DNA of 54,160 nt, the filler included, from Basidiobolus ranarum (taxonomy: Eukaryota): the NCBI GenBank assembly GCA_040143965.1. It is 4 parts of 4 records of this genome, joined end to end, with 100 filler letters (N's around TTAATTAATTAA, not from the genome) between each part and the next. Parts side by side here need not be neighbours in the genome. Positions count along the whole stretch, not along the records: positions 1 to 13,491 come from JASJQH010000478.1; 3 more parts are not named here. One strand, written 5' to 3'. The notes beneath the pieces were generated by a model, which did not search any database, was not told the DNA's origin, and saw nothing but the letters and a program-made list of their open reading frames with translations. The number at the start of each line of letters is the position of its first letter. Position 1 is the first letter of the stretch. Position numbers and translations under genes: made by a program. Positions 1-54,160 of this stretch are shown here, in pieces.

Positions 1-158
1 TCTACTATATAAGTCACCATATACTCTTAAGAATAAACTAACTAAAACACACTATCATAAGTTGCTTCTAATACTCAAAGTCTACCCCATTATGTCAAGA
101 TCCTCCAACACCTCTGATTCTCCAAACCACTTCCAACAGGCTCCCAAATACTTTAACA
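1..158 (+). mobile_element. 3' part of a copia LTR (family B), cut by the window start
   Basis: Matches 37698-37800 and, in reverse, 37845-37912. Ends in ...ccacttccaacaggctcccaaatactttaaCA, the terminus shared by the LTRs in this window. Confidence 0.8.
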
Positions 159-490
159 AAGCAAACATTTCAGAGAGTGCAAGCTCTTGGCTCATAACCT
201 GTTAAAGTATTTATGAGCCCATTGGAAGTGGTTTGGAGAAATAGCAAAGTTGGTGATATTCATTTATTGATTTATTGGGTTTAAAGTTGACATTTGTACT
301 TCTGTCAAGATGTAAAGAAACTAGCATGAAGAGTGTGTTACAGAAGGTCCTAAGAACATGTGTGCAGAGTCTGGGGCTTCTAGCACAAGTCTGAAAAATC
401 TGTATATATGTAGACCTCTATGGTAGTAAAAATATTCCAAGTAAATTCCAATTGAGAATGCTGGGTAATATCTTGGTGATATATAACAAA
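159..490 (-). mobile_element. Copia 5' LTR remnant (family A) with tRNA-iMet primer-binding site
   Basis: On the minus strand the LTR ends ...tactttaaCA at 200 and is followed directly by GGTTATGAGCC (199-189), complementary to the tRNA-iMet anticodon arm. The body aligns by eye with 37263-37611. Confidence 0.75.
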
Positions 491-1085
491 AGTGAAAGTC
501 ACCTATTCTTATAGTATTCCAAATCACGTCCAACAAACTCCCAAAATACTTTAACAATAAATTAACCAAACCATGAGCTAGGCAGAAATTTTAGAAATTT
601 AGACCTTCCTTAGGATTAATTTATAAGACTATTTAGTTGAAGAAGAGTGTCAAAATTAAAGTCACCTAAATATTTATATATAAAAATACTACAGTAAACT
701 TGAGATATTGAAATAGCTACCTATTGTCATTAGAGGATAATTACAACTAACAAGTGCAGCCAAATGGTCACTATTAGTAGGATAATCTTCATACATGTCT
801 TTAAAACTTGAAATCCAGATATTATCATACATGTTGGGAATTATTGCAATTTGAATTTGACTCCGCATAGACAACCATATAAAATAGTGTTATTACATAC
901 AGTTTTAGCCCAGTTCAAGGGCTTCTTCGTAGGAAGTATTGACAGTAGTATTATGTAAATAATCAAATTAACTTATGTACAAGATCGAATAAAATTTATT
1001 AAAATCCTTAGAAGACCTAAAATTGGATAAATCAATATTAGTAATCAATGAGGAGAAATAAGGGAGAAGTGAAATTTTCTAATGA

Positions 1086-1161
1086 TTTCATTCAGTAAAA
1101 CAAGCAAGTTGGAACCATGTGGTATGTCTTAAAGACTAATCGTTAAAGCATCACGATGAAA
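1086..1161 (-). ncRNA. Box C/D snoRNA, copy 1 (predicted LSU rRNA 2'-O-methylation guide)
   Basis: Minus strand: box C-like GTGATGC (1154-1148), box D CTGA (1095-1092), 6-bp terminal stem TTTCAT/ATGAAA. The 12-nt guide CGATTAGTCTTT is complementary to the conserved LSU rRNA segment AAAGACUAAUCG. Confidence 0.8.
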
Positions 1162-1269
1162 AAGGGGTAACTAAACTAATGGATTTCTACGGAAATAAGC
1201 GATATTTACCTAAGAAAAGGATAACGAATTAGTAATGAGTGATAATAAATATTTCATGACTATATATGT

Positions 1270-1349
1270 ATATAAGCTCAGTAAAACAAGCATGTTGGAA
1301 CCATATGGTGTGTCTTAAAGACTAATCGTTAAAGCATCATTGCTGATAT
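1270..1349 (-). ncRNA. Box C/D snoRNA, copy 2 (paralogue of copy 1)
   Basis: Box C-like ATGATGC (1340-1334), box D CTGA (1281-1278), different terminal stem (ATATcAGC/GCTtATAT), identical guide (1328-1317). The core differs from copy 1 at only about 4 positions while the flanks are unrelated. Confidence 0.8.
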
Positions 1350-1704
1350 GGAATTAAGAAAAAAATGAAAAAATGGGTTGCTTTTTACCTTATATGTTTA
1401 TGCAGTCAGAGTGAAGGAAAAAGAGAAGAATGATTTCGTTTTTCTTTCAAGCGAATTTATGGACCTCCATAATCACCCACTCTGAGCATCAGGGGGGCCT
1501 AAGCAAGGGTTATGAATGCTGATTGGCCGAAAGAAGATTATTGGTTTTCAATGGAAATTACTAATGGCTAATGAGATTACTATTTTCTCCATAGTCTATG
1601 GAACGATGATTTGTAAAAAAAGAAGAAAAAAAATTGGTCACAAAGCAAGTAGTAAATGTGAATAGGTAACACCTGTCTTGGAATTTTCGTTAACATCTGT
1701 TATC

Positions 1705-3355
1705 ATGGCCGAAGAGAACACTAACGAGAATCTTACTTTTGCTGAATTGGTATTGGCTCTATTGACACCCTATTTAGAGTTGAGTTATTGTAAGCTAACT
1801 ATTTCCGTTGTAGGGGGTTATTCCTCAATTGGTTGAGGCATGTGAACGCATGAACTATAAGGCTCCCACTGAGATTCAAAGGGAATCCATCCCTTACGCT
1901 ATCAAAGGTACTTTACGACTCTCTATGGTGTTGTGTTTTCTTTGGTATTAACCTTTCTTTGAAGGACGCGACATTATTGGTCTAGCTCAAACTGGTTCGG
2001 GTAAGACTGCTGCTTTTGCGATTCCTATCCTTCAAGCATTATGGGAAAAACCTTCAGGTCTGTTTGCTTGCGTCATGGCTCCCACCAGAGAATTGGCATT
2101 CCAGATCTCTGAGACATTTGAATCCCTCGGTGCTATCATTGGTGTACGCTGTTGTGTTATCGTGGGTGGTATGGATATGATGTCTCAATCTATTGCCTTG
2201 TCGAAGAAGCCCCATATTATCGTTTGCACTCCTGGTAGATTGCAAGATCATTTGGAAAATACCAAAGGATTTTCCCTCAGAACCTTGAAATTCTTGGTAA
2301 GTAATGATATGAAGTTGGATCGATTCATCCGGCGACTTATGTTCATTGTTCTATGCATAGGTAATGGATGAAGCTGATCGTCTCTTAGACATGGACTTTG
2401 GTCCCAAAATTGAACAAATTCTCAAAGTCATTCCCAAAGAACGTACAACCTATCTGTTCTCCGCCACTATGACCACCAAGGTCGCCAAGCTTCAAAGAGC
2501 TTCACTCCAATCGCCCGTCAAAGTCGAAGTATCTACCAAGTAAGTGAAACCTCGGATAAATTCCCAGAGAGCAGATCACCTGACCTAATGTATTATTCAT
2601 TAGATATTCCACAGTGAGCACCCTGCTTCAATACTATCTGTTTTTCCCATTCAAACACAAGGATTGCTACTTGGTTTACCTTTTGAACGAGCTCGCCGGA
2701 AACTCAGCCATCGTATTCTCTAGAACATGTAATGATACCCAACGAATCGCATTGCTGCTAAGAAATCTTGGATTCCATGCAATCCCCCTACATGGACAAC
2801 TTACCATGCAAAAGCGCTTAGGTGCACTCAACAAATTTAAGGCTGGTAGTCGTAATATCTTGATCGCTACTGATGTTGCCAGTAGAGGTTTGGATATTCC
2901 AGAAGTAGATGCAGTTATCAATTACGATATCCCTACCCACTCAAAGGATTATATCCATCGTGTTGGAAGAACTGCACGTGCTGGTAGAGCCGGAAAATCC
3001 CTCACCCTGGTCACTCAGTATGATGTGGAACTTTTGCAACGTATTGAAGCAGTCATCGACAAGAAGTTGGATGAGTTCCCTGTTGATAAGGACACCGTTT
3101 TGCTTCTTCAAGAGCGTGTGTCTGAAGCTCAACGAATTGCTACTATGGTAAGTTCTAGCAACCAAACTTTAGCAAGCGCAATATTTGAATATTCATATTA
3201 ATCTAAACCCTAAACGTTAATAGGAAATGAAGGAGATAAATGCAGCCAAAAAGGGAGGCAAGCGCGGGAACGGAGGTGATGATGACGATGGTGTAGACCC
3301 TGCTATCAAGAGACTCACACAGAGAAAGAATGGAGGAAAGAGACAGCGTCATTAA
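1705..3355 (+). CDS. RRP3: DEAD-box rRNA-processing helicase Rrp3/DDX47; exons 1705-1749, 1814-1907, 1965-2296, 2361-2539, 2604-3147, 3224-3355
   Basis: Spliced translation gives the Q motif (PTEIQ), [28 protein letters not shown] and [10 protein letters not shown]. All introns are GT-AG and keep frame. Confidence 0.95.
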
Positions 3356-4059
3356 TCGATGGGGGCACTTCAAATAGAAACATTAATTACTAAAATCTAA
3401 TTAAAAATTAATAAAACAAAGAGGCTTTTATTTGCAAGTTCTATTCTTCTGTCGAATAAGGCATATACCCTGACTAGCGCTGTAGTGGTTGGTAGTAGTG
3501 GTGGATAGAACTGTGGCCCGTTCCAAGATGGGGGAGTTCGCATGTGCATGCAACCAATATGCAAGGTCAGCTAGTAAAGCTCACCTTAGGGCCGTAACCT
3601 TCTTGCAGGTAGTCCATAACCAGGTTATAATACGTTGTTTGAGTATATATGGAATTGATTGAAATTAGGGTTAGGATGGATGTGTCAATACGTGAAAGGT
3701 GCTCATTGTTATATATTTAGTGATTGTATTTAGTGCTTAGGGTGCCATTATATATATAGTCGACCAAATTCGCACTGAGGTTGGTCCAATCCGATTGAAA
3801 GTTATGCACTATCCCGCCTGAACCCGATAAGAGTCGAGTCCTAGGTTTCATTTGGTTAATATTGGTTAGTATCCAGGAATTATACGTATTAAATCCATAG
3901 GAGTGCGGGTACGAGTGTGCCCATTTACTATTCTATAACTATGGCTCCTACTATTCTATATCCTATATTCTAAACCCTACATCATATATTCTAAACCCTA
4001 CATCCTACGGCTCCTTCTATTACTAAACAAAGCAGCTCCTACCATTACTAAACAAGACA

Positions 4060-4584
4060 ATGGATCAAGCAGTACTGGCTGTGCAATTCACTCCTATTGT
4101 TTCCACGTTTCTCCTCAAATGTGTGTCCCCCCCCGATATGTATGGAACGACATGTATGGAAATTACTTCCTCTTTATCATTATTCTGTAAGCGGATCCTG
4201 CAATCGGATGCGCGTAGAAAGGAATATAGTGTGGACTATAAATACCTGCACCATGAAGACAAGTTCCTTGGTTCAACCATCACTTAACCAAGTACAATCC
4301 AAGCACAGCCTATAATGCTCTGTATCCCTCGATTATTCACATTCAAGCGTTACTCAAGATCCGACTCTAAGCAAAACGCAAGATACAGATGCTTACAAAA
4401 TCTAGACTATGACAACTATACTACTGAGATAGCTCGTCAAGAACTTGAATCTTTTATATCCTCGCCTGTTGTGGACGCATATCCTGATGAGCAAAAGATC
4501 GAGTTCGCGAGACTAGCCGAGTTGCTTGATCTCAGCTATCAGCAATTTGTCACTGATAACAACACTCAAGCTCTACCTTGCTAA
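4060..4584 (+). pseudogene. About 174-codon reading frame of unknown product interrupted by one in-frame TAA (4285-4287)
   Basis: ORFs 4060-4287 and 4315-4584 are in the same frame and separated only by one stop. No recognisable domain. Confidence 0.4.
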
Positions 4585-5071
4585 TACTCGATCTCCCGGA
4601 TGAAAAGCGTATAAATTAACAAGAGCTGTAGCTTAAACATGTATATTACACAACCCTCTTCTGAGGCAACTTGTAGCTAGCTCTCGACCTCTTGCCTCGT
4701 GTACATATCCAAATATGCCTGTTTATTATCTAGACATAAAATCTATAGATTTGTACTCTTTTAAACATCTACAATCACCATTCAAATAAATAACCCGCTT
4801 TCATTCACTTATTTCGTCGCAAAGGTCAACATTTCATAGATCTACCGAATCTGCCTAAGCTGGTAACTTTTAGAAGTTTTTTCAGGTACAATACTCAAGG
4901 AGTGTTACAAAAGGCTCTGGATGTACTTGGGTATATGAATTGGTTGAAGAGAATAAGACCGATCTTTTATTTGTTAGAACAAGAAGAATACAGCAGTCTA
5001 GCGAGGAAAAAATGTTTATATCTACCAATTGCCCAAAAAAGCTCCGTGAATTTTACCGAGGAGAAAGTAAT

Positions 5072-5392
5072 TTAAGCAGCGTATTTTTGGATCATCAGTT
5101 CCAGTTTCTTGACATCAGCACCAACCACTTCATCCACTTTCTGGGAATTTTTAAATACCATAAAGGTAGGCATGGCACTAACACTGAGTGGTTGAACGAT
5201 ATTAGGGAAACGGTCTACGTCTACCTTGATGAAGTAAGCTTTGCCGGCATACTTTTCCGAAAACTCTTCAAACTTTGGAGAGACAACCTTACAAGGACCA
5301 CACCAGATTGCGTAGAAATCAACGATAATGGTTTGACCACTACTGATAACTTTATCGTATGCCTCAAAAGAACCAATTTCAATAACAGGCAT
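5072..5392 (-). CDS. TRX1: Thioredoxin, 106 aa, intronless
   Basis: VDFYAIWCGPCK active site, MPTF cis-proline motif, VVGA; typical length. Confidence 0.95.
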   Translation of the reverse strand: MPVIEIGSFEAYDKVISSGQTIIVDFYAIWCGPCKVVSPKFEEFSEKYAGKAYFIKVDVDRFPNIVQPLSVSAMPTFMVFKNSQKVDEVVGADVKKLELMIQKYAA

Positions 5393-5722
5393 GATGGAAA
5401 GATGGTTAACAATGATACTTACCGAACCTCAAATTACCCTTCAATTTATAGCATATGTCCTCCCACTCTCATTTCCATTGAAAATTTTAAATCAACAATG
5501 CTTATGTAATAGACTGATTGTTAAATATATATGGGGATTTTCTCTGAGAAATTATATGGATTCCATAGCAATATTTGTCAGATATCCACATGGATAATCT
5601 CAAACCACCCCACCCTCCATGACTCCGATTCGTTCACTGTTTCTTCGAACATTCCCGAAAGTGTTAAGTTAAATTCTACTTTCCCAAGGTTGGAATAAGA
5701 TAGTCCTTTAAAGAGTATTGCC

Positions 5723-6974
5723 ATGTCTGTCGATTTCAGTCACGTATTGCCACCTTCTTGGAAGACCAAGATTAACGAATGGATTCAGGAAGACATTCCT
5801 TCTTTTGACTATGGTGGTTTCGTTGTTGGAGAAGACGAGAAGATTGCCATACTCTATGGTAAATCTGAGGTATGGTTTAACTCTCCTTTTCTTTTTACTT
5901 TTTAACTAATAGCTAACTTTCTATGAAGGGTGTTTTGGCCGGTCGTCCTTTCTTTGACGAAATATTCCGCTATTTTGAGTGTCGGTGGGTAACTTCCTAG
6001 TTTATCTTGTTAAATATTGAACTAAACAATCTCTCGGGAATAGTGTTGAATGGTCACTAGAAGAAGGGGAGAAGTTCCAACCTATCAAAGAAGTTGCTAA
6101 GGTGTATGGTAAAGCTAGAAATATCCTTATGGGAGAGCGTTTAGCACTCAACTTAATTGCCCGGTGCAGTGGCGTTGCCACTAGGTATTTAAGTTTGATT
6201 TTCAATCTTATATATGATGGGGTTTCTGACCTGGATGCTATTATTTAGAGCCCGTCGTCTTGCTGACCTTAAAGAAGCTCATGGATACAAAGGAGTAATT
6301 GCTGGCACTCGTAAAACCACTCCTGGTATGTTACAGCATTGCGTTATAAATACAATACGTTTAGGATACTTTGGAGAGTGGTTTAATGATTTCCTTAGGA
6401 TTCAAATTGATCGAGAAGTATGCTATGCTTGTGGGTGGTGTTGACACTCATCGTATGGATTTATCCTCCATGATCATGCTTAAAGATAATCACATATGGA
6501 GTCAAGGTTTGCACTAGTCAGTATACATTTACAACTTCAGCACTTAATATTCTCTTGATTTATCTAGGTTCTATTACTCGTGCTGTCGAAAAGGCCAAAT
6601 TGGTCGGTGGCTTTTCTCTCAAGATTGAGGTTGAGTGCAGAAGTGAAGAGGAGGCCGACGAGGCTATTGAGGCGGGTGCTGACATTGTAATGCTAGACAA
6701 CTTTACCCCCGAAGGCTTAAAGGTAGCTGCCCGTAGCGTCAAACAGAGATGGGCTGAGCGCGGTCGTTCTGTTTTAGTTGAAGCCAGCGGTGGTATTACT
6801 GAAGAAACCGCCGTATCCTACTTCTGCGATGGTATGTTGTATCTGCATGCGTTGCAAACTTAACCTGACCACTAAGAATCTCTTTATACAGATATCGATG
6901 TTCTCAGTTTAGGCGTACTAACTCAAAGCGTTCCCCACATTGATTATTCTCTCAAGATTAAGAGAGGCTCTTAG
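5723..6974 (+). CDS. BNA6: Nicotinate-nucleotide pyrophosphorylase (quinolinate phosphoribosyltransferase); exons 5723-5869, 5929-5984, 6044-6184, 6249-6325, 6399-6506, 6568-6831, 6892-6974
   Basis: [51 protein letters not shown] and IDYSLKI motifs in frame across GT-AG introns. Confidence 0.95.
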
Positions 6975-7136
6975 ATATTCTAAACTATGCCAAAAATAAC
7001 ATGGCAAATAAATAGAAATGTTTAATGAGAATTAGTCATAGTATACACGCTCTTTATGTAGTTCAATTCTCATGAATGGGTAGTTAGTTGAAGCTGTCTG
7101 ATACTGAACTCACGGAGAAAGAAATAAATACGCAAT

Positions 7137-7761
7137 TCAATAATAATACACTCCAAACGCCACCGCGACACAAAATAAAGAGTCCTAATATATTGAATGG
7201 TCAGCAAGCTACACTTGGATGAGTAAGAGAAGTGATACTCATACGTTGGTGAAAATGTCTTGGGCAACATTATCAGTATCGGGATCCCATAGACACCTAC
7301 AGCTCACTCTGCTAAAGCTTTAATGCATATTTGACATCAAAAAGTGAATAATCGAAAATTACCGAGCTCCTTCCCCTCGATTTTCTCCAAGTATCACGTC
7401 CACAACATATTTATAACGGCTCAGCTCAAGTTCTAAATTTGAAATTACTACGTGCACAATGAAGTAGAGCTCCTGCATTCATACCTTTAAGCTTATTTTT
7501 AATCGCTTCGCTAATGTTTAAGGTGAGCTGTGAGGCTTTCTCTGGTTCGTATAGTTGGTTTTGTAAACGTTCTACAAGTATTTGGTGGATTACTTTGCTT
7601 ACAACCGCAGGACGAAACCTTAATAGAACTTTGATAAGAATTTATTCGCCTTAAATGAGATTGAATACATTATGTTGGTATGTTTCCTACTTTTGTGTAA
7701 AATTGGGGCGAATAGAGATTGACCCAGAGGCCTCGGAAGTTTGCTCGTTAGCATCCGCCAT
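7137..7761 (-). CDS. DYNLT2B: Tctex1-family dynein light chain, TCTEX1D2/DYNLT2B type, 128 aa; exons 7761-7691, 7618-7485, 7432-7363, 7308-7245, 7184-7137
   Basis: Manual splicing gives MADANEQTSEASGSISIRPNFTQKFRPAVVSKVIHQILVERLQNQLYEPEKASQLTLNISEAIKNKLKELELSRYKYVVDVILGENRGEGARVSCRCLWDPDTDNVAQDIFTNDSLFCVAVAFGVYYY. This matches TCTEX1D2 hallmarks (RP..Q.FRP.VV, GE.RGEG, RC.WD.DTDN, NDSLFCV..FG..YY). Absent from the ORF track because the exons are short. Confidence 0.9.
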
Positions 7762-8446
7762 ACTTTAGGTTAACTGTGACTTTGGTTATGTATATGGAGT
7801 GTCTTCGTATTGATAAATTTCAATGTGGTTCAATTATCCATATCTACCCAATTACAGTTGTTTTACTTGAAAAAGGGGGTAGGTCCCTTTCTCGATCTTG
7901 AGCCGGTGAATTTACCTGCTCTGTATTACCAGCAAATTCAAAACCAGTACACCATTAATTAGAATGCTTAATACACCATTCTTCATTCCTTTATACGACA
8001 AGCCGTATGACTGGACAATGTGCACTTCAAGCAGTTGAAAGTCTCTACAATGGTTGGATAGCTAGTGTATGGATATGGTGAATCAAGACGTCAAGAGGAA
8101 TAGTCGCAGTGGTGACAGGACCTCATACCGCATACCCCGTACCCACACCCGATCTGAATCAATCAAAGTGACCAAAATATATTGTTAATTCTAGATACCC
8201 ACGGTTGCTTCTCTGGTAAGATAATATACGACAAAGGAGTCCGAAACCTCCCTGACTCAGGTTTGGATATGTCGAATTTACCATTGTATTATTCTATCTT
8301 TGTCCTGGCGTTGCTATACCAACGATATAGAGGAAAGATCACTAGCTAGAGACAATAGGAGAAATACTGGCGATCACTATTTACGATTGGAGGAGAGTAT
8401 AAACAATGACCATATATAGCTTTAGGAGTCACTCATCATTTTAAGC

Positions 8447-8898
8447 TTAGGGGCAGAGAGAGTTGTAATAAATGGAATCAGTATGAGAAGGCAGTTCAAA
8501 GGCGTCAAGAACACCATTAGTCCACTCCGGGCCATTTATTAGACTGTTGATTGGGAATATTACTGATTTCTGGGGATTCAGGCGGCGTTGAATGGATGAG
8601 CAAGAGCATACAAGCATACAGATAGATTTCAATTTATCAACAGAGATTATCATTTGACTATATTAACTATCACATTATCGATGCATGGATAAGGGAGGTG
8701 CAGAAAATACCTTTTACATGCCAAAGCTGTTGCCGCAGATGGTTGAACAAGAACCAAGCCACTGACTACCGGGTAAGTACGCCCAAGATAAAACCATTGG
8801 ACTAGGTAATATAGATAGGGGCGCATTGTGAGCGTGAAAAAGGGATTCTCTACGACCCGAACCACATCTGTCAGTCAGTTTCTTAGGGTTAGGGTTAG
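8447..8898 (-). mobile_element. 5'-truncated non-LTR (LINE-like) 3' fragment with telomere-repeat cap
   Basis: Frameshifted minus-strand pieces (NPFFTL...LVQWFYLG / LPGSQWLGSCSTICG / LPYPCIDNVI / IQRRLNP) resemble the C-terminal W.LG.LPG...C..C region of LINE ORF2 in early-diverging fungi. Both termini are shared with 39154-39247. Confidence 0.55.
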
Positions 8899-8989
8899 CA
8901 ACCACACATTGAATATTTGAAAAGCATTCGATGAACTAAACTTCAAGCTATTGAATAGATCAAATGATGAACTAAGCTTCAGGTTGTTG

Positions 8990-9800
8990 AACGTTGCTAG
9001 CCACTAGAATGCTATAGTTGCCCAGTGACTCCATATTGTGAAACTACCAGCGAACGTTTCCAGTGAACCTTTGATCCAACCAGGTCTAGGAGCTTGGCTA
9101 AGCAAGTCATTATCACAAAATCGGCTTCAGACCAATGATCGAAGTATAACCACGATTCATCTCAGACAATCATTGCCACTTGGAAATTCGTTCAACATTG
9201 GGTTGCCGCACACACATACACAACAACGTAGTAATTAAAATTTACATATCAAATGAGATATTTAATTAAATCGTGCATAACAAGTAATGGTGTCTATTTG
9301 ACATTTAGAGGGTTCAATGCCATTCTTTCCCAATTGACGTCAATTAAGCCCCTTACCCAGGTATTATTGCTCTTGGTTCTGGTCTCAGCATTGGATGAAT
9401 CCATTCCTACCCGTCGTCTCGCCATGTTACCAGCAGCGTTCATCGTGATGCAAATCAATAATACCTGGCATGTCGCATCTTATCCTCCCATTTTGACATT
9501 TCGGGGCGATATTTGAACATTTTCTGCAGGTTATACATTTTGACCGTCATGATAGCAAGCACGAGGTCTGCGGGATTGTTGGAGCAATCATTACCCTTCA
9601 TATTGTGAAGGATCCAACGATTCGTCGTCATGTGCACTCAGCTGACATCAGTGGTTAGTGGGATTTCAAATTGGCTATTTTTCAATAAGTAGAACTTCGT
9701 GTCCCCTGACTTTGACTCCTTTCGCTTCGGTTCATGCCTTGATTGTCTTGCGGATTAAATTGGTTTCAGCTAGTTTGAATTTACCCACTTCAGGTTCTTA
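8990..9800 (-). pseudogene. Decayed multi-Myb (Reb1/TTF1/DMTF1-like) gene remnant
   Basis: Broken frames read GKFKLAETNLIRKTIKA*TEAKGVK, KMYNLQ..., ISKWQ*LSEM and HWSEADF...KVHWK, in the order expected for Reb1-type Myb repeats. Many stops and frameshifts. Confidence 0.35.
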
Positions 9801-10393
9801 CCTCCATGAAATCCTCTTACCGTTTGAGATCACTTCCACTCGTTAAAGTTTCACCGATACATATTATATACACACCCAGCCATTAATATGAAAAGCTTAT
9901 TTATTCAGAATGTAATACATAATAATGAACAGTCTCAAGGCCCCAATTGGGATAGTTGATTACTATAAATTGAAGTCACGGTCACAGTCTGGTCAATTCG
10001 TACATCAAGGTATTACTTGAGGCTTTCACATCTTCATACAACGCAGACAAGAACGGAAACGCTACCCTAAGTTTCTACCAAACATTCTCCAAAAGTAAAG
10101 GGTGTGTAATTAATGCTTGCCTGATTGAAAACTAACTTTATTATCATTATTCCATTGTTCATCGTTACTCCCCTCCCCTCCCAAATCCTCAAGTATACTT
10201 AGATATAGAGCATTTGTTTCTCCGTTTTATTAACGTTCATAAGAGTCTCTTTGAATCCCATAGCATCTAGGTCTTCTTTTAGAACTCGCTTTATTTAGTT
10301 TTTAGCAGGGCTTGTTCATTCGATCTTACTCTATAGAAGTGATCAATTGACGATTATTTATTTAGACTAGCAAACACTCAATCCCATTCAAGT

Positions 10394-12362
10394 ATGAGTA
10401 AGAGCAGAAAAGGTTGCGAGATTTTCCATTCAGAACGTGAAGAGGAATCGAAATCCTATTTCCCTTCAAAGCAGTCGATCTTATCTTTCCAAAATCACCA
10501 GAGAGAATCTGATCGAACAGTTGAACATTTCGATTTCGAGTTGGTCGACGAGAAATTCATGTGGGACACTCCTCATGAAAACGACAATCTCTCTGGAACT
10601 CCCATCTCTATTACTGAGATTTCCTCTCATGTTAATCCAACCTCTTTATTCCTTCATTCCGGAACAATGCCTCCGAGTGAAATGTGGGTTCCATGTTAAC
10701 TATTAACTCTTTGAATACCTTCACTAAACTGTCGTTTTCTAAAGGAGTGAGCTCACAACTAGCTCGGAGAGTCATACTAACTCGGATGAAGAGGGTGAAG
10801 GTGAAGGTGAAGGTGAGATTGAGAATCATTCTGAACCTTCAACCACCTCAGATAACCAGCCAGCGGCTTCTGACTGGATTAAAAAGTAACTCTTCATAAC
10901 TACTCTTCTTTCATGCTATACATAACTGATCACATTCTTTACTCTCAACAGTGACCCTTATGATGACGAAAATATCCCGGAAATTGATGATATCGATCCA
11001 GACTTCGTTCATTCCTTGAGTGATATTGAGCCCAGTTTAGTAGAAACACCCATTCCTAATAAGAAACGTAGTGGATGGTTGAAATTGATTTTAAGTGTAC
11101 TCCCGATATTCTGTGCTATATTGCTCATCCAAATGCCCGATTCTACGCTTGATATTCTACTCACCACTTTGGAGCAACATGGTCTTTTCCCAAGTTTGAA
11201 GAATGATTACCTCTCAATCGCTCCACAAAAACTTACAGAAAGGGTATGCCTTGCTCCGGCATCACCTACCTATTCATACATGTTCCTTTCAGAGTGTTTC
11301 CGAGAGGAATGTGAGGTAATTGTGGTAGCCAAAGACCTTCAAGGAAATCCCAAGACAGCCGGCGGTGATACCTTCACTGCGACAGAAATCAATCTCAATA
11401 AGGATCAATACAACATTACTTTGCCTATTTATGATATCGGAAATGGAAGGTATTTGGTAAATGTTCCTCGACCTAACAAGCAGGCGGAATCCATTGTTCA
11501 AGTGACATTGGCAGTTACGATGAAGGAGATCAGCAATTCGCCTTTGACTGTTCTTTGGCCTGCGGATAAAACTGAGAAATACGCAGAAGTTGCATCCGAG
11601 GGATCTCCGATCAAAGAAGGATCGATAATGAAAACTGAGGAGCCAGAGGTTCATCACCAAGAGGATACCCTTACTCTGCCAGATGTTGAAATCATTCCAG
11701 ATATAGATCCTATGTCCATTCCTTCTGAGCTAAACGCTGAGTTACATGACCCTCCAACTCCCTTTGTTCCCTATCAAAAAGAAAGCCAGACTGCAGCAGA
11801 TGCCTACACTGAAGAACCCACTCAGTTGGTAGAAAGTACTCTAGAACAAAATGAGGATATTCATACAATCTACGAACATGATAAACCCGCTACACAACAA
11901 CCAGTTGAGACTACCAAAATCCCTGAAGATGTTGAAACCACAGAGACCCAACATACTTCCACTGAACAATTTGAGCAAACTGTGAAGCATGTGAATAAGG
12001 AAAAAACTTGTCCTATATATTCTTTGAACTGTCACCTCCGCCACTTAGACATTGCCACTCCTATTAAGGGTGCCGTACAGAGTGCTTTGAGTATCCGCAG
12101 CCGTATGAGGAACAATATCATGAATGCCCTGAGCCATCTCAATGTTGCATTTGACAAACGTTTTAAATCTATTGCGGGAAATTCACTCACTCATATAGTC
12201 GAAGCCAGACGTTTCGCCAGAGATACACTTTTCAATGGTGTAAATAAGGTGAGGGGATATACCCAAGTCGTAGGAAGAATTGCAATCAACTGGAGACAAC
12301 AGACAAGGAAAAGCTTTTCAGTCATAGGAGATAGAATCAAGCGTCTCTTTCGTCGTAACTAA
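10394..12362 (+). CDS. Uncharacterised single-pass membrane protein with one filamin/ABP280-type Ig repeat; exons 10394-10683, 10745-10885, 10952-12362
   Basis: Two frame-preserving GT-AG introns join the upstream ORF to the 448-aa ORF. Hydrophobic segment WLKLILSVLPIFCAILLI; filamin-repeat pattern AKDLQGNPKTAGGDTF...DIGNGRYLV...ISNSPLTV. Confidence 0.8.
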
Positions 12363-13392
12363 TGGTCTTTAGTGGGTAAAATCCATCTCATACTGCTCAC
12401 TCCAACCTCTACAATGAAAATTCCGTTCATTATTCACTCAAAGGCATGGATCTTCTTTTCTTTATATACTTTCCAATTTGAATTTGTCAACTTTTCGTTT
12501 GCTGTTTGATATTCTTACAGCGTTTGTCTACCTAGTTCGTCAATACATTCTCAGATATATAGTGACAAAATGACGAGATTATGACTCCTAGAATTCTCAC
12601 CACCCAACCCACACTTACTTCCGATCTTCATGTAATTTTCCCTTTATTATTTCTGCTGATCATGATAGAGTTTTACTAGGATCTAGATAGTAGTATACTC
12701 TTTGTAAAGAGGTTACCAGACTTTACATATGATCTTCATTTTCTAATTGCGTTCGTCTTCGATTGACTTAATTATAAAGAGATTCGCAATTTGACAGTTA
12801 CATTGATTGATTTTTAGAATGATTGTCGTGAACAATAATAACTCGCGTGAAATATTCAATCACGAATTTCAGATGTCCCAACGTTACTATAATGTACCAT
12901 GGAAGGAGAGTGACTATTGACTAGCTGTCCCCATATTTGCACATATGGATAGTTGGAGTCGATTCAATCAAATATGACTAAACAAACTTCCTGAAGATTC
13001 ACTGTTCATCCACCGCCCTTTTATCTGGCAGGATTGTTCCTTGATATATTTATGGGAATTTCTTTAATTCACCTAAAATTCAACATTCAAAACACTGAAT
13101 TTCAATATTATCGTGGATTAAGAAATGCGATAATAATTATGTGAGGTGGTATTCACCCCATCATCTAATCCTTCAAGTCCTAAATTATTTTGATGTGAAA
13201 GAGCCCAGTATTTCTAGCATGATGATAGGCACTCTTGTTAGTATGAACTGTATTTGGGCAACTATCACTTAATATACTAGTGCTTATTATGGGTGAGTAA
13301 GCGAGCTTTCTTTAGGTTTACAAACCAAGTGACAAACTTTCAGCTTCACTCCAAAAGTTGATAAAAGTATTCGATACTGTAGCCACATAATC

Positions 13393-13480
13393 TATTGAAA
13401 TTAACATAGCCTAAACACCTATATAGTCATATATAGCTTAGTATTTTAGTCATTCCATATTGAACTAAGATATCACCTCA
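13393..13480 (+). mobile_element. 5' fragment of a family A LTR at a contig end
   Basis: tattgaaattaacatagcctaaacac...gaactaagatatcacc matches the starts of the LTRs at 37263 and 38934. Confidence 0.7.
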
Positions 13481-13491
13481 AGAGGAATTTA

Positions 13492-13591
13492 NNNNNNNNN
13501 NNNNNNNNNNNNNNNNNNNNNNNNNNNNNNNNNNNTTAATTAATTAANNNNNNNNNNNNNNNNNNNNNNNNNNNNNNNNNNNNNNNNNNNN
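13492..13591. other. Artificial contig linker (N44-TTAATTAATTAA-N44)
   Basis: Six-frame stop linker flanked by Ns; identical to 27062-27161 and 40615-40714. Confidence 0.95.
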
Positions 13592-16500
13592 TGCACTTAC
13601 AATGCTTAGGGTGTTTCGAAATGGTATGTTCATAATTACTGCTTGAACCCTGGTATTAAGTGAAATACAACTCCACTAGCAATTTTGAGTTCGGTTAGGA
13701 AAATGGAGCCCAATACCCTTTAAGTACCATCTCCGAACCACCTCCAAATCCGCCTTCTGAACTCTAATCGATCACGCTATAATTGATCACTTGCCGCAAT
13801 CCTGAAATTCATGAAATCTGCTGCGGATAATCACTTGCATAGACAATCTTGTACCACTACAAGATACAAGGTAGAGTTGAAGCTCTCAAAATATCTCTCG
13901 GAATATATATATGCAACCGCGTGGAGGCTATCTTTGTCCGTGACTCTTACCCGGTGTGGACAGCTGGATGAAGACCAAACACCGCAACTTGAGCAATGGC
14001 AAAATGTATTGCCCATCTTGGCTCTTCTGAAATCAATAAAAATTACCTTCAAGCCCAGAGTCATTCTATCTTTATGTTGGGTCATAGATGAAATTTACAT
14101 ATTTGAGCCCTGCACCAATAGATCATATAGTTAAGATAAGTCTCTTTTAGTAGATGAATATTTGGGATTGGCAATTATATTTAGTTTTTTAACTTGTAGG
14201 AGTCGCGTGATAAATGGCATAATATTCAACGATCATTAGAGCAAAGTCATCTTTGGCGAAGGTAATTAAATATAAATTGACCTCACTTTGTGCCAGCAGA
14301 AGCCCCTAAAAACAAAACTATAAATCCCTATCGCTGGATGCAAAAATAGCCTACATAGCCTATGAATAGTTTGGGCCTAGGCGGCTAAATATTTCAAGCG
14401 TAAGGGTAATAGTTTAGCACCAAATAGAAAAGTTTATCTACAGTTCAGACAAACTAATTCCCCTTGTTTTGTTCCACTAAACCACCAGTTGTGCAATAGA
14501 GATCATATTATGAATTGGTTGATGAAACCATCCATTAATGAGCGAACTAGGCTATGTATATCAAAACCACTAAAACTTCATCTGGGAAATAGGTGGATCA
14601 ATTGCAATCAATCACCCTGGCCCATATGACAAAATCTCCTTTGTAGGCAATACGGATTATATCAAAGCCAACGACAATTACATACTATTGCTTAATGATG
14701 TACCAAAAAGAAAAACCACACTAACGACCCACCTGAAACACTATCAAATTCCTGATTCCACCTCATTAGTGTATGAGTAAGCGGATGTTTTCGTTATATT
14801 CAGCTTTTTGAGCACTGGTCCTACAATAGCGACTTAAATAAGAGTGCCCCAGATTGAGATGGATACAAGTTTATCAACATTTGAATAGGGTGAAACCTTT
14901 CACCCGAATCTCCTTGTGATAAAAAAGCTAACCTTAAACCAATTAAACCAGCCATTATTAATTTTTAGCTGGGCGTCCATCAGACCCAACGCTAAACTGT
15001 CAAGCATTAGTTTGCAGACATACATATTATATCCCAAAATGACGCTAGTATCATGATAGTAACGATAGTGGAGTCTTTATACTAGCCCCAGTTTGTGCTG
15101 CTCATACTGCAGTTGAGATAGTGAGGATAATCTCCTCAACTGATGTTCATTAACGAAGTTAGCCAATGCCCATGCTGGCTGGTCTTATTCAGTTATTGTT
15201 AGTCGTATGTAGAAAGAGAATCACAAGAATAAATTCCCTTTTTAGTTTCCTGAAAAACAAGCTTCCGCTCCCTGACTTGATCACCTAGTTCTCGCATAGT
15301 TTCTACTAATAATAACGTGCTATAAATAATAATAGTGTTGGAGGCTAAGGTTCAGATTTAGGATCCAAATCTCACTCTCCCTCTTACCTCCCACATGCGA
15401 GTGTCTGTTCATTGGATATGGCAATTGTCAATCATGAATGGGTATTCCGTATTACCGAAGTCATCGCATCAGAATTACCATGTCTTGGTTTCCATATTAA
15501 ATATGCTGGTCAGGGAACTTTCAAGATTCATTGTAATCATATTGATTTATTACGATGATAAAATTAGCGATGAAGAGCGAATGCTGGCCGTTCTATACAT
15601 AGCTCTGCTCTACGAATTTCCCTTTTGGGTCACATATAAGCTTACTGAATGGGATGAGTGAAAATGTCACAGGGATATATTCCCTTTTTGGGAAGATCTG
15701 TTCATTGCAACAAGGTGGGTAGTTGCTAGAGGTGTAGAAAATATGTGTGTAACAGTAAGAGGGTTAATTCACTTCATCGCCAAATGGTTAAGGACCAATC
15801 CACGCTTGACTTTGGATACGTGTTAAGGAATTGCAGAGCTATTCTCGGTGTCTGAACTTTTAATTCCTTTCGACAAGACAATTGAGCGATGTATAATTAT
15901 TCTTGTACGACATTCCCTTGCCTACTTATTGGTTTTGGTTACCCAATGTTAAGCGTTTTTGCAGCGATGTATATCGACCGGTTTTGTCGTGGTGTTCATA
16001 TGATATGATGGACAAACATGGTTCAGTAAGGTAAGCTCCGGCTTAGAGTTATTTCCAAGATATTTGCCGCGAACTAGAGCGCTCACCCTGGAATCGAACG
16101 AACTTCAATAATACCAGTGGGTGATATCAGAGGTAAAGGTTGCCAAGAAATCAGCCTGCGTGCAGAGGTTTGTTTTAAAATACAGTGCGATTAAGTTGGT
16201 CTGATGGAAAAGGAATGCCTTTTCTGAATTCGGTATTTTTGTGATTATTTTAGAATACCCAGATTAATTCATTGATTTCTGCTGATAGTTTATTTGGTAT
16301 CACTTTTCTTGAGTTGACTATTGGCAGCTTGCTGGTATGAAACATGAATGAAAAATTGAATTGACAGCAGCAGGTTGAATGATTTCACCATACCCGTTTT
16401 GATGTTGGAGATATGGATTCAATTCAATTTACTCCTATATCTGTATGTTCTCCCAGAATATTTAAGAACCCAACTCTCGCCCCTAATCTATAAACTATAA

Positions 16501-16631
16501 TCGCCTTTTCTTTCTTTTGTTCTTGAGCAATCTTCCAGAAAAGTTCCATTATTTTTCTTATTCTATTCCAAGTTTTCACTACGTGTGAATTTAGTACTCT
16601 TAGTATCATAAGCATCTAAAGATTTTATAAC

Positions 16632-17522
16632 ATGGCTACAGCAATGGAGACTTACTATGGTTACGTTGAGAATGTTCATGACGCCCTTCTCATATTCGAA
16701 GCCTGTCGACTTGGTCAGCTGCGTCGTGTCCAAAGACGGTTAAGCGATAAGGAGCGTCGTAGCCTTCGTTCCGGGTCCGTCTATGTATGGGAGGAGGAGG
16801 AAGCCAGTATGAAACGATGGACAGATGGCCGTACTTGGTCTCCTTCTCGAGTTCATGGTTGCTTTTTAACCTATCGCGAACTTGAAAACAAACGAAAATC
16901 TGCGAAGATTAACGAGTCCCCAACACTGTACGGCTACTGTTCTGATCTTGAGCAGTCATCTGACCATTTTCAATACAAATCAGACGGTTTGATCAAACAA
17001 TCTCTATGCTATACCACTGCCAACGGCCACCGTTTACACCTTATTTCTTATCATAACAAATACCATGTTGCTACTGGTAATCTTCGTACACCGGCAAGAG
17101 AGCCATCATTTGCACATATCACCATTCCCAAGGGATTGTACCCAGATATGACTCAAGAATTCTCAGCCAATGGCGGGTTTTCGATCCCAGTAGAAGAGAA
17201 TTTCGCTCCACGTAACATGCCAAGAAGGCCATCATACATGCGCATACCTCTCTCCCAACCTCAGCCACACATCCAGACTCAACACCAGTCTCAATCTCGG
17301 TCGGTATCTTCCAGTGAAAAGCCTCGATCTTTGAGCCCTTCAAGCTGCCCAAGCCCTACATTTCGTGAATACGAGCTTCCCAGCCTAAGATCGCCTAGTC
17401 CTCCACAATGGGAACCATTACCACCTCTTGATATCCCATGTCTGAACGTTCAAATTAGCCGATCTCTTCATAGTGAAGACCGCCGACAGCTCTCGGTACT
17501 ATCGGTTGCTCTTACCCTCTGA
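16632..17522 (+). CDS. Gti1/Pac2 (WOPR) family transcription regulator, 296 aa, intronless
   Basis: TYYGYV...DALLIFEAC...RRL...ER...RSGSVYVWEE...KRWTDGRTWSPSR...FLTYRE (WOPRa) and YKSDGLIKQS...HLISY (WOPRb), followed by an S/P-rich tail. Confidence 0.93.
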   Translation: MATAMETYYGYVENVHDALLIFEACRLGQLRRVQRRLSDKERRSLRSGSVYVWEEEEASMKRWTDGRTWSPSRVHGCFLTYRELENKRKSAKINESPTLYGYCSDLEQSSDHFQYKSDGLIKQSLCYTTANGHRLHLISYHNKYHVATGNLRTPAREPSFAHITIPKGLYPDMTQEFSANGGFSIPVEENFAPRNMPRRPSYMRIPLSQPQPHIQTQHQSQSRSVSSSEKPRSLSPSSCPSPTFREYELPSLRSPSPPQWEPLPPLDIPCLNVQISRSLHSEDRRQLSVLSVALTL

Positions 17523-20500
17523 AACTATGTGGCTTCATAGAGCATGACATGTGTAGATATCCCATTTCTTCATGGCCATTTAGTCGCATGGCTCCATATT
17601 TTTCCAATTCAATTTATTTCAAGATAATCGACGTATACTTAGTATGGTTTCTCGGCTCTGATTAATTATTATTGCTATGATACTTCACTTTTATCTTGGC
17701 CGTGATATTCTCTTCATGTATATAGTGAACACCAGTTGCTATTTTGCTTTCCAGCCAACCTTTTTAGTTGTCATTTGGTCACTTTACTGCCTGCTTTGAA
17801 GATGGCATTCGAAATGCACCAACGAGGGACCGATTCTACGTCTTCACTATTTCTCACCGGTCTGAGAGATTTGAATTAGTTTTGTGCTTTCATATGAAAG
17901 AATCTATATTGATCTCTATTGAGCCTGGTACACCTCCTTATCCTTCCACAACTGCGAAATTTGACTTTTTATGACTTTTTGTCTGGACCACTATACAAAA
18001 TAAAAGTATGTTGTATATACGAAACTTGCTCATTTTGGAAGACATCTGAACCCATTCATATTGTGTAAATCGTTCCTTCAACTGGAGCTATTTTGGGGGA
18101 TGGGGGTATAACCACTTCCCAAAGCTCAAGTTGAGATGAGCCTTGAAGAAACCAATCCAGTCAGAGCGCTGCGAGGTCATCAACATTGCTCATTCCGAAT
18201 AGATTGGTTTCTTCAAATCTGATCAACTCAATATAGTTTTGATTAAAGTGATTCAAATAACATTTATGTCTATCTAGTGACTCTTGTGCACGAAATCAAT
18301 ATATAGTACAACTATTCTTACCAATGACACCTCCATCCTAGATTCCCCTATCTTTGGAAGGGATCTTCCAAACATGGAAATTCAAGGCTTGTGATTCTCA
18401 CTCGGGTCTCAAACCGGCTGTAGATAAGGCACTTCTTATTTCCGGAAGCAGTAATAATTATCACAAGGATAATAGGGACACACCAGCGAAAGAACATATG
18501 ACTCTGAAGTTCAAAAACTCTAATGCAAATTACATTTGGCAGTTCATATTAGCATCTATTTGTGTGAAAGGAGGAATGGTCTCGGAAAGGTGCGATCGGT
18601 TATATATGGGCTTATTGATGGATAATCTAAAAGGTAACCCATGATTTATCCTCGACTTTTCTTCTGTCCAGACAATATCGTCACGATGGGCTCGGCTTTC
18701 TCTAGCTCCCCTTCAAGCATCTGAAATCTCTGTTTATATGGCCACTTAGCACTTACTAATATCACTCTTAATTGATTGAAATTGGAGACGCATGTTGCAG
18801 GCCTTTTCTTTCATTCAGATCCCAGAATGGTAACATGACCAGGTGAACGTGTGAATACGCCGGAATTCCGGTTAATCAAAGGTCGTGGTGTATGTCCCCC
18901 CCCATTTAAAAGATTAGCCGATTAACTAACTAAATGGATACAACTTAAGCTTAATTGGATCAAAGCATTATTAGTGCATGCGTGGTGAGGAACTGAATTG
19001 ATCTATGTAGTGATCCGATTCAACCACATCATTATGACATGTAAGAACAATGGGAATGGAAATGAGAATTGGATCTAGGATCGAGGAATTCTATCCCAAG
19101 TCTGGATTTACTCACACTAACGTAAGAGAAATATTGATCAGGGGAAGAGGACTCCATTATCTTTTGATGGGTCATCAGCTTCGAGTATTGTGTACATCTT
19201 GAGACCAACCAAGTAAACAGAGTGACCATAAATTGTTAAATAGCTCTCATCATCCTTATCGGTTCTCCTTATATTCAGCCTAGCTTGGCCCTTAATCTAC
19301 ACCCCTATTAGATCTTCAGTTGATTTTTGGACCACTTGGGTTAACATCATAATCTAGGGCAATCATTGGCTTGCCTCTAATACATAACTAGAGATTAATG
19401 AGTACGATTTGGTGTATGATTGAATTGAAGGCAGCTTCTGGGTAATTCAAAGAGACATAACTCGAGTGAGTGAAATTGCCGCCAATTGATGATTAGCGTT
19501 TCCTGATTATGGAGCCTAGTTGGGGGCTCAGTCAGAGATGTCCCATGCGGACATTGGTACCAATGAAGAGGCCGTCGGATTATTGGCGTTTAGAGTGTTG
19601 CCATGATTTCTTTCAAGATCAGGTATGGTTTGAATTGCTTGTTGGTGAACGGGATTGTCCCGTATTGTGATGAAATGACTCCAATAGAAACCACCATCTA
19701 TTTTCTGGTGGGAGTGTAGCCGGTTTAATCTGCTTTAAGATCAACTTCGGACACAATTGGTGAGTTAGTGGTCAGAAATTGAGAAGAATTGACAATAAAT
19801 AACTATTGTGTTGCCATTATTCCAGATGGTGCTACGGATTAGATATGCTCAGATCCTATCAATGCAGTTTCTATGCACGCATTAGAAAAACACCGCTACG
19901 CGTCCATGGCCCAGGTTCATTGTATACAAGCATAAGGACGAATTAAAAGTGAATATTCCATACATGAAGCATTCGACACACTACAAACAACAAGTAGAGA
20001 TGTGGAGGGCAAAACAAAGAGGTAATTGAGCATTCATCGCGGTGAGAGTTTTCCCATTATGGTATTCTTCAAGCAAGCTCGGCAAGTCAGCTGTCAATTG
20101 GTGAGTGTCAAAAAACCTGCCTCTAAGCAGATTGTGGAACTAACTAATGTTGAAAATGATACATCGTGAATGCAAGTACAATGGGATGAGATTTCCCAGA
20201 AAGGTTTCACGAACATATTCAATAGATACGTGTATTGATTCCTAATGGTTTAGTTACACGCAAGTTAAACGAGTAATCCAAATATTAAATGTGAAGGATA
20301 GCAATTCACTCATTTGATGAGGGCTTAATATAGATCTGTCCGGTATTTATAGTTGGTCATCCGGGAAATATTTCTACTCCTTCTCAGAGGTAGAGCTTTT
20401 TTTTGGTACTCATGTTTGTCATCCGGAAAATATTCTTAGCCCTTCTCAATTGATTTGTCAGCTCGCCAAAGTGATGCGCTATTGTGATGAGCAATTTGAA

Positions 20501-21426
20501 ATATATTTGGCCAATCCTTTGTGTCAGTCATTAACTTGGGACAAGAAAGTGTATAGAATCGTTGCTCTTGGGATTTCTTTAGAGTCATTGATGCTACACT
20601 GATACTGATAATTTGTCTACTATGGTGTCCATTCGAAATCTTGCCATTGCTACCCTAATTGGGCAATATTTACATTGGTCAACTTTTATAAACTGCAATT
20701 AGCATTAGCACAGAAGAAGATGCCACGCGCTGACGGAGTTTGATCTACATCCACTTCGTCCTTGCACCATATTGAACTTCTTAGTGGCATGTTTATTGGT
20801 TCTGAGCTTCATCCAGAGTTGATCCTGATTCATCATAGATATTTCATTCACTCTTCTCTTTTGTAGTTTCTTTTGCTATAAAATCTGGTAGCAAGCAACC
20901 ATCTCTGGTAACTTTGATGAAGACCAGGTAGTCAGTATAATTTTCCTAATATTTACTTTGATGTGTGTCTACTAACTGTAAAGCGAATAAGCTGTGGTTC
21001 AAAATACGCTTCCAGATATTCTCGACTATATCATTATACTTCTTTTTTTCTTGATATAGTGTGTGAAATCCAACCAACTTGAATAAACATCATATTGAGA
21101 TTGGTTCTGGTTGCTAACTCTAGTAAAGTAGAAGCTCTGTTACATATTACTAAATGAATGCAAGAAGTCGGATGACGTCATATGATGAGTAAGATGTTTT
21201 AAATATTAATTACGCTCTACAAGTAAGAATTAAGCAGCCTATCTGGTCAATGAGTTTGGACTTTTAACCTCCCCTCACCCTTCATTTACTAAAGCCCCTG
21301 CTTGCATTATACCCCAAATGATCATCAATTAGAAAGACAACTTAAGAGAGTTTAGAGAACAGTGGGTGCCAGTATGAAGATTTTCCTATTCCAGTCCATA
21401 GGTTTCTTCTGCTAACTGCAGACAAT

Positions 21427-21739
21427 ATGTCTGAAGAAACGGAGCCTAATATAAATCTTAAAACTGTCTCTTTTGACGCACGTTTCCCTAACCAAAACCA
21501 AACCAAACACTGTTGGCAAAATTATGTCGATTATTATAAATGCATCACCGCTCGTGGTGAGAACTTCTCTCCGTGTAAACAATTCTATCGTTCTTTCAGA
21601 AGTCTCTGTCCTGATGACTGGGTAAATGATTCTACTGTACAATTGTCAGTTAGTTATTTCTAATATTTGGTTCTGTTAGATTGACCGTTGGGACCAACAA
21701 AGAGAAGCCGGCACCAACCCCTCCGATATGACTCCCTAA
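21427..21739 (+). CDS. COX12: Cytochrome c oxidase subunit 6B; exons 21427-21621 and 21680-21739; probable 5'UTR intron 21372-21421
   Basis: FDARFPNQNQTKHCWQNYVDYYKC...C..F...LCP..WIDRW motif. The upstream GTATGA...GCTAAC..CAG intron ends just before the ATG. Confidence 0.95.
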
Positions 21740-22060
21740 TCTTTGCGTATAAAGTCACCTTCATTGTTGTTCTGCTATATTTCTGACGTGTCAAAATAAA
21801 CCTTATTTATAGCTTATTATCATGGTGCTCTTTTAATCGTTCTTACTTGGGATTGGCTAAGGATCATTGGCATCTTATCTCAACATGTGCTGATGGAATA
21901 TCTCAAGATAAATCGGATTTCAAATAATGGCATAATATTTTTTACTGATTGTTTACAAAAGGAGATGAAGATTACGAAAATTCTGGGATGCATAAGATTG
22001 TATATCACTAGGTATGGTTTCAGTCACTAAAAGTTTAATCTATGTATGTCGATAGCAGTC

Positions 22061-24371
22061 CTAACGCCAGTTACTACGACCACCATAAGGTGAAATAGAG
22101 GAAGGGAATCTAGAATAGGCCTCACGTATCTCATTGATGAAACTATCGCTATTATGAATAGTAGTGCCTCCTAAAACCATTCTAATTCCGGGAATTGAGG
22201 AATTTAGCTGAGCCACCAATTTGGCCTCTTCATAAGTTGCTCCCCCGATCATAAAGATAATAATATCTTGCGGTCTGTAGCAATGTTTCGATTAGAGTTG
22301 AATATGATGGGCTTAGGACAGTTAACTTACTTGTCACGGGTGGAACCATCAACAAAGGGGTAGCTAGTTTCTTTGAGTCTACCTTTGACTAACAGGTCAA
22401 TCGTATTGGCCATATGTGGTGTATGCTGAGTATAAACATTCTCAACCCCCTAAAACAACAAGTTAAAGAATGAGACGTCAAACGAGGCTGGCTTGGATGA
22501 AGTTACATACCTTCAAGCCTTTGAAAACGTTCTTGCCTCTAGAGAAGATATTCTCGTTCTCGAAAAGATCGTCTTGACGTTGATCCGCACCTGCATATTG
22601 CATCACGGTGCCAATAAGCTATTCAACAAAAGAATCTTAATAGCTTAAACATTTGAAAAGCAAGAATGGATAACACTTACCTTGATATCAAGCTCACTGA
22701 TGCCATTTCGATGAAGCAGTTCGATAAGAGTGGTGATCGCGTTGTTGGGTGATTTCTCGTATCTGAGTGCGTACAAAAGAACTAAGCGAACTTTGGCTCG
22801 ATCGGAGATTTTGCTATTTTCGATCATTTTTTGTAATGCCTAACATCACCCATGTACAAAATATCAGTATCGTTTAGAAAAGTACACCACAAACGTACAA
22901 AAAATACCTTAAGATCAGAGGCATGGGATTCATTGCAAGCAAGGCTCTGCTCTAATTCACTGACTTCAAGCAAGTGAAGTTCACTGACAAGTCGACTAAG
23001 CTCTCCAACCAAGGTTACATGCTTGCTTACGTTGCCCGAAAGCTTTCTAAATTCAGGATACTCCTCAACAAATCGTTTCATGTCTGTTACTGACTCGATT
23101 TTGATATTAGATTTGGTTTTGTTCTGATATTCTTCGACATAGGATTTAATGTTAGCGCCTAGATCACCAAAGTTCAGGAATTTGTTCTTTTTGTAAAAAA
23201 GATCTTGGTCAACAGCCAAGACAATTTCCTGAATTTCGAACGGATATCTGCGTTAGGGATATCATACTGTCAGATTTAAGAACATCATATACCTTTAGAT
23301 CCTTCTTGATGTCCGGAACAGAAGAAAGGTCAACGCGGCCATTGTAAATGCCAAGCATTTCATGAACCATGGCTTGATATGTCCATTGAGTTAGTAATGG
23401 TGTCACTGGGTCATTTCTACGATCCAAAATTAACAATATGGGTGGGGTATCAGCACGTCTGAACTCAAACAGTTGGCTCTCCTGTTGAATTTGATACTAG
23501 ATCCATATAAATAAGCAAGTTTTAGTTACATACTAATATAGGGCATCTCTAGAACAAAAAAATGAACCAACGTGAATTTCCTGTGCTAATGTTTTCGCCA
23601 TTGTACTCATTTTTTCATAACGGATTAGCGGTTTCTTTTTCAAGGCGAGAAGTGAAGCCATCACACCTTCTACAGATCTTTGAAAAGCCCTTCCTTCCCA
23701 CGCTTGAGGCGAATCTCCATAAATGGGCATATGCTTTGGAAGGTTTAAAGAGTACAAGTCGGGATTGATGGCACTGAAATCAGCATAGAATTCCTATAGC
23801 GTACAAGTTAAAAAGAGTTTCGGAGGACAGTTATTACTCTGACTAACCTGAAGTTCTCGAACCACCTCATTCTCATCTACCTCAGCCAGTCTTTCAATCA
23901 CAGTTTTTTTTAAGATATTACTGAAATCTGCATGACACTTATAGTGTAAGTAAAGGTTAAACAATTCATATAAACCGAGAGAAGAAATACGTACATAAGT
24001 GATACTCTCCATATTTTGGATCCCGAAGTTCGTCAATTAAATGCTGTACTGATTCGTGGCTAGGTCGAAGAAAGCACACACACTTCAGATGTTTCATCTT
24101 TTCGCGTCCTTTATTATCAATACGATCGACTAAATAAGTTTCGTGTGCTAAAAGGAATGATTGAGTAGCTACGACGGATACTATCGGGGTCTATTTTGAA
24201 TTATTATCAATTTTTGAGGAAAAAGAGACATTAGTTGAACACCTCTATTAGTCTTGAAAATAAATATGTAAGGCATCTTACGGTTTCCACATCCAAGAGC
24301 AGTACTTTCATCCCCGAGACATTGTCAACCATCTTGGTTATGTAACTTTGTACGTTTTTGATGAGGTCCAT
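22061..24371 (-). CDS. VPS45: Sec1/Munc18 family protein Vps45, about 10 exons
   Basis: [10 protein letters not shown] start region, [54 protein letters not shown] and LGGTTIHNS. Confidence 0.95.
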
Positions 24372-25083
24372 GGTGTTCAAAATGCAATCTAAACCTATTT
24401 GCTTAGAACCAAGCCTTTAAGAATAAGGAGTATGAAGAGGGGTAGGTGTACAAGTTTGGCAGGATATGTGAAGCCACCTTAGTTGACAACTGTGGGTAAG
24501 ATAAAATCAACATGTAAAATAAGACTCAACACGATCTAATTAATGCAACATTTTTAATCAACATCCGACCAATCAATACGGATAATTAGTGACTAAATAC
24601 TCCAAAGCAGCATGGCATTTTGAATTGTATATTTTCAAAATTTGTGGTATATGCATATGATTGACCCAATCCCAATAACACACGATTTAACCGATTTCCT
24701 AACACAAATAGTAATAGAGATATCTCCCCAAGATTGATAATGGTATATAGATCTTGACTCCGCAGCTTAAGCAACTTCATAACCATCTCTATCGAGTTGG
24801 AAAAATTTCATACCCGAGTTTTGATTGGTCATATTGAATTTAGAGCAAAATTTAGTCCTTCTATATACCTCAAGGGGATTTACCCTATCTCATTGCTGCT
24901 CAAAAAGACTCTTATCAGTTCAGTTTGGTGACGTTGAAAACCAATTCACCTTTATAAGATTGCTTGAAGGTACTGTTTATATTCTTCAGCAATAGTGTAG
25001 TTAATCTTTACGAAGCGGTTCATAATTGCTTACCAAGACGCTTTATCATTTAAATAGTGTATAATTATTCAGCAAAATAGAAC

Positions 25084-27061
25084 ATGAGCGCATTTCTCAA
25101 CCGGTCTACGTCAAATGTGCGTTTATTTATGCGTACGAACTCAATCCTCGGTAGACATACCCAAAAACCATTGAGTTCCAAATTTCTCCTCAACGACTTT
25201 CGTATCTCCTCATATCTTCCTCAAAAGCGGTATATCTCAGATAAGCCGGGAAAGGAAACCAAGCCTGAAGAATCTAGCTTCATTCCTAAAGGTTTCGAAG
25301 GCTTTTTCGGAAAATCCGCTAAACCTCTAGCTGAGAGCAAAAACGTCAAAGAAGGTGTTCCTAGAGGTGGCCCCACACCGCCTCAAGGCCCACAAAACTT
25401 CTTTAATAGCAATAATATCGTTCCCCTTGCTGTTTCCGCTTACTTGGTTTATTCACTTACCTCATCCAAAGGTAACGTCCAAGAGATCACTTGGCAAGAA
25501 TTCCGAAACAACTACTTAGATCGTGGACTAGTTGAGAAATTAACTGTCGTCAACAAAAACCGTGTTCGCGTTCAACTTATTCACAGTGGAAGTCGTGCAG
25601 GAAATGAAGGAGTTCGTCCCGGAAACGTTATTATGTTTAATATTGGCTCCATCGATTCTTTTGAAAAGAAATTAGAGGATGCACAAAGTGAATTGAATAT
25701 TCCCTCTAATGAGAGAATTCCTGTTGCATATCATGATGAAGTCAATGTGGTTGGAACCCTCTTACATTTCGCACCTACCCTTCTTTTGATCGGTATGATA
25801 TATTACATGAGCCGTCGAGCTGGTGGAGCTGGTGGTGGAGCTCAAGGAATATTTGGAATTGGTAAATCTAAAGCCAAATTGTTCAATCACGAAACCGACA
25901 TTAAAGTGAAGTTCAAGGATGTTGCCGGTATGGATGAAGCAAAAGAAGAAATTATGGAATTTGTGAGATTCCTGAAAGATCCCAAACTCTATGAACAATT
26001 AGGTGCAAAGCTCCCCAAAGGTGCCATTCTCAGTGGACCTCCTGGTACTGGTAAAACACTTTTGGCCAAAGCTACCGCTGGAGAGGCTGGAGTTCCTTTC
26101 CTTAGTGTTTCCGGATCAGAGTTTGTAGAGATGTTCGTGGGTGTTGGTCCTTCTCGTGTTCGTGATCTATTTGCCAATGCTAAGAAAAATGCACCTTGCA
26201 TCATCTTTGTGGATGAAATTGATGCTATTGGTAAGGCTCGTGGAAAAGGTGGCCAATTTGGTGGTAATGACGAACGTGAAAGTACCCTCAACCAGCTCTT
26301 GGTGGAGATGGATGGATTCAACTCTCATGAGCATGTTGTTGTTCTTGCTGGTACCAATAGGCCCGATGTCTTGGACCCTGCTTTGATGCGTCCTGGCCGC
26401 TTCGATCGTCATATCAGCATTGATAGGCCCGATATTAAAGGTCGAAGTGCTATATTTAAGGTTCATTTGAAGCCCATCAAAACTTCGGCAGATCTTGAAA
26501 AACTTGCCAACAAAATGGCTGCCCTTACCCCTGGCTTCTCGGGAGCTGATATTTCCAACGTCTGTAATGAAGCCGCCTTAATTGCCGCACGTCGCTTAAA
26601 ATCCGAGGTTACGGAGGAAGATTTCGAAGCAGCTATTGAGAGAGTTATTGCTGGTTTGGAGAAAAAGTCGAGAGTTCTTTCTCCTGAAGAAAAGAAAACA
26701 GTCGCCTATCATGAAGCTGGTCATGCCGTAGCTGGTTGGTTTTTGCAACACGCAGACCCTCTATTGAAAGTATCCATCATTCCTCGTGGTGTCGGTGCTC
26801 TGGGTTATGCACAATACCTACCAAAGGATCAATACCTCTACTCTGTTGATCAACTTCTAGATAGAATGTGCATGACTCTTGGTGGTCGCGTTTCAGAACA
26901 AATTTTCTTCAGCACCATCACTACCGGTGCTCAGGATGACCTCCAGAAAGTCACTAAAATGGCTTATGCTCAGATCACCACCTTCTGTATGAAGGATGTA
27001 GTAGGTAATGTCTGCTATACTTCACCTAGTGAGGTGCAACAATTCCAAAAACCATATTCTG
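25084..27061 (+). CDS. AFG3: Mitochondrial m-AAA protease subunit (AFG3/YTA12, FtsH family); 3' end lost in the gap
   Basis: N-terminal presequence, two TM segments, [20 protein letters not shown] and HEAGH zinc motif. AFG3 versus YTA12 cannot be resolved by eye. Confidence 0.92.
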
Positions 27062-27161
27062 NNNNNNNNNNNNNNNNNNNNNNNNNNNNNNNNNNNNNNN
27101 NNNNNTTAATTAATTAANNNNNNNNNNNNNNNNNNNNNNNNNNNNNNNNNNNNNNNNNNNN
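27062..27161. other. Artificial contig linker
   Basis: N run with central TTAATTAATTAA. Confidence 0.95.
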
Positions 27162-29385
27162 GATATTCTGAATTTATTTTTAGGAAAGCTTCAAGTCATA
27201 ATTCTTGATGAGATAGTTCAAGATATACAGTATTATTGTTTTAGCCATGGGGTAATCTATTCAAGCAATGACACCTCTACTTGTGGGAGGGCATTTGTTG
27301 ACTGCAAGTTGGGGATATATTGGCTTAATCTTTAAGGAAATTTGCAAAAATCCAAGAGCTTATTCTCATCATGAATGGCAACAAGAGTCAACTATTTGCT
27401 AAGTGTCAGTGCTATTCAAAATTTCAGATGTTTAGCAATTTTTCCAACATTAGTTTGCTGGCAGAGTATATTAATGTTATTGAATTATGTCTGATCAGTC
27501 AAGTAAGTGTATTTTAAGACACTAAACACAACAAGATTCTTGTATTTTTTGATTCTTATTATGGCTAAAATAGAAAGTCTAAAATGTCTAAATAAAGGCA
27601 TGCATATATATTCCAATACTTATTGCAGTAAGCCCAGTAATTTGTCAAGTGAAGATTGGTTTTTTTCAAGAATTGTAGGAAATTGAATAAGATGTGTCAA
27701 ATATTGAGGATTATTATTTCAGCATGTGTGATTATTGTTGCAATGCCACTAGGAAGCCACACTCATATCATCAAAAGCTCTAGCAAAGTATTAGCCATCA
27801 ATAATGTGATGGTCCTCTGCTGTATATGTGCTCCACCTTGGTGGATCCAACTGTGAGGGAGACTACCATTAAAGCAAGCCTACATACTCCACCTATACAT
27901 CTCAAGAAGCATTTTTACTTTCTTGTTGCTTATATTTTAATTTCCATAACTTAATTACCCATAATTTATAACTAGGCATATCACACTGGCAGTAATATCC
28001 ACTGTTATCTGAGTTTTTTTAGTATTTGATACATTTGTTTTAATATTTTGTTGAATAGTTGAGCCACTCCTAAATCATTCCACAAGGTTCTAAGAATATT
28101 CAACATTTGATGTGGACTTTTACCAATTGAAAGTTGATTCTACCAGAATTTTACATGACTGCTGGGACTACTCTGCAATCACTTGGAATATTCCATTGCA
28201 ACTGCAAAAGGCAAAAAGAAGAAAACTCTTCATTGGAGATTCATTGAATCAAAAAGCTGAAGATTGGAGAAAAGGTTTAATATTGTGATGAGGAGTGTGC
28301 AGATCTCAAGGAAACTATCAGAAATATTGCTGGATATAGCATTCATAGCAGAAAAAATGAGCAAGTGCATAGGCGAGGGGTACACAATCATTGTTGGACC
28401 ATTTTCATATTTCTTCTCCCGGGTTTCCCACAGCCAATGGCTACCACATATCATTGTACTCTCTATACAGCATGTGAAGAATGTGAGTGACTCAACTATT
28501 ATACAAGCCCATATACTTGAACTAGGCAGCAAAAGAAACCATACCCAGCACAGTAGCCAGCTGGCAGCTTGCAATCTCTGTTTTTGAAAAATTTGGATAG
28601 TAAGATTACTGCTAATCAAAGTAGTTCAAGATCTGCTAAATCAAAAGCAACCAGCCTGGTCTCTTTTCTTGCAGAAACTGGCTGGACTTGCACCTGGTAC
28701 AACTGATCAAACCAACTTTGATGTAAAATTAATTTGATAATGGTACATTAGTGTTGGATTCCTTCCACTTTGGAAAAAGCTTCAGCGGGAGTATGCTGAT
28801 TGAAAGATTAAGGCTTCTTAAGCTGCCAATACAATGTAAAAGTAGAGATGCTGCTCTTTGCACTCTGTGATACAGCAATTGTCTTGGTTACTCTAAAACA
28901 AAATTATTGTAATTTTGTTCTAATATCCCCAATCAGAGTTGTAGCTCCATTTTTCCATCAAAAGAGTAGATTGTTACTGCAAATATAGCATGTATATGAC
29001 TATTTGAGCTGCTCAGCATCATTATAAAATGTCATTAAATGAACTGGAGACTAAATAAAAACTTTGACATGGATTTGAGTAATAGTTGGCATAACTGTGT
29101 AAAGCAATCTTAATGGACTATATTTGACTGACAGGTGTGTAGCTTTATGGAATGTGCATGTGAAAATAGTGAGAGACTTTGTAACACCATCCTTTCGTTG
29201 ACTTGGTAGTATTTGACGAAATCTTTGTCCTGTATTCAGGAGGGAATAGGGTGCAGTGACACTCATGAGGAAACAAGATCTCAGAATTTCCAGAATCATG
29301 ATATATAGCTATTGCTAGAGTACTTTGACACCCTTTTGGTAGTAGTATGGAGAACTAGACATCTTGGTGATTCTTCACTTATTGA
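27162..29385 (-). pseudogene. Unclassified decayed, CpG-depleted coding-like repeat
   Basis: Very few CpG in 2.2 kb. One minus-strand frame around 28100-28460 is broken mainly by TGA/TAG stops. Bordered by an LTR fragment. Confidence 0.35.
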
Positions 29386-29389
29386 TGTA

Positions 29390-29595
29390 TTGAGTATATG
29401 GGTCATATGGGCACAGTTTGGAGCTTCTAGCCCTAGCTTGAAAAAATCTATATATCTGAGATCTTTTAAGCTGGTTTAAGTTATCTAAGTATATTCCGAT
29501 TGAGAATAATTGGGGATAGCTTATATAATATAGGATAACTATATACTAAGCTATATATGGTCATATTGGTGCTTAGGCGATTTGAAGTTGATATT
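29390..29595 (-). mobile_element. Family A LTR fragment
   Basis: Reverse complement aligns with 37263-37470 (cctaagcac...tatagcttagta...attattctcaatcggaat...gctagaagctccaaactgtgcccatatg). Confidence 0.7.
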
Positions 29596-30553
29596 AAAAA
29601 ATTCAGAGAATCAAACGAACCAGGACCTTAAAAATCGAGGTCCATCTTGAGCATCTGATTTCAGCCAACTTTTAAAACATATCAATTTTAAAAATATTAG
29701 CAAGTATTGTTGCGAAAAGTTGTTGATAATAAGACTCACTTATATGTTAAATGTTGTAATATTGGAAGGATAACTTTTTTCAAGAATTTCACCAGTCAAA
29801 GTGAATCATGTCACAAAAAACTTGGCAATTAATATCATATCATATGATGTTTGAAGAGGGATAGGAATCATCTCTCAATCATCCAATAGAATCTCGTCTT
29901 GGCAAGGTGCTATTTGGTAGAAGTGGGAATTCAAAGATTTTCATGCTGAAATTGAATAGAATTTTCTTACAACATTTGTTAATATAGATGGACAAATATG
30001 GCATCAATGATTCTAAGCGATGAATGCACTCACCCAATTTCAGGGTAGTCATTTACTCTGGCTCATATATGGTCATGGTTGTACAAATTCATCTAGGTGG
30101 TACTAAAATGGGTAATATATATATTTTATCTTGGCTTAAAAAAGCAATCCTGTGTCTACCAAGTATTTTCTACAGTCAAGTGATGCTCTTCGGGTAGAAG
30201 AGGGAGTTCATACATTGGGCAGTTAAGTAAGATGGGTCGTATAAGGGAAGTTGAGGAGATAATAATGTGACTAGTAGGGGGAGGAGTTCGGATGCATTGG
30301 TGTTGTTCGTAGGATAAAGGAAGTATGTGTTGGATAGAGTTAAAGTAAGGTCGGGTTAAATTGAGCGGGGTTGGTTGAGGAAAATGAGAAATGAAACTAT
30401 ATTAAGTGGAGTCGACAAAAAAACGAATACTATACAAGATGCTGGTTCGAGGGAAACAAAAAAAGAAAAAGGATATTGAATATCTTTCACTACATCGAAC
30501 AACAAATCCATGGTAATACGTATGGATGGTGGTGTGATCGCGTTAATACAAAT

Positions 30554-31078
30554 TTAGTTTACATATTTCATTTTCGACAGTTCAGAGAGGTCTTGTCCCC
30601 AGCTCAGGCCACCCACGAACTGCTCAACGTCATCCAACTCTTCTTGACTGTCGATGAGAATATTTATTGACCTGAATAGATACGATTGCGCCTGCTCCAG
30701 CTGGTTGAGCTGACCCAATATCCGGTTGTCTAGTGACCATACCGATGGGGCGTAGGATAGATAGGAGACTGTGGAAGGGCGTTTCTCCAGGATGGGCTTG
30801 ACGTCAATAGGGATTATGGTGTGGTTAGGTGTGATTTCAGTTACTTCTTGATTATTATGTGAGTAATCAATGGAAGAGTAGTTAGATTGAATGGTAGAGA
30901 TTAACGGGGGGTTAGATTCCTTGGTCTTCGTCAGACACCGACATAGGCTCTCCCAGATGTGATTTAATAGCGCTACTATGAATAGGACCATCTCAGTGAG
31001 AACACGCACACCTGGGACATAAAAGAAAGCCCAGGTTTCTTCTTGTTGTTTGTCATTAATGTATATATTTTCCACCAT
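30554..31078 (-). CDS. Hypothetical 174-aa protein with an N-terminal hydrophobic segment and a helical C-terminus
   Basis: Uninterrupted ATG ORF with normal CpG content, TATA-like element near 31250 and pyrimidine-rich leader and trailer on the minus strand. No family recognised. Confidence 0.6.
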   Translation of the reverse strand: MVENIYINDKQQEETWAFFYVPGVRVLTEMVLFIVALLNHIWESLCRCLTKTKESNPPLISTIQSNYSSIDYSHNNQEVTEITPNHTIIPIDVKPILEKRPSTVSYLSYAPSVWSLDNRILGQLNQLEQAQSYLFRSINILIDSQEELDDVEQFVGGLSWGQDLSELSKMKYVN

Positions 31079-34000
31079 TATACGAGGTTTATTGTGTATG
31101 AATTAAAGGCGAAGGTTGGAAGTGGGAATGTGGGGAGGATAGCGGGAATGAGTCGATAAACGTCAGATGTAGAGACAAGGGAAAGGTTTAAAGTTTGTTA
31201 GTTACAGAAGCTAAGACGAGTGAGGTTGAGGGAACCAAGCGAGATGGTTATATAGTTGTTTGCCTTTCAACAATATACTGCCTATATGCTTGATGGATGT
31301 TGGGGTCATATTTCCATTCGCTACTAAATAAGGAGATTGGATCCTAAGTAGCTCCAGAGCGATTGGATGGCCGCTAAACGTAAATGTGCATTAGATTGAT
31401 ACATATTTAATGACAGGCCAATTAAACAATAAGAAGAGCAATTTAAATAGCATTCCTAAACCTTAATCTCGAGAGAGAAAATGATGGAACTGACGATTTG
31501 GACAGCGAAAGTCATCAGTGGGATGCATGCAGACAGTCCTCAGACTAGATGTACCCTAGAAACAACGGATCAACGGGAGAGCGATAACCGGTTTGGCTGA
31601 GAGAACCAAGTCAGCACTAATTGTTCATGCCAACCCATGACATTCCATGATGAAACCATCATTTGGGTTCTGGTCAGGTCTTGGTCAAACCCCGGATCGA
31701 TTTCCATTGAGCGATCACAATCGGTTGAGAAAGAGACTCAGCTCCATCCATCTTTATTTCCAGTGTCTGAGTCCAGCGTAGTAACTAATTAAAAGTTTGG
31801 TTTAAGAAACGCCACTCTATATGGGAGAGGATCATGTGAGTGGCAGGGCTTCTCTCTATGCATCATTCGTGGCCAGTCCTTCTCTGCGGATAGCGAGCAG
31901 TGCTCTCAGTTTGGATCCACACGGTATAGCCGTATCTACGCACAATGGGGAAAGTGGCAACTACTTAAGTTCCGAAGGACTGTGATCGCTTCTCCTACAT
32001 ATTGTCATACAAATATTCCTCATCTGACCTGCTGGATGGCAATCTACCATTGTTTGGAAGTGAATATGACGCAACATCCTAATCGAGGTATCCTTCATTA
32101 TCGAGCTGCATAATTCTGTGGAATGTCTTGATTATTACCTAGGATTTAGTCGCTGATAGTAAATAGTAACTTGGAATATGGAGATGTAATCGGCGCTATC
32201 TAGTGCATGCAAGTAGCCTCTAACTTGGCAAGGTCCCAGAATGATCTTTCTTCACAGGTGCTTACCAGAAAGTGACCGAATAGTGATCCAATGGGCGCTG
32301 TAAGTCAGATTTTCCAATTGCACCGGCATTGATTGGAGTATATTATTACTTCTGGCCATTAGTCTCACAATGAAACGTGGCTGGTATAATGGGCAATACG
32401 GGGTGTTTGCGAATGTGCTTAGATTACTGCTAGCATTCTACATAGTCCTTACAAATGTGGACTGCCTAGCAAAGGTTTTCCTCTACGCATAACTCCAGCC
32501 GCTGCGCCAGGAGGTAAGCCACCATGTATCCAATTGCCCATCAATATACGCCTCAGGCGTCTTATTCAGTGTTTCAAGTATGAGCGCCAGTACAGACTAT
32601 CCATGTTGTGAGGCTCTTTCGGCATCTCAAGTTGCGAACTCTCTTTAGTTATTTGATAGCTAGTTTTTTGCCTCGCTGATTTCCATCGCTAAGCTGTGTA
32701 TATGGATACAATGACATTTACTAGATTCTCGATAAAACGTGATATTATCGCAAAATATGCTTCTAGATGATTGGATGGCATCGGCTATTCTGTATAGGTG
32801 GATAAATGTCATTGGCTGTGTAGATATGAGGTTTAATGAATTATCCAAGACAAATAGGAAGTAGTGAATTAGGGGACCTGCCTGATATGGGAGAGCGGTC
32901 AGTCCTTACAATGTACCATACGGCTGCCATATTCATATTAATGCTGAAGATTATGTCAAACTGCAACTGTAATCGTGTTGCATGGAGTTATGAAGTAACT
33001 TAGTGTCTGGTAAGCATAGTGACTATGGAACACTTAGGGTTAGCTGACTAGGGTACTGAAAATAACCTTATACATACATCCAGTACTCACCTTTAAGCTC
33101 CATCGGATTAAGTACACCGCAGTAGAGATGTTGCATGGAGCGATTTCATGTGGTTCACAAGCTATTTTCTGGCCGTAGAATTGGTGTTGGATACATGCAT
33201 GTTATTGGTGTTAGTTTTGTTTCTTCTTGCTGAGAGCACTACGCTCACCAGCCTTTTGGAATGTTTGTTGCATGCAACATCGGGGCATTGACTTAAAACA
33301 ATGGACCGCCTCCCTTACCTCCATTGTTTCTTATTATTTTCCTTTTTAGACTTCGCATCTTCTATATGTTTCATGGAACCCACTGATTTCAAACATTGCA
33401 ACAAGCGGGGCACCTGCGTGGCAGCTCCATTTCGCTCTCTTAGTGGCCGGGAGTTGATGATTCATTTTGACCTTATCATCAGTCTGTCAATAAGTCTGTG
33501 GGATTGCTATGGTGGCTTCGATTTAATTTGACTGGCATAGATTGTTTCCATTCTACAACTGAGGCACATCACTGAAAATATAGGTAAGATAACGTTCAGA
33601 ATAGCCTGCTTCAAGCACTGGATTACCCAATTGTGTACTCAACCAATCCAGTTCTTTACTTCATGAACTTGAAATAGATCAATACATGTATTTACTTCGG
33701 TGATGTTGCTGTGAAGTGTAATCATCTTGAAACAAATCCACTATATTTATAACATCAGTACATTAATTTTATGACCCTTCGCCATAGTAATGATTTTCAA
33801 TCAAAATTTAGTGCACACATTCCCGGTTTACCAGGTGAAAGTCACAAAAGGAAAGGCGGATATGTGGCGAAGCCCTCTATTATCTCTGCACGATTGTCAT
33901 AATGCTCTAGGGATTAATTCAGTCTTAACTTCTATGGAACAATGTTACTAATAGTAAGGGCTCTTTGAAATAGATAAGTAAAGATTGAGTACTTCTACAA

Positions 34001-34599
34001 TGCTAGGGTGAGAATTAAAAAGATTATTTTTTCTCAACATTCCATGCGCTTACCGTGCTTTTTTGTGGTCAAATATGCACAAGATAGACACTAGGATGAG
34101 GAGTAATGTGTACATATATCTAATTACCAAACTAAATTTGGGATCCGTTGTCATGTGTTTTATAGAAGTTTAGCAGTTATGTAATCTCATTTTTATTCAA
34201 ATACTGTTGTTCAAATACCAGACATCTATATCACTTCAAATTTGTTTGAGATTCTGTGAAGACTTCGTGAAAGCTCTAGTAAATATGCTGATAAATTATT
34301 CGAGTGGATAACTCCTGGATACAACTGCAGTAATACTCGGAATACTAGATATTCATACATTTTCAAATGAACGCTATGCAGTATCAAATACTTACATTTT
34401 ATCTCAGTTCACATCTTGACTATATTGTTGTGCACTCTCATGCATTTATCAGAGACTGTATTGCTCGCGATGAAAGCTCACTCTCTTCAGTTACTGGAAG
34501 TTACAAGGTAATTCATATCTATTGTGTTACCAATATCAAGTATAATGCAAGAACTCTCATAATATTGCAGAGAAAACTTTCAAATACAGTCTAGAAGAA

Positions 34600-37135
34600 T
34601 TATGTATGCATTGGTTTTTTGAACTAGATTAAAAGTATACTCAGAAGTTGCTGTACAGTCAAACAACTGATTTACTGGCCTGCTACTCAAGTCACCAAAT
34701 TGTGTTAGAATTAAACCCACTTAAGCAATATCATACACTTTCTTTAAATAGCTAAGTCTATCCTCATTGGGACCAGATCTACTAACAATATTATCAGCAA
34801 TACCAATTTTAAAATAATATTCTACATCTCTAACTATCGATAGACTTACCTAGTTCATTTTTGCATTAGATGTACCTACATAGCTTTTGAGCACTTTTTT
34901 GACAATTAGTCTTTGAATAACAGAATTAATTCCCAATATCAGTCACTTGTTAGTACAAATTGTGTAAATGGTGATATTTGGATTTCTGATAATGGTGCTT
35001 ATAACATTTACCCTAGGTTATTGCTGGTAAAATATAGGGCTGGTGGGGGATGTTTTAAGCAATAGAGTTTGAAATACTTGTATAATAGGTGATTTTAACC
35101 TGTAATAGAGTTTTATGCATTATGGATCCAACACAAAAGATAATTCATTGGATTGCATTGTGAAAATCTGTGGCAGTAAGATGTACAGTCTTAGGGTTAA
35201 TTTGGATGATTTTAAAATCCTAAGTATGCCTTTGCTAATTGCTAGATAATCCACACATACACTGAAAATATATTCAAATATTCTGCCAGGCTAAAGTTGA
35301 CTAAAAGTGATTGGCAACTTAGATGAAGCATAATGATAAGTCAGGTCTATACTATTTGAGTAGCAGGTCACAATGAGTATATACTTTGTACTCAGATACA
35401 ATGGGTGGCATTGTTTTAGTTGCTTCATGCTTAATAAAATATGATTCCTTTTATGGAAGGGAAGATACATTTTGGACATTTCCAAATAAATATGATTGAA
35501 TGAAATCCAATTTTTGGAACAATTTGGTTAAACCAGAGCTCTTGAATGGCTGTTGGGCTTGTTTTTGATATATGCAACCCTCACAAATTTCCATTTTGGT
35601 TGGGAGAGTTAATATGAGTTCCAGATATTATGCAAATCCAGCATGGCCAAATTGCTTACACCATGATTGAACAGTTTCTTGATTGGAATAACTTACACAT
35701 GAGCACCTTGGATGATATGCATGTTTCTATAACTTCTGATCATTTTTTGCAAGGCTAGATAGTTCCCATTTTGATCAGTGATGATGCATTGAGGTTTATC
35801 AAAATTGTATTTTAGTCCTTCCCAGGTGGCCTGGAATACAGATATTAAAATCTTGGCAATATCTAGAAGATGCAGTACATTCTTAAAAGTATACACTTTC
35901 TCTTCAGAAACATCAGTTAAATAGACTGGAATTATTCCCATTTCAATGGCATCCAATGTACAGTCTTCCCTCTTAAGAACCTTTCTAATTGGAATTCCTT
36001 TATAATCCCAAGACTAATGTTTTTCATTTGTGATAAGATGGGATGCTCCAGAGTCAATATGACACATCTGGGAATCCTTATTGGTAGTCATAGATAGAGC
36101 AGATATGAGCAAGTGATCTCTTGATTTAACCACATTTACAGATTCAGTACATTCTTCTTCTTTTGCAATTCTTTTAAAGCAGTATTTGCTTAAATAGCCA
36201 GTTGTTTTACAGTAATCACAGATTGTCCTACTTTTCTTTTTAAAGTGCTTTTGACCTTTACAGGAAGGTTTCCCATAGCTTATTAGAGCATTTTATTCAT
36301 TCTTTTGATTGGATCCTAATTTGCATAAATCTTCATCCAGAAGTCTGCCAAATACATAATTTCACAAAGTGTGTTACTTTTTAAAGTGCTTTTGACTTCT
36401 GCATGAAGGTTTTCTATAGCCTATCAAAGTGTTATTTTGATTATTTTGGTTTGATTGTAATTTGCATAAATCTTCATCCAGAAAACTGCCAAATACAAAA
36501 TATAAGGTCAAATTTTCAGTTCTTGATTATTAAACTGTTACTAGGCTCTGAAACTCATGTGGCAGGCTATTCAGGACTGTGACTATGATATCCTGACTGG
36601 TAGTAGGTACTGCAATGCATGCCACATCATCTGCTAAATTAGTGACTATTAATTGGTGAAATATATTTTTCTCCTGGCTTCAACTTGAAATCTAAGAAAT
36701 TTCTTCTTTGAAGCATATAGTTGCCAGCAGAACATGTTTAGTTGGTATCTTCCAAGATTTCCTTACCTTCTTGCCAGTTTTGACTTTTAAATATTAAGTT
36801 TTCATTTGTCTCCAACATTAAGACAAAATGTGTTAAAGCTAATTTGTTCTTTTCTAACCCGGAGCAAAACTGTGGTTTCAGATGGTTTTGCATTGTTTTC
36901 TTCTCCTACAACAGTATCCCAAGGTCCTTTTTCTTGCAGCAGCATCTTCATTTCAATTTTCAATCTTGATGATTACTTTCATACAATTTTTCATAAGTGG
37001 GAAAAGTTTCAGACTGGAGAAAAAGATTAGAGAGAGTGCAAGCTTGTGACTCATTACCTGTTAAAGTATTTTGGGATCCTGTTAGAAATTATTTAGAGAA
37101 TTAGACTCATAATGTTGAATAAGAATTAAGGGAAG
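34600..37135 (-). mobile_element. Degenerate Ty1/copia retrotransposon: LTR end, PBS, gag, protease, start of integrase (left boundary approximate)
   Basis: LTR end at 37059 with degenerate PBS. Gag pieces MKMLLQEKGPWDTVVG and TVLNSLPHEFQSLV, zinc knuckle CDYCKTTGYLSKYC, protease region FKNVLHLLDIAKILISV...CIITD, integrase zinc-finger half CEGCIYQKQ. Many stops. Confidence 0.85.
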
Positions 37136-37136
37136 G

Positions 37137-37800
37137 TGTTGGATAATTAATCTTTATTCAATATCTTAGTTAACTTCAGTTATGATACATATATAAGAAA
37201 CAGAAAGCAACATATCTATAGCCCCTACATTCTAAATAGGAGTATTTCTATATCTATATAACTGTTGAAATTAGCATTGCCTAAACATCTATATAGTCCT
37301 GTATAGTTTAATACTTAGTTATCTTATAATTCACTAAGATATTATCAATTATTCTCAATTGGAATATACTTAGAATATGTTTACCAACTTAGAAGTTCTC
37401 AGATATATATACTTTTTCAAACTTGTGCTAGAAGCCTCAAACTTTGCACATATGTTCCTGGGACCTTCTTTAACATATTCTACATGTTAGTTAGTTTACA
37501 TCTTGACAATACTATAAATGTCAACTTTCTACTCAATAAATTTATAAGCAAAAACCACCAATTCCTCTAATTCTCAAAACCACTTCCAACTGGCTCCCAA
37601 ATACTTTTGCAATGACAAGTATGTCTTATTACCCCCACTTATCTATTATATCTTATTACAGAAACTCCTGAATACCTCAAACAATTGATTTACTTTTCTA
37701 CTATATAAGTCACCATATCCTCATAAGAATAAAGTAACTAAAGCACACTATCATAAGTTGCTTCTAATACACATAGTCTACCCCCATTATGTCTAGATCC
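37137..37800 (+). mobile_element. Family B LTR interrupted by a family A solo LTR
   Basis: Starts TGTTGG. Segments 37137-37262 and 37617-37800 are contiguous in the uninterrupted inverted copy at 37845-38116; the 3' part matches 1-103. Confidence 0.8.
37263..37611 (+). mobile_element. Complete solo LTR (family A), 349 bp
   Basis: TG...CA termini with flanking 5-bp target duplication ATAAC/ATGAC (one mismatch). Confidence 0.85.
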
Positions 37801-37844
37801 TATAGCATATTCACTAATTCCTATTCCTGCTCATGTACATTACT

Positions 37845-38116
37845 AGAAACTGATGATAGTGTGCTTTAGTTACTTTATTCATATGAGGATATGGTGACTT
37901 ATATAGTAGAAAAGTAAATCAATTGTTTGAGATATTCAGAAGTTTGTGCAATAAGATATAACAGATCAGTGGGGGTAATTAGACATACTGGTTATATAGA
38001 TATAGAGATATTCCTATTTAGAATATAGGGGCTATAGATATATTGCTTTCTGTTTTGAATATATGTATCATTACTAAAGTTAACCAAGATATTGAATAAA
38101 TATTAATTATTCAACA
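37845..38116 (-). mobile_element. Family B LTR, inverted, 3'-truncated
   Basis: Reverse complement of 37137-37262 plus 37617-37765; begins TGTTGA on the minus strand at 38116. Confidence 0.8.
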
Positions 38117-38933
38117 TTAGGAAAAGCTAATTTCAAAACATTTCTGGTTCTCTTATAGCACTACATGCCAAACTGCTTGAAGTTATGCATTTTAATATGC
38201 CTCCAAACATATAGCTCATATATATATAAATTGTTCCTAAATGACCATATTTGATTTGTAATTGCAAAGTTATGGTTGCAGATTTCACTGTAGCTTATTT
38301 ATTCTGGTAGATATTTTGAACAAATGCAATATAATTCTCTGTTACATGTCAATTCTCACAAAATTGGCAAGCAAATCACAACTCCATTTCCTGAACATCC
38401 ATTATAAACCCTTAATATCCCAATAAATATATGCACAATCTTTCATATCTGCGGGATTTGAAAGCAAAAATAAATGGAGATTTTGCATGCCAGTTGATTC
38501 TTCATATCACTTAGAAGATGACTCTGACAGGTAGATATGAGTGGCTTATGGGGAACAGGCAAAAAATTAAATCTTGCTCACACTTTCCATCCCTATAACC
38601 AAGCAGCAAGATTGCAAATGTGCTTGAAAAATGGTTAGCTCATTATATACTTTGACAAAGAAAATGAATCTTTGTGTTTGTGTTATATAACTATCTAGGT
38701 ATGTAATGGTAATAATTAAAAGCAGAAATTACTTTGATTTTTTGTGCTACATTCTAAGTGTCAATGTGAACAATAAGCATTGGCACATAATTAGTTATGA
38801 ATCAATAGACCAATATTGTGAAGGATAAAGCTTCCAAGGTTTCCATTACTTATCAATACTGTAGCCTTCAGTCTTGGGAAAGAAGGATACCAAAATGCAA
38901 AGTTATGCTCAGAATATTTAAGGGAGTAAATTG

Positions 38934-39147
38934 TGTTGAAATTAACATTGTCTAAACACTAATATGGTTATATCTAGCTTAGTATTTAGTTATGCTATAT
39001 TGAACCAAGATATCACCCATTATTCTCATGAGGAATGTACTTGAAATATTCTTACTAACTTAGAAGTTATGAAATATATAGATTTTTCAAATTTGTACTA
39101 TAGCCCTAAATGTTGCACCCATGTCCTGGGACCCTCCTTAACACATT
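38934..39147 (+). mobile_element. 5' part of a family A LTR, truncated next to the LINE-like insertion
   Basis: tgttgaaattaacattgtctaaacac...gggaccctccttaacacat aligns with 37263-37477. Confidence 0.8.
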
Positions 39148-39153
39148 TGGTGG

Positions 39154-39725
39154 TTAGGGGCAGACAGTCACCCACAGGTGAAATCTTTATTTAAAACAAA
39201 ACAAAGAAGCCATAACTACTTTTGCAGTTTCTTAGGGTTAGGGTTAGAGAAAGAGTGAAGATCTGGAGTATTGGTATGAATGTTGCAAAGTAGAAAAGTT
39301 AAGTCAGTAGAGTCTAAGACGCTATTAGGAGGGGCGGGAGATGGTAACAAAGGTAAAAATAGTTTGTCAACAATAGAAAATAGTGGAATGAGACCAGGAT
39401 TAACATAGAGCATAAAGGGAGTGTGTTTCTGAAGATAGTGCTGCCAAAGGTCAGCCAAGTATTCCTCATAGGCAAGGGTAAGCCTCTCAGCTTGTTCACA
39501 AATGGAAGCAAATTTTCTGACTTCAGGATCTCCTAGCAATATTCTCCAGCAAGAAGATGAATCAGTCAAGTGGGAACCTCTCCAGGACATAATCAGAGGG
39601 TTCTGACTCTTACAAATCCTGATGAATAGTCTAGTCTTGAGGTAGAGAATTCTAAGACTATATGGAAGTAATCCAAAGGCACCAAGTATGGCATGTCTGT
39701 AAGGGCACAATGTAAGTGATATCAT
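39154..39725 (-). mobile_element. LINE-like ORF2 C-terminal fragment (39248-39725) plus a 94-bp telomere-capped 3'-end copy (39154-39247)
   Basis: ORF HAILGAFGLLPYSLRILYLKTRLFIRI...PLFSIVDK resembles the post-RT region of LINEs. The 94-bp unit has AATAAA and the same two termini as 8447-8898. Confidence 0.55.
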
Positions 39726-40614
39726 TCAATATTGCGGAAAGTATCATGGACAAATTAGCTCTAGTCTTTGTGTTCCGCTAGGAAAATAGATGGTCTGAAA
39801 TAGCAATGACTTTAATCTGTAGTTTGTATCATATTAGCGTACAAGGTAGAGGGGTATCCGGCTTAAGTCTCAAATGAACCCGTATATACGAGTTGATGTT
39901 GAATAAAATTGAGCTATATATTCTTAGTAGTGGAGTCAGCACTAAATCAACAAACCATGTGTTGAATTATTCCATTCATAGATAATATAAAGGCAGTTTG
40001 GAAGACTATACCGGTTATGTAACCCTTTAAGTGACACATCACCATCAAGTTCAAGATCTATCATGAATACAACTATGCTTGGGTAAATTACAACAAATCT
40101 TACCGGAAATCCACCAGTGGTTTTTGAAATTCATACTAGGTAGCTTGAGGGAGTGTTGGATAGCAATGTACGTTTGGAACTGACGGTGGCATCCAGCAAG
40201 TATTGTAATGATTAATATGCATTAACTATTATATCCCCATATAATTATCATATTTATAATTATATGGTAAAAATCTCTAGAATCAGCAAGACTAGTTGGA
40301 AGACAGTAAGGTATAGTATAGTACATGACTTTCTCTATACAAATAGTAACAATACTTGGGAAGTTATAAAAAGAATGTTTCTGTTTGTAAGCGACTAAAT
40401 CATGTATATCTGAATAGATGTGTTTAGTGAGGTTATATAACTTGGGAGGCTTTTGGCGTACGAGATCTGATTCCCATAGTAGAAATCTTCGTATATATTG
40501 GTTATGAATATGCAAGTAGTTAACTATGTCCGTATCCAGCCGTGACTATTAATGGACCAACTCACTAATATCTTTTAAATGGTTGTAGAGATGATTGAAA
40601 CAGGAGAATTGGGA

Positions 40615-40714
40615 NNNNNNNNNNNNNNNNNNNNNNNNNNNNNNNNNNNNNNNNNNNNTTAATTAATTAANNNNNNNNNNNNNNNNNNNNNNNNNNNNNN
40701 NNNNNNNNNNNNNN
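40615..40714. other. Artificial contig linker
   Basis: N run with central TTAATTAATTAA. Confidence 0.95.
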
Positions 40715-42916
40715 AACTTCAAAAGAAAGTGGCTGGATAATGGAAGCTACTCTTTGATGTTAGAGGAATGTGGTAGGCAACTATCTACTACAAATAGCAT
40801 ACCAACGACAGCTGGACTATAAGATCAAATTAGTATGAAAGACTACGAGGAGTATAATGACTGATGAATACAATATAGCAGGTGAGGAAACCGAGGTTTT
40901 GTCAAGCTTTTGATTTGAAGGAGACGAACATTTCCTTCGCAAACGTTTACCTTTAATTATCTGACCAAGGATACCTAAATTTAATTGACACTACCAAATG
41001 AATATGACACTTTCTATTACTTACTCTACGTATATGTTGTTGGTGGAATGTATCCTTTTGTTTATCAAAAAAGCAAGATTTGGCTGGGATAATCTACGTT
41101 GAAAACCATTAGAACGATATGTAAAGATTGTACCTCATGCTAGATGTTTTCTTACCTTCTGCTCTGAGGCAGAATTAATTTGTGACTTTTCTTTAATGAG
41201 ATTATGGTCTGTGAGGAAATCAGAAATGAGCTCCGTGAATAGTAATAAGATTTCATCCCAATTCTTCTCAGTACAAACAGTTAATAAACCATTTTTTAAT
41301 AAAGTTTTACTCTGTTCTAACCTCAAACTCCACTATAGATTTTGCCGGATCAAGACAGATGTCATATGAAGTTGGTGAACAATTGAGCTCCAGAGCATAG
41401 ACGGGATATTTTGGTAATGGAGAATCTTCTAATATGGTTAGTGTCAACTCAAATCCTAATTGACGGGAACTTTAAAAATAGAAACCTAATTTGCCTAACA
41501 TCTAAAATAACATTATTAATGGTTCTTTGTTGAGACAACATCCTCTGAACTGTACCTGCTTCCCAAAGTTACTTTGAGCAAAAATTGAGTTTATAGTATA
41601 ATGAATCGAGTTGGGAAGTAGCACCCTTTTATTCAAGACTAAAGCTCTTTAGGCTCGAATGGATGATCAAATATGATTTAACTCTCAGCCTTACATATGT
41701 GTTGACACATCTGGAAAGGGACTATGTTAGTGGTATCTTCAATTCTTAATTGAAGATATTTGTTACCTGGTTTGGATGGCCATAAAGAGATATAAAACCA
41801 GTAATCATTTTATCGTTTTTCTTTAATGTTACACGTTGTAACTTCTTTGGAATTTCTTGAGTGACCATCTAATGTTGTCCATGGCATTTAATTACAAGAT
41901 ACCTTTGCTTGAAAATTGCCACTAAACCTTCGTAAACCAACGATTGGTGAACGCTAGTAAGGGTAATCTACATAAGTCAACATTCGTATTTTACAAGATG
42001 ATGAAATATATACCCTTTCGAGAATCATAATCTTTTGATACGAATCATCTCTTATAATAACGTTGATTTGTGGAAAAGGCATGAATAATATCTCCACTGC
42101 TCTCTTGATATCTTGAATTTTATGTCTTTTGGTTTGATAATATTTACGTTTGACAGGATACTAAATCATAAATTAGTCAAATTATCAGGCATTAAACTTA
42201 AAGAAGGATATGGTACATTGTAGAATATGTCTCGAATTATAACTGAAGTTCCAGCTCCTTGTCGCTTTGAGAATCTAGTGAGACCATCATATTTTACTTT
42301 ACCACCCTATCAAAGGTTTTTTAGCCGATGTATGTGACATTTTGGAAACAAACATACCTTGATTTGACAACTATATGAGTCAAAGTAATCTTTATGGAGA
42401 CTACATATCTCTACTGTTGCTAACTCTCCAATACTTGCTAATGCTGCGCCCAAAATTAGAAATTCTATGATATAAAACTAATAATAAAATATAACGTTTA
42501 CCTTCACCTCGAAAACCAAAGGTAGTAATCATCGAAAGGTCTTGCAATGATCTGCATTTTGATGTAACTGGATAAATGAAATTGATTATTTGAATTCCTC
42601 TTTTATTGAAGAGGCTTAGCAAACTAGCAAACGCACCGTATCTTTGGCCCAATTGTCTCATATCGTCCGGTTGAATACCAATACCGTTGTCATCTACCTG
42701 AATATAAGACTTCTCTAAACTCAAAATAACTTGAATCTGACTAGAACCAGCATCTATACCTAGAAGAGAGGATTTCAGGTTTTGAAAATTGATGATACAA
42801 TGGAAGGTAATATTACTGTTCTGAAGCAATTCTAAGAGACACTGTTCAATCGAAGTGATATTAAGATTAGCACGCAGTTGATGAACTACTTGTTGATCCA
42901 ATTTTTTGATTAACAT
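40715..42916 (-). CDS. MLH3: MutL homologue MLH3, multi-exon; C-terminal part lost in the gap
   Basis: GHKL ATPase motifs ELLQNSIDA, DDNGIG, TSK and TFGFRGEALASI. The segment YDICLDPAKSIVEFE/NWDEIL is characteristic of MLH3. Confidence 0.88.
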
Positions 42917-45022
42917 TATCTTGCCAAAGATAAGAGCAGAGGCTGCTATATATAAACTCACTCATCTTGACTAAATGCTAATAATTGTATAGATCGCCAA
43001 GTATTTGGATGACCTCATGCCATTAGGGTAAACATTTAGCCACTATATTGATGAGGTTACTTCAATCTTATCACATCTGTAAGTACTACAGTGAGGTGGC
43101 TGTATATAACATCACAGGTTGTATAAGTATATATGTCCAAAATGAATCAGGAATGCACCCATGAATCTGATATTTGTGGATTAGAAATTGAATTCATGTT
43201 CATACCCATTATAATAATCTGAATTCAGAAAAAAATATACTTGTACATCCTTGCAGCTACAAATATCTGTTCCAGGTCAAAACGGGGCCAAATTCTTTTT
43301 ACAAATAATCAAGTAATTCTGTTGATATATTTGCTTCATTACTTTCTTAGTGCCCATTCACTCGAATAGTGTGTTGCATTGATAGATGCGATACCCATAT
43401 GGATTTTGTAAAAGGTTTATACCCTGGACCAATATTGCTGTCTTTACTGATATCTTTACCATTCATCAATACTTGTTACTACTAACCAAAGACGTTTGAC
43501 CTTGACTTATATTAAGTATTGCTGGTATCGCTTGGAAATGTGCAATAAAATACTTTTAAAATATTTACTTCAACCAATATACTCTCTCTCATACACTCCT
43601 ATATCACGTTTACCATGAGAATACCAACATGATACTACGCTCAACTGTCTTCTTGCTTGGTAATGAAAATATACTTAAATATCTGACAAGCACATTATTT
43701 GAGGATGAATCAGGTATGTATTGTATATTTGAACAATTAAACAACAAATACTTATTTTCATTATTTGATTCTCATCATCAGATTATTCTTATGTATACTC
43801 TCCTAGATTAGTAAAGTATCAAAGATTAAAACAGTCTTTCGTACATCCATAGTTCTCCATGAAAGAATACCAAAATAGGAGTAATATGAATCCATACTTG
43901 TGCTTCTCTGACACCAAGGATATACTTTGGTTTTGATACTGAACTGATTACCATATTCAACTTCGAGTAATGTCATAGTATACGGAATTGCTATCCAATT
44001 TCTAGAAACCATTTCAACTCAAGTTGACTTTAAACAAATGCCTCATAAATGTATGTGTTACACCAAGTCTTAGAATCCAGTAAAACTTTTCCTCCCGCAC
44101 ATGTTAGTAACGTAGACTTCAAAACCATACGCCAAATCTAGCAATGGCCAAGTACGTGTGCCAAGGTTCCACTATTTTGCCCAACCATCACAACTAAATT
44201 AACTTATTGTTTTCATGGCGTAGACTCGGAGATTCGCCAAATAAAATGTGGCTTACCGAACCATGTGAATAGTACTACTACGTGTGCCTTTGTTCTTGTT
44301 ACTTATCAAGCTTACCAGAATTCCAAACCATAGATTGATACTATAGTAGCGAAGATTTCTTGCATGTGGCATCCGATGTAACATACACTTAACAGTTAGA
44401 GGTAAATTATATACATGGATCAACTACAAAGCCATAGAATCAAATTTTTATATCGAATCATTGGCAAACTACATAGTTAACTGAGACTTTTTTAAATCGT
44501 TTAATTTAAACAAACATCTGATGTGGATTATGGTAACTATGAGACCCAACCTCCAACCAAAATCTTGTTAGAGCGAAAATGGACTAGGCCGATTCTATCG
44601 AGTTATTGTTAATAAAAACTTTTAATGGAGGAGTAGGCTGAATTAATTACATGACAGGTTGCTTGCGTTCAATAACAAGTTCAGGAGTTTTAGCTTTGGT
44701 TGGGACCAGAAATAATACAGCATACTATACTATATTCGCAGTGGACACAAATCGGTAGAGATGGTTGGCAAGTTACAAAATTGAAAGGTGATTTTCGAGT
44801 GATTAAATAATAGCTCAGGTAAAAAGAAGTGTGGGAAGCGTAGGATTTCAAAATACTCCAATGTTGTCCTGATGACTATACAGATAGGTGAAGTTAATTT
44901 ATATACCCACAATAAAGCAGAGCTTTTCATGTGGGGAAATGCCAAGATGATATGGGACGAAAAAATTACAAATTTTAAAAATAAAAATAATGTTCGAACA
45001 GTTACGAATAATGTAAACGTCC

Positions 45023-46214
45023 TCAACTTTGACTAACCGACGACTTACGACTTCGGAAAAGAGAAGTCAAGGCGCTTTTTACTGTCTCACTTTTGCTACT
45101 GGCAGACATTCGTCGAACAAGCCCGCCACCTCGCGGCGATACTTGGTTGGGAGAAGAGGTAGGTGTGTATGATAAAGGCATGACTTGATCCTCTTCTTCA
45201 GAAGAATCTAAAAGGTAGGTTTCATTCATATGATCCACTCTAGTTGTGTTTATGGCAAGAGGTTGCGTCGAGCTACCAATTCCTATATCACATAAATCGA
45301 CATCCGAAGAATGTGCACTATCTTCACTACTTTCTACAGCAGCCGTACTAATAAATTCATCTGCCTTGAAAGTCTTCGAAAGAGCCACCTCTTGCTCGCA
45401 AGAAGTGGGGAGTGGGAATGGATCATCTACTGTGACATCTGCATCCAAATCGGCAAAGTGGCGACATAATGGGCAAAGAAACCCAGGCTTGGTAGCAACC
45501 ATGAAGCGAACACACTTGAACTGAAAGGCGTGTGAACAGGGTGCTACAAAGAGAGCTTGGAGTTGCTGGAGTGGGTACAAACAAATGCAGCATTCTTCTT
45601 TCCTACAATTGTCACCTGAATCGCAGTCTGTTGTGAGAGATTTGAGAGTCTTTAAGGCATTTTCCCTACAAGAAGAAAGTGTTAAGATCATAAAGAACGC
45701 ATGTTATTTGTATGATCTTAATTACCTGTATTGCTCGGACATTTTCATTTTCCCACGATGGTTAAATTCCATCTTCATACGAACACAACGATACACCTCC
45801 TCGAGTCCACCCTGATAATCAACTCCCAACTGAACAATGTCACCGTCCTTTAGTGAATAGGGCTTACTCTCGCAACCAGGCGGACTAAGACGTACATTAT
45901 TTAGAAAAGTTCCAGACGACGATTTAATGTCCCGAATGAAATACTTAAAACATATTGGTTAATAAACATCCTAATTATCAGGACAATGACTTATCTACCT
46001 GTCCATTCGTAGACCAGAGCTCAGCGTGGCCTCTGCTAACTACTTTACTTTTAAAGGCAATTCTCAAAGGAGACTGAGCTTTCTCAGTAAAGCGTCCTAT
46101 TTTAAGTATAGTTCCTTCCGGTACATCCGTCTCAATGATCGGAAAGTAGAGAGATTTGTTCAGATCCACTATGTGTGGAACTATGCGAATGTGCGGAATT
46201 TCACCTGAAGTCAT
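45023..46214 (-). CDS. DMA1: FHA + RING E3 ubiquitin ligase (Dma1/Dma2/Chf family); exons 46214-45999, 45943-45726, 45665-45023
   Basis: KIGRF, FKSKVVSRGHA, DIKSSSGTFLN and QLGVDYQGG FHA motifs; CCICL...APCSHAFQFKC...CPLCR RING. Confidence 0.92.
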
Positions 46215-49200
46215 TAGAGAAATGGTTATGTGTTCACGGTTGGTTTTAATTTTAACGCGCGGAGGCGTGAAGAGAATTGATACAAGAGGAACTTTTTGAT
46301 AAGGGCAAGATTAAAAGGACACAGTTGTAGTAACAAAAAGGTAAGGAATGGTTAGAAATATCAGCAGAAATGGACTAATTCAATTTGAAATAAGTGAAAC
46401 TTGTCGGAACCCACAAATTTATATCAGATACCACATCCGTTTGAAATCTTTTACGTGGGTGTTCCCCGAAACGGGTTTTGAATTCTATTCTGAATAGCTT
46501 CTTGATAATAACCTTGCAGAACATATTAGGTGTCACGCTTACCCCAAATATGGATACAATACTCACCATATATAATTCAAATTAGTGGTCAGCTTCCATA
46601 TTTCTACGAAGAATCCAAAATGACCACATTCCGAATTTCTCCCATTATTTTAGGGATTTGGTGAGGGAGGTGACCTCCAGTGCGGTGTTGAATCTGACTT
46701 AAGTATAGAACTTTCGATATGTGCTTGTATATTTTATCATTACACAGCCATCTGTGGCTTGTGAGAAATTCAGAGCAAGCGAGATGCCCAAGTAGCTGGC
46801 ACATTCTATGCTGGCTAAGACAACTCTCCTAGAATTTAGTTGTCATTGAAACAAAGCGGTATTGTCCTGTTGTCGCCAGTTCTCATGTCACACTAAGTTA
46901 TTGCTGATATCGCCGAAATCGGAGATGGATGACAGAGCTTTAGCGGCGTATTTGGCTCTACGACTCCAAGAAATCAGAATAAAATCTTACTCTGCCCTTC
47001 CCCCTCAGTATCCCATCGCCATAACTGGAAAAGAGAGAATTTACTCGGTGATTGACTCTGAAACACGACCTATTGGTGTCGCGAAGTCTTCAAGTATCCA
47101 CTGCCAGAGGGAATCTCGATCCGACTTGTGGTACAGGAGATCTGATTGGATACCAGTGTAAAACCGTACTGTTTTATTTCGCTTCTGATTGGACGTCTCT
47201 GGTTCTCAACGTTAGAACTAAGTCAACAGTGCGACTTCAAGCCTGTTTTGTTAGCTTCAGGCTAGCTTTGATTTGAAAAATGGAGAATTAGGTATTTGAA
47301 TTGCCACAAAAGAATCATCGGAAACTACCTTTGGTATCCAACCATCTACGATGTGCATTCCTCCGATTTTATCAGTCAATCTGATAAACACGAAACCAAA
47401 TATAAACTATGGAACCATTGGTTGTAAATGGCTGCGTGAGAGGGCCTAAAAAGTATCATATTTCTAGATCTTATCATTTCAGGTTTGAGCAGATTGGATC
47501 CTTGGCTTAAAAGGGCAGACGTAGAGTATGTTTGGTTTGATTTGGGTCAGTCATGTGAACATCTGAGGGCTTACAAAGACGGATGCCAAGACCATATTTT
47601 CCGGTCTTGCTTCAAGTTTCTATATTGATAAGCTTAGTAGCGGATGTTGTGAGTAGCTTTATACTGCAACTTCACACTAACACATTGTGTTTACAACGAA
47701 TACTGGGAGCACCATACCATAGCTTAACGTCCCTCGTAATGTTTAGGGAGTGTGAAATGGCTGATGATTGCGAGTTCTTAGGATGGTTTCATAAAACATA
47801 AAATTCTGTTCAATTAAGACAGAAGAATGTCGAACAAATGAAGCAATTGAAAATTCAATACTAGGTTTATCCTGTCTTACATAAACATTATAGATGCGTT
47901 GAATGGTATATACATCTAGAGTAGCTAGTCAAGTAAACCATACACTCATTTGCCATTTATATTGCTAATAAGCGAGTTATACCTTTTTGCATTCAATAAT
48001 TAGTTTAAGGGGCTTGCCGCACGTTTCAGATGTGGTCAGCAGCCTTGGTGATATAATGTTCGCTATACTCATTACAGCCTACAGTGTATTAAGTTCTATT
48101 GGCTAACTCTCCAGCCTGCTCTCAATATGTATCCAAGTATATGTCATATAATAAGATTATTGCTGCCTATCGCAAGTATCAATAGTCGAGTTTGGCCCAT
48201 TGGTGGGTAGCTGGGAATGAGTATCAGATGTGGTGGTACGCTGCAACAGAAATTGCGCGATGTATACTCATGCCAGATTACTATGTGGCTGTGACGACAA
48301 AGTTGTTGATAGTGTAGATCCTCAACGGTATTCTCCATCTGTAATAGCAATTCAATATCAAATCTTTTCCATTGGCCTAAGAAAACTACTATCTGGAGGA
48401 TATATTGGATACTGTATCCTACACGCAAAAAGAGGTTGCATTTAGTATACTGTGAAATGCAATTAGAACGAACAAGAGCCATCCAGTTATTATTCCCCAA
48501 ACTTCGTAAGAATCGTCCTACATGATGTTTCGTCCTCAATAACGATCCACAAAGGCTCTTGAGGCAGAACAGATGCTAAGGTTCTTATTTGACTCATGTG
48601 GTGTATGTGCACCATCCATAGGTAGGTTTTGGGTTGATTTTATCTATAACCAGTCATGCATCAAGTGAGTAAAATATATTGTGCTTCTCCAAATCAAGAT
48701 TCCCATCAGGATTCAAACTACTCTTGCAGTTCAATAGCTATCTCCACAGCTTTCATCTTGTAACATGCGGTGTTAGCACTAGAAAAGAAATTAAGAATGT
48801 ATTAGTGTGACTAAAGCATTGGGGGATATTGTCACATCTTAAATTTGCACTTCGCTTCCATCCTACATTGTAAACTTATACTCTGACCATGGAGTCAATG
48901 GATACAATAGGTGATACGTTGGATTAAAATACCTGTAGTATATGATCCTCTTGCCACTGAGTAATAAATTGCTTTTTGACAAAACATCGCTTGTTAGGGA
49001 CTGCAGAGTCCATGCAGCAAATAAGAAATGAATCACCGTTACTATCATTAACGACTAATAGTGATTGGTCTTGTCATTCGGAATTTTGATGTGAGTAGGT
49101 GTCTGATACAAGCCTTGTATATAACTGTTTAGGGCATTAACCACTGTGAGCTAGTGTATTCATATATAACCTTTACTCACCACCTATCACAGAATAATGC

Positions 49201-52200
49201 CAGTGCGGAGAAGCATGATTCCTGTATAGAGCCTAGATTGTTCTGAAGATCGCCTTGTTGATCTACAACGGCAATCCATATACTTGAATGTGCTTTTTCA
49301 TAAAATAAGTTTACCACATCTCTTAAACAAAATTAACCATGTAATGAATATAATTGCAGTTTATATATATTGCATTTCGCTTTTAATAGTGCCTTTCTGC
49401 ACAGAGATATTACTCCTTCGTATCGCCCACAGGATCCTCAAACCTTTTGTTGATGTATCTGCTCTAACTCTTGATAATAGACTATTATAAGATTGTGAGA
49501 TTGATGTTATATCCAGTGCCATTATTATGTGTAACACATCATATTGGATTAGCCCTGGCAATATCTTGTAGTTTCAACTCACATAAACGTATTCAATATG
49601 CACTGAATATTTTACAAAACATGATTTGTTAAGGTAAATGATACATGTAGGATAAACACATCTCCGTTATTATCTCGAGTATTGGTTGAATGTATTGAAC
49701 ACTTCATTTTTTCAAGATCAGGGATATTAGAGTTGGCTAGTCTTATCTGGTAGTGACCAAGTTTAATATGATGACAACCCACTAGAAAAATATATTGAGA
49801 GTTCGCAGTATGGTGAAAGGGCATTGCATTACCAATTGAATAAGTTTACATTATGCTACATACGTAAGCAAATATTCATCACCACCTCTTTGATGAAACA
49901 GGTTTAGCATTAGTTTTGAACATTATCGTAGTAACCTATTCAAATATTGAGTGACAACTCACATGAGACAGTAATATGACTTTCATGATGTACAGTTGAA
50001 TCGTTTGACGTAGGATTCTTCCGTAACAGTGATTATTGGAATAGCTCAGTTTTAAACATGTGCATGGACATTCAATATTAGAGCTCGCAAAGACATTCTA
50101 TCTAGTTGTAGAAGCATATTATTCACTTAGATTTGTTGGCACTGGCACCAGAAAAGTCGAAAATGGAATAGCAAGCCTTATCTCACTTGTGACTTTTATG
50201 TTTACTCCACATCAGGTGCTTCTAACTCTTTAAAAATATATATCAGCATTTCCTTTACCAAATCTATGAGATAGCACTGGTTTCTACTGCATATTTGTAA
50301 TAGCCTTTACGAACCGCAATTATTTTTTATTTCTGTTCCTGATGGTATGTTCCCTGGTAAGTCTCTTTTTACACTAGCATTAGGCTTGGTTACCTGAATA
50401 TACGCTGATTGAACACTGTTTTGGTTCGAAACTGTAAATAAAAAAACGGCAATGACTAAAGCCGATTCGAAAGATACTTTTTGATATTATTTTGAACTAA
50501 TAGGAATTTTAGCTCCGACTTCGTGAGTTTACATGAGTGGCTTCAAAATATAGATATCCCATTACTTCACTCTATGCTCTTCTTATTCTCGGCAAAATTC
50601 GTCATAACTATCAGTATAGCTTCTCAGTGTATCATCTGGTGTAAACACTTTGAGAATTAGCAAAGTGCATGTTAGCTTTCTATGGAGATTGCATCTATAC
50701 CGTTAATAGTACCATTCATTTAATTTTAATGAAATGATTCAATTACACCTTTTAATATATATGGATACATATAGCACTTTGTAGTTGTCAAATTGATTTT
50801 CTAGGGAATATATGCATTTTCCATAACTAAAATCATAGTGGTCAATTCTATAGGACTCAAGCCAGTTTTCATTGGAAGAATGATTATCTTCATTATATAG
50901 GAGTTATAGTTACGGTTTAATATTGATTGAAACACATTTGCCAAAGTATTAATATAAATTACTAGCTTGTAAAACTTAAGCTCCGAGAAAACATGTAATA
51001 TATCGAATATATCTTCAGTATACACTATACGTGCCACTAAGCTGAAACCTACTGTCAAAAACTATAAGATTAGTGCCGCTAGCTCAAGTACTGAAGTTGG
51101 GGAAATTCACCAAGGCTAGTGTCCTACCTTAGTATAAAACCACAGGATCTATCTCGCTTCATAGCTGACTCAATTCATCGATTAGGGCGTGCCGTATCAT
51201 CTCAAACTTGTAAATTTGGGTTGTACTCATTCCTTGATTATATACCAATAGGGGTTCCCGTCTTCGAATGCTCATGGGAATGCTCGTTGGCAATGTCTAC
51301 GTTATGGAGACATCTGATTTGAAGCAGATTTTCAATAACGTTCAGCTATTAAGTGTTCATGTGACATCTCAGTAGAGAAGGTAAAATACCCGCTACTCAT
51401 AAAGTACTTATTATAAATTCGTTAGACTGCGGTCATTATTTGCACAAATCTTGAACGATATAAAAATTCCAATGTAATTGGTGAGAAAGAGCTACCTGTC
51501 ACTACGGTTTCTGTGTTCATCGAAGTACCAAATGAGGAAACTCGAAGTTGACAATTATTCCATCCCTCATTATTAAATGAACTCCCAAACTATCAACTTG
51601 AACAAGTTCCGCAAGATTGTTATTGAGATAAATCCTACTGTTGCGGGGGAGAAGTATTCATCTGACAAGCTGTACTACTTCCATATATATCCAGACATTG
51701 ACGAAGATTGGATTTCAATTCATAATCACGTGATAGGTTAGACGAAGCCTCAACTTCGATTTCGGAATATCACATATACAGCTAAAGGAGGCCATTGTCT
51801 AATAAAGCATACTCTTAATCCAGGGTACACAGCTAGATGAACTCTGGTTGATATTCTCTGCTATTTACACTGTGTAGAGACTACATTTAAGGCTGTTTGA
51901 TATAGGCAGTCAGGGCCCAAACAATTAGAGATCGTGGCACTCAAAACACTGGAGTACGGGCTGATTGAGGTGGAATGGGCATTATTGGTTCGCTTTCTTA
52001 GTGTCATCTACGGTAAGCCAGTTCCCTAATTTGACCAGCTGGCGTATCTCTATTGATGATATTGGTACCAAGGAATAAATCAAATTCATGCAAATTGTCA
52101 ATGTATGATCAGACCAGTAGTTTACGGCGTTTGTAGATTGAATGCTGTAGTGGCCATCGTAGGACATATTGTGAAGAGCCCCGTTTTCAGCCAGGTTAAT

Positions 52201-54160
52201 TTAAGTAATTGAATGAAATCTCCTTGGTGCTTCGCATCTGATGCTACGAATAGCATCGCTTGATTCGAGAATCACCGGTTGGTCTGCGATATTACTATTG
52301 TTAAACATTCATGGATGGTGGTGATTTTCTCCACGCTTAGCTCCGGCTTATAGGCCGGGCCAGAACAAAATTCATCTGGGGCTGTCCAGGAATCATTAGG
52401 TGTTCGGATCATATGAAATAGATTACTATGTGGACGTGGGTTGTACTAAACCATGGCGAACAGTCACCACGTTAGCAAATATTTGCTACTTGGACGTTAC
52501 TAATATCGCCTAGAATCATCGTGATCGCTCACACTCCAATCAGTATGATGCAAATCATTACGTCTCTTGAGTCTCTGAGTTGAATGATTCCATGCCTACC
52601 GAGTTTGCATGTTGGAATACTAGAGATCATCTGACAGGTAACTATTACCGACTGTCTAGTGAATTGTATGGTCAAGGCCAACGTTTATGCAATTCACTCT
52701 GGGACTGCGTTGATACACAAGCGCTGAGGATCACAATCACCAATATGCAGTGGCTCAGATCCGGGGGTTTATTCGGCTTATTGTGGATACCATACCACCA
52801 AGGGGCATATTCAATCCTAGTGTGACTGAATCCGAAAACTATTGCCACATCTCATTCGATTGAGGAAGAAACACGCAGCATACTGGTATTGAGGTACTGA
52901 TCAAATATTTACCACCGATTCTCCAGTATTTCTCTGCAGGCTATGTACAAAAGCCAATTATCAAACTTACCTTCGATTCAACTAGAAGTGTGCCAGATTT
53001 TTATGATGCGGAGGGTGATGTTCCACTGCTGTTTCATCCTATGCACGATGTTTCTGATTTTGAGAGTAGCAGTCCGTCCCAGATGGTGAAGATATAGATA
53101 CAACTTTCTACACCTATCAGTGTCGTCCACGGCTCAGGACATATTATGTATTCTTGGTGCTTGGTGGATTAGTTAAACACGGGAACACTGCGTTTGCAAG
53201 GTAACGGAGGGTTTGTTGACTATTGAATAATATTGTTCGATATGCCTGAAAGCAACATCCCAAAGCGAATTAATAACAGTGAAAGTCTCATTCGCTATCA
53301 ATGTGAATTCCAACACCAATCTCCAATCCATTTAGTGACCGCACCGGTGTAATCCCAACTCTGAATCCAGATAGGTGTTCTGCCTGTTCATGTGGTTTAG
53401 TGGTGTAGACAAGGTTGAGAGGCGCTAGATATCGTATGAGGGGTTCAAAAGAAAGTGTTCAGATAGGTGTTCATTCAGGTTGCGATGTAGATGGAATGCA
53501 AATGGTCAGAGAGAGCCTTCTTCCCTTCACAAGGCCTGAAAGATTCCCATAGAGACTTGAAGCTCTGAGCTCCTGATTTGATACAGCATTAATATTCTAT
53601 CTAGCATTTCATATATGCATCGCTTTCTATTTGGCCGGTATCAGATGATGGGTCATTCTACTCGAGGAGAGATGGGAACAAGTTATACCAAATTCCTCAT
53701 CAAAATGCTTTACCAAGGCTTTAAACACTCACCAATCGTTGGGCGTACACCCTCCAATCATATTGTATATCTGGAAGGAAATTTGGCTAAACATCTAGCA
53801 AGGTATTGATAGGCCGACATCTCCAATAGAATGTCAACTGGTAATTTGTTTATTTTATAGAAGTCAATGTGTCATGTTAGTATTATAGCACCTATCTATG
53901 GCGACTAAAACCGAGCTAGTAGGTGACTCCCAGTGGAATCACCCTGTCGGTGCTTGACTCTTTTAGGCTCGCCAAATGGATGAGCACAAAGCTTTCACGC
54001 ATCTCTCCTCGATCACCATCCACAGTGCCTTTCTTTTGAGTTCAGCTACAACTTTCGATGGAAGATTAGGCATACGCAGGATCTTCCATTCCCGGAGAGT
54101 GAGAGCATGTGGCAATGGATGGTTTGGCGGGGTGTCATGCTGCAAGATGGAATGGTTTGA

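Follow-up and report, generated by a model that had tools for sequence, protein, structure and literature searches.

The stretch of DNA analysed here (the window) comprises 54,160 nt, filler included, from Basidiobolus ranarum; a homology search gave Basidiobolus at 87-89% identity, and a protein atlas search on the taxonomy was uninformative. On the minus strand of the window, two box C/D snoRNAs lie in two predicted introns that adjoin with no base between them. A putative non-coding exon 1 (1389-1440), whose 5′ end is a guess and whose 3′ end is set by the donor AAG|GTAAAA, has G1389 as its last base and is followed by the GTAAAA donor (1388-1383, minus strand) of intron 1 (1210-1388, 179 nt). 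This intron contains snoRNA copy 1 (1271-1348), a TACTAAT branch site (1234-1228, with A1229 as the branch point), a pyrimidine tract and a TAG acceptor (1212-1210). The final base of that acceptor, G1210, directly adjoins G1209, the first base of a further donor (TAG|GTAAAT), so that the exon at 1209-1210 has a length of zero; the internal donor GTAAAT occupies 1209-1204, and the full element TACTAAT-N16-TAG|GTAAAT spans 1234-1204. Intron 2 (1017-1209, 193 nt) starts from this GTAAAT donor and carries snoRNA copy 2 (1086-1161), a second TACTAAT (1043-1037, branch point A1038) and a TAG at 1019-1017. It leads into a putative non-coding terminal exon (970-1016) that begins with GTCTTC, contains AATAAA at 1000-995 and has a guessed 3′ end; AGGT thus occurs at both outer intron borders, too. 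The coordinates given in a first-pass annotation of this DNA all hold to the base.

These elements are best explained as a minus-strand snoRNA host gene that is small, non-coding and of the UHG/gas5-like type with one snoRNA per intron; it would have its promoter region in common with a divergent DEAD-box helicase gene. Because the ATG of the helicase gene is at position 1705 on the plus strand, the promoter space of the host gene is confined to 1390-1704. Neither putative exon 1 nor the stretch of exon 3 contains an ATG, and there is no minus-strand ORF of at least 60 aa within positions 1-2000. The earlier reading of the locus as a snoRNA host is in line with this, as both snoRNAs are intronic by sequence and the joined exons lack coding potential. 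A PDB sequence search did not resolve the subfamily of the helicase, which we take, as an impression, to be Rrp3/DDX47-like. Its gene has five introns of ~55-85 nt, with donors GTAAGT, GTATTG or GTACTT and branch sites of the CTAAC, CTAAT or TTAAC type, and the splice signals of the host gene agree with those of the helicase introns. Both host donors (GTAAAA and GTAAAT) differ from GTAAGT at position +5, a point against this explanation. A candidate third snoRNA intron at 898-745 (minus strand) was rejected: it has motifs for a donor, a branch site and an acceptor but lacks C/D boxes.

Box C, box D, a terminal stem and an rRNA-complementary guide, the characteristics of C/D snoRNAs, are found in both copies. 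Copy 1 has box C (AUGAUGC) at 1340-1334, the guide at 1328-1317, the D′ box (AAGA) at 1316-1313 and box D (CUGA) at 1281-1278; its terminal stem joins UAUCAGC (1348-1342) with GCUUAUA (1277-1271) in six of seven possible pairs. The corresponding elements of copy 2 are box C (GUGAUGC) at 1154-1148, the guide at 1142-1131, the D′ box at 1130-1127, box D at 1095-1092 and a fully paired terminal stem of UUUCAU (1161-1156) and AUGAAA (1091-1086; 6/6 pairs), which is present in the minimum-free-energy fold. The seventh base of box C is C in both copies instead of the A of the consensus RUGAUGA. Neither copy folds more stably than shuffled sequences (z 0.5-0.6), which is usual for C/D snoRNAs and uninformative.

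A metagenome scan for a C box followed by the guide, NNGA and a D box yielded 78 loci, compared with a chance expectation of ~5 by our own rough estimate. The box that follows the guide in these homologues is either a canonical CTGA or AAGA/ATGA, and those with CTGA fix the position of D′ in the two copies of the window. Two further features, a C directly behind AAGA and an ATGG in the C′ region, are conserved among the homologues though the search pattern did not demand them, and the fungal homologues are intronic. A model (R1) built from 21 metagenome homologues matched copy 1 at 1273-1343 (53.2 bits, E 9.5e-16) and copy 2 at 1090-1155 (52.7 bits, E 1.4e-15), both on the minus strand, scores that are partly circular because the homologues were collected with a pattern derived from the window; the model had no further match in the 54 kb. 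Both snoRNA calls of the first-pass annotation are thereby upheld, the copies being members of a conserved fungal C/D family (78 loci, R1 E ~1e-15). This family is widespread among fungi and lies outside Rfam: at the gathering score, no Rfam family was detected in the window or in the 20 of the 78 homologous loci that were tested. The best Rfam matches in the window were weak (SNORD91 with 18.3 bits and E 1.6; SNORD72 with 18.5 bits and E 4.7), and those at 116-241 were discarded as miRNA families matching a plain hairpin.

The 12-nt D′ guide, CGATTAGTCTTT, is the exact complement of the conserved fungal LSU rRNA sequence AAAGACTAATCG printed in PMC12287172, and the 16-mer consisting of guide and D′ box occurs twice in the window vs 0.03 times expected. 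By the fifth-nucleotide rule for 2′-O-methylation, as given in PMC10557570, the guide is predicted to direct methylation to the A of LSU rRNA AAAGA*CUAAUCG. The consensus D guide of the Rfam family snR60 pairs with LSU rRNA immediately 5′ of this stretch, which places the predicted target 9 nt 3′ of the snR60 site; the position of the snR60 guide also ruled out a target in the snR39/snR59 (A807) region. If the snR60 site is Gm908 in yeast numbering, as we assume, the target would be approximately A917. For the box D guide of the two copies no target was found; this guide looks like a degenerated version of the CATGCATGGCTTT guide present in many homologues. The analysis delineates a C/D family of wide occurrence, together with a putative methylation site in LSU rRNA, neither of which is covered by Rfam.

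The two snoRNAs belong to two units of 186 nt that align end to end. The first-pass annotation had noticed the 186-nt period, which we recovered in a repeat search: two directly repeated segments of 62 nt share 95% identity, and their starts are 186 nt apart. Conservation between the units is uneven: the snoRNA core is identical at 59 of 62 positions and the splice signals at 17 of 18 (donor AGGTAAAA 7/8, branch site TACTAAT 7/7, acceptor TAG 3/3), vs 21 of 51 positions in the 5′ flank and 27 of 65 in the remaining 3′ flank, i.e., a saturated 41-42%. The terminal stems of copies 1 and 2 are unlike in sequence, yet both pair. Since the splice signals were kept amid saturated flanks, the comparison argues for use of the internal signals (branch site, acceptor and donor), and these signals would have been maintained by selection since the duplication. 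The paralogous halves make this an unusually clean case, in which selection on splice signals can be read against decayed flanks. Most likely the pair goes back to an ancient tandem duplication whose extent was precisely one intron; the whole-intron duplication proposed earlier fits the end-to-end alignment, the saturated flanks and the kept splice signals alike, and the AGGT at both intron borders could have aided the event. This suggests a simple mechanism for the birth of snoRNA paralogues, in which one intron is duplicated between AGGT borders and the spliced host RNA stays unchanged.

The same comparison bears on a reading in which there is only one intron of 372 nt (donor 1388, branch 1038, acceptor 1017) and the internal signals are relics of the duplication. 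Both snoRNAs would then be released from one common lariat or separated by an endonuclease that cuts between the copies, and the internal sites would at most recruit the spliceosome for snoRNP assembly, without catalysis. Several snoRNAs per intron are reported for rice and Drosophila (PMC2780460) and the internal donor GTAAAT is non-consensus, but relics should decay to the level of the flanks, and here nearly every signal base has been kept. Furthermore, an intron of 372 nt would be roughly five times as long as the introns nearby, copy 1 would be ~240 nt away from the sole branch site, and the solved fungal cases, as far as they are described for S. pombe and for the Candida clade and D. 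hansenii, use the internal site. We therefore regard a single intron as unlikely and think it probable, judging from the sequence, that two abutting introns of 179 and 193 nt, each with one snoRNA, are removed separately in a non-coding host.

How unusual the internal junction is can be seen from the composite pattern CTAAY-N8-30-YAGGTAAR, of which there are two instances in the 54 kb (both strands), whereas 0.34 were expected. One is the zero-length-exon site; the other (34845-34869, minus strand) is without a pyrimidine tract and has no snoRNA near it. TACTAAT by itself is not enriched in the window (12 observed vs 13.5 expected). The outer acceptor also precedes GT (TAG|GTCTTC), and AG|GT alone is therefore weak evidence. 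It also counts against the two-intron reading that AG|GT, at four loci resembling those of plants or algae, precedes what seems to be a genuine exon of ~70 nt. The composite, together with the context of the two copies, also speaks to the idea that the host is not spliced at all, in which case the snoRNAs would be transcribed alone or cut from a precursor that is never spliced, and the resemblance of the motifs to splice signals would be due to chance. Most snoRNAs of S. cerevisiae do come from independent genes or unspliced polycistronic clusters (PMC2780460). Here, however, a complete set of signals occurs twice and in register, one match of a composite this rare lies precisely between the copies, and the fungal homologues of the family have an intronic position, which makes the absence of splicing highly improbable.

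For the preferred reading, with two introns removed separately, transcription of the host, use of the internal site and the order of splicing are what we infer. It counts against this reading that U1 binding at 1209 would overlap recognition of the acceptor at 1210, and simultaneous recognition of both introns would therefore be impossible. The introns would be removed by two separate splicing reactions, which would give the same product in either order. In the 5′-to-3′ order, exon 1 would be joined to 1209: exon 1 ends with AAG, and by its sequence the joined product would read AAG|GTAAAT, a regenerated donor. Each snoRNA would leave on its own lariat, followed by debranching and exonuclease trimming. 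The distance from box D to the branch-point A is 49 nt for copy 1 and 54 nt for copy 2, close to the ~50 nt claimed earlier. The helicase Aquarius binds ~50 nt upstream of the branch site and has been proposed to couple splicing with C/D snoRNP biogenesis (PMC10557570). Each snoRNA might thus meet the spliceosome at a distance favouring splicing-coupled C/D snoRNP assembly.

Splicing at the internal sites might also be incomplete, taking place in some transcripts only, with one intron kept or one copy poorly made. Precedents are the alternative splicing of snoRNA cluster hosts described for N. crassa (PMC2780460) and the two routes to one product described for the Candida parapsilosis group (PMC5033589). 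The sequence, however, favours neither copy, as boxes, stems, guide and spacing were kept in both, and we hold such a leaky host to be rather improbable compared with regular removal of both introns.

The first-pass annotation overstated the novelty of this arrangement, as zero-length exons between fungal snoRNA introns were already described with RNA evidence; the locus adds a further case to an already known arrangement and does not introduce a novel mechanism. The closest counterpart in S. pombe is SPNCRNA.445, the host of snoRNA61, whose 336-nt intron encloses a zero-length exon according to Chen et al. (bioRxiv 10.1101/226894); they report spliceosome-profiling peaks at this internal site and find the splice sites inside the intron conserved in further Schizosaccharomyces species. 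Both cases, as far as that source describes its own, concern a fungal non-coding snoRNA host and a composite intron of a few hundred nt in which a 3′ splice site adjoins a 5′ splice site. SPNCRNA.445 belongs to the Ascomycota, hosts a snoRNA of another name and is backed by RNA evidence, whereas the Basidiobolus locus comes from a relative of the Zoopagomycota and is known from sequence alone. Further zero-length cases are cluster II (snR57-snR55-snR61) of the Candida parapsilosis group and cluster III (snR41-snR70) of D. hansenii (Donovan et al. 2016, PMC5033589), where neighbouring introns are separated by exons of 1, 0 or ‘negative’ nt and the authors speak of recursive splicing in which the exon size is zero. 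These clusters, as portrayed there, share with the Basidiobolus locus the non-coding host and one snoRNA per intron, but combine different snoRNAs side by side instead of two copies of one. Moreover, the zero-length state described for Candida exists only on one of two splicing routes, whereas in Basidiobolus it is fixed in the DNA. An exon size of zero is also attributed to Luo et al. (PMC3596301) by citation in Donovan et al. (PMC5033589); the words ‘recursive’ and ‘zero’ are absent from Luo et al. Literature searches on snoRNA in Basidiobolus, and on zero-length-exon terms combined with snoRNA and fungal, returned nothing relevant.

The locus resembles several other systems in part. As in the ratchet points described for Drosophila and vertebrates, an acceptor stands against a donor and the donor would be regenerated after the first splice. 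Those introns, in the accounts available, are tens of kb long and without snoRNA, whereas the Basidiobolus composite is 372 nt long in total and probably serves to provide every snoRNA with a branch site of its own; as the very long intron that defines an animal ratchet point is lacking, we rejected this assignment. The stwintrons of filamentous fungi likewise consist of two touching spliceosomal introns that are removed consecutively. In a stwintron, as the term is used in the sources available, the inner intron breaks a signal of the outer one and the order is forced, and this class was ruled out because the signals of both Basidiobolus introns are intact and merely abut. The intronic snoRNA clusters of rice and Drosophila (PMC2780460) also have several snoRNAs between one exon pair, but lie in one intron for which the available text of that paper describes no internal splice sites, and the Basidiobolus locus has them. 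If its internal junction is used, recursive (zero-exon) splicing of snoRNA hosts would extend from the Ascomycota to an early-diverging fungal lineage.

A second setting for the same snoRNA family emerged among the metagenome loci, in the gene for the mitochondrial ribosomal protein mS35/Bot1. In all 22 mS35/Bot1 loci with enough flanking sequence, the snoRNA is followed by a branch site and a YAG with a GT immediately behind it. After this AG|GT comes an intron-like stretch of 62-72 nt and then a 3-nt microexon, and the 62-72 nt stretch is missing from 23 of the 28 annotated proteins with a readable junction. The mS35/Bot1 gene offers a test bed in a protein-coding context, where the middle piece must be intronic, as the reading frame proves. 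What is new here is that the snoRNA in mS35/Bot1 loci precedes AG|GT, another short intron and then a microexon of 3 nt, and a literature search on snoRNA together with an intron of mitochondrial ribosomal protein S35 yielded nothing relevant. The window itself contains no mS35/Bot1 coding sequence detectable by tblastn (best E 0.48).

Taken across both settings, it is conceivable, though we put this forward only tentatively, that zero-length exons are a recurrent, selected device of the fungal kingdom, used by one snoRNA family in two unrelated contexts, with exact-intron duplication as a general route. Through this device, every C/D snoRNA in an intron would have a dedicated branch site ~50 nt downstream. 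In the first context, a non-coding host of a Basidiobolus-like zoopagomycete, it would have arisen by exact intron duplication through AGGT microhomology. In the second, Agaricomycete-like mS35/Bot1, a snoRNA intron would abut the 62-72 nt intron, followed by the 3-nt microexon and a second snoRNA intron. Tandem duplication of exact introns would then be a general way for intronic snoRNA genes to multiply while the host mRNA remains undisturbed.

On the minus strand of the window, two C/D snoRNAs are accompanied by the signals of two introns that meet without a single exonic base between them. The upstream exon (...ATATAAG) ends at 1389 and is followed by the donor GTAAAA (1388-1383), snoRNA copy 1 with box C AUGAUGC (1340-1334) and box D CUGA (1281-1278), the branch motif TACTAAT (1234-1228, branch A1229), a tract rich in pyrimidines and the acceptor TAG (1212-1210). 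Zero bases separate this TAG from the donor GTAAAT of intron 2 (1209-1204), which precedes copy 2 (box C GUGAUGC, 1154-1148; box D CUGA, 1095-1092), a second TACTAAT (1043-1037, branch A1038), the acceptor TAG (1019-1017), continued by GTCTTC, and an AATAAA at 1000-995, all on the minus strand. This is a real feature whose anatomy agrees to the letter with the first-pass annotation, which had described two snoRNA introns joined at a zero-nucleotide exon. The 186-nt period claimed there was recovered by a repeat search as a 62-nt direct repeat (95% identity, spacing 186), and the claimed spacing of about 50 nt from box D to branch point was measured as 49 nt for copy 1 and 54 nt for copy 2. The window has two occurrences of the 16-mer comprising guide and D' box (0.03 expected) and likewise two matches to the composite CTAAY-N8-30-YAGGTAAR (0.34 expected); one composite match is the 1210/1209 site, the other (34845-34869, minus) comes without a pyrimidine tract and without a snoRNA. 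TACTAAT by itself is not enriched across the window (12 found, 13.5 expected).

The 186-nt units containing the two copies can be aligned from end to end. Their flanks outside the core are saturated (21/51 identical positions in the 5' flank, 27/65 in the 3' flank), while identity reaches 59/62 in the core, 7/8 at the donor, 7/7 at the branch site and 3/3 at the acceptor. Signals kept amid saturated flanks are the best available argument that the internal sites may be used. One long intron of 372 nt holding both snoRNAs could do without the donor of unit 2 and without both the branch site and the acceptor of unit 1, yet all of these have been kept; moreover, such an intron would be about five times as long as local introns, and its sole branch site would be some 240 nt away from copy 1. 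If two introns are assumed instead, the box D of either copy has a branch site about 50 nt away; the available part of PMC10557570 gives about 50 nt from the branch site as the binding distance of the spliceosomal helicase Aquarius, with a proposed coupling of splicing to C/D snoRNP biogenesis. The putative host exons contain no ATG, and 1-2000 is free of minus-strand ORFs of at least 60 aa. A non-coding host whose two snoRNA introns are spliced out separately across a zero-length exon is the likeliest reading of this sequence, and we hold it with moderate confidence.

AGGT is found at both outer borders (AAG|GTAAAA and the TAG|GT of the terminal exon) as well as at the inner junction. An ancestor with a single intron flanked by AGGT sites could have undergone unequal exchange or slippage between these two sites, by which precisely one intron would be duplicated and the inner TAG|GT would arise; we infer such an AGGT-mediated duplication. 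Since the flanks are saturated, it would be old, and the 95% identity of the core could reflect constraint or gene conversion.

Searches against Rfam gave no match at gathering score for either copy, only generic C/D matches with E >1. The reverse complement of CGATTAGTCTTT, the element immediately preceding AAGA, is exactly AAAGACTAATCG, which lies within the conserved fungal LSU rRNA stretch ...GGGGCGAAAGACTAATCGAACC... printed in PMC12287172. Scanning a metagenome collection with the pattern TGATG-N2-10-CGATTAGTCTTT-NNGA-N20-50-CTGA yielded 79 matches in 78 loci, where our rough estimate of chance matches is ~5. Many matches have a canonical CTGA box after the guide, and a fungal-looking group has AAGA or ATGA there, which identifies AAGA as the D' box. 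By the fifth-nucleotide rule as given in the accessible text of PMC10557570, the predicted methylation target is the A of AAAGA*CUAAUCG in LSU rRNA. Immediately 5' of this target stretch, the LSU rRNA pairs with the D guide of the Rfam snR60 consensus, and the window snoRNA target is 9 nt 3' of the snR60 site. Taking the latter to be Gm908 in yeast numbering, the target would presumably be about A917.

A sequence model was built from an alignment of 21 fungal-type homologues out of the 78 loci, in which conservation extends past the search pattern to the C that follows AAGA and to ATGG in the C' region. It found exactly two matches in the 54 kb, copy 1 (1273-1343, minus; 53.2 bits, E 9.5e-16) and copy 2 (1090-1155, minus; 52.7 bits, E 1.4e-15), scores that are partly circular because the window itself supplied the scan pattern. 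The terminal stems UAUCAGC/GCUUAUA (copy 1) and UUUCAU/AUGAAA (copy 2) differ in sequence and both pair. For the guide before box D in the window copies, which resembles a degenerate version of the CATGCATGGCTTT guide of many homologues, no target was found. Among the metagenome loci, L005 carries a non-fungal-type homologue with a canonical CTGA D' box twice in tandem on its minus strand, 662 nt apart, and L034 a plus-strand cluster of C/D snoRNAs (11-99, 255-336 and 1257-1347) with weak matches to SNORD24 (34.5 bits), snR60/Z15 (36.1 bits, through the D guide) and snoR1 (30.2 bits). A window-type D' guide and an snR60-type D guide are combined in the middle snoRNA of this cluster.

The snoRNA is intronic in the fungal-type metagenome loci, and the upstream exon in many of them reads ...RVDAILRLKGLE.W.K, the Bot1p domain (PF12298, E 3.1e-22); among annotated proteins, the nearest relatives come from Agaricomycetes and bear the name 37S ribosomal protein S35, mitochondrial. 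Bot1 coding sequence is absent from the window (tblastn, best E 0.48), so that the window host and the mS35/Bot1 gene are separate settings. All 22 mS35/Bot1 loci with enough downstream flank (L010, L014, L020, L021, L031, L032, L033, L036, L037, L040, L041, L045, L048, L051, L058, L059, L060, L065, L066, L068, L076, L078) have YAG|GT after the snoRNA intron; several are near-duplicates, leaving 12 distinct donor/microexon combinations, and L018 (17 nt of flank) and L015 (102 nt, AG|GT visible, unreadable beyond) were set aside. As exemplified by L020:5640-6075 (minus), box D is followed by a branch motif 20-44 nt on, YAG|GT with a donor-like hexamer (GTGACC, GTAGAC, GTAAAC, GTATGT, GTAATT, GTGAAC, GTATTT, GTAACC or GTGAAA), a second intron-like stretch of 62-72 nt ending in YAG, a 3-nt microexon (GAG, CAG, AAT, ACG, AAA, GAT or GAA) and another GT donor opening a third intron. 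A candidate branch motif is present in the six 62-72 nt stretches that were read.

A pattern search located a second C/D snoRNA in the third intron at 16 of the 22 loci. At L020:5670-5810 (minus) and the matching positions it has a C box TGAYGA, then ATCATTCGCGA and CAACCCCATCTGA, and by eye its guides match LSU GCGAATGAT and GGGGTTGAAA in the PMC12287172 sequence, slightly 3' of the first snoRNA's target.

When all 79 matches were examined by a cruder rule, asking whether GT follows the first candidate acceptor, GT was seen in 28/39 fungal-type matches with flank vs 0/21 other matches, after exclusion of 15 matches without a branch motif and 4 with short flanks. Four of these 28 (L034, L047, L055, L057) have an apparently real exon of ~70 nt after the AG; hence, AG|GT by itself is insufficient. 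Eight fungal-type loci have a plain intron, and in L001 (7325-7560), L004 and L009 the snoRNA occupies the same position of the Bot1-like gene in a plain single intron. The next exon of L001 begins GAGGGAAAG (E-G-K), the first residue of which is a separate microexon elsewhere. The junction motif is present in 28 of 35 annotated proteins: 18 fuse W.K directly to GK.LQTGF, five have one additional residue (Q, Q, Q, E, T), as expected from CAG, GAG and ACG microexons, and five are read-through or truncated models. These junctions indicate that the middle stretch is intronic. Judged by its sequence, this snoRNA family has, in another host, an intron abutting a predicted second intron.

Zero-length exons between snoRNA introns are a known mechanism, of which this is a further instance. 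The first-pass annotation had drawn its comparison with recursive sites in long animal introns and overlooked closer fungal precedents. According to the accessible text of Chen et al. (bioRxiv 10.1101/226894), which mentions two such cases overall, S. pombe SPNCRNA.445 (snoRNA61) has a zero-length exon inside a 336-nt intron, supported by spliceosome-profiling peaks and RT-PCR, with the internal sites kept in other Schizosaccharomyces species. In the available part of their paper (PMC5033589), Donovan et al. report single-base exons and, in the Candida parapsilosis group, an snR57-snR55-snR61 cluster with splicing of the classical, nested and recursive kinds (exon size zero). Citing Luo et al., they state that recursive splicing is required in D. 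hansenii cluster III, where the snR41-snR70 exon is zero; the terms recursive and zero are absent from Luo et al. itself (PMC3596301). Our literature searches on Basidiobolus snoRNAs, on intronic snoRNAs of the mitochondrial ribosomal protein S35 gene and on zero-length exons in fungal snoRNA hosts returned nothing on the present setting. What may be new is the phylogenetic reach into an early-diverging fungus, a paralogous design that would expose selection on the inner signals, an unannotated snoRNA family with a predicted LSU target, and the conserved, predicted layout of intron, zero exon, intron, 3-nt microexon and snoRNA intron in the mS35/Bot1 gene.

Divergent from the snoRNA host, a DEAD-box helicase gene begins at ATG 1705 on the plus strand and spans 1705-3300. 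Three of its five short introns (~55-85 nt) start with the donor GTAAGT and the other two with GTATTG and GTACTT; their branch sites are of the CTAAC, CTAAT or TTAAC type. The promoter of the host gene must lie within 1390-1704. A PDB sequence search did not assign the helicase to a subfamily; it may be Rrp3/DDX47-like, in which case one promoter region would serve both the snoRNA host and a helicase of ribosome biogenesis. Further splice-like signals lie downstream of the AATAAA at 745-898 (minus), with GTATGT at 898, TACTAAT at 779-773 and TTAG ~26 nt on. C/D boxes are absent from this set, which may represent the host transcript running on or another small gene. A long near-perfect hairpin at 116-241, read on both strands, gave weak plant and animal miRNA-family matches in Rfam (best 29.6 bits vs a gathering score of 113) and probably represents either an inverted repeat or what is left of a small transposon. 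The N positions 13492-13591, 27062-27161 and 40615-40714 comprise six 44-N runs in three pairs, one of which truncates the 3' end of an intronless AFG3-type ORF at 25084-27003. This ORF shares 87-89% identity with Basidiobolus meristosporus and B. ranarum proteins, against ~72-78% with those of Mucoromycota and Glomeromycota, which places the source of the window in Basidiobolus or a close relative; a Gti1/Pac2 ORF in the window confirms a fungal origin.

What the first reader, a model, noticed from the sequence alone, without database searches (positions are those of the whole stretch)
8447..8898. LINE-like insertion carrying a fixed telomere-repeat cap shared with a second, shorter insertion 30 kb away
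Seen: 8447-8898 (452 bp) and 39154-39247 (94 bp) both start TTAGGGGCAGA(G/C)AG and both end with the identical 23-mer CAGTTTCTTAGGGTTAGGGTTAG (8876-8898 and 39225-39247), with dissimilar interiors. TTAG is repeated directly at both ends, and there are no inverted termini or poly(A) tail. In element sense, joining the 3' end (...CTGCCCCTAA) to the cap through the shared CTAA gives exactly (CCCTAA)3 followed by GAAACTG. Established: 5'-truncated LINE copies normally have no constant 5' sequence, while telomere-associated retroelements (Athena/Coprina PLEs, MoTeR, SART/TRAS) use telomeric repeats for priming or targeting. Inference: this may be a retroelement family that primes at TTAG through a CCCUAA tract and adds the same short leader at any truncation point, by template jump or a circularly permuted intermediate. 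It would seed interstitial telomere repeats. Only two copies are visible here.
Basis: partly seen in the sequence, partly recalled or inferred. Interest (0 to 1): 0.85.

Follow-up and report, generated by a model that had tools for sequence, protein, structure and literature searches.

The report
Truncated fungal LINE tails, telomere-like ends
The shared "telomere cap" is the last few codons of a jumping gene (a LINE retrotransposon) in a Basidiobolus-like fungus, so these are mostly ordinary truncated LINE tails, with the unusual feature that the element ends in one telomere-type unit and lands at TTAG sites.

Summary
The motifs are real and non-random: the 23-mer is exact at 8876-8898 and 39225-39247 (0 of 100 shuffles). 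The framing needs correcting in three ways.

1. The window is four separate ~13.5-kb contigs joined by N/TTAATTAATTAA linkers, so "30 kb away" has no physical meaning.
2. The 94-bp unit is not an insertion of its own. Its right side continues, in frame on the minus strand, into about 155 codons of a LINE ORF2 (82% identical to a 664-aa reverse-transcriptase protein, E 1.5e-78). The 23-mer encodes ORF2's last residues (NPNPKKL, then QK-stop). The rest of the 94 bp is the stop codon, a 62-nt 3'UTR and the 3' terminus ...CTGTCTGCCCCTAA, which abuts a TTAG native to a dispersed repeat.
3. The 452-bp unit shares only that 23-mer (at its 5' edge) and the terminal 14 nt with the LINE. It is a LINE-derived short copy whose 415-nt interior is unexplained.

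Two more segments, 3586-3675 and 32869-33043, show the same TTAGGG...TTAGGGTTAG bracket.

Best reading: 5'-truncated copies of an endonuclease-type LINE whose RNA ends in CCCCUAA and primes on TTAG. The "cap added at any truncation point" idea is not supported. One open point is that NPNP equals exactly two extra telomere hexamers at a native TTAG.

The parts
39154..39725 (-). 5'-truncated copy (about 555-570 bp) of an endonuclease-type LINE: ORF2 C-terminal ~155 codons, stop, 3'UTR, 3' terminus.
   Evidence: phmmer: P0121 (664 aa) residues 503-657, 82% identity, E 1.5e-78. tblastn maps it to 39707-39249. Alignment. Relatives carry RVT_1 and Exo_endo_phos_2.
39225..39247 (-). The 23-mer 'cap'. 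In element sense it encodes NPNPKKL, the last residues of ORF2 before QK-stop. NPNP (12 nt, two telomere hexamers) is extra relative to three homologues.
   Evidence: Translation. Alignment: window DLHSFSNPNPKKLQK* against P0121 DLHTLV----KKLQM and P0123 QLHTLV----SKLQQ.
39154..39218 (-). Stop codon (39216-39218) and 62-nt 3'UTR, ending in ...CTGTCTGCCCCTAA. The last 4-6 nt are shared with the target, so the exact end is ambiguous. An AATAAA lies about 30 nt before the end (seen by eye).
38934..39157 (+). Copy of a dispersed repeat R that served as the target. Its homology to other R copies stops at about 39147. The TTAG at 39154-39157 aligns with TTAG/CTAG in other copies. The remaining 130 bp or more of R is absent downstream.
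   Evidence: blastn, MAFFT. Smith-Waterman of the R remainder against 39248-40615 scores 35 and 29, against shuffle means of 31 and 30; two full R copies score 146 against each other.
8447..8898 (-). 452-bp short copy. It shares with the LINE only the 23-mer at its 5' edge (8876-8898) and the 3' terminal 14 nt (8447-8460, 13 of 14 identical). The 415-nt interior is unrelated to the LINE 3'UTR and to anything else in the window. TTAG stands at both edges.
   Evidence: The right flank is not LINE-like.
3586..3675 (-). 90-bp segment with the same bracket (plus strand: TTAGGG...TTAGGGTTAGG), lying about 230 bp past a DEAD-box helicase gene. It has no LINE-specific sequence.
32869..33043 (-). 175-bp segment with the same bracket (plus strand: TTAGGGG...TTAGGGTTAG). 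It has no LINE-specific sequence.

Best explanation
These are 3'-terminal, 5'-truncated copies of a non-LTR (LINE) retrotransposon family with an APE-type endonuclease and a reverse transcriptase, in a Basidiobolus-like fungus. The elements lie on the minus strand.

Shown:
- The copy at 39154-39725 is collinear LINE sequence: ORF2 C-terminus, stop, short 3'UTR and a 3' end ...CUGCCCCUAA without poly(A).
- The 23-mer 'cap' is ORF2's last codons.
- The 3' end abuts a TTAG that belongs to the target repeat.

Inferred:
- The endonuclease nicks after TTAG.
- That 3'-OH pairs with the CUAA at the RNA's end and primes reverse transcription, as in target-primed reverse transcription.
- The telomere-like tract at the end of ORF2 puts three more TTAGs on the growing cDNA. 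A cDNA that stops there can then pair with the TTAG of the other target strand.
- This would give short copies that begin exactly at the tract and appear flanked by a TTAG duplication, as at 8447-8898.

The 415-nt interior of that copy is either a variant 3'UTR of a sister subfamily or foreign RNA picked up by template switching. This is not resolved. The segments at 3586 and 32869 probably arise the same way from other RNAs or subfamilies, but that link rests on the bracket alone.
For: - ORF2 homology right of the 94-bp unit: E 1.5e-78, 82% identity, residues 503-657 of 664. tblastn places it at 39707-39249.
- The KKLQ-x-stop ending is shared with P0121 and P0123, and the tract is in frame.
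- Relatives carry RVT_1 (3 of the 4 tested) and Exo_endo_phos_2 (1 of 4). Two are Basidiobolus meristosporus proteins.
- The host's AFG3 protease is 87-88% identical to Basidiobolus.
- The TTAG at the 3' junction aligns with TTAG/CTAG of other copies of the target repeat.
- The 452-bp copy has the identical 23-mer and 13 of 14 terminal nt.
- All four telomeric tracts are perfect. One-mismatch variants number 2, within the shuffle expectation of 3.4 for all matches, so the events look recent.
- The four-fold bracket is non-random.
Against: - Only one of the four segments (39154) is shown to continue into LINE coding sequence. tblastn finds none beside the other three, and nucleotide alignment of their flanks is at shuffle level.
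- The interior of the 452-bp copy shows no similarity to the LINE 3'UTR, so it is not a simple truncated copy of the same master.
- No target-site duplication was found at the 5' end of the 39154 copy, and the rest of the target repeat is missing. The 'TTAG duplication' is therefore untested there and rests on 4-5 nt elsewhere.
- No full-length element, no empty site and no genome-wide count could be obtained.
- The nearest relative lacks the NPNP tract, so it is not known whether an active master carries it.
- The endonuclease match is barely above Pfam's cut-off (27.5 against 27.4 bits), and it comes from a 36%-identical relative.
Confidence: 0.6

Rival explanations
1. Telomerase writes the hexamers. 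DNA 3' ends that stop at TTAG, whether LINE cDNA ends or broken chromosome ends, are extended by one or two GGTTAG rounds before joining or before reverse transcription resumes. The tracts would then be made anew at each event. The LINE would matter only for the two copies that carry its sequence.
For: - NPNP is exactly 12 nt, two hexamers, sitting at a native TTAG and absent from 3 of 3 aligned homologues.
- The segments at 3586 and 32869 have the bracket but no LINE sequence.
- Three of the four tracts end in TTAG.
- There is precedent in vertebrates. Telomeric repeats were inserted at breaks, sometimes with a few nucleotides copied from beside the telomerase-RNA template (8 of 14 rodent loci; PMC2246262, passages read). 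Deletions and additions occur at the flanks (PMC8537989, sections 2.4 and 3.2 read).
- Flank loss is seen at 39154.
Against: - The 7 nt before the tract (CAGTTTC) are LINE coding sequence (KKL), not necessarily telomerase RNA.
- Both LINE-bearing copies carry exactly two extra hexamers at the same LINE site. Inheritance from one master explains that more simply.
- The density, 4 in 54 kb, is far above the vertebrate counts (41 loci in 22 species; PMC8537989 abstract).
- No telomerase RNA of this fungus is available. Rfam finds none in the window.
Confidence: 0.2
2. One reading: a retroelement that attaches the same short telomere-repeat leader to any truncation point, by template jump or through a circularly permuted intermediate.
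For: - The 452-bp copy has the 23-mer next to sequence unrelated to the LINE.
- Joining the 3' end to the cap gives an uninterrupted (CCCTAA)3, seen directly.
Against: - In the 39154 copy the 23-mer is collinear and in frame with ORF2 on both sides, so it is ordinary element sequence there.
- Only one copy shows a 'cap on foreign sequence'.
- The metagenome contig with the full 23-mer (L006) is a different, DIRS/Ngaro-like element that reads it in another frame. It is best taken as coincidence among 7 hits to a 19-mer.
Confidence: 0.07
3. Endonuclease-deficient Penelope-like elements (Athena/Coprina type), or non-autonomous riders on them, primed on telomere-like 3' ends.
For: - The topology is the same as Coprina copies, which have telomeric repeats on both sides in one orientation (PMC13159263, passages).
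- The RNA would end in reverse-complement telomere sequence.
Against: - No hammerhead ribozyme was found: Rfam gathering scan of the whole window and a sensitive scan of 8300-9050.
- The coding sequence beside the tract belongs to a family with RVT_1 plus an APE-type endonuclease, not a PLE.
- All four sites are internal, next to housekeeping genes.
Confidence: 0.03
4. Circular DNA cassettes integrated by a tyrosine recombinase (Crypton-like) at a TTAG core inside a (TTAGGG)3 attachment site.
For: - The ends permute to a perfect (TTAGGG)3.
- Short conserved ends bracket variable interiors.
Against: - No recombinase gene is in the window.
- The 39154 unit is collinear LINE sequence.
- The flanks at 39154 are not contiguous.
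Confidence: 0.02

Closest known systems
APE-type non-LTR (LINE) retrotransposons that end in a short specific repeat instead of poly(A) and prime by pairing that end with the nicked target. Examples are recalled, not checked here: the 'stringent' eel UnaL2 with a (TGTAA)n tail, I-factor with (TAA)n, and R1-clade elements.
   Same: RT plus APE-type endonuclease family, 5' truncation, no poly(A), a 3' end sharing 4-6 nt with the target, and short microhomology at the 5' junction.
   Different: The terminal unit is the host's telomere hexamer (CCCTAA). A second telomere-like tract sits in the last codons of ORF2. The clade (Tad1, L1, I and so on) was not determined.
Telomere-repeat-specific LINEs (TRAS/SART of insects; other telomere-associated LINEs of fungi and algae). 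Recalled, not checked here.
   Same: A LINE whose integration involves the telomere-repeat sequence.
   Different: Those insert into telomeric arrays. Here all four sites are internal single TTAG(GG) sites next to ordinary genes, and at 39154 the target is a dispersed repeat.
Athena/Coprina endonuclease-deficient Penelope-like elements (PMC8557442 and PMC13159263, passages read; the founding paper PMC1890498 is not held).
   Same: An RNA ending in reverse-complement telomere repeat, and copies bracketed by telomere repeats in one orientation.
   Different: No hammerhead ribozyme. The RT family carries an APE endonuclease. Copies are not at chromosome ends and are 90-570 bp long.
TERC-ITS and short interstitial telomeric sequences inserted at double-strand breaks (PMC2246262, passages; PMC8537989, abstract and sections 2.4 and 3.2).
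   Same: A short perfect telomere tract at a site with TTAG microhomology, a few constant nucleotides before the tract, and loss of flank at one site.
   Different: The constant nucleotides here are LINE coding sequence. No telomerase-RNA fragment was identified. The density is far higher.
Microhomology at the 5' junctions of truncated human L1 insertions, and L1 chimeric retrocopies made by template switching (for example U6-L1). Recalled, not checked here.
   Same: These would explain a 5' end fixed at an internal TTAG-rich tract, and a copy with LINE ends around a foreign interior.
   Different: No such hot-spot built from telomere repeats is known to me. This is untested here.

Membership tests
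Non-LTR (LINE) retrotransposon, APE-endonuclease type | Encodes a reverse transcriptase of the non-LTR type | tested here: met
   The window holds only the C-terminal ~155 codons. Their homologues carry RVT_1: P0121 1.6e-24, P0122 2.7e-10, P0124 3.5e-22; P0123 has none. An FADD box was seen by eye in P0121.
Non-LTR (LINE) retrotransposon, APE-endonuclease type | N-terminal apurinic-type endonuclease | tested here: inconclusive
   Exo_endo_phos_2 appears only in P0124, the 36%-identical relative: E 3e-06, 27.5 bits against a cut-off of 27.4. The other three proteins are N-terminally incomplete.
Non-LTR (LINE) retrotransposon, APE-endonuclease type | Copies share the 3' end and are truncated at variable 5' points | tested here: met
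   The copy at 39154 starts at ORF2 residue ~506. The copy at 8447 starts at the tract. Both end in CTsTCTGCCCCTAA. There are only two copies.
Non-LTR (LINE) retrotransposon, APE-endonuclease type | Target-site duplication flanking each copy | tested here: inconclusive
   TTAG (4 nt) stands at both edges of 8447-8898 but overlaps the element's own repeats. None was found for the 39154 copy. No empty sites are available.
Athena/Coprina (EN-deficient Penelope-like elements) | Hammerhead ribozyme next to the reverse-complement telomere repeats | tested here: not met
   0 Rfam families at gathering threshold in the window. At E up to 5 in 8300-9050 the only hit is an unrelated lncRNA model. The 39154 copy was scanned only at gathering threshold.
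Athena/Coprina (EN-deficient Penelope-like elements) | Located at chromosome termini, attached to telomeric arrays | tested here: not met
   Internal sites beside a DEAD-box helicase, thioredoxin-like, QPRTase and other genes. No telomeric array is present in any of the four contigs.
Athena/Coprina (EN-deficient Penelope-like elements) | PLE-type RT lacking an endonuclease | tested here: inconclusive
   The relatives include an APE-endonuclease domain. No RT phylogeny was run.
TERC-ITS (telomerase-RNA-templated break repair) | Sequence beside the repeats matches the species' telomerase RNA | not testable with these tools
   No telomerase RNA of this fungus is available, and no genome is held. 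Rfam telomerase models give no hit.
TERC-ITS (telomerase-RNA-templated break repair) | An orthologous empty site shows a one-step insertion | not testable with these tools
   No related genome DNA is available. A paralogous repeat copy shows only that the left TTAG is native and that the flank was lost.
Telomere-repeat-specific LINEs (TRAS/SART type) | Insertion into tandem telomeric repeats at a fixed register | tested here: not met
   The targets are single TTAG(GG) sites. At 39154 the other copies of the target repeat read ...CATGTTAGTTAGTTTACA.

The most novel reading that the evidence does not exclude
In this fungus, telomerase and a LINE reverse transcriptase may work on the same DNA ends. 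Any cDNA or break end that stops at TTAG would be extended by one or two GGTTAG rounds, and it could then be rejoined or even re-paired to the RNA so that copying resumes. That would write perfect telomere hexamers inside a LINE reading frame (the NPNP codons) and at the 5' junctions of retrocopies of unrelated RNAs. At one bracketed segment per ~13.5 kb here, it would seed interstitial telomere tracts by the thousand across the genome.
Probability: 0.2. Interest if true: 0.7.

Novelty: new member of a known kind. Interest (0 to 1): 0.3.

Why it matters
As pitched, a retroelement that stamps a fixed telomere cap on any truncation point, this would have been a new mechanism. The evidence instead points to an undescribed but conventional LINE family in an under-studied fungal lineage.

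Two modest points remain of value. First, a LINE whose RNA ends in the host's own telomere unit and lands at TTAG is a compact example of primer-template pairing guiding integration, and it spreads short interstitial telomere tracts. Second, the exact two-hexamer insertion in ORF2, and the two bracketed segments without LINE sequence, leave open a testable link between telomerase and retrotransposition intermediates.

For annotators: these brackets should be masked as LINE tails, and concatenated-contig windows should not be read as physical maps.

Tried and rejected
- **Whole genome:** not held.
- **Metagenome scan for the 19-mer:** 7 contigs, 6 of them plainly unrelated. L006 has the full 23-mer, but its ORFs show RT-like features with a YLDD box, an RNase H-like motif and tyrosine-recombinase motifs. 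It has no similarity to the Basidiobolus LINE proteins and reads the 23-mer in another frame. I treat it as coincidence.
- **Hammerhead, telomerase RNA or any Rfam family:** none.
- **Structured RNA in 8447-8898:** z = 0.18 (minus strand) and +2.3 (plus strand).
- **Similarity among the four interiors, to the rest of the window, or to the LINE 3'UTR or ORF2:** none above shuffle level.
- **Host-gene origin of the 415-nt interior:** the plus-strand 59-aa frame has no homologue among longer proteins, which is weak evidence. Minus-strand frames were not searched.
- **More family members:** only P0121 was returned.
- **Target-site duplication at the 5' end of the 39154 copy:** none.
- **Telomerase-RNA read-through as the source of CAGTTTC and GCAGAsAG:** this was my leading idea until. 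It was set back because CAGTTTC is LINE coding sequence.
- **Bacterial promoter/terminator scan:** irrelevant to a fungus.
- **Earlier scan notes:** nothing on this genome.
- **Literature searches:** the listings showed no paper on Basidiobolus LINEs or telomere-like LINE ends. The Basidiobolus listings were seen as titles and abstract starts only.

Full report
**Observation.** The two stretches are as described. TTAGGGGCAGAGAG lies at 8447-8460 and TTAGGGGCAGACAG at 39154-39167. The 23-mer CAGTTTCTTAGGGTTAGGGTTAG is exact at 8876-8898 and 39225-39247, with no further match at up to 3 mismatches and 0 of 100 shuffles giving two. The head motif alone is weak evidence: 7 of 100 shuffles give two or more matches at up to 2 mismatches. 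The interiors are unrelated.

**The window is not one molecule.** N(44)-TTAATTAATTAA-N(44) linkers split it into 1-13491, 13592-27061, 27162-40614 and 40715-54160 (lengths 13491, 13470, 13453 and 13446). A protein of the second piece is on record from a contig of exactly 13470 bases. The two copies are therefore on different contigs, and '30 kb away' carries no meaning.

**Host.** A Gti1/Pac2 domain marks a fungus. The AFG3-type protease ORF is 87-88% identical to Basidiobolus meristosporus and B. ranarum proteins. Everything below rests on 54 kb plus protein databases.

**More copies of the pattern.**
- TTAGGGTTAG occurs at four loci, all on the plus strand. Each has exactly one TTAGGG 78-436 bp upstream: 3586-3675, 8447-8898, 32869-33043 and 39154-39247.
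- Simulations expect 0.116 such loci, and 0 of 1000 reach four. Only 13 of 1000 contain any pair.
- The conditional chance that the two new loci are paired is about 0.008.
- One-mismatch variants are at chance level, so the tracts are intact and probably young.
- The two new segments lack the GCAGA head and the CAGTTTC pre-tract motif.

**Ideas tested before the turn.**
- Rfam finds nothing: no hammerhead and no telomerase RNA.
- Neither strand of 8447-8898 folds better than shuffles.
- The four interiors match nothing in the window.
- The vertebrate TERC-ITS literature looked close. Repeats there were inserted at breaks, preceded in 8 of 14 rodent loci by a few nucleotides copied from beside the telomerase-RNA template, and flanks show deletions (PMC2246262 passages; PMC8537989 sections 2.4 and 3.2).
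- A dispersed repeat R ends at about 39147. The TTAG at 39154 aligns with TTAG/CTAG of other R copies, and the rest of R (130 bp or more) is not downstream. So that TTAG belongs to the target, and the site is not a clean insertion with a duplication.

**The turn.** The open frame on the minus strand immediately right of the 94-bp unit (39249-39725) was searched exhaustively.
- It matches residues 503-657 of a 664-aa protein at 82% identity, E 1.5e-78. Three further proteins match at 54-56% and 36% (tblastn 39707-39249).
- These proteins carry RVT_1 (3 of 4), and one carries Exo_endo_phos_2. Two are from Basidiobolus meristosporus. This is a LINE family.
- The alignment of C-termini reads DLHSFSNPNPKKLQK-stop in the window, against DLHTLV----KKLQM and QLHTLV----SKLQQ at the ends of the relatives.

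The 23-mer, read on the minus strand, therefore encodes NPNPKKL, the end of ORF2. The 94-bp unit is ORF2's last nine codons, the stop (39216-39218), a 62-nt 3'UTR and the 3' terminus ...CTGTCTGCCCCTAA. Position 39247 is not an element boundary. The copy runs to about 39707-39725 and is 5'-truncated there, and no target duplication is detectable.

**What remains for the 452-bp unit.**
- It shares with the LINE exactly the 23-mer, at its 5' edge in element sense, and 13 of the 14 terminal nt.
- Its right flank is not LINE-like at protein or nucleotide level.
- Its 415-nt interior is unrelated to the LINE 3'UTR.

It is LINE-derived, but it is not a plain truncated copy of the same master. It could come from a subfamily with a different 3'UTR, truncated at the tract, or it could be a template-switch chimera. 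A plus-strand frame of the interior has no homologues (weak evidence).

**Mechanism.**
- Shown: the RNA-sense 3' end is ...GCCCCUAA without poly(A), and it abuts a target TTAG.
- Inferred: the endonuclease nicks after TTAG. The TTAG 3'-OH pairs with the terminal CUAA and primes cDNA synthesis.
- Inferred: cDNAs that reach the tract end in TTAG repeats that can pair with the other target strand. This fixes the 5' junction there and mimics a TTAG duplication.

This is ordinary LINE biology, with the host telomere unit as the terminal repeat.

**Open oddity.** NPNP is 12 nt, two telomere hexamers, at a native TTAG, and it is absent from all three aligned relatives. The segments at 3586 and 32869 have the bracket without any LINE sequence. 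A role for telomerase in extending TTAG-ended intermediates is therefore not excluded. I put it at about 0.2.

**Known families.**
- Athena/Coprina elements share the topology (PMC8557442, PMC13159263; passages). They fail on the hammerhead test, on the endonuclease and on location.
- TRAS/SART-type targeting of telomeric arrays is not met.
- The metagenome contig L006, with the same 23-mer, is a DIRS/Ngaro-like element that reads it in another frame. It fits chance among 7 hits to a 19-mer.

**Verdict.** This is a new member of a known kind, of modest interest.

Noticed in passing
window 13492-13591, 27062-27161, 40615-40714: N(44)+TTAATTAATTAA+N(44) linkers. The window is four contigs of 13491, 13470, 13453 and 13446 bases in descending length, so distances and relative strands across linkers mean nothing.
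   Followed up: yes
window 37137-38116; also 1-560, 13395-13491, 29404-29589, 38934-39147: A nest of dispersed and fold-back repeats. Inverted arms 37137-37262/37991-38116 and 37612-37774/37833-37995 are 90% complementary. A ~345-bp repeat R has a constant left end and variable right ends in five copies. It is probably a MITE- or SINE-like family and was not classified.
   Followed up: partly
window 35696-36292, minus strand: Decayed LTR-retrotransposon fragment: a CCHC zinc-knuckle-like frame (seen by eye) and a weak Pol_BBD match (E 0.0012, below cut-off).
   Followed up: partly
L006 1-3874, minus strand (metagenome contig): DIRS/Ngaro-like retroelement of an unknown eukaryote. It has an RT-like ORF with a YLDD box, an RNase H-like TDASGEG, and tyrosine-recombinase motifs (HSLRASGAMAL, MLRYL). 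A (CCCTAA)2.7 tract lies about 40 codons after the catalytic-Tyr motif and carries the same 23-mer as the window. The motifs were read by eye, and Pfam found nothing in 3 ORFs.
   Followed up: partly
protein P0122 (Basidiobolus meristosporus gene model): The model runs from a LINE ORF2 C-terminus (...LHTLVSKLQH) straight into an internal RT segment (EQSSVFSVPNGVVQGSVL...). This suggests head-to-tail or nested LINE copies joined near the ORF2 end in that genome too.
   Followed up: no
whole window: TTAGGG is twice as common on the plus strand (21) as on the minus strand (10). Ten of the 21 lie in the four bracketed segments, and the remainder (11 against 10) is symmetric.
   Followed up: yes
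window 10926-12359, plus strand: A 478-codon open frame with no Pfam match. It was not examined further.
   Followed up: no
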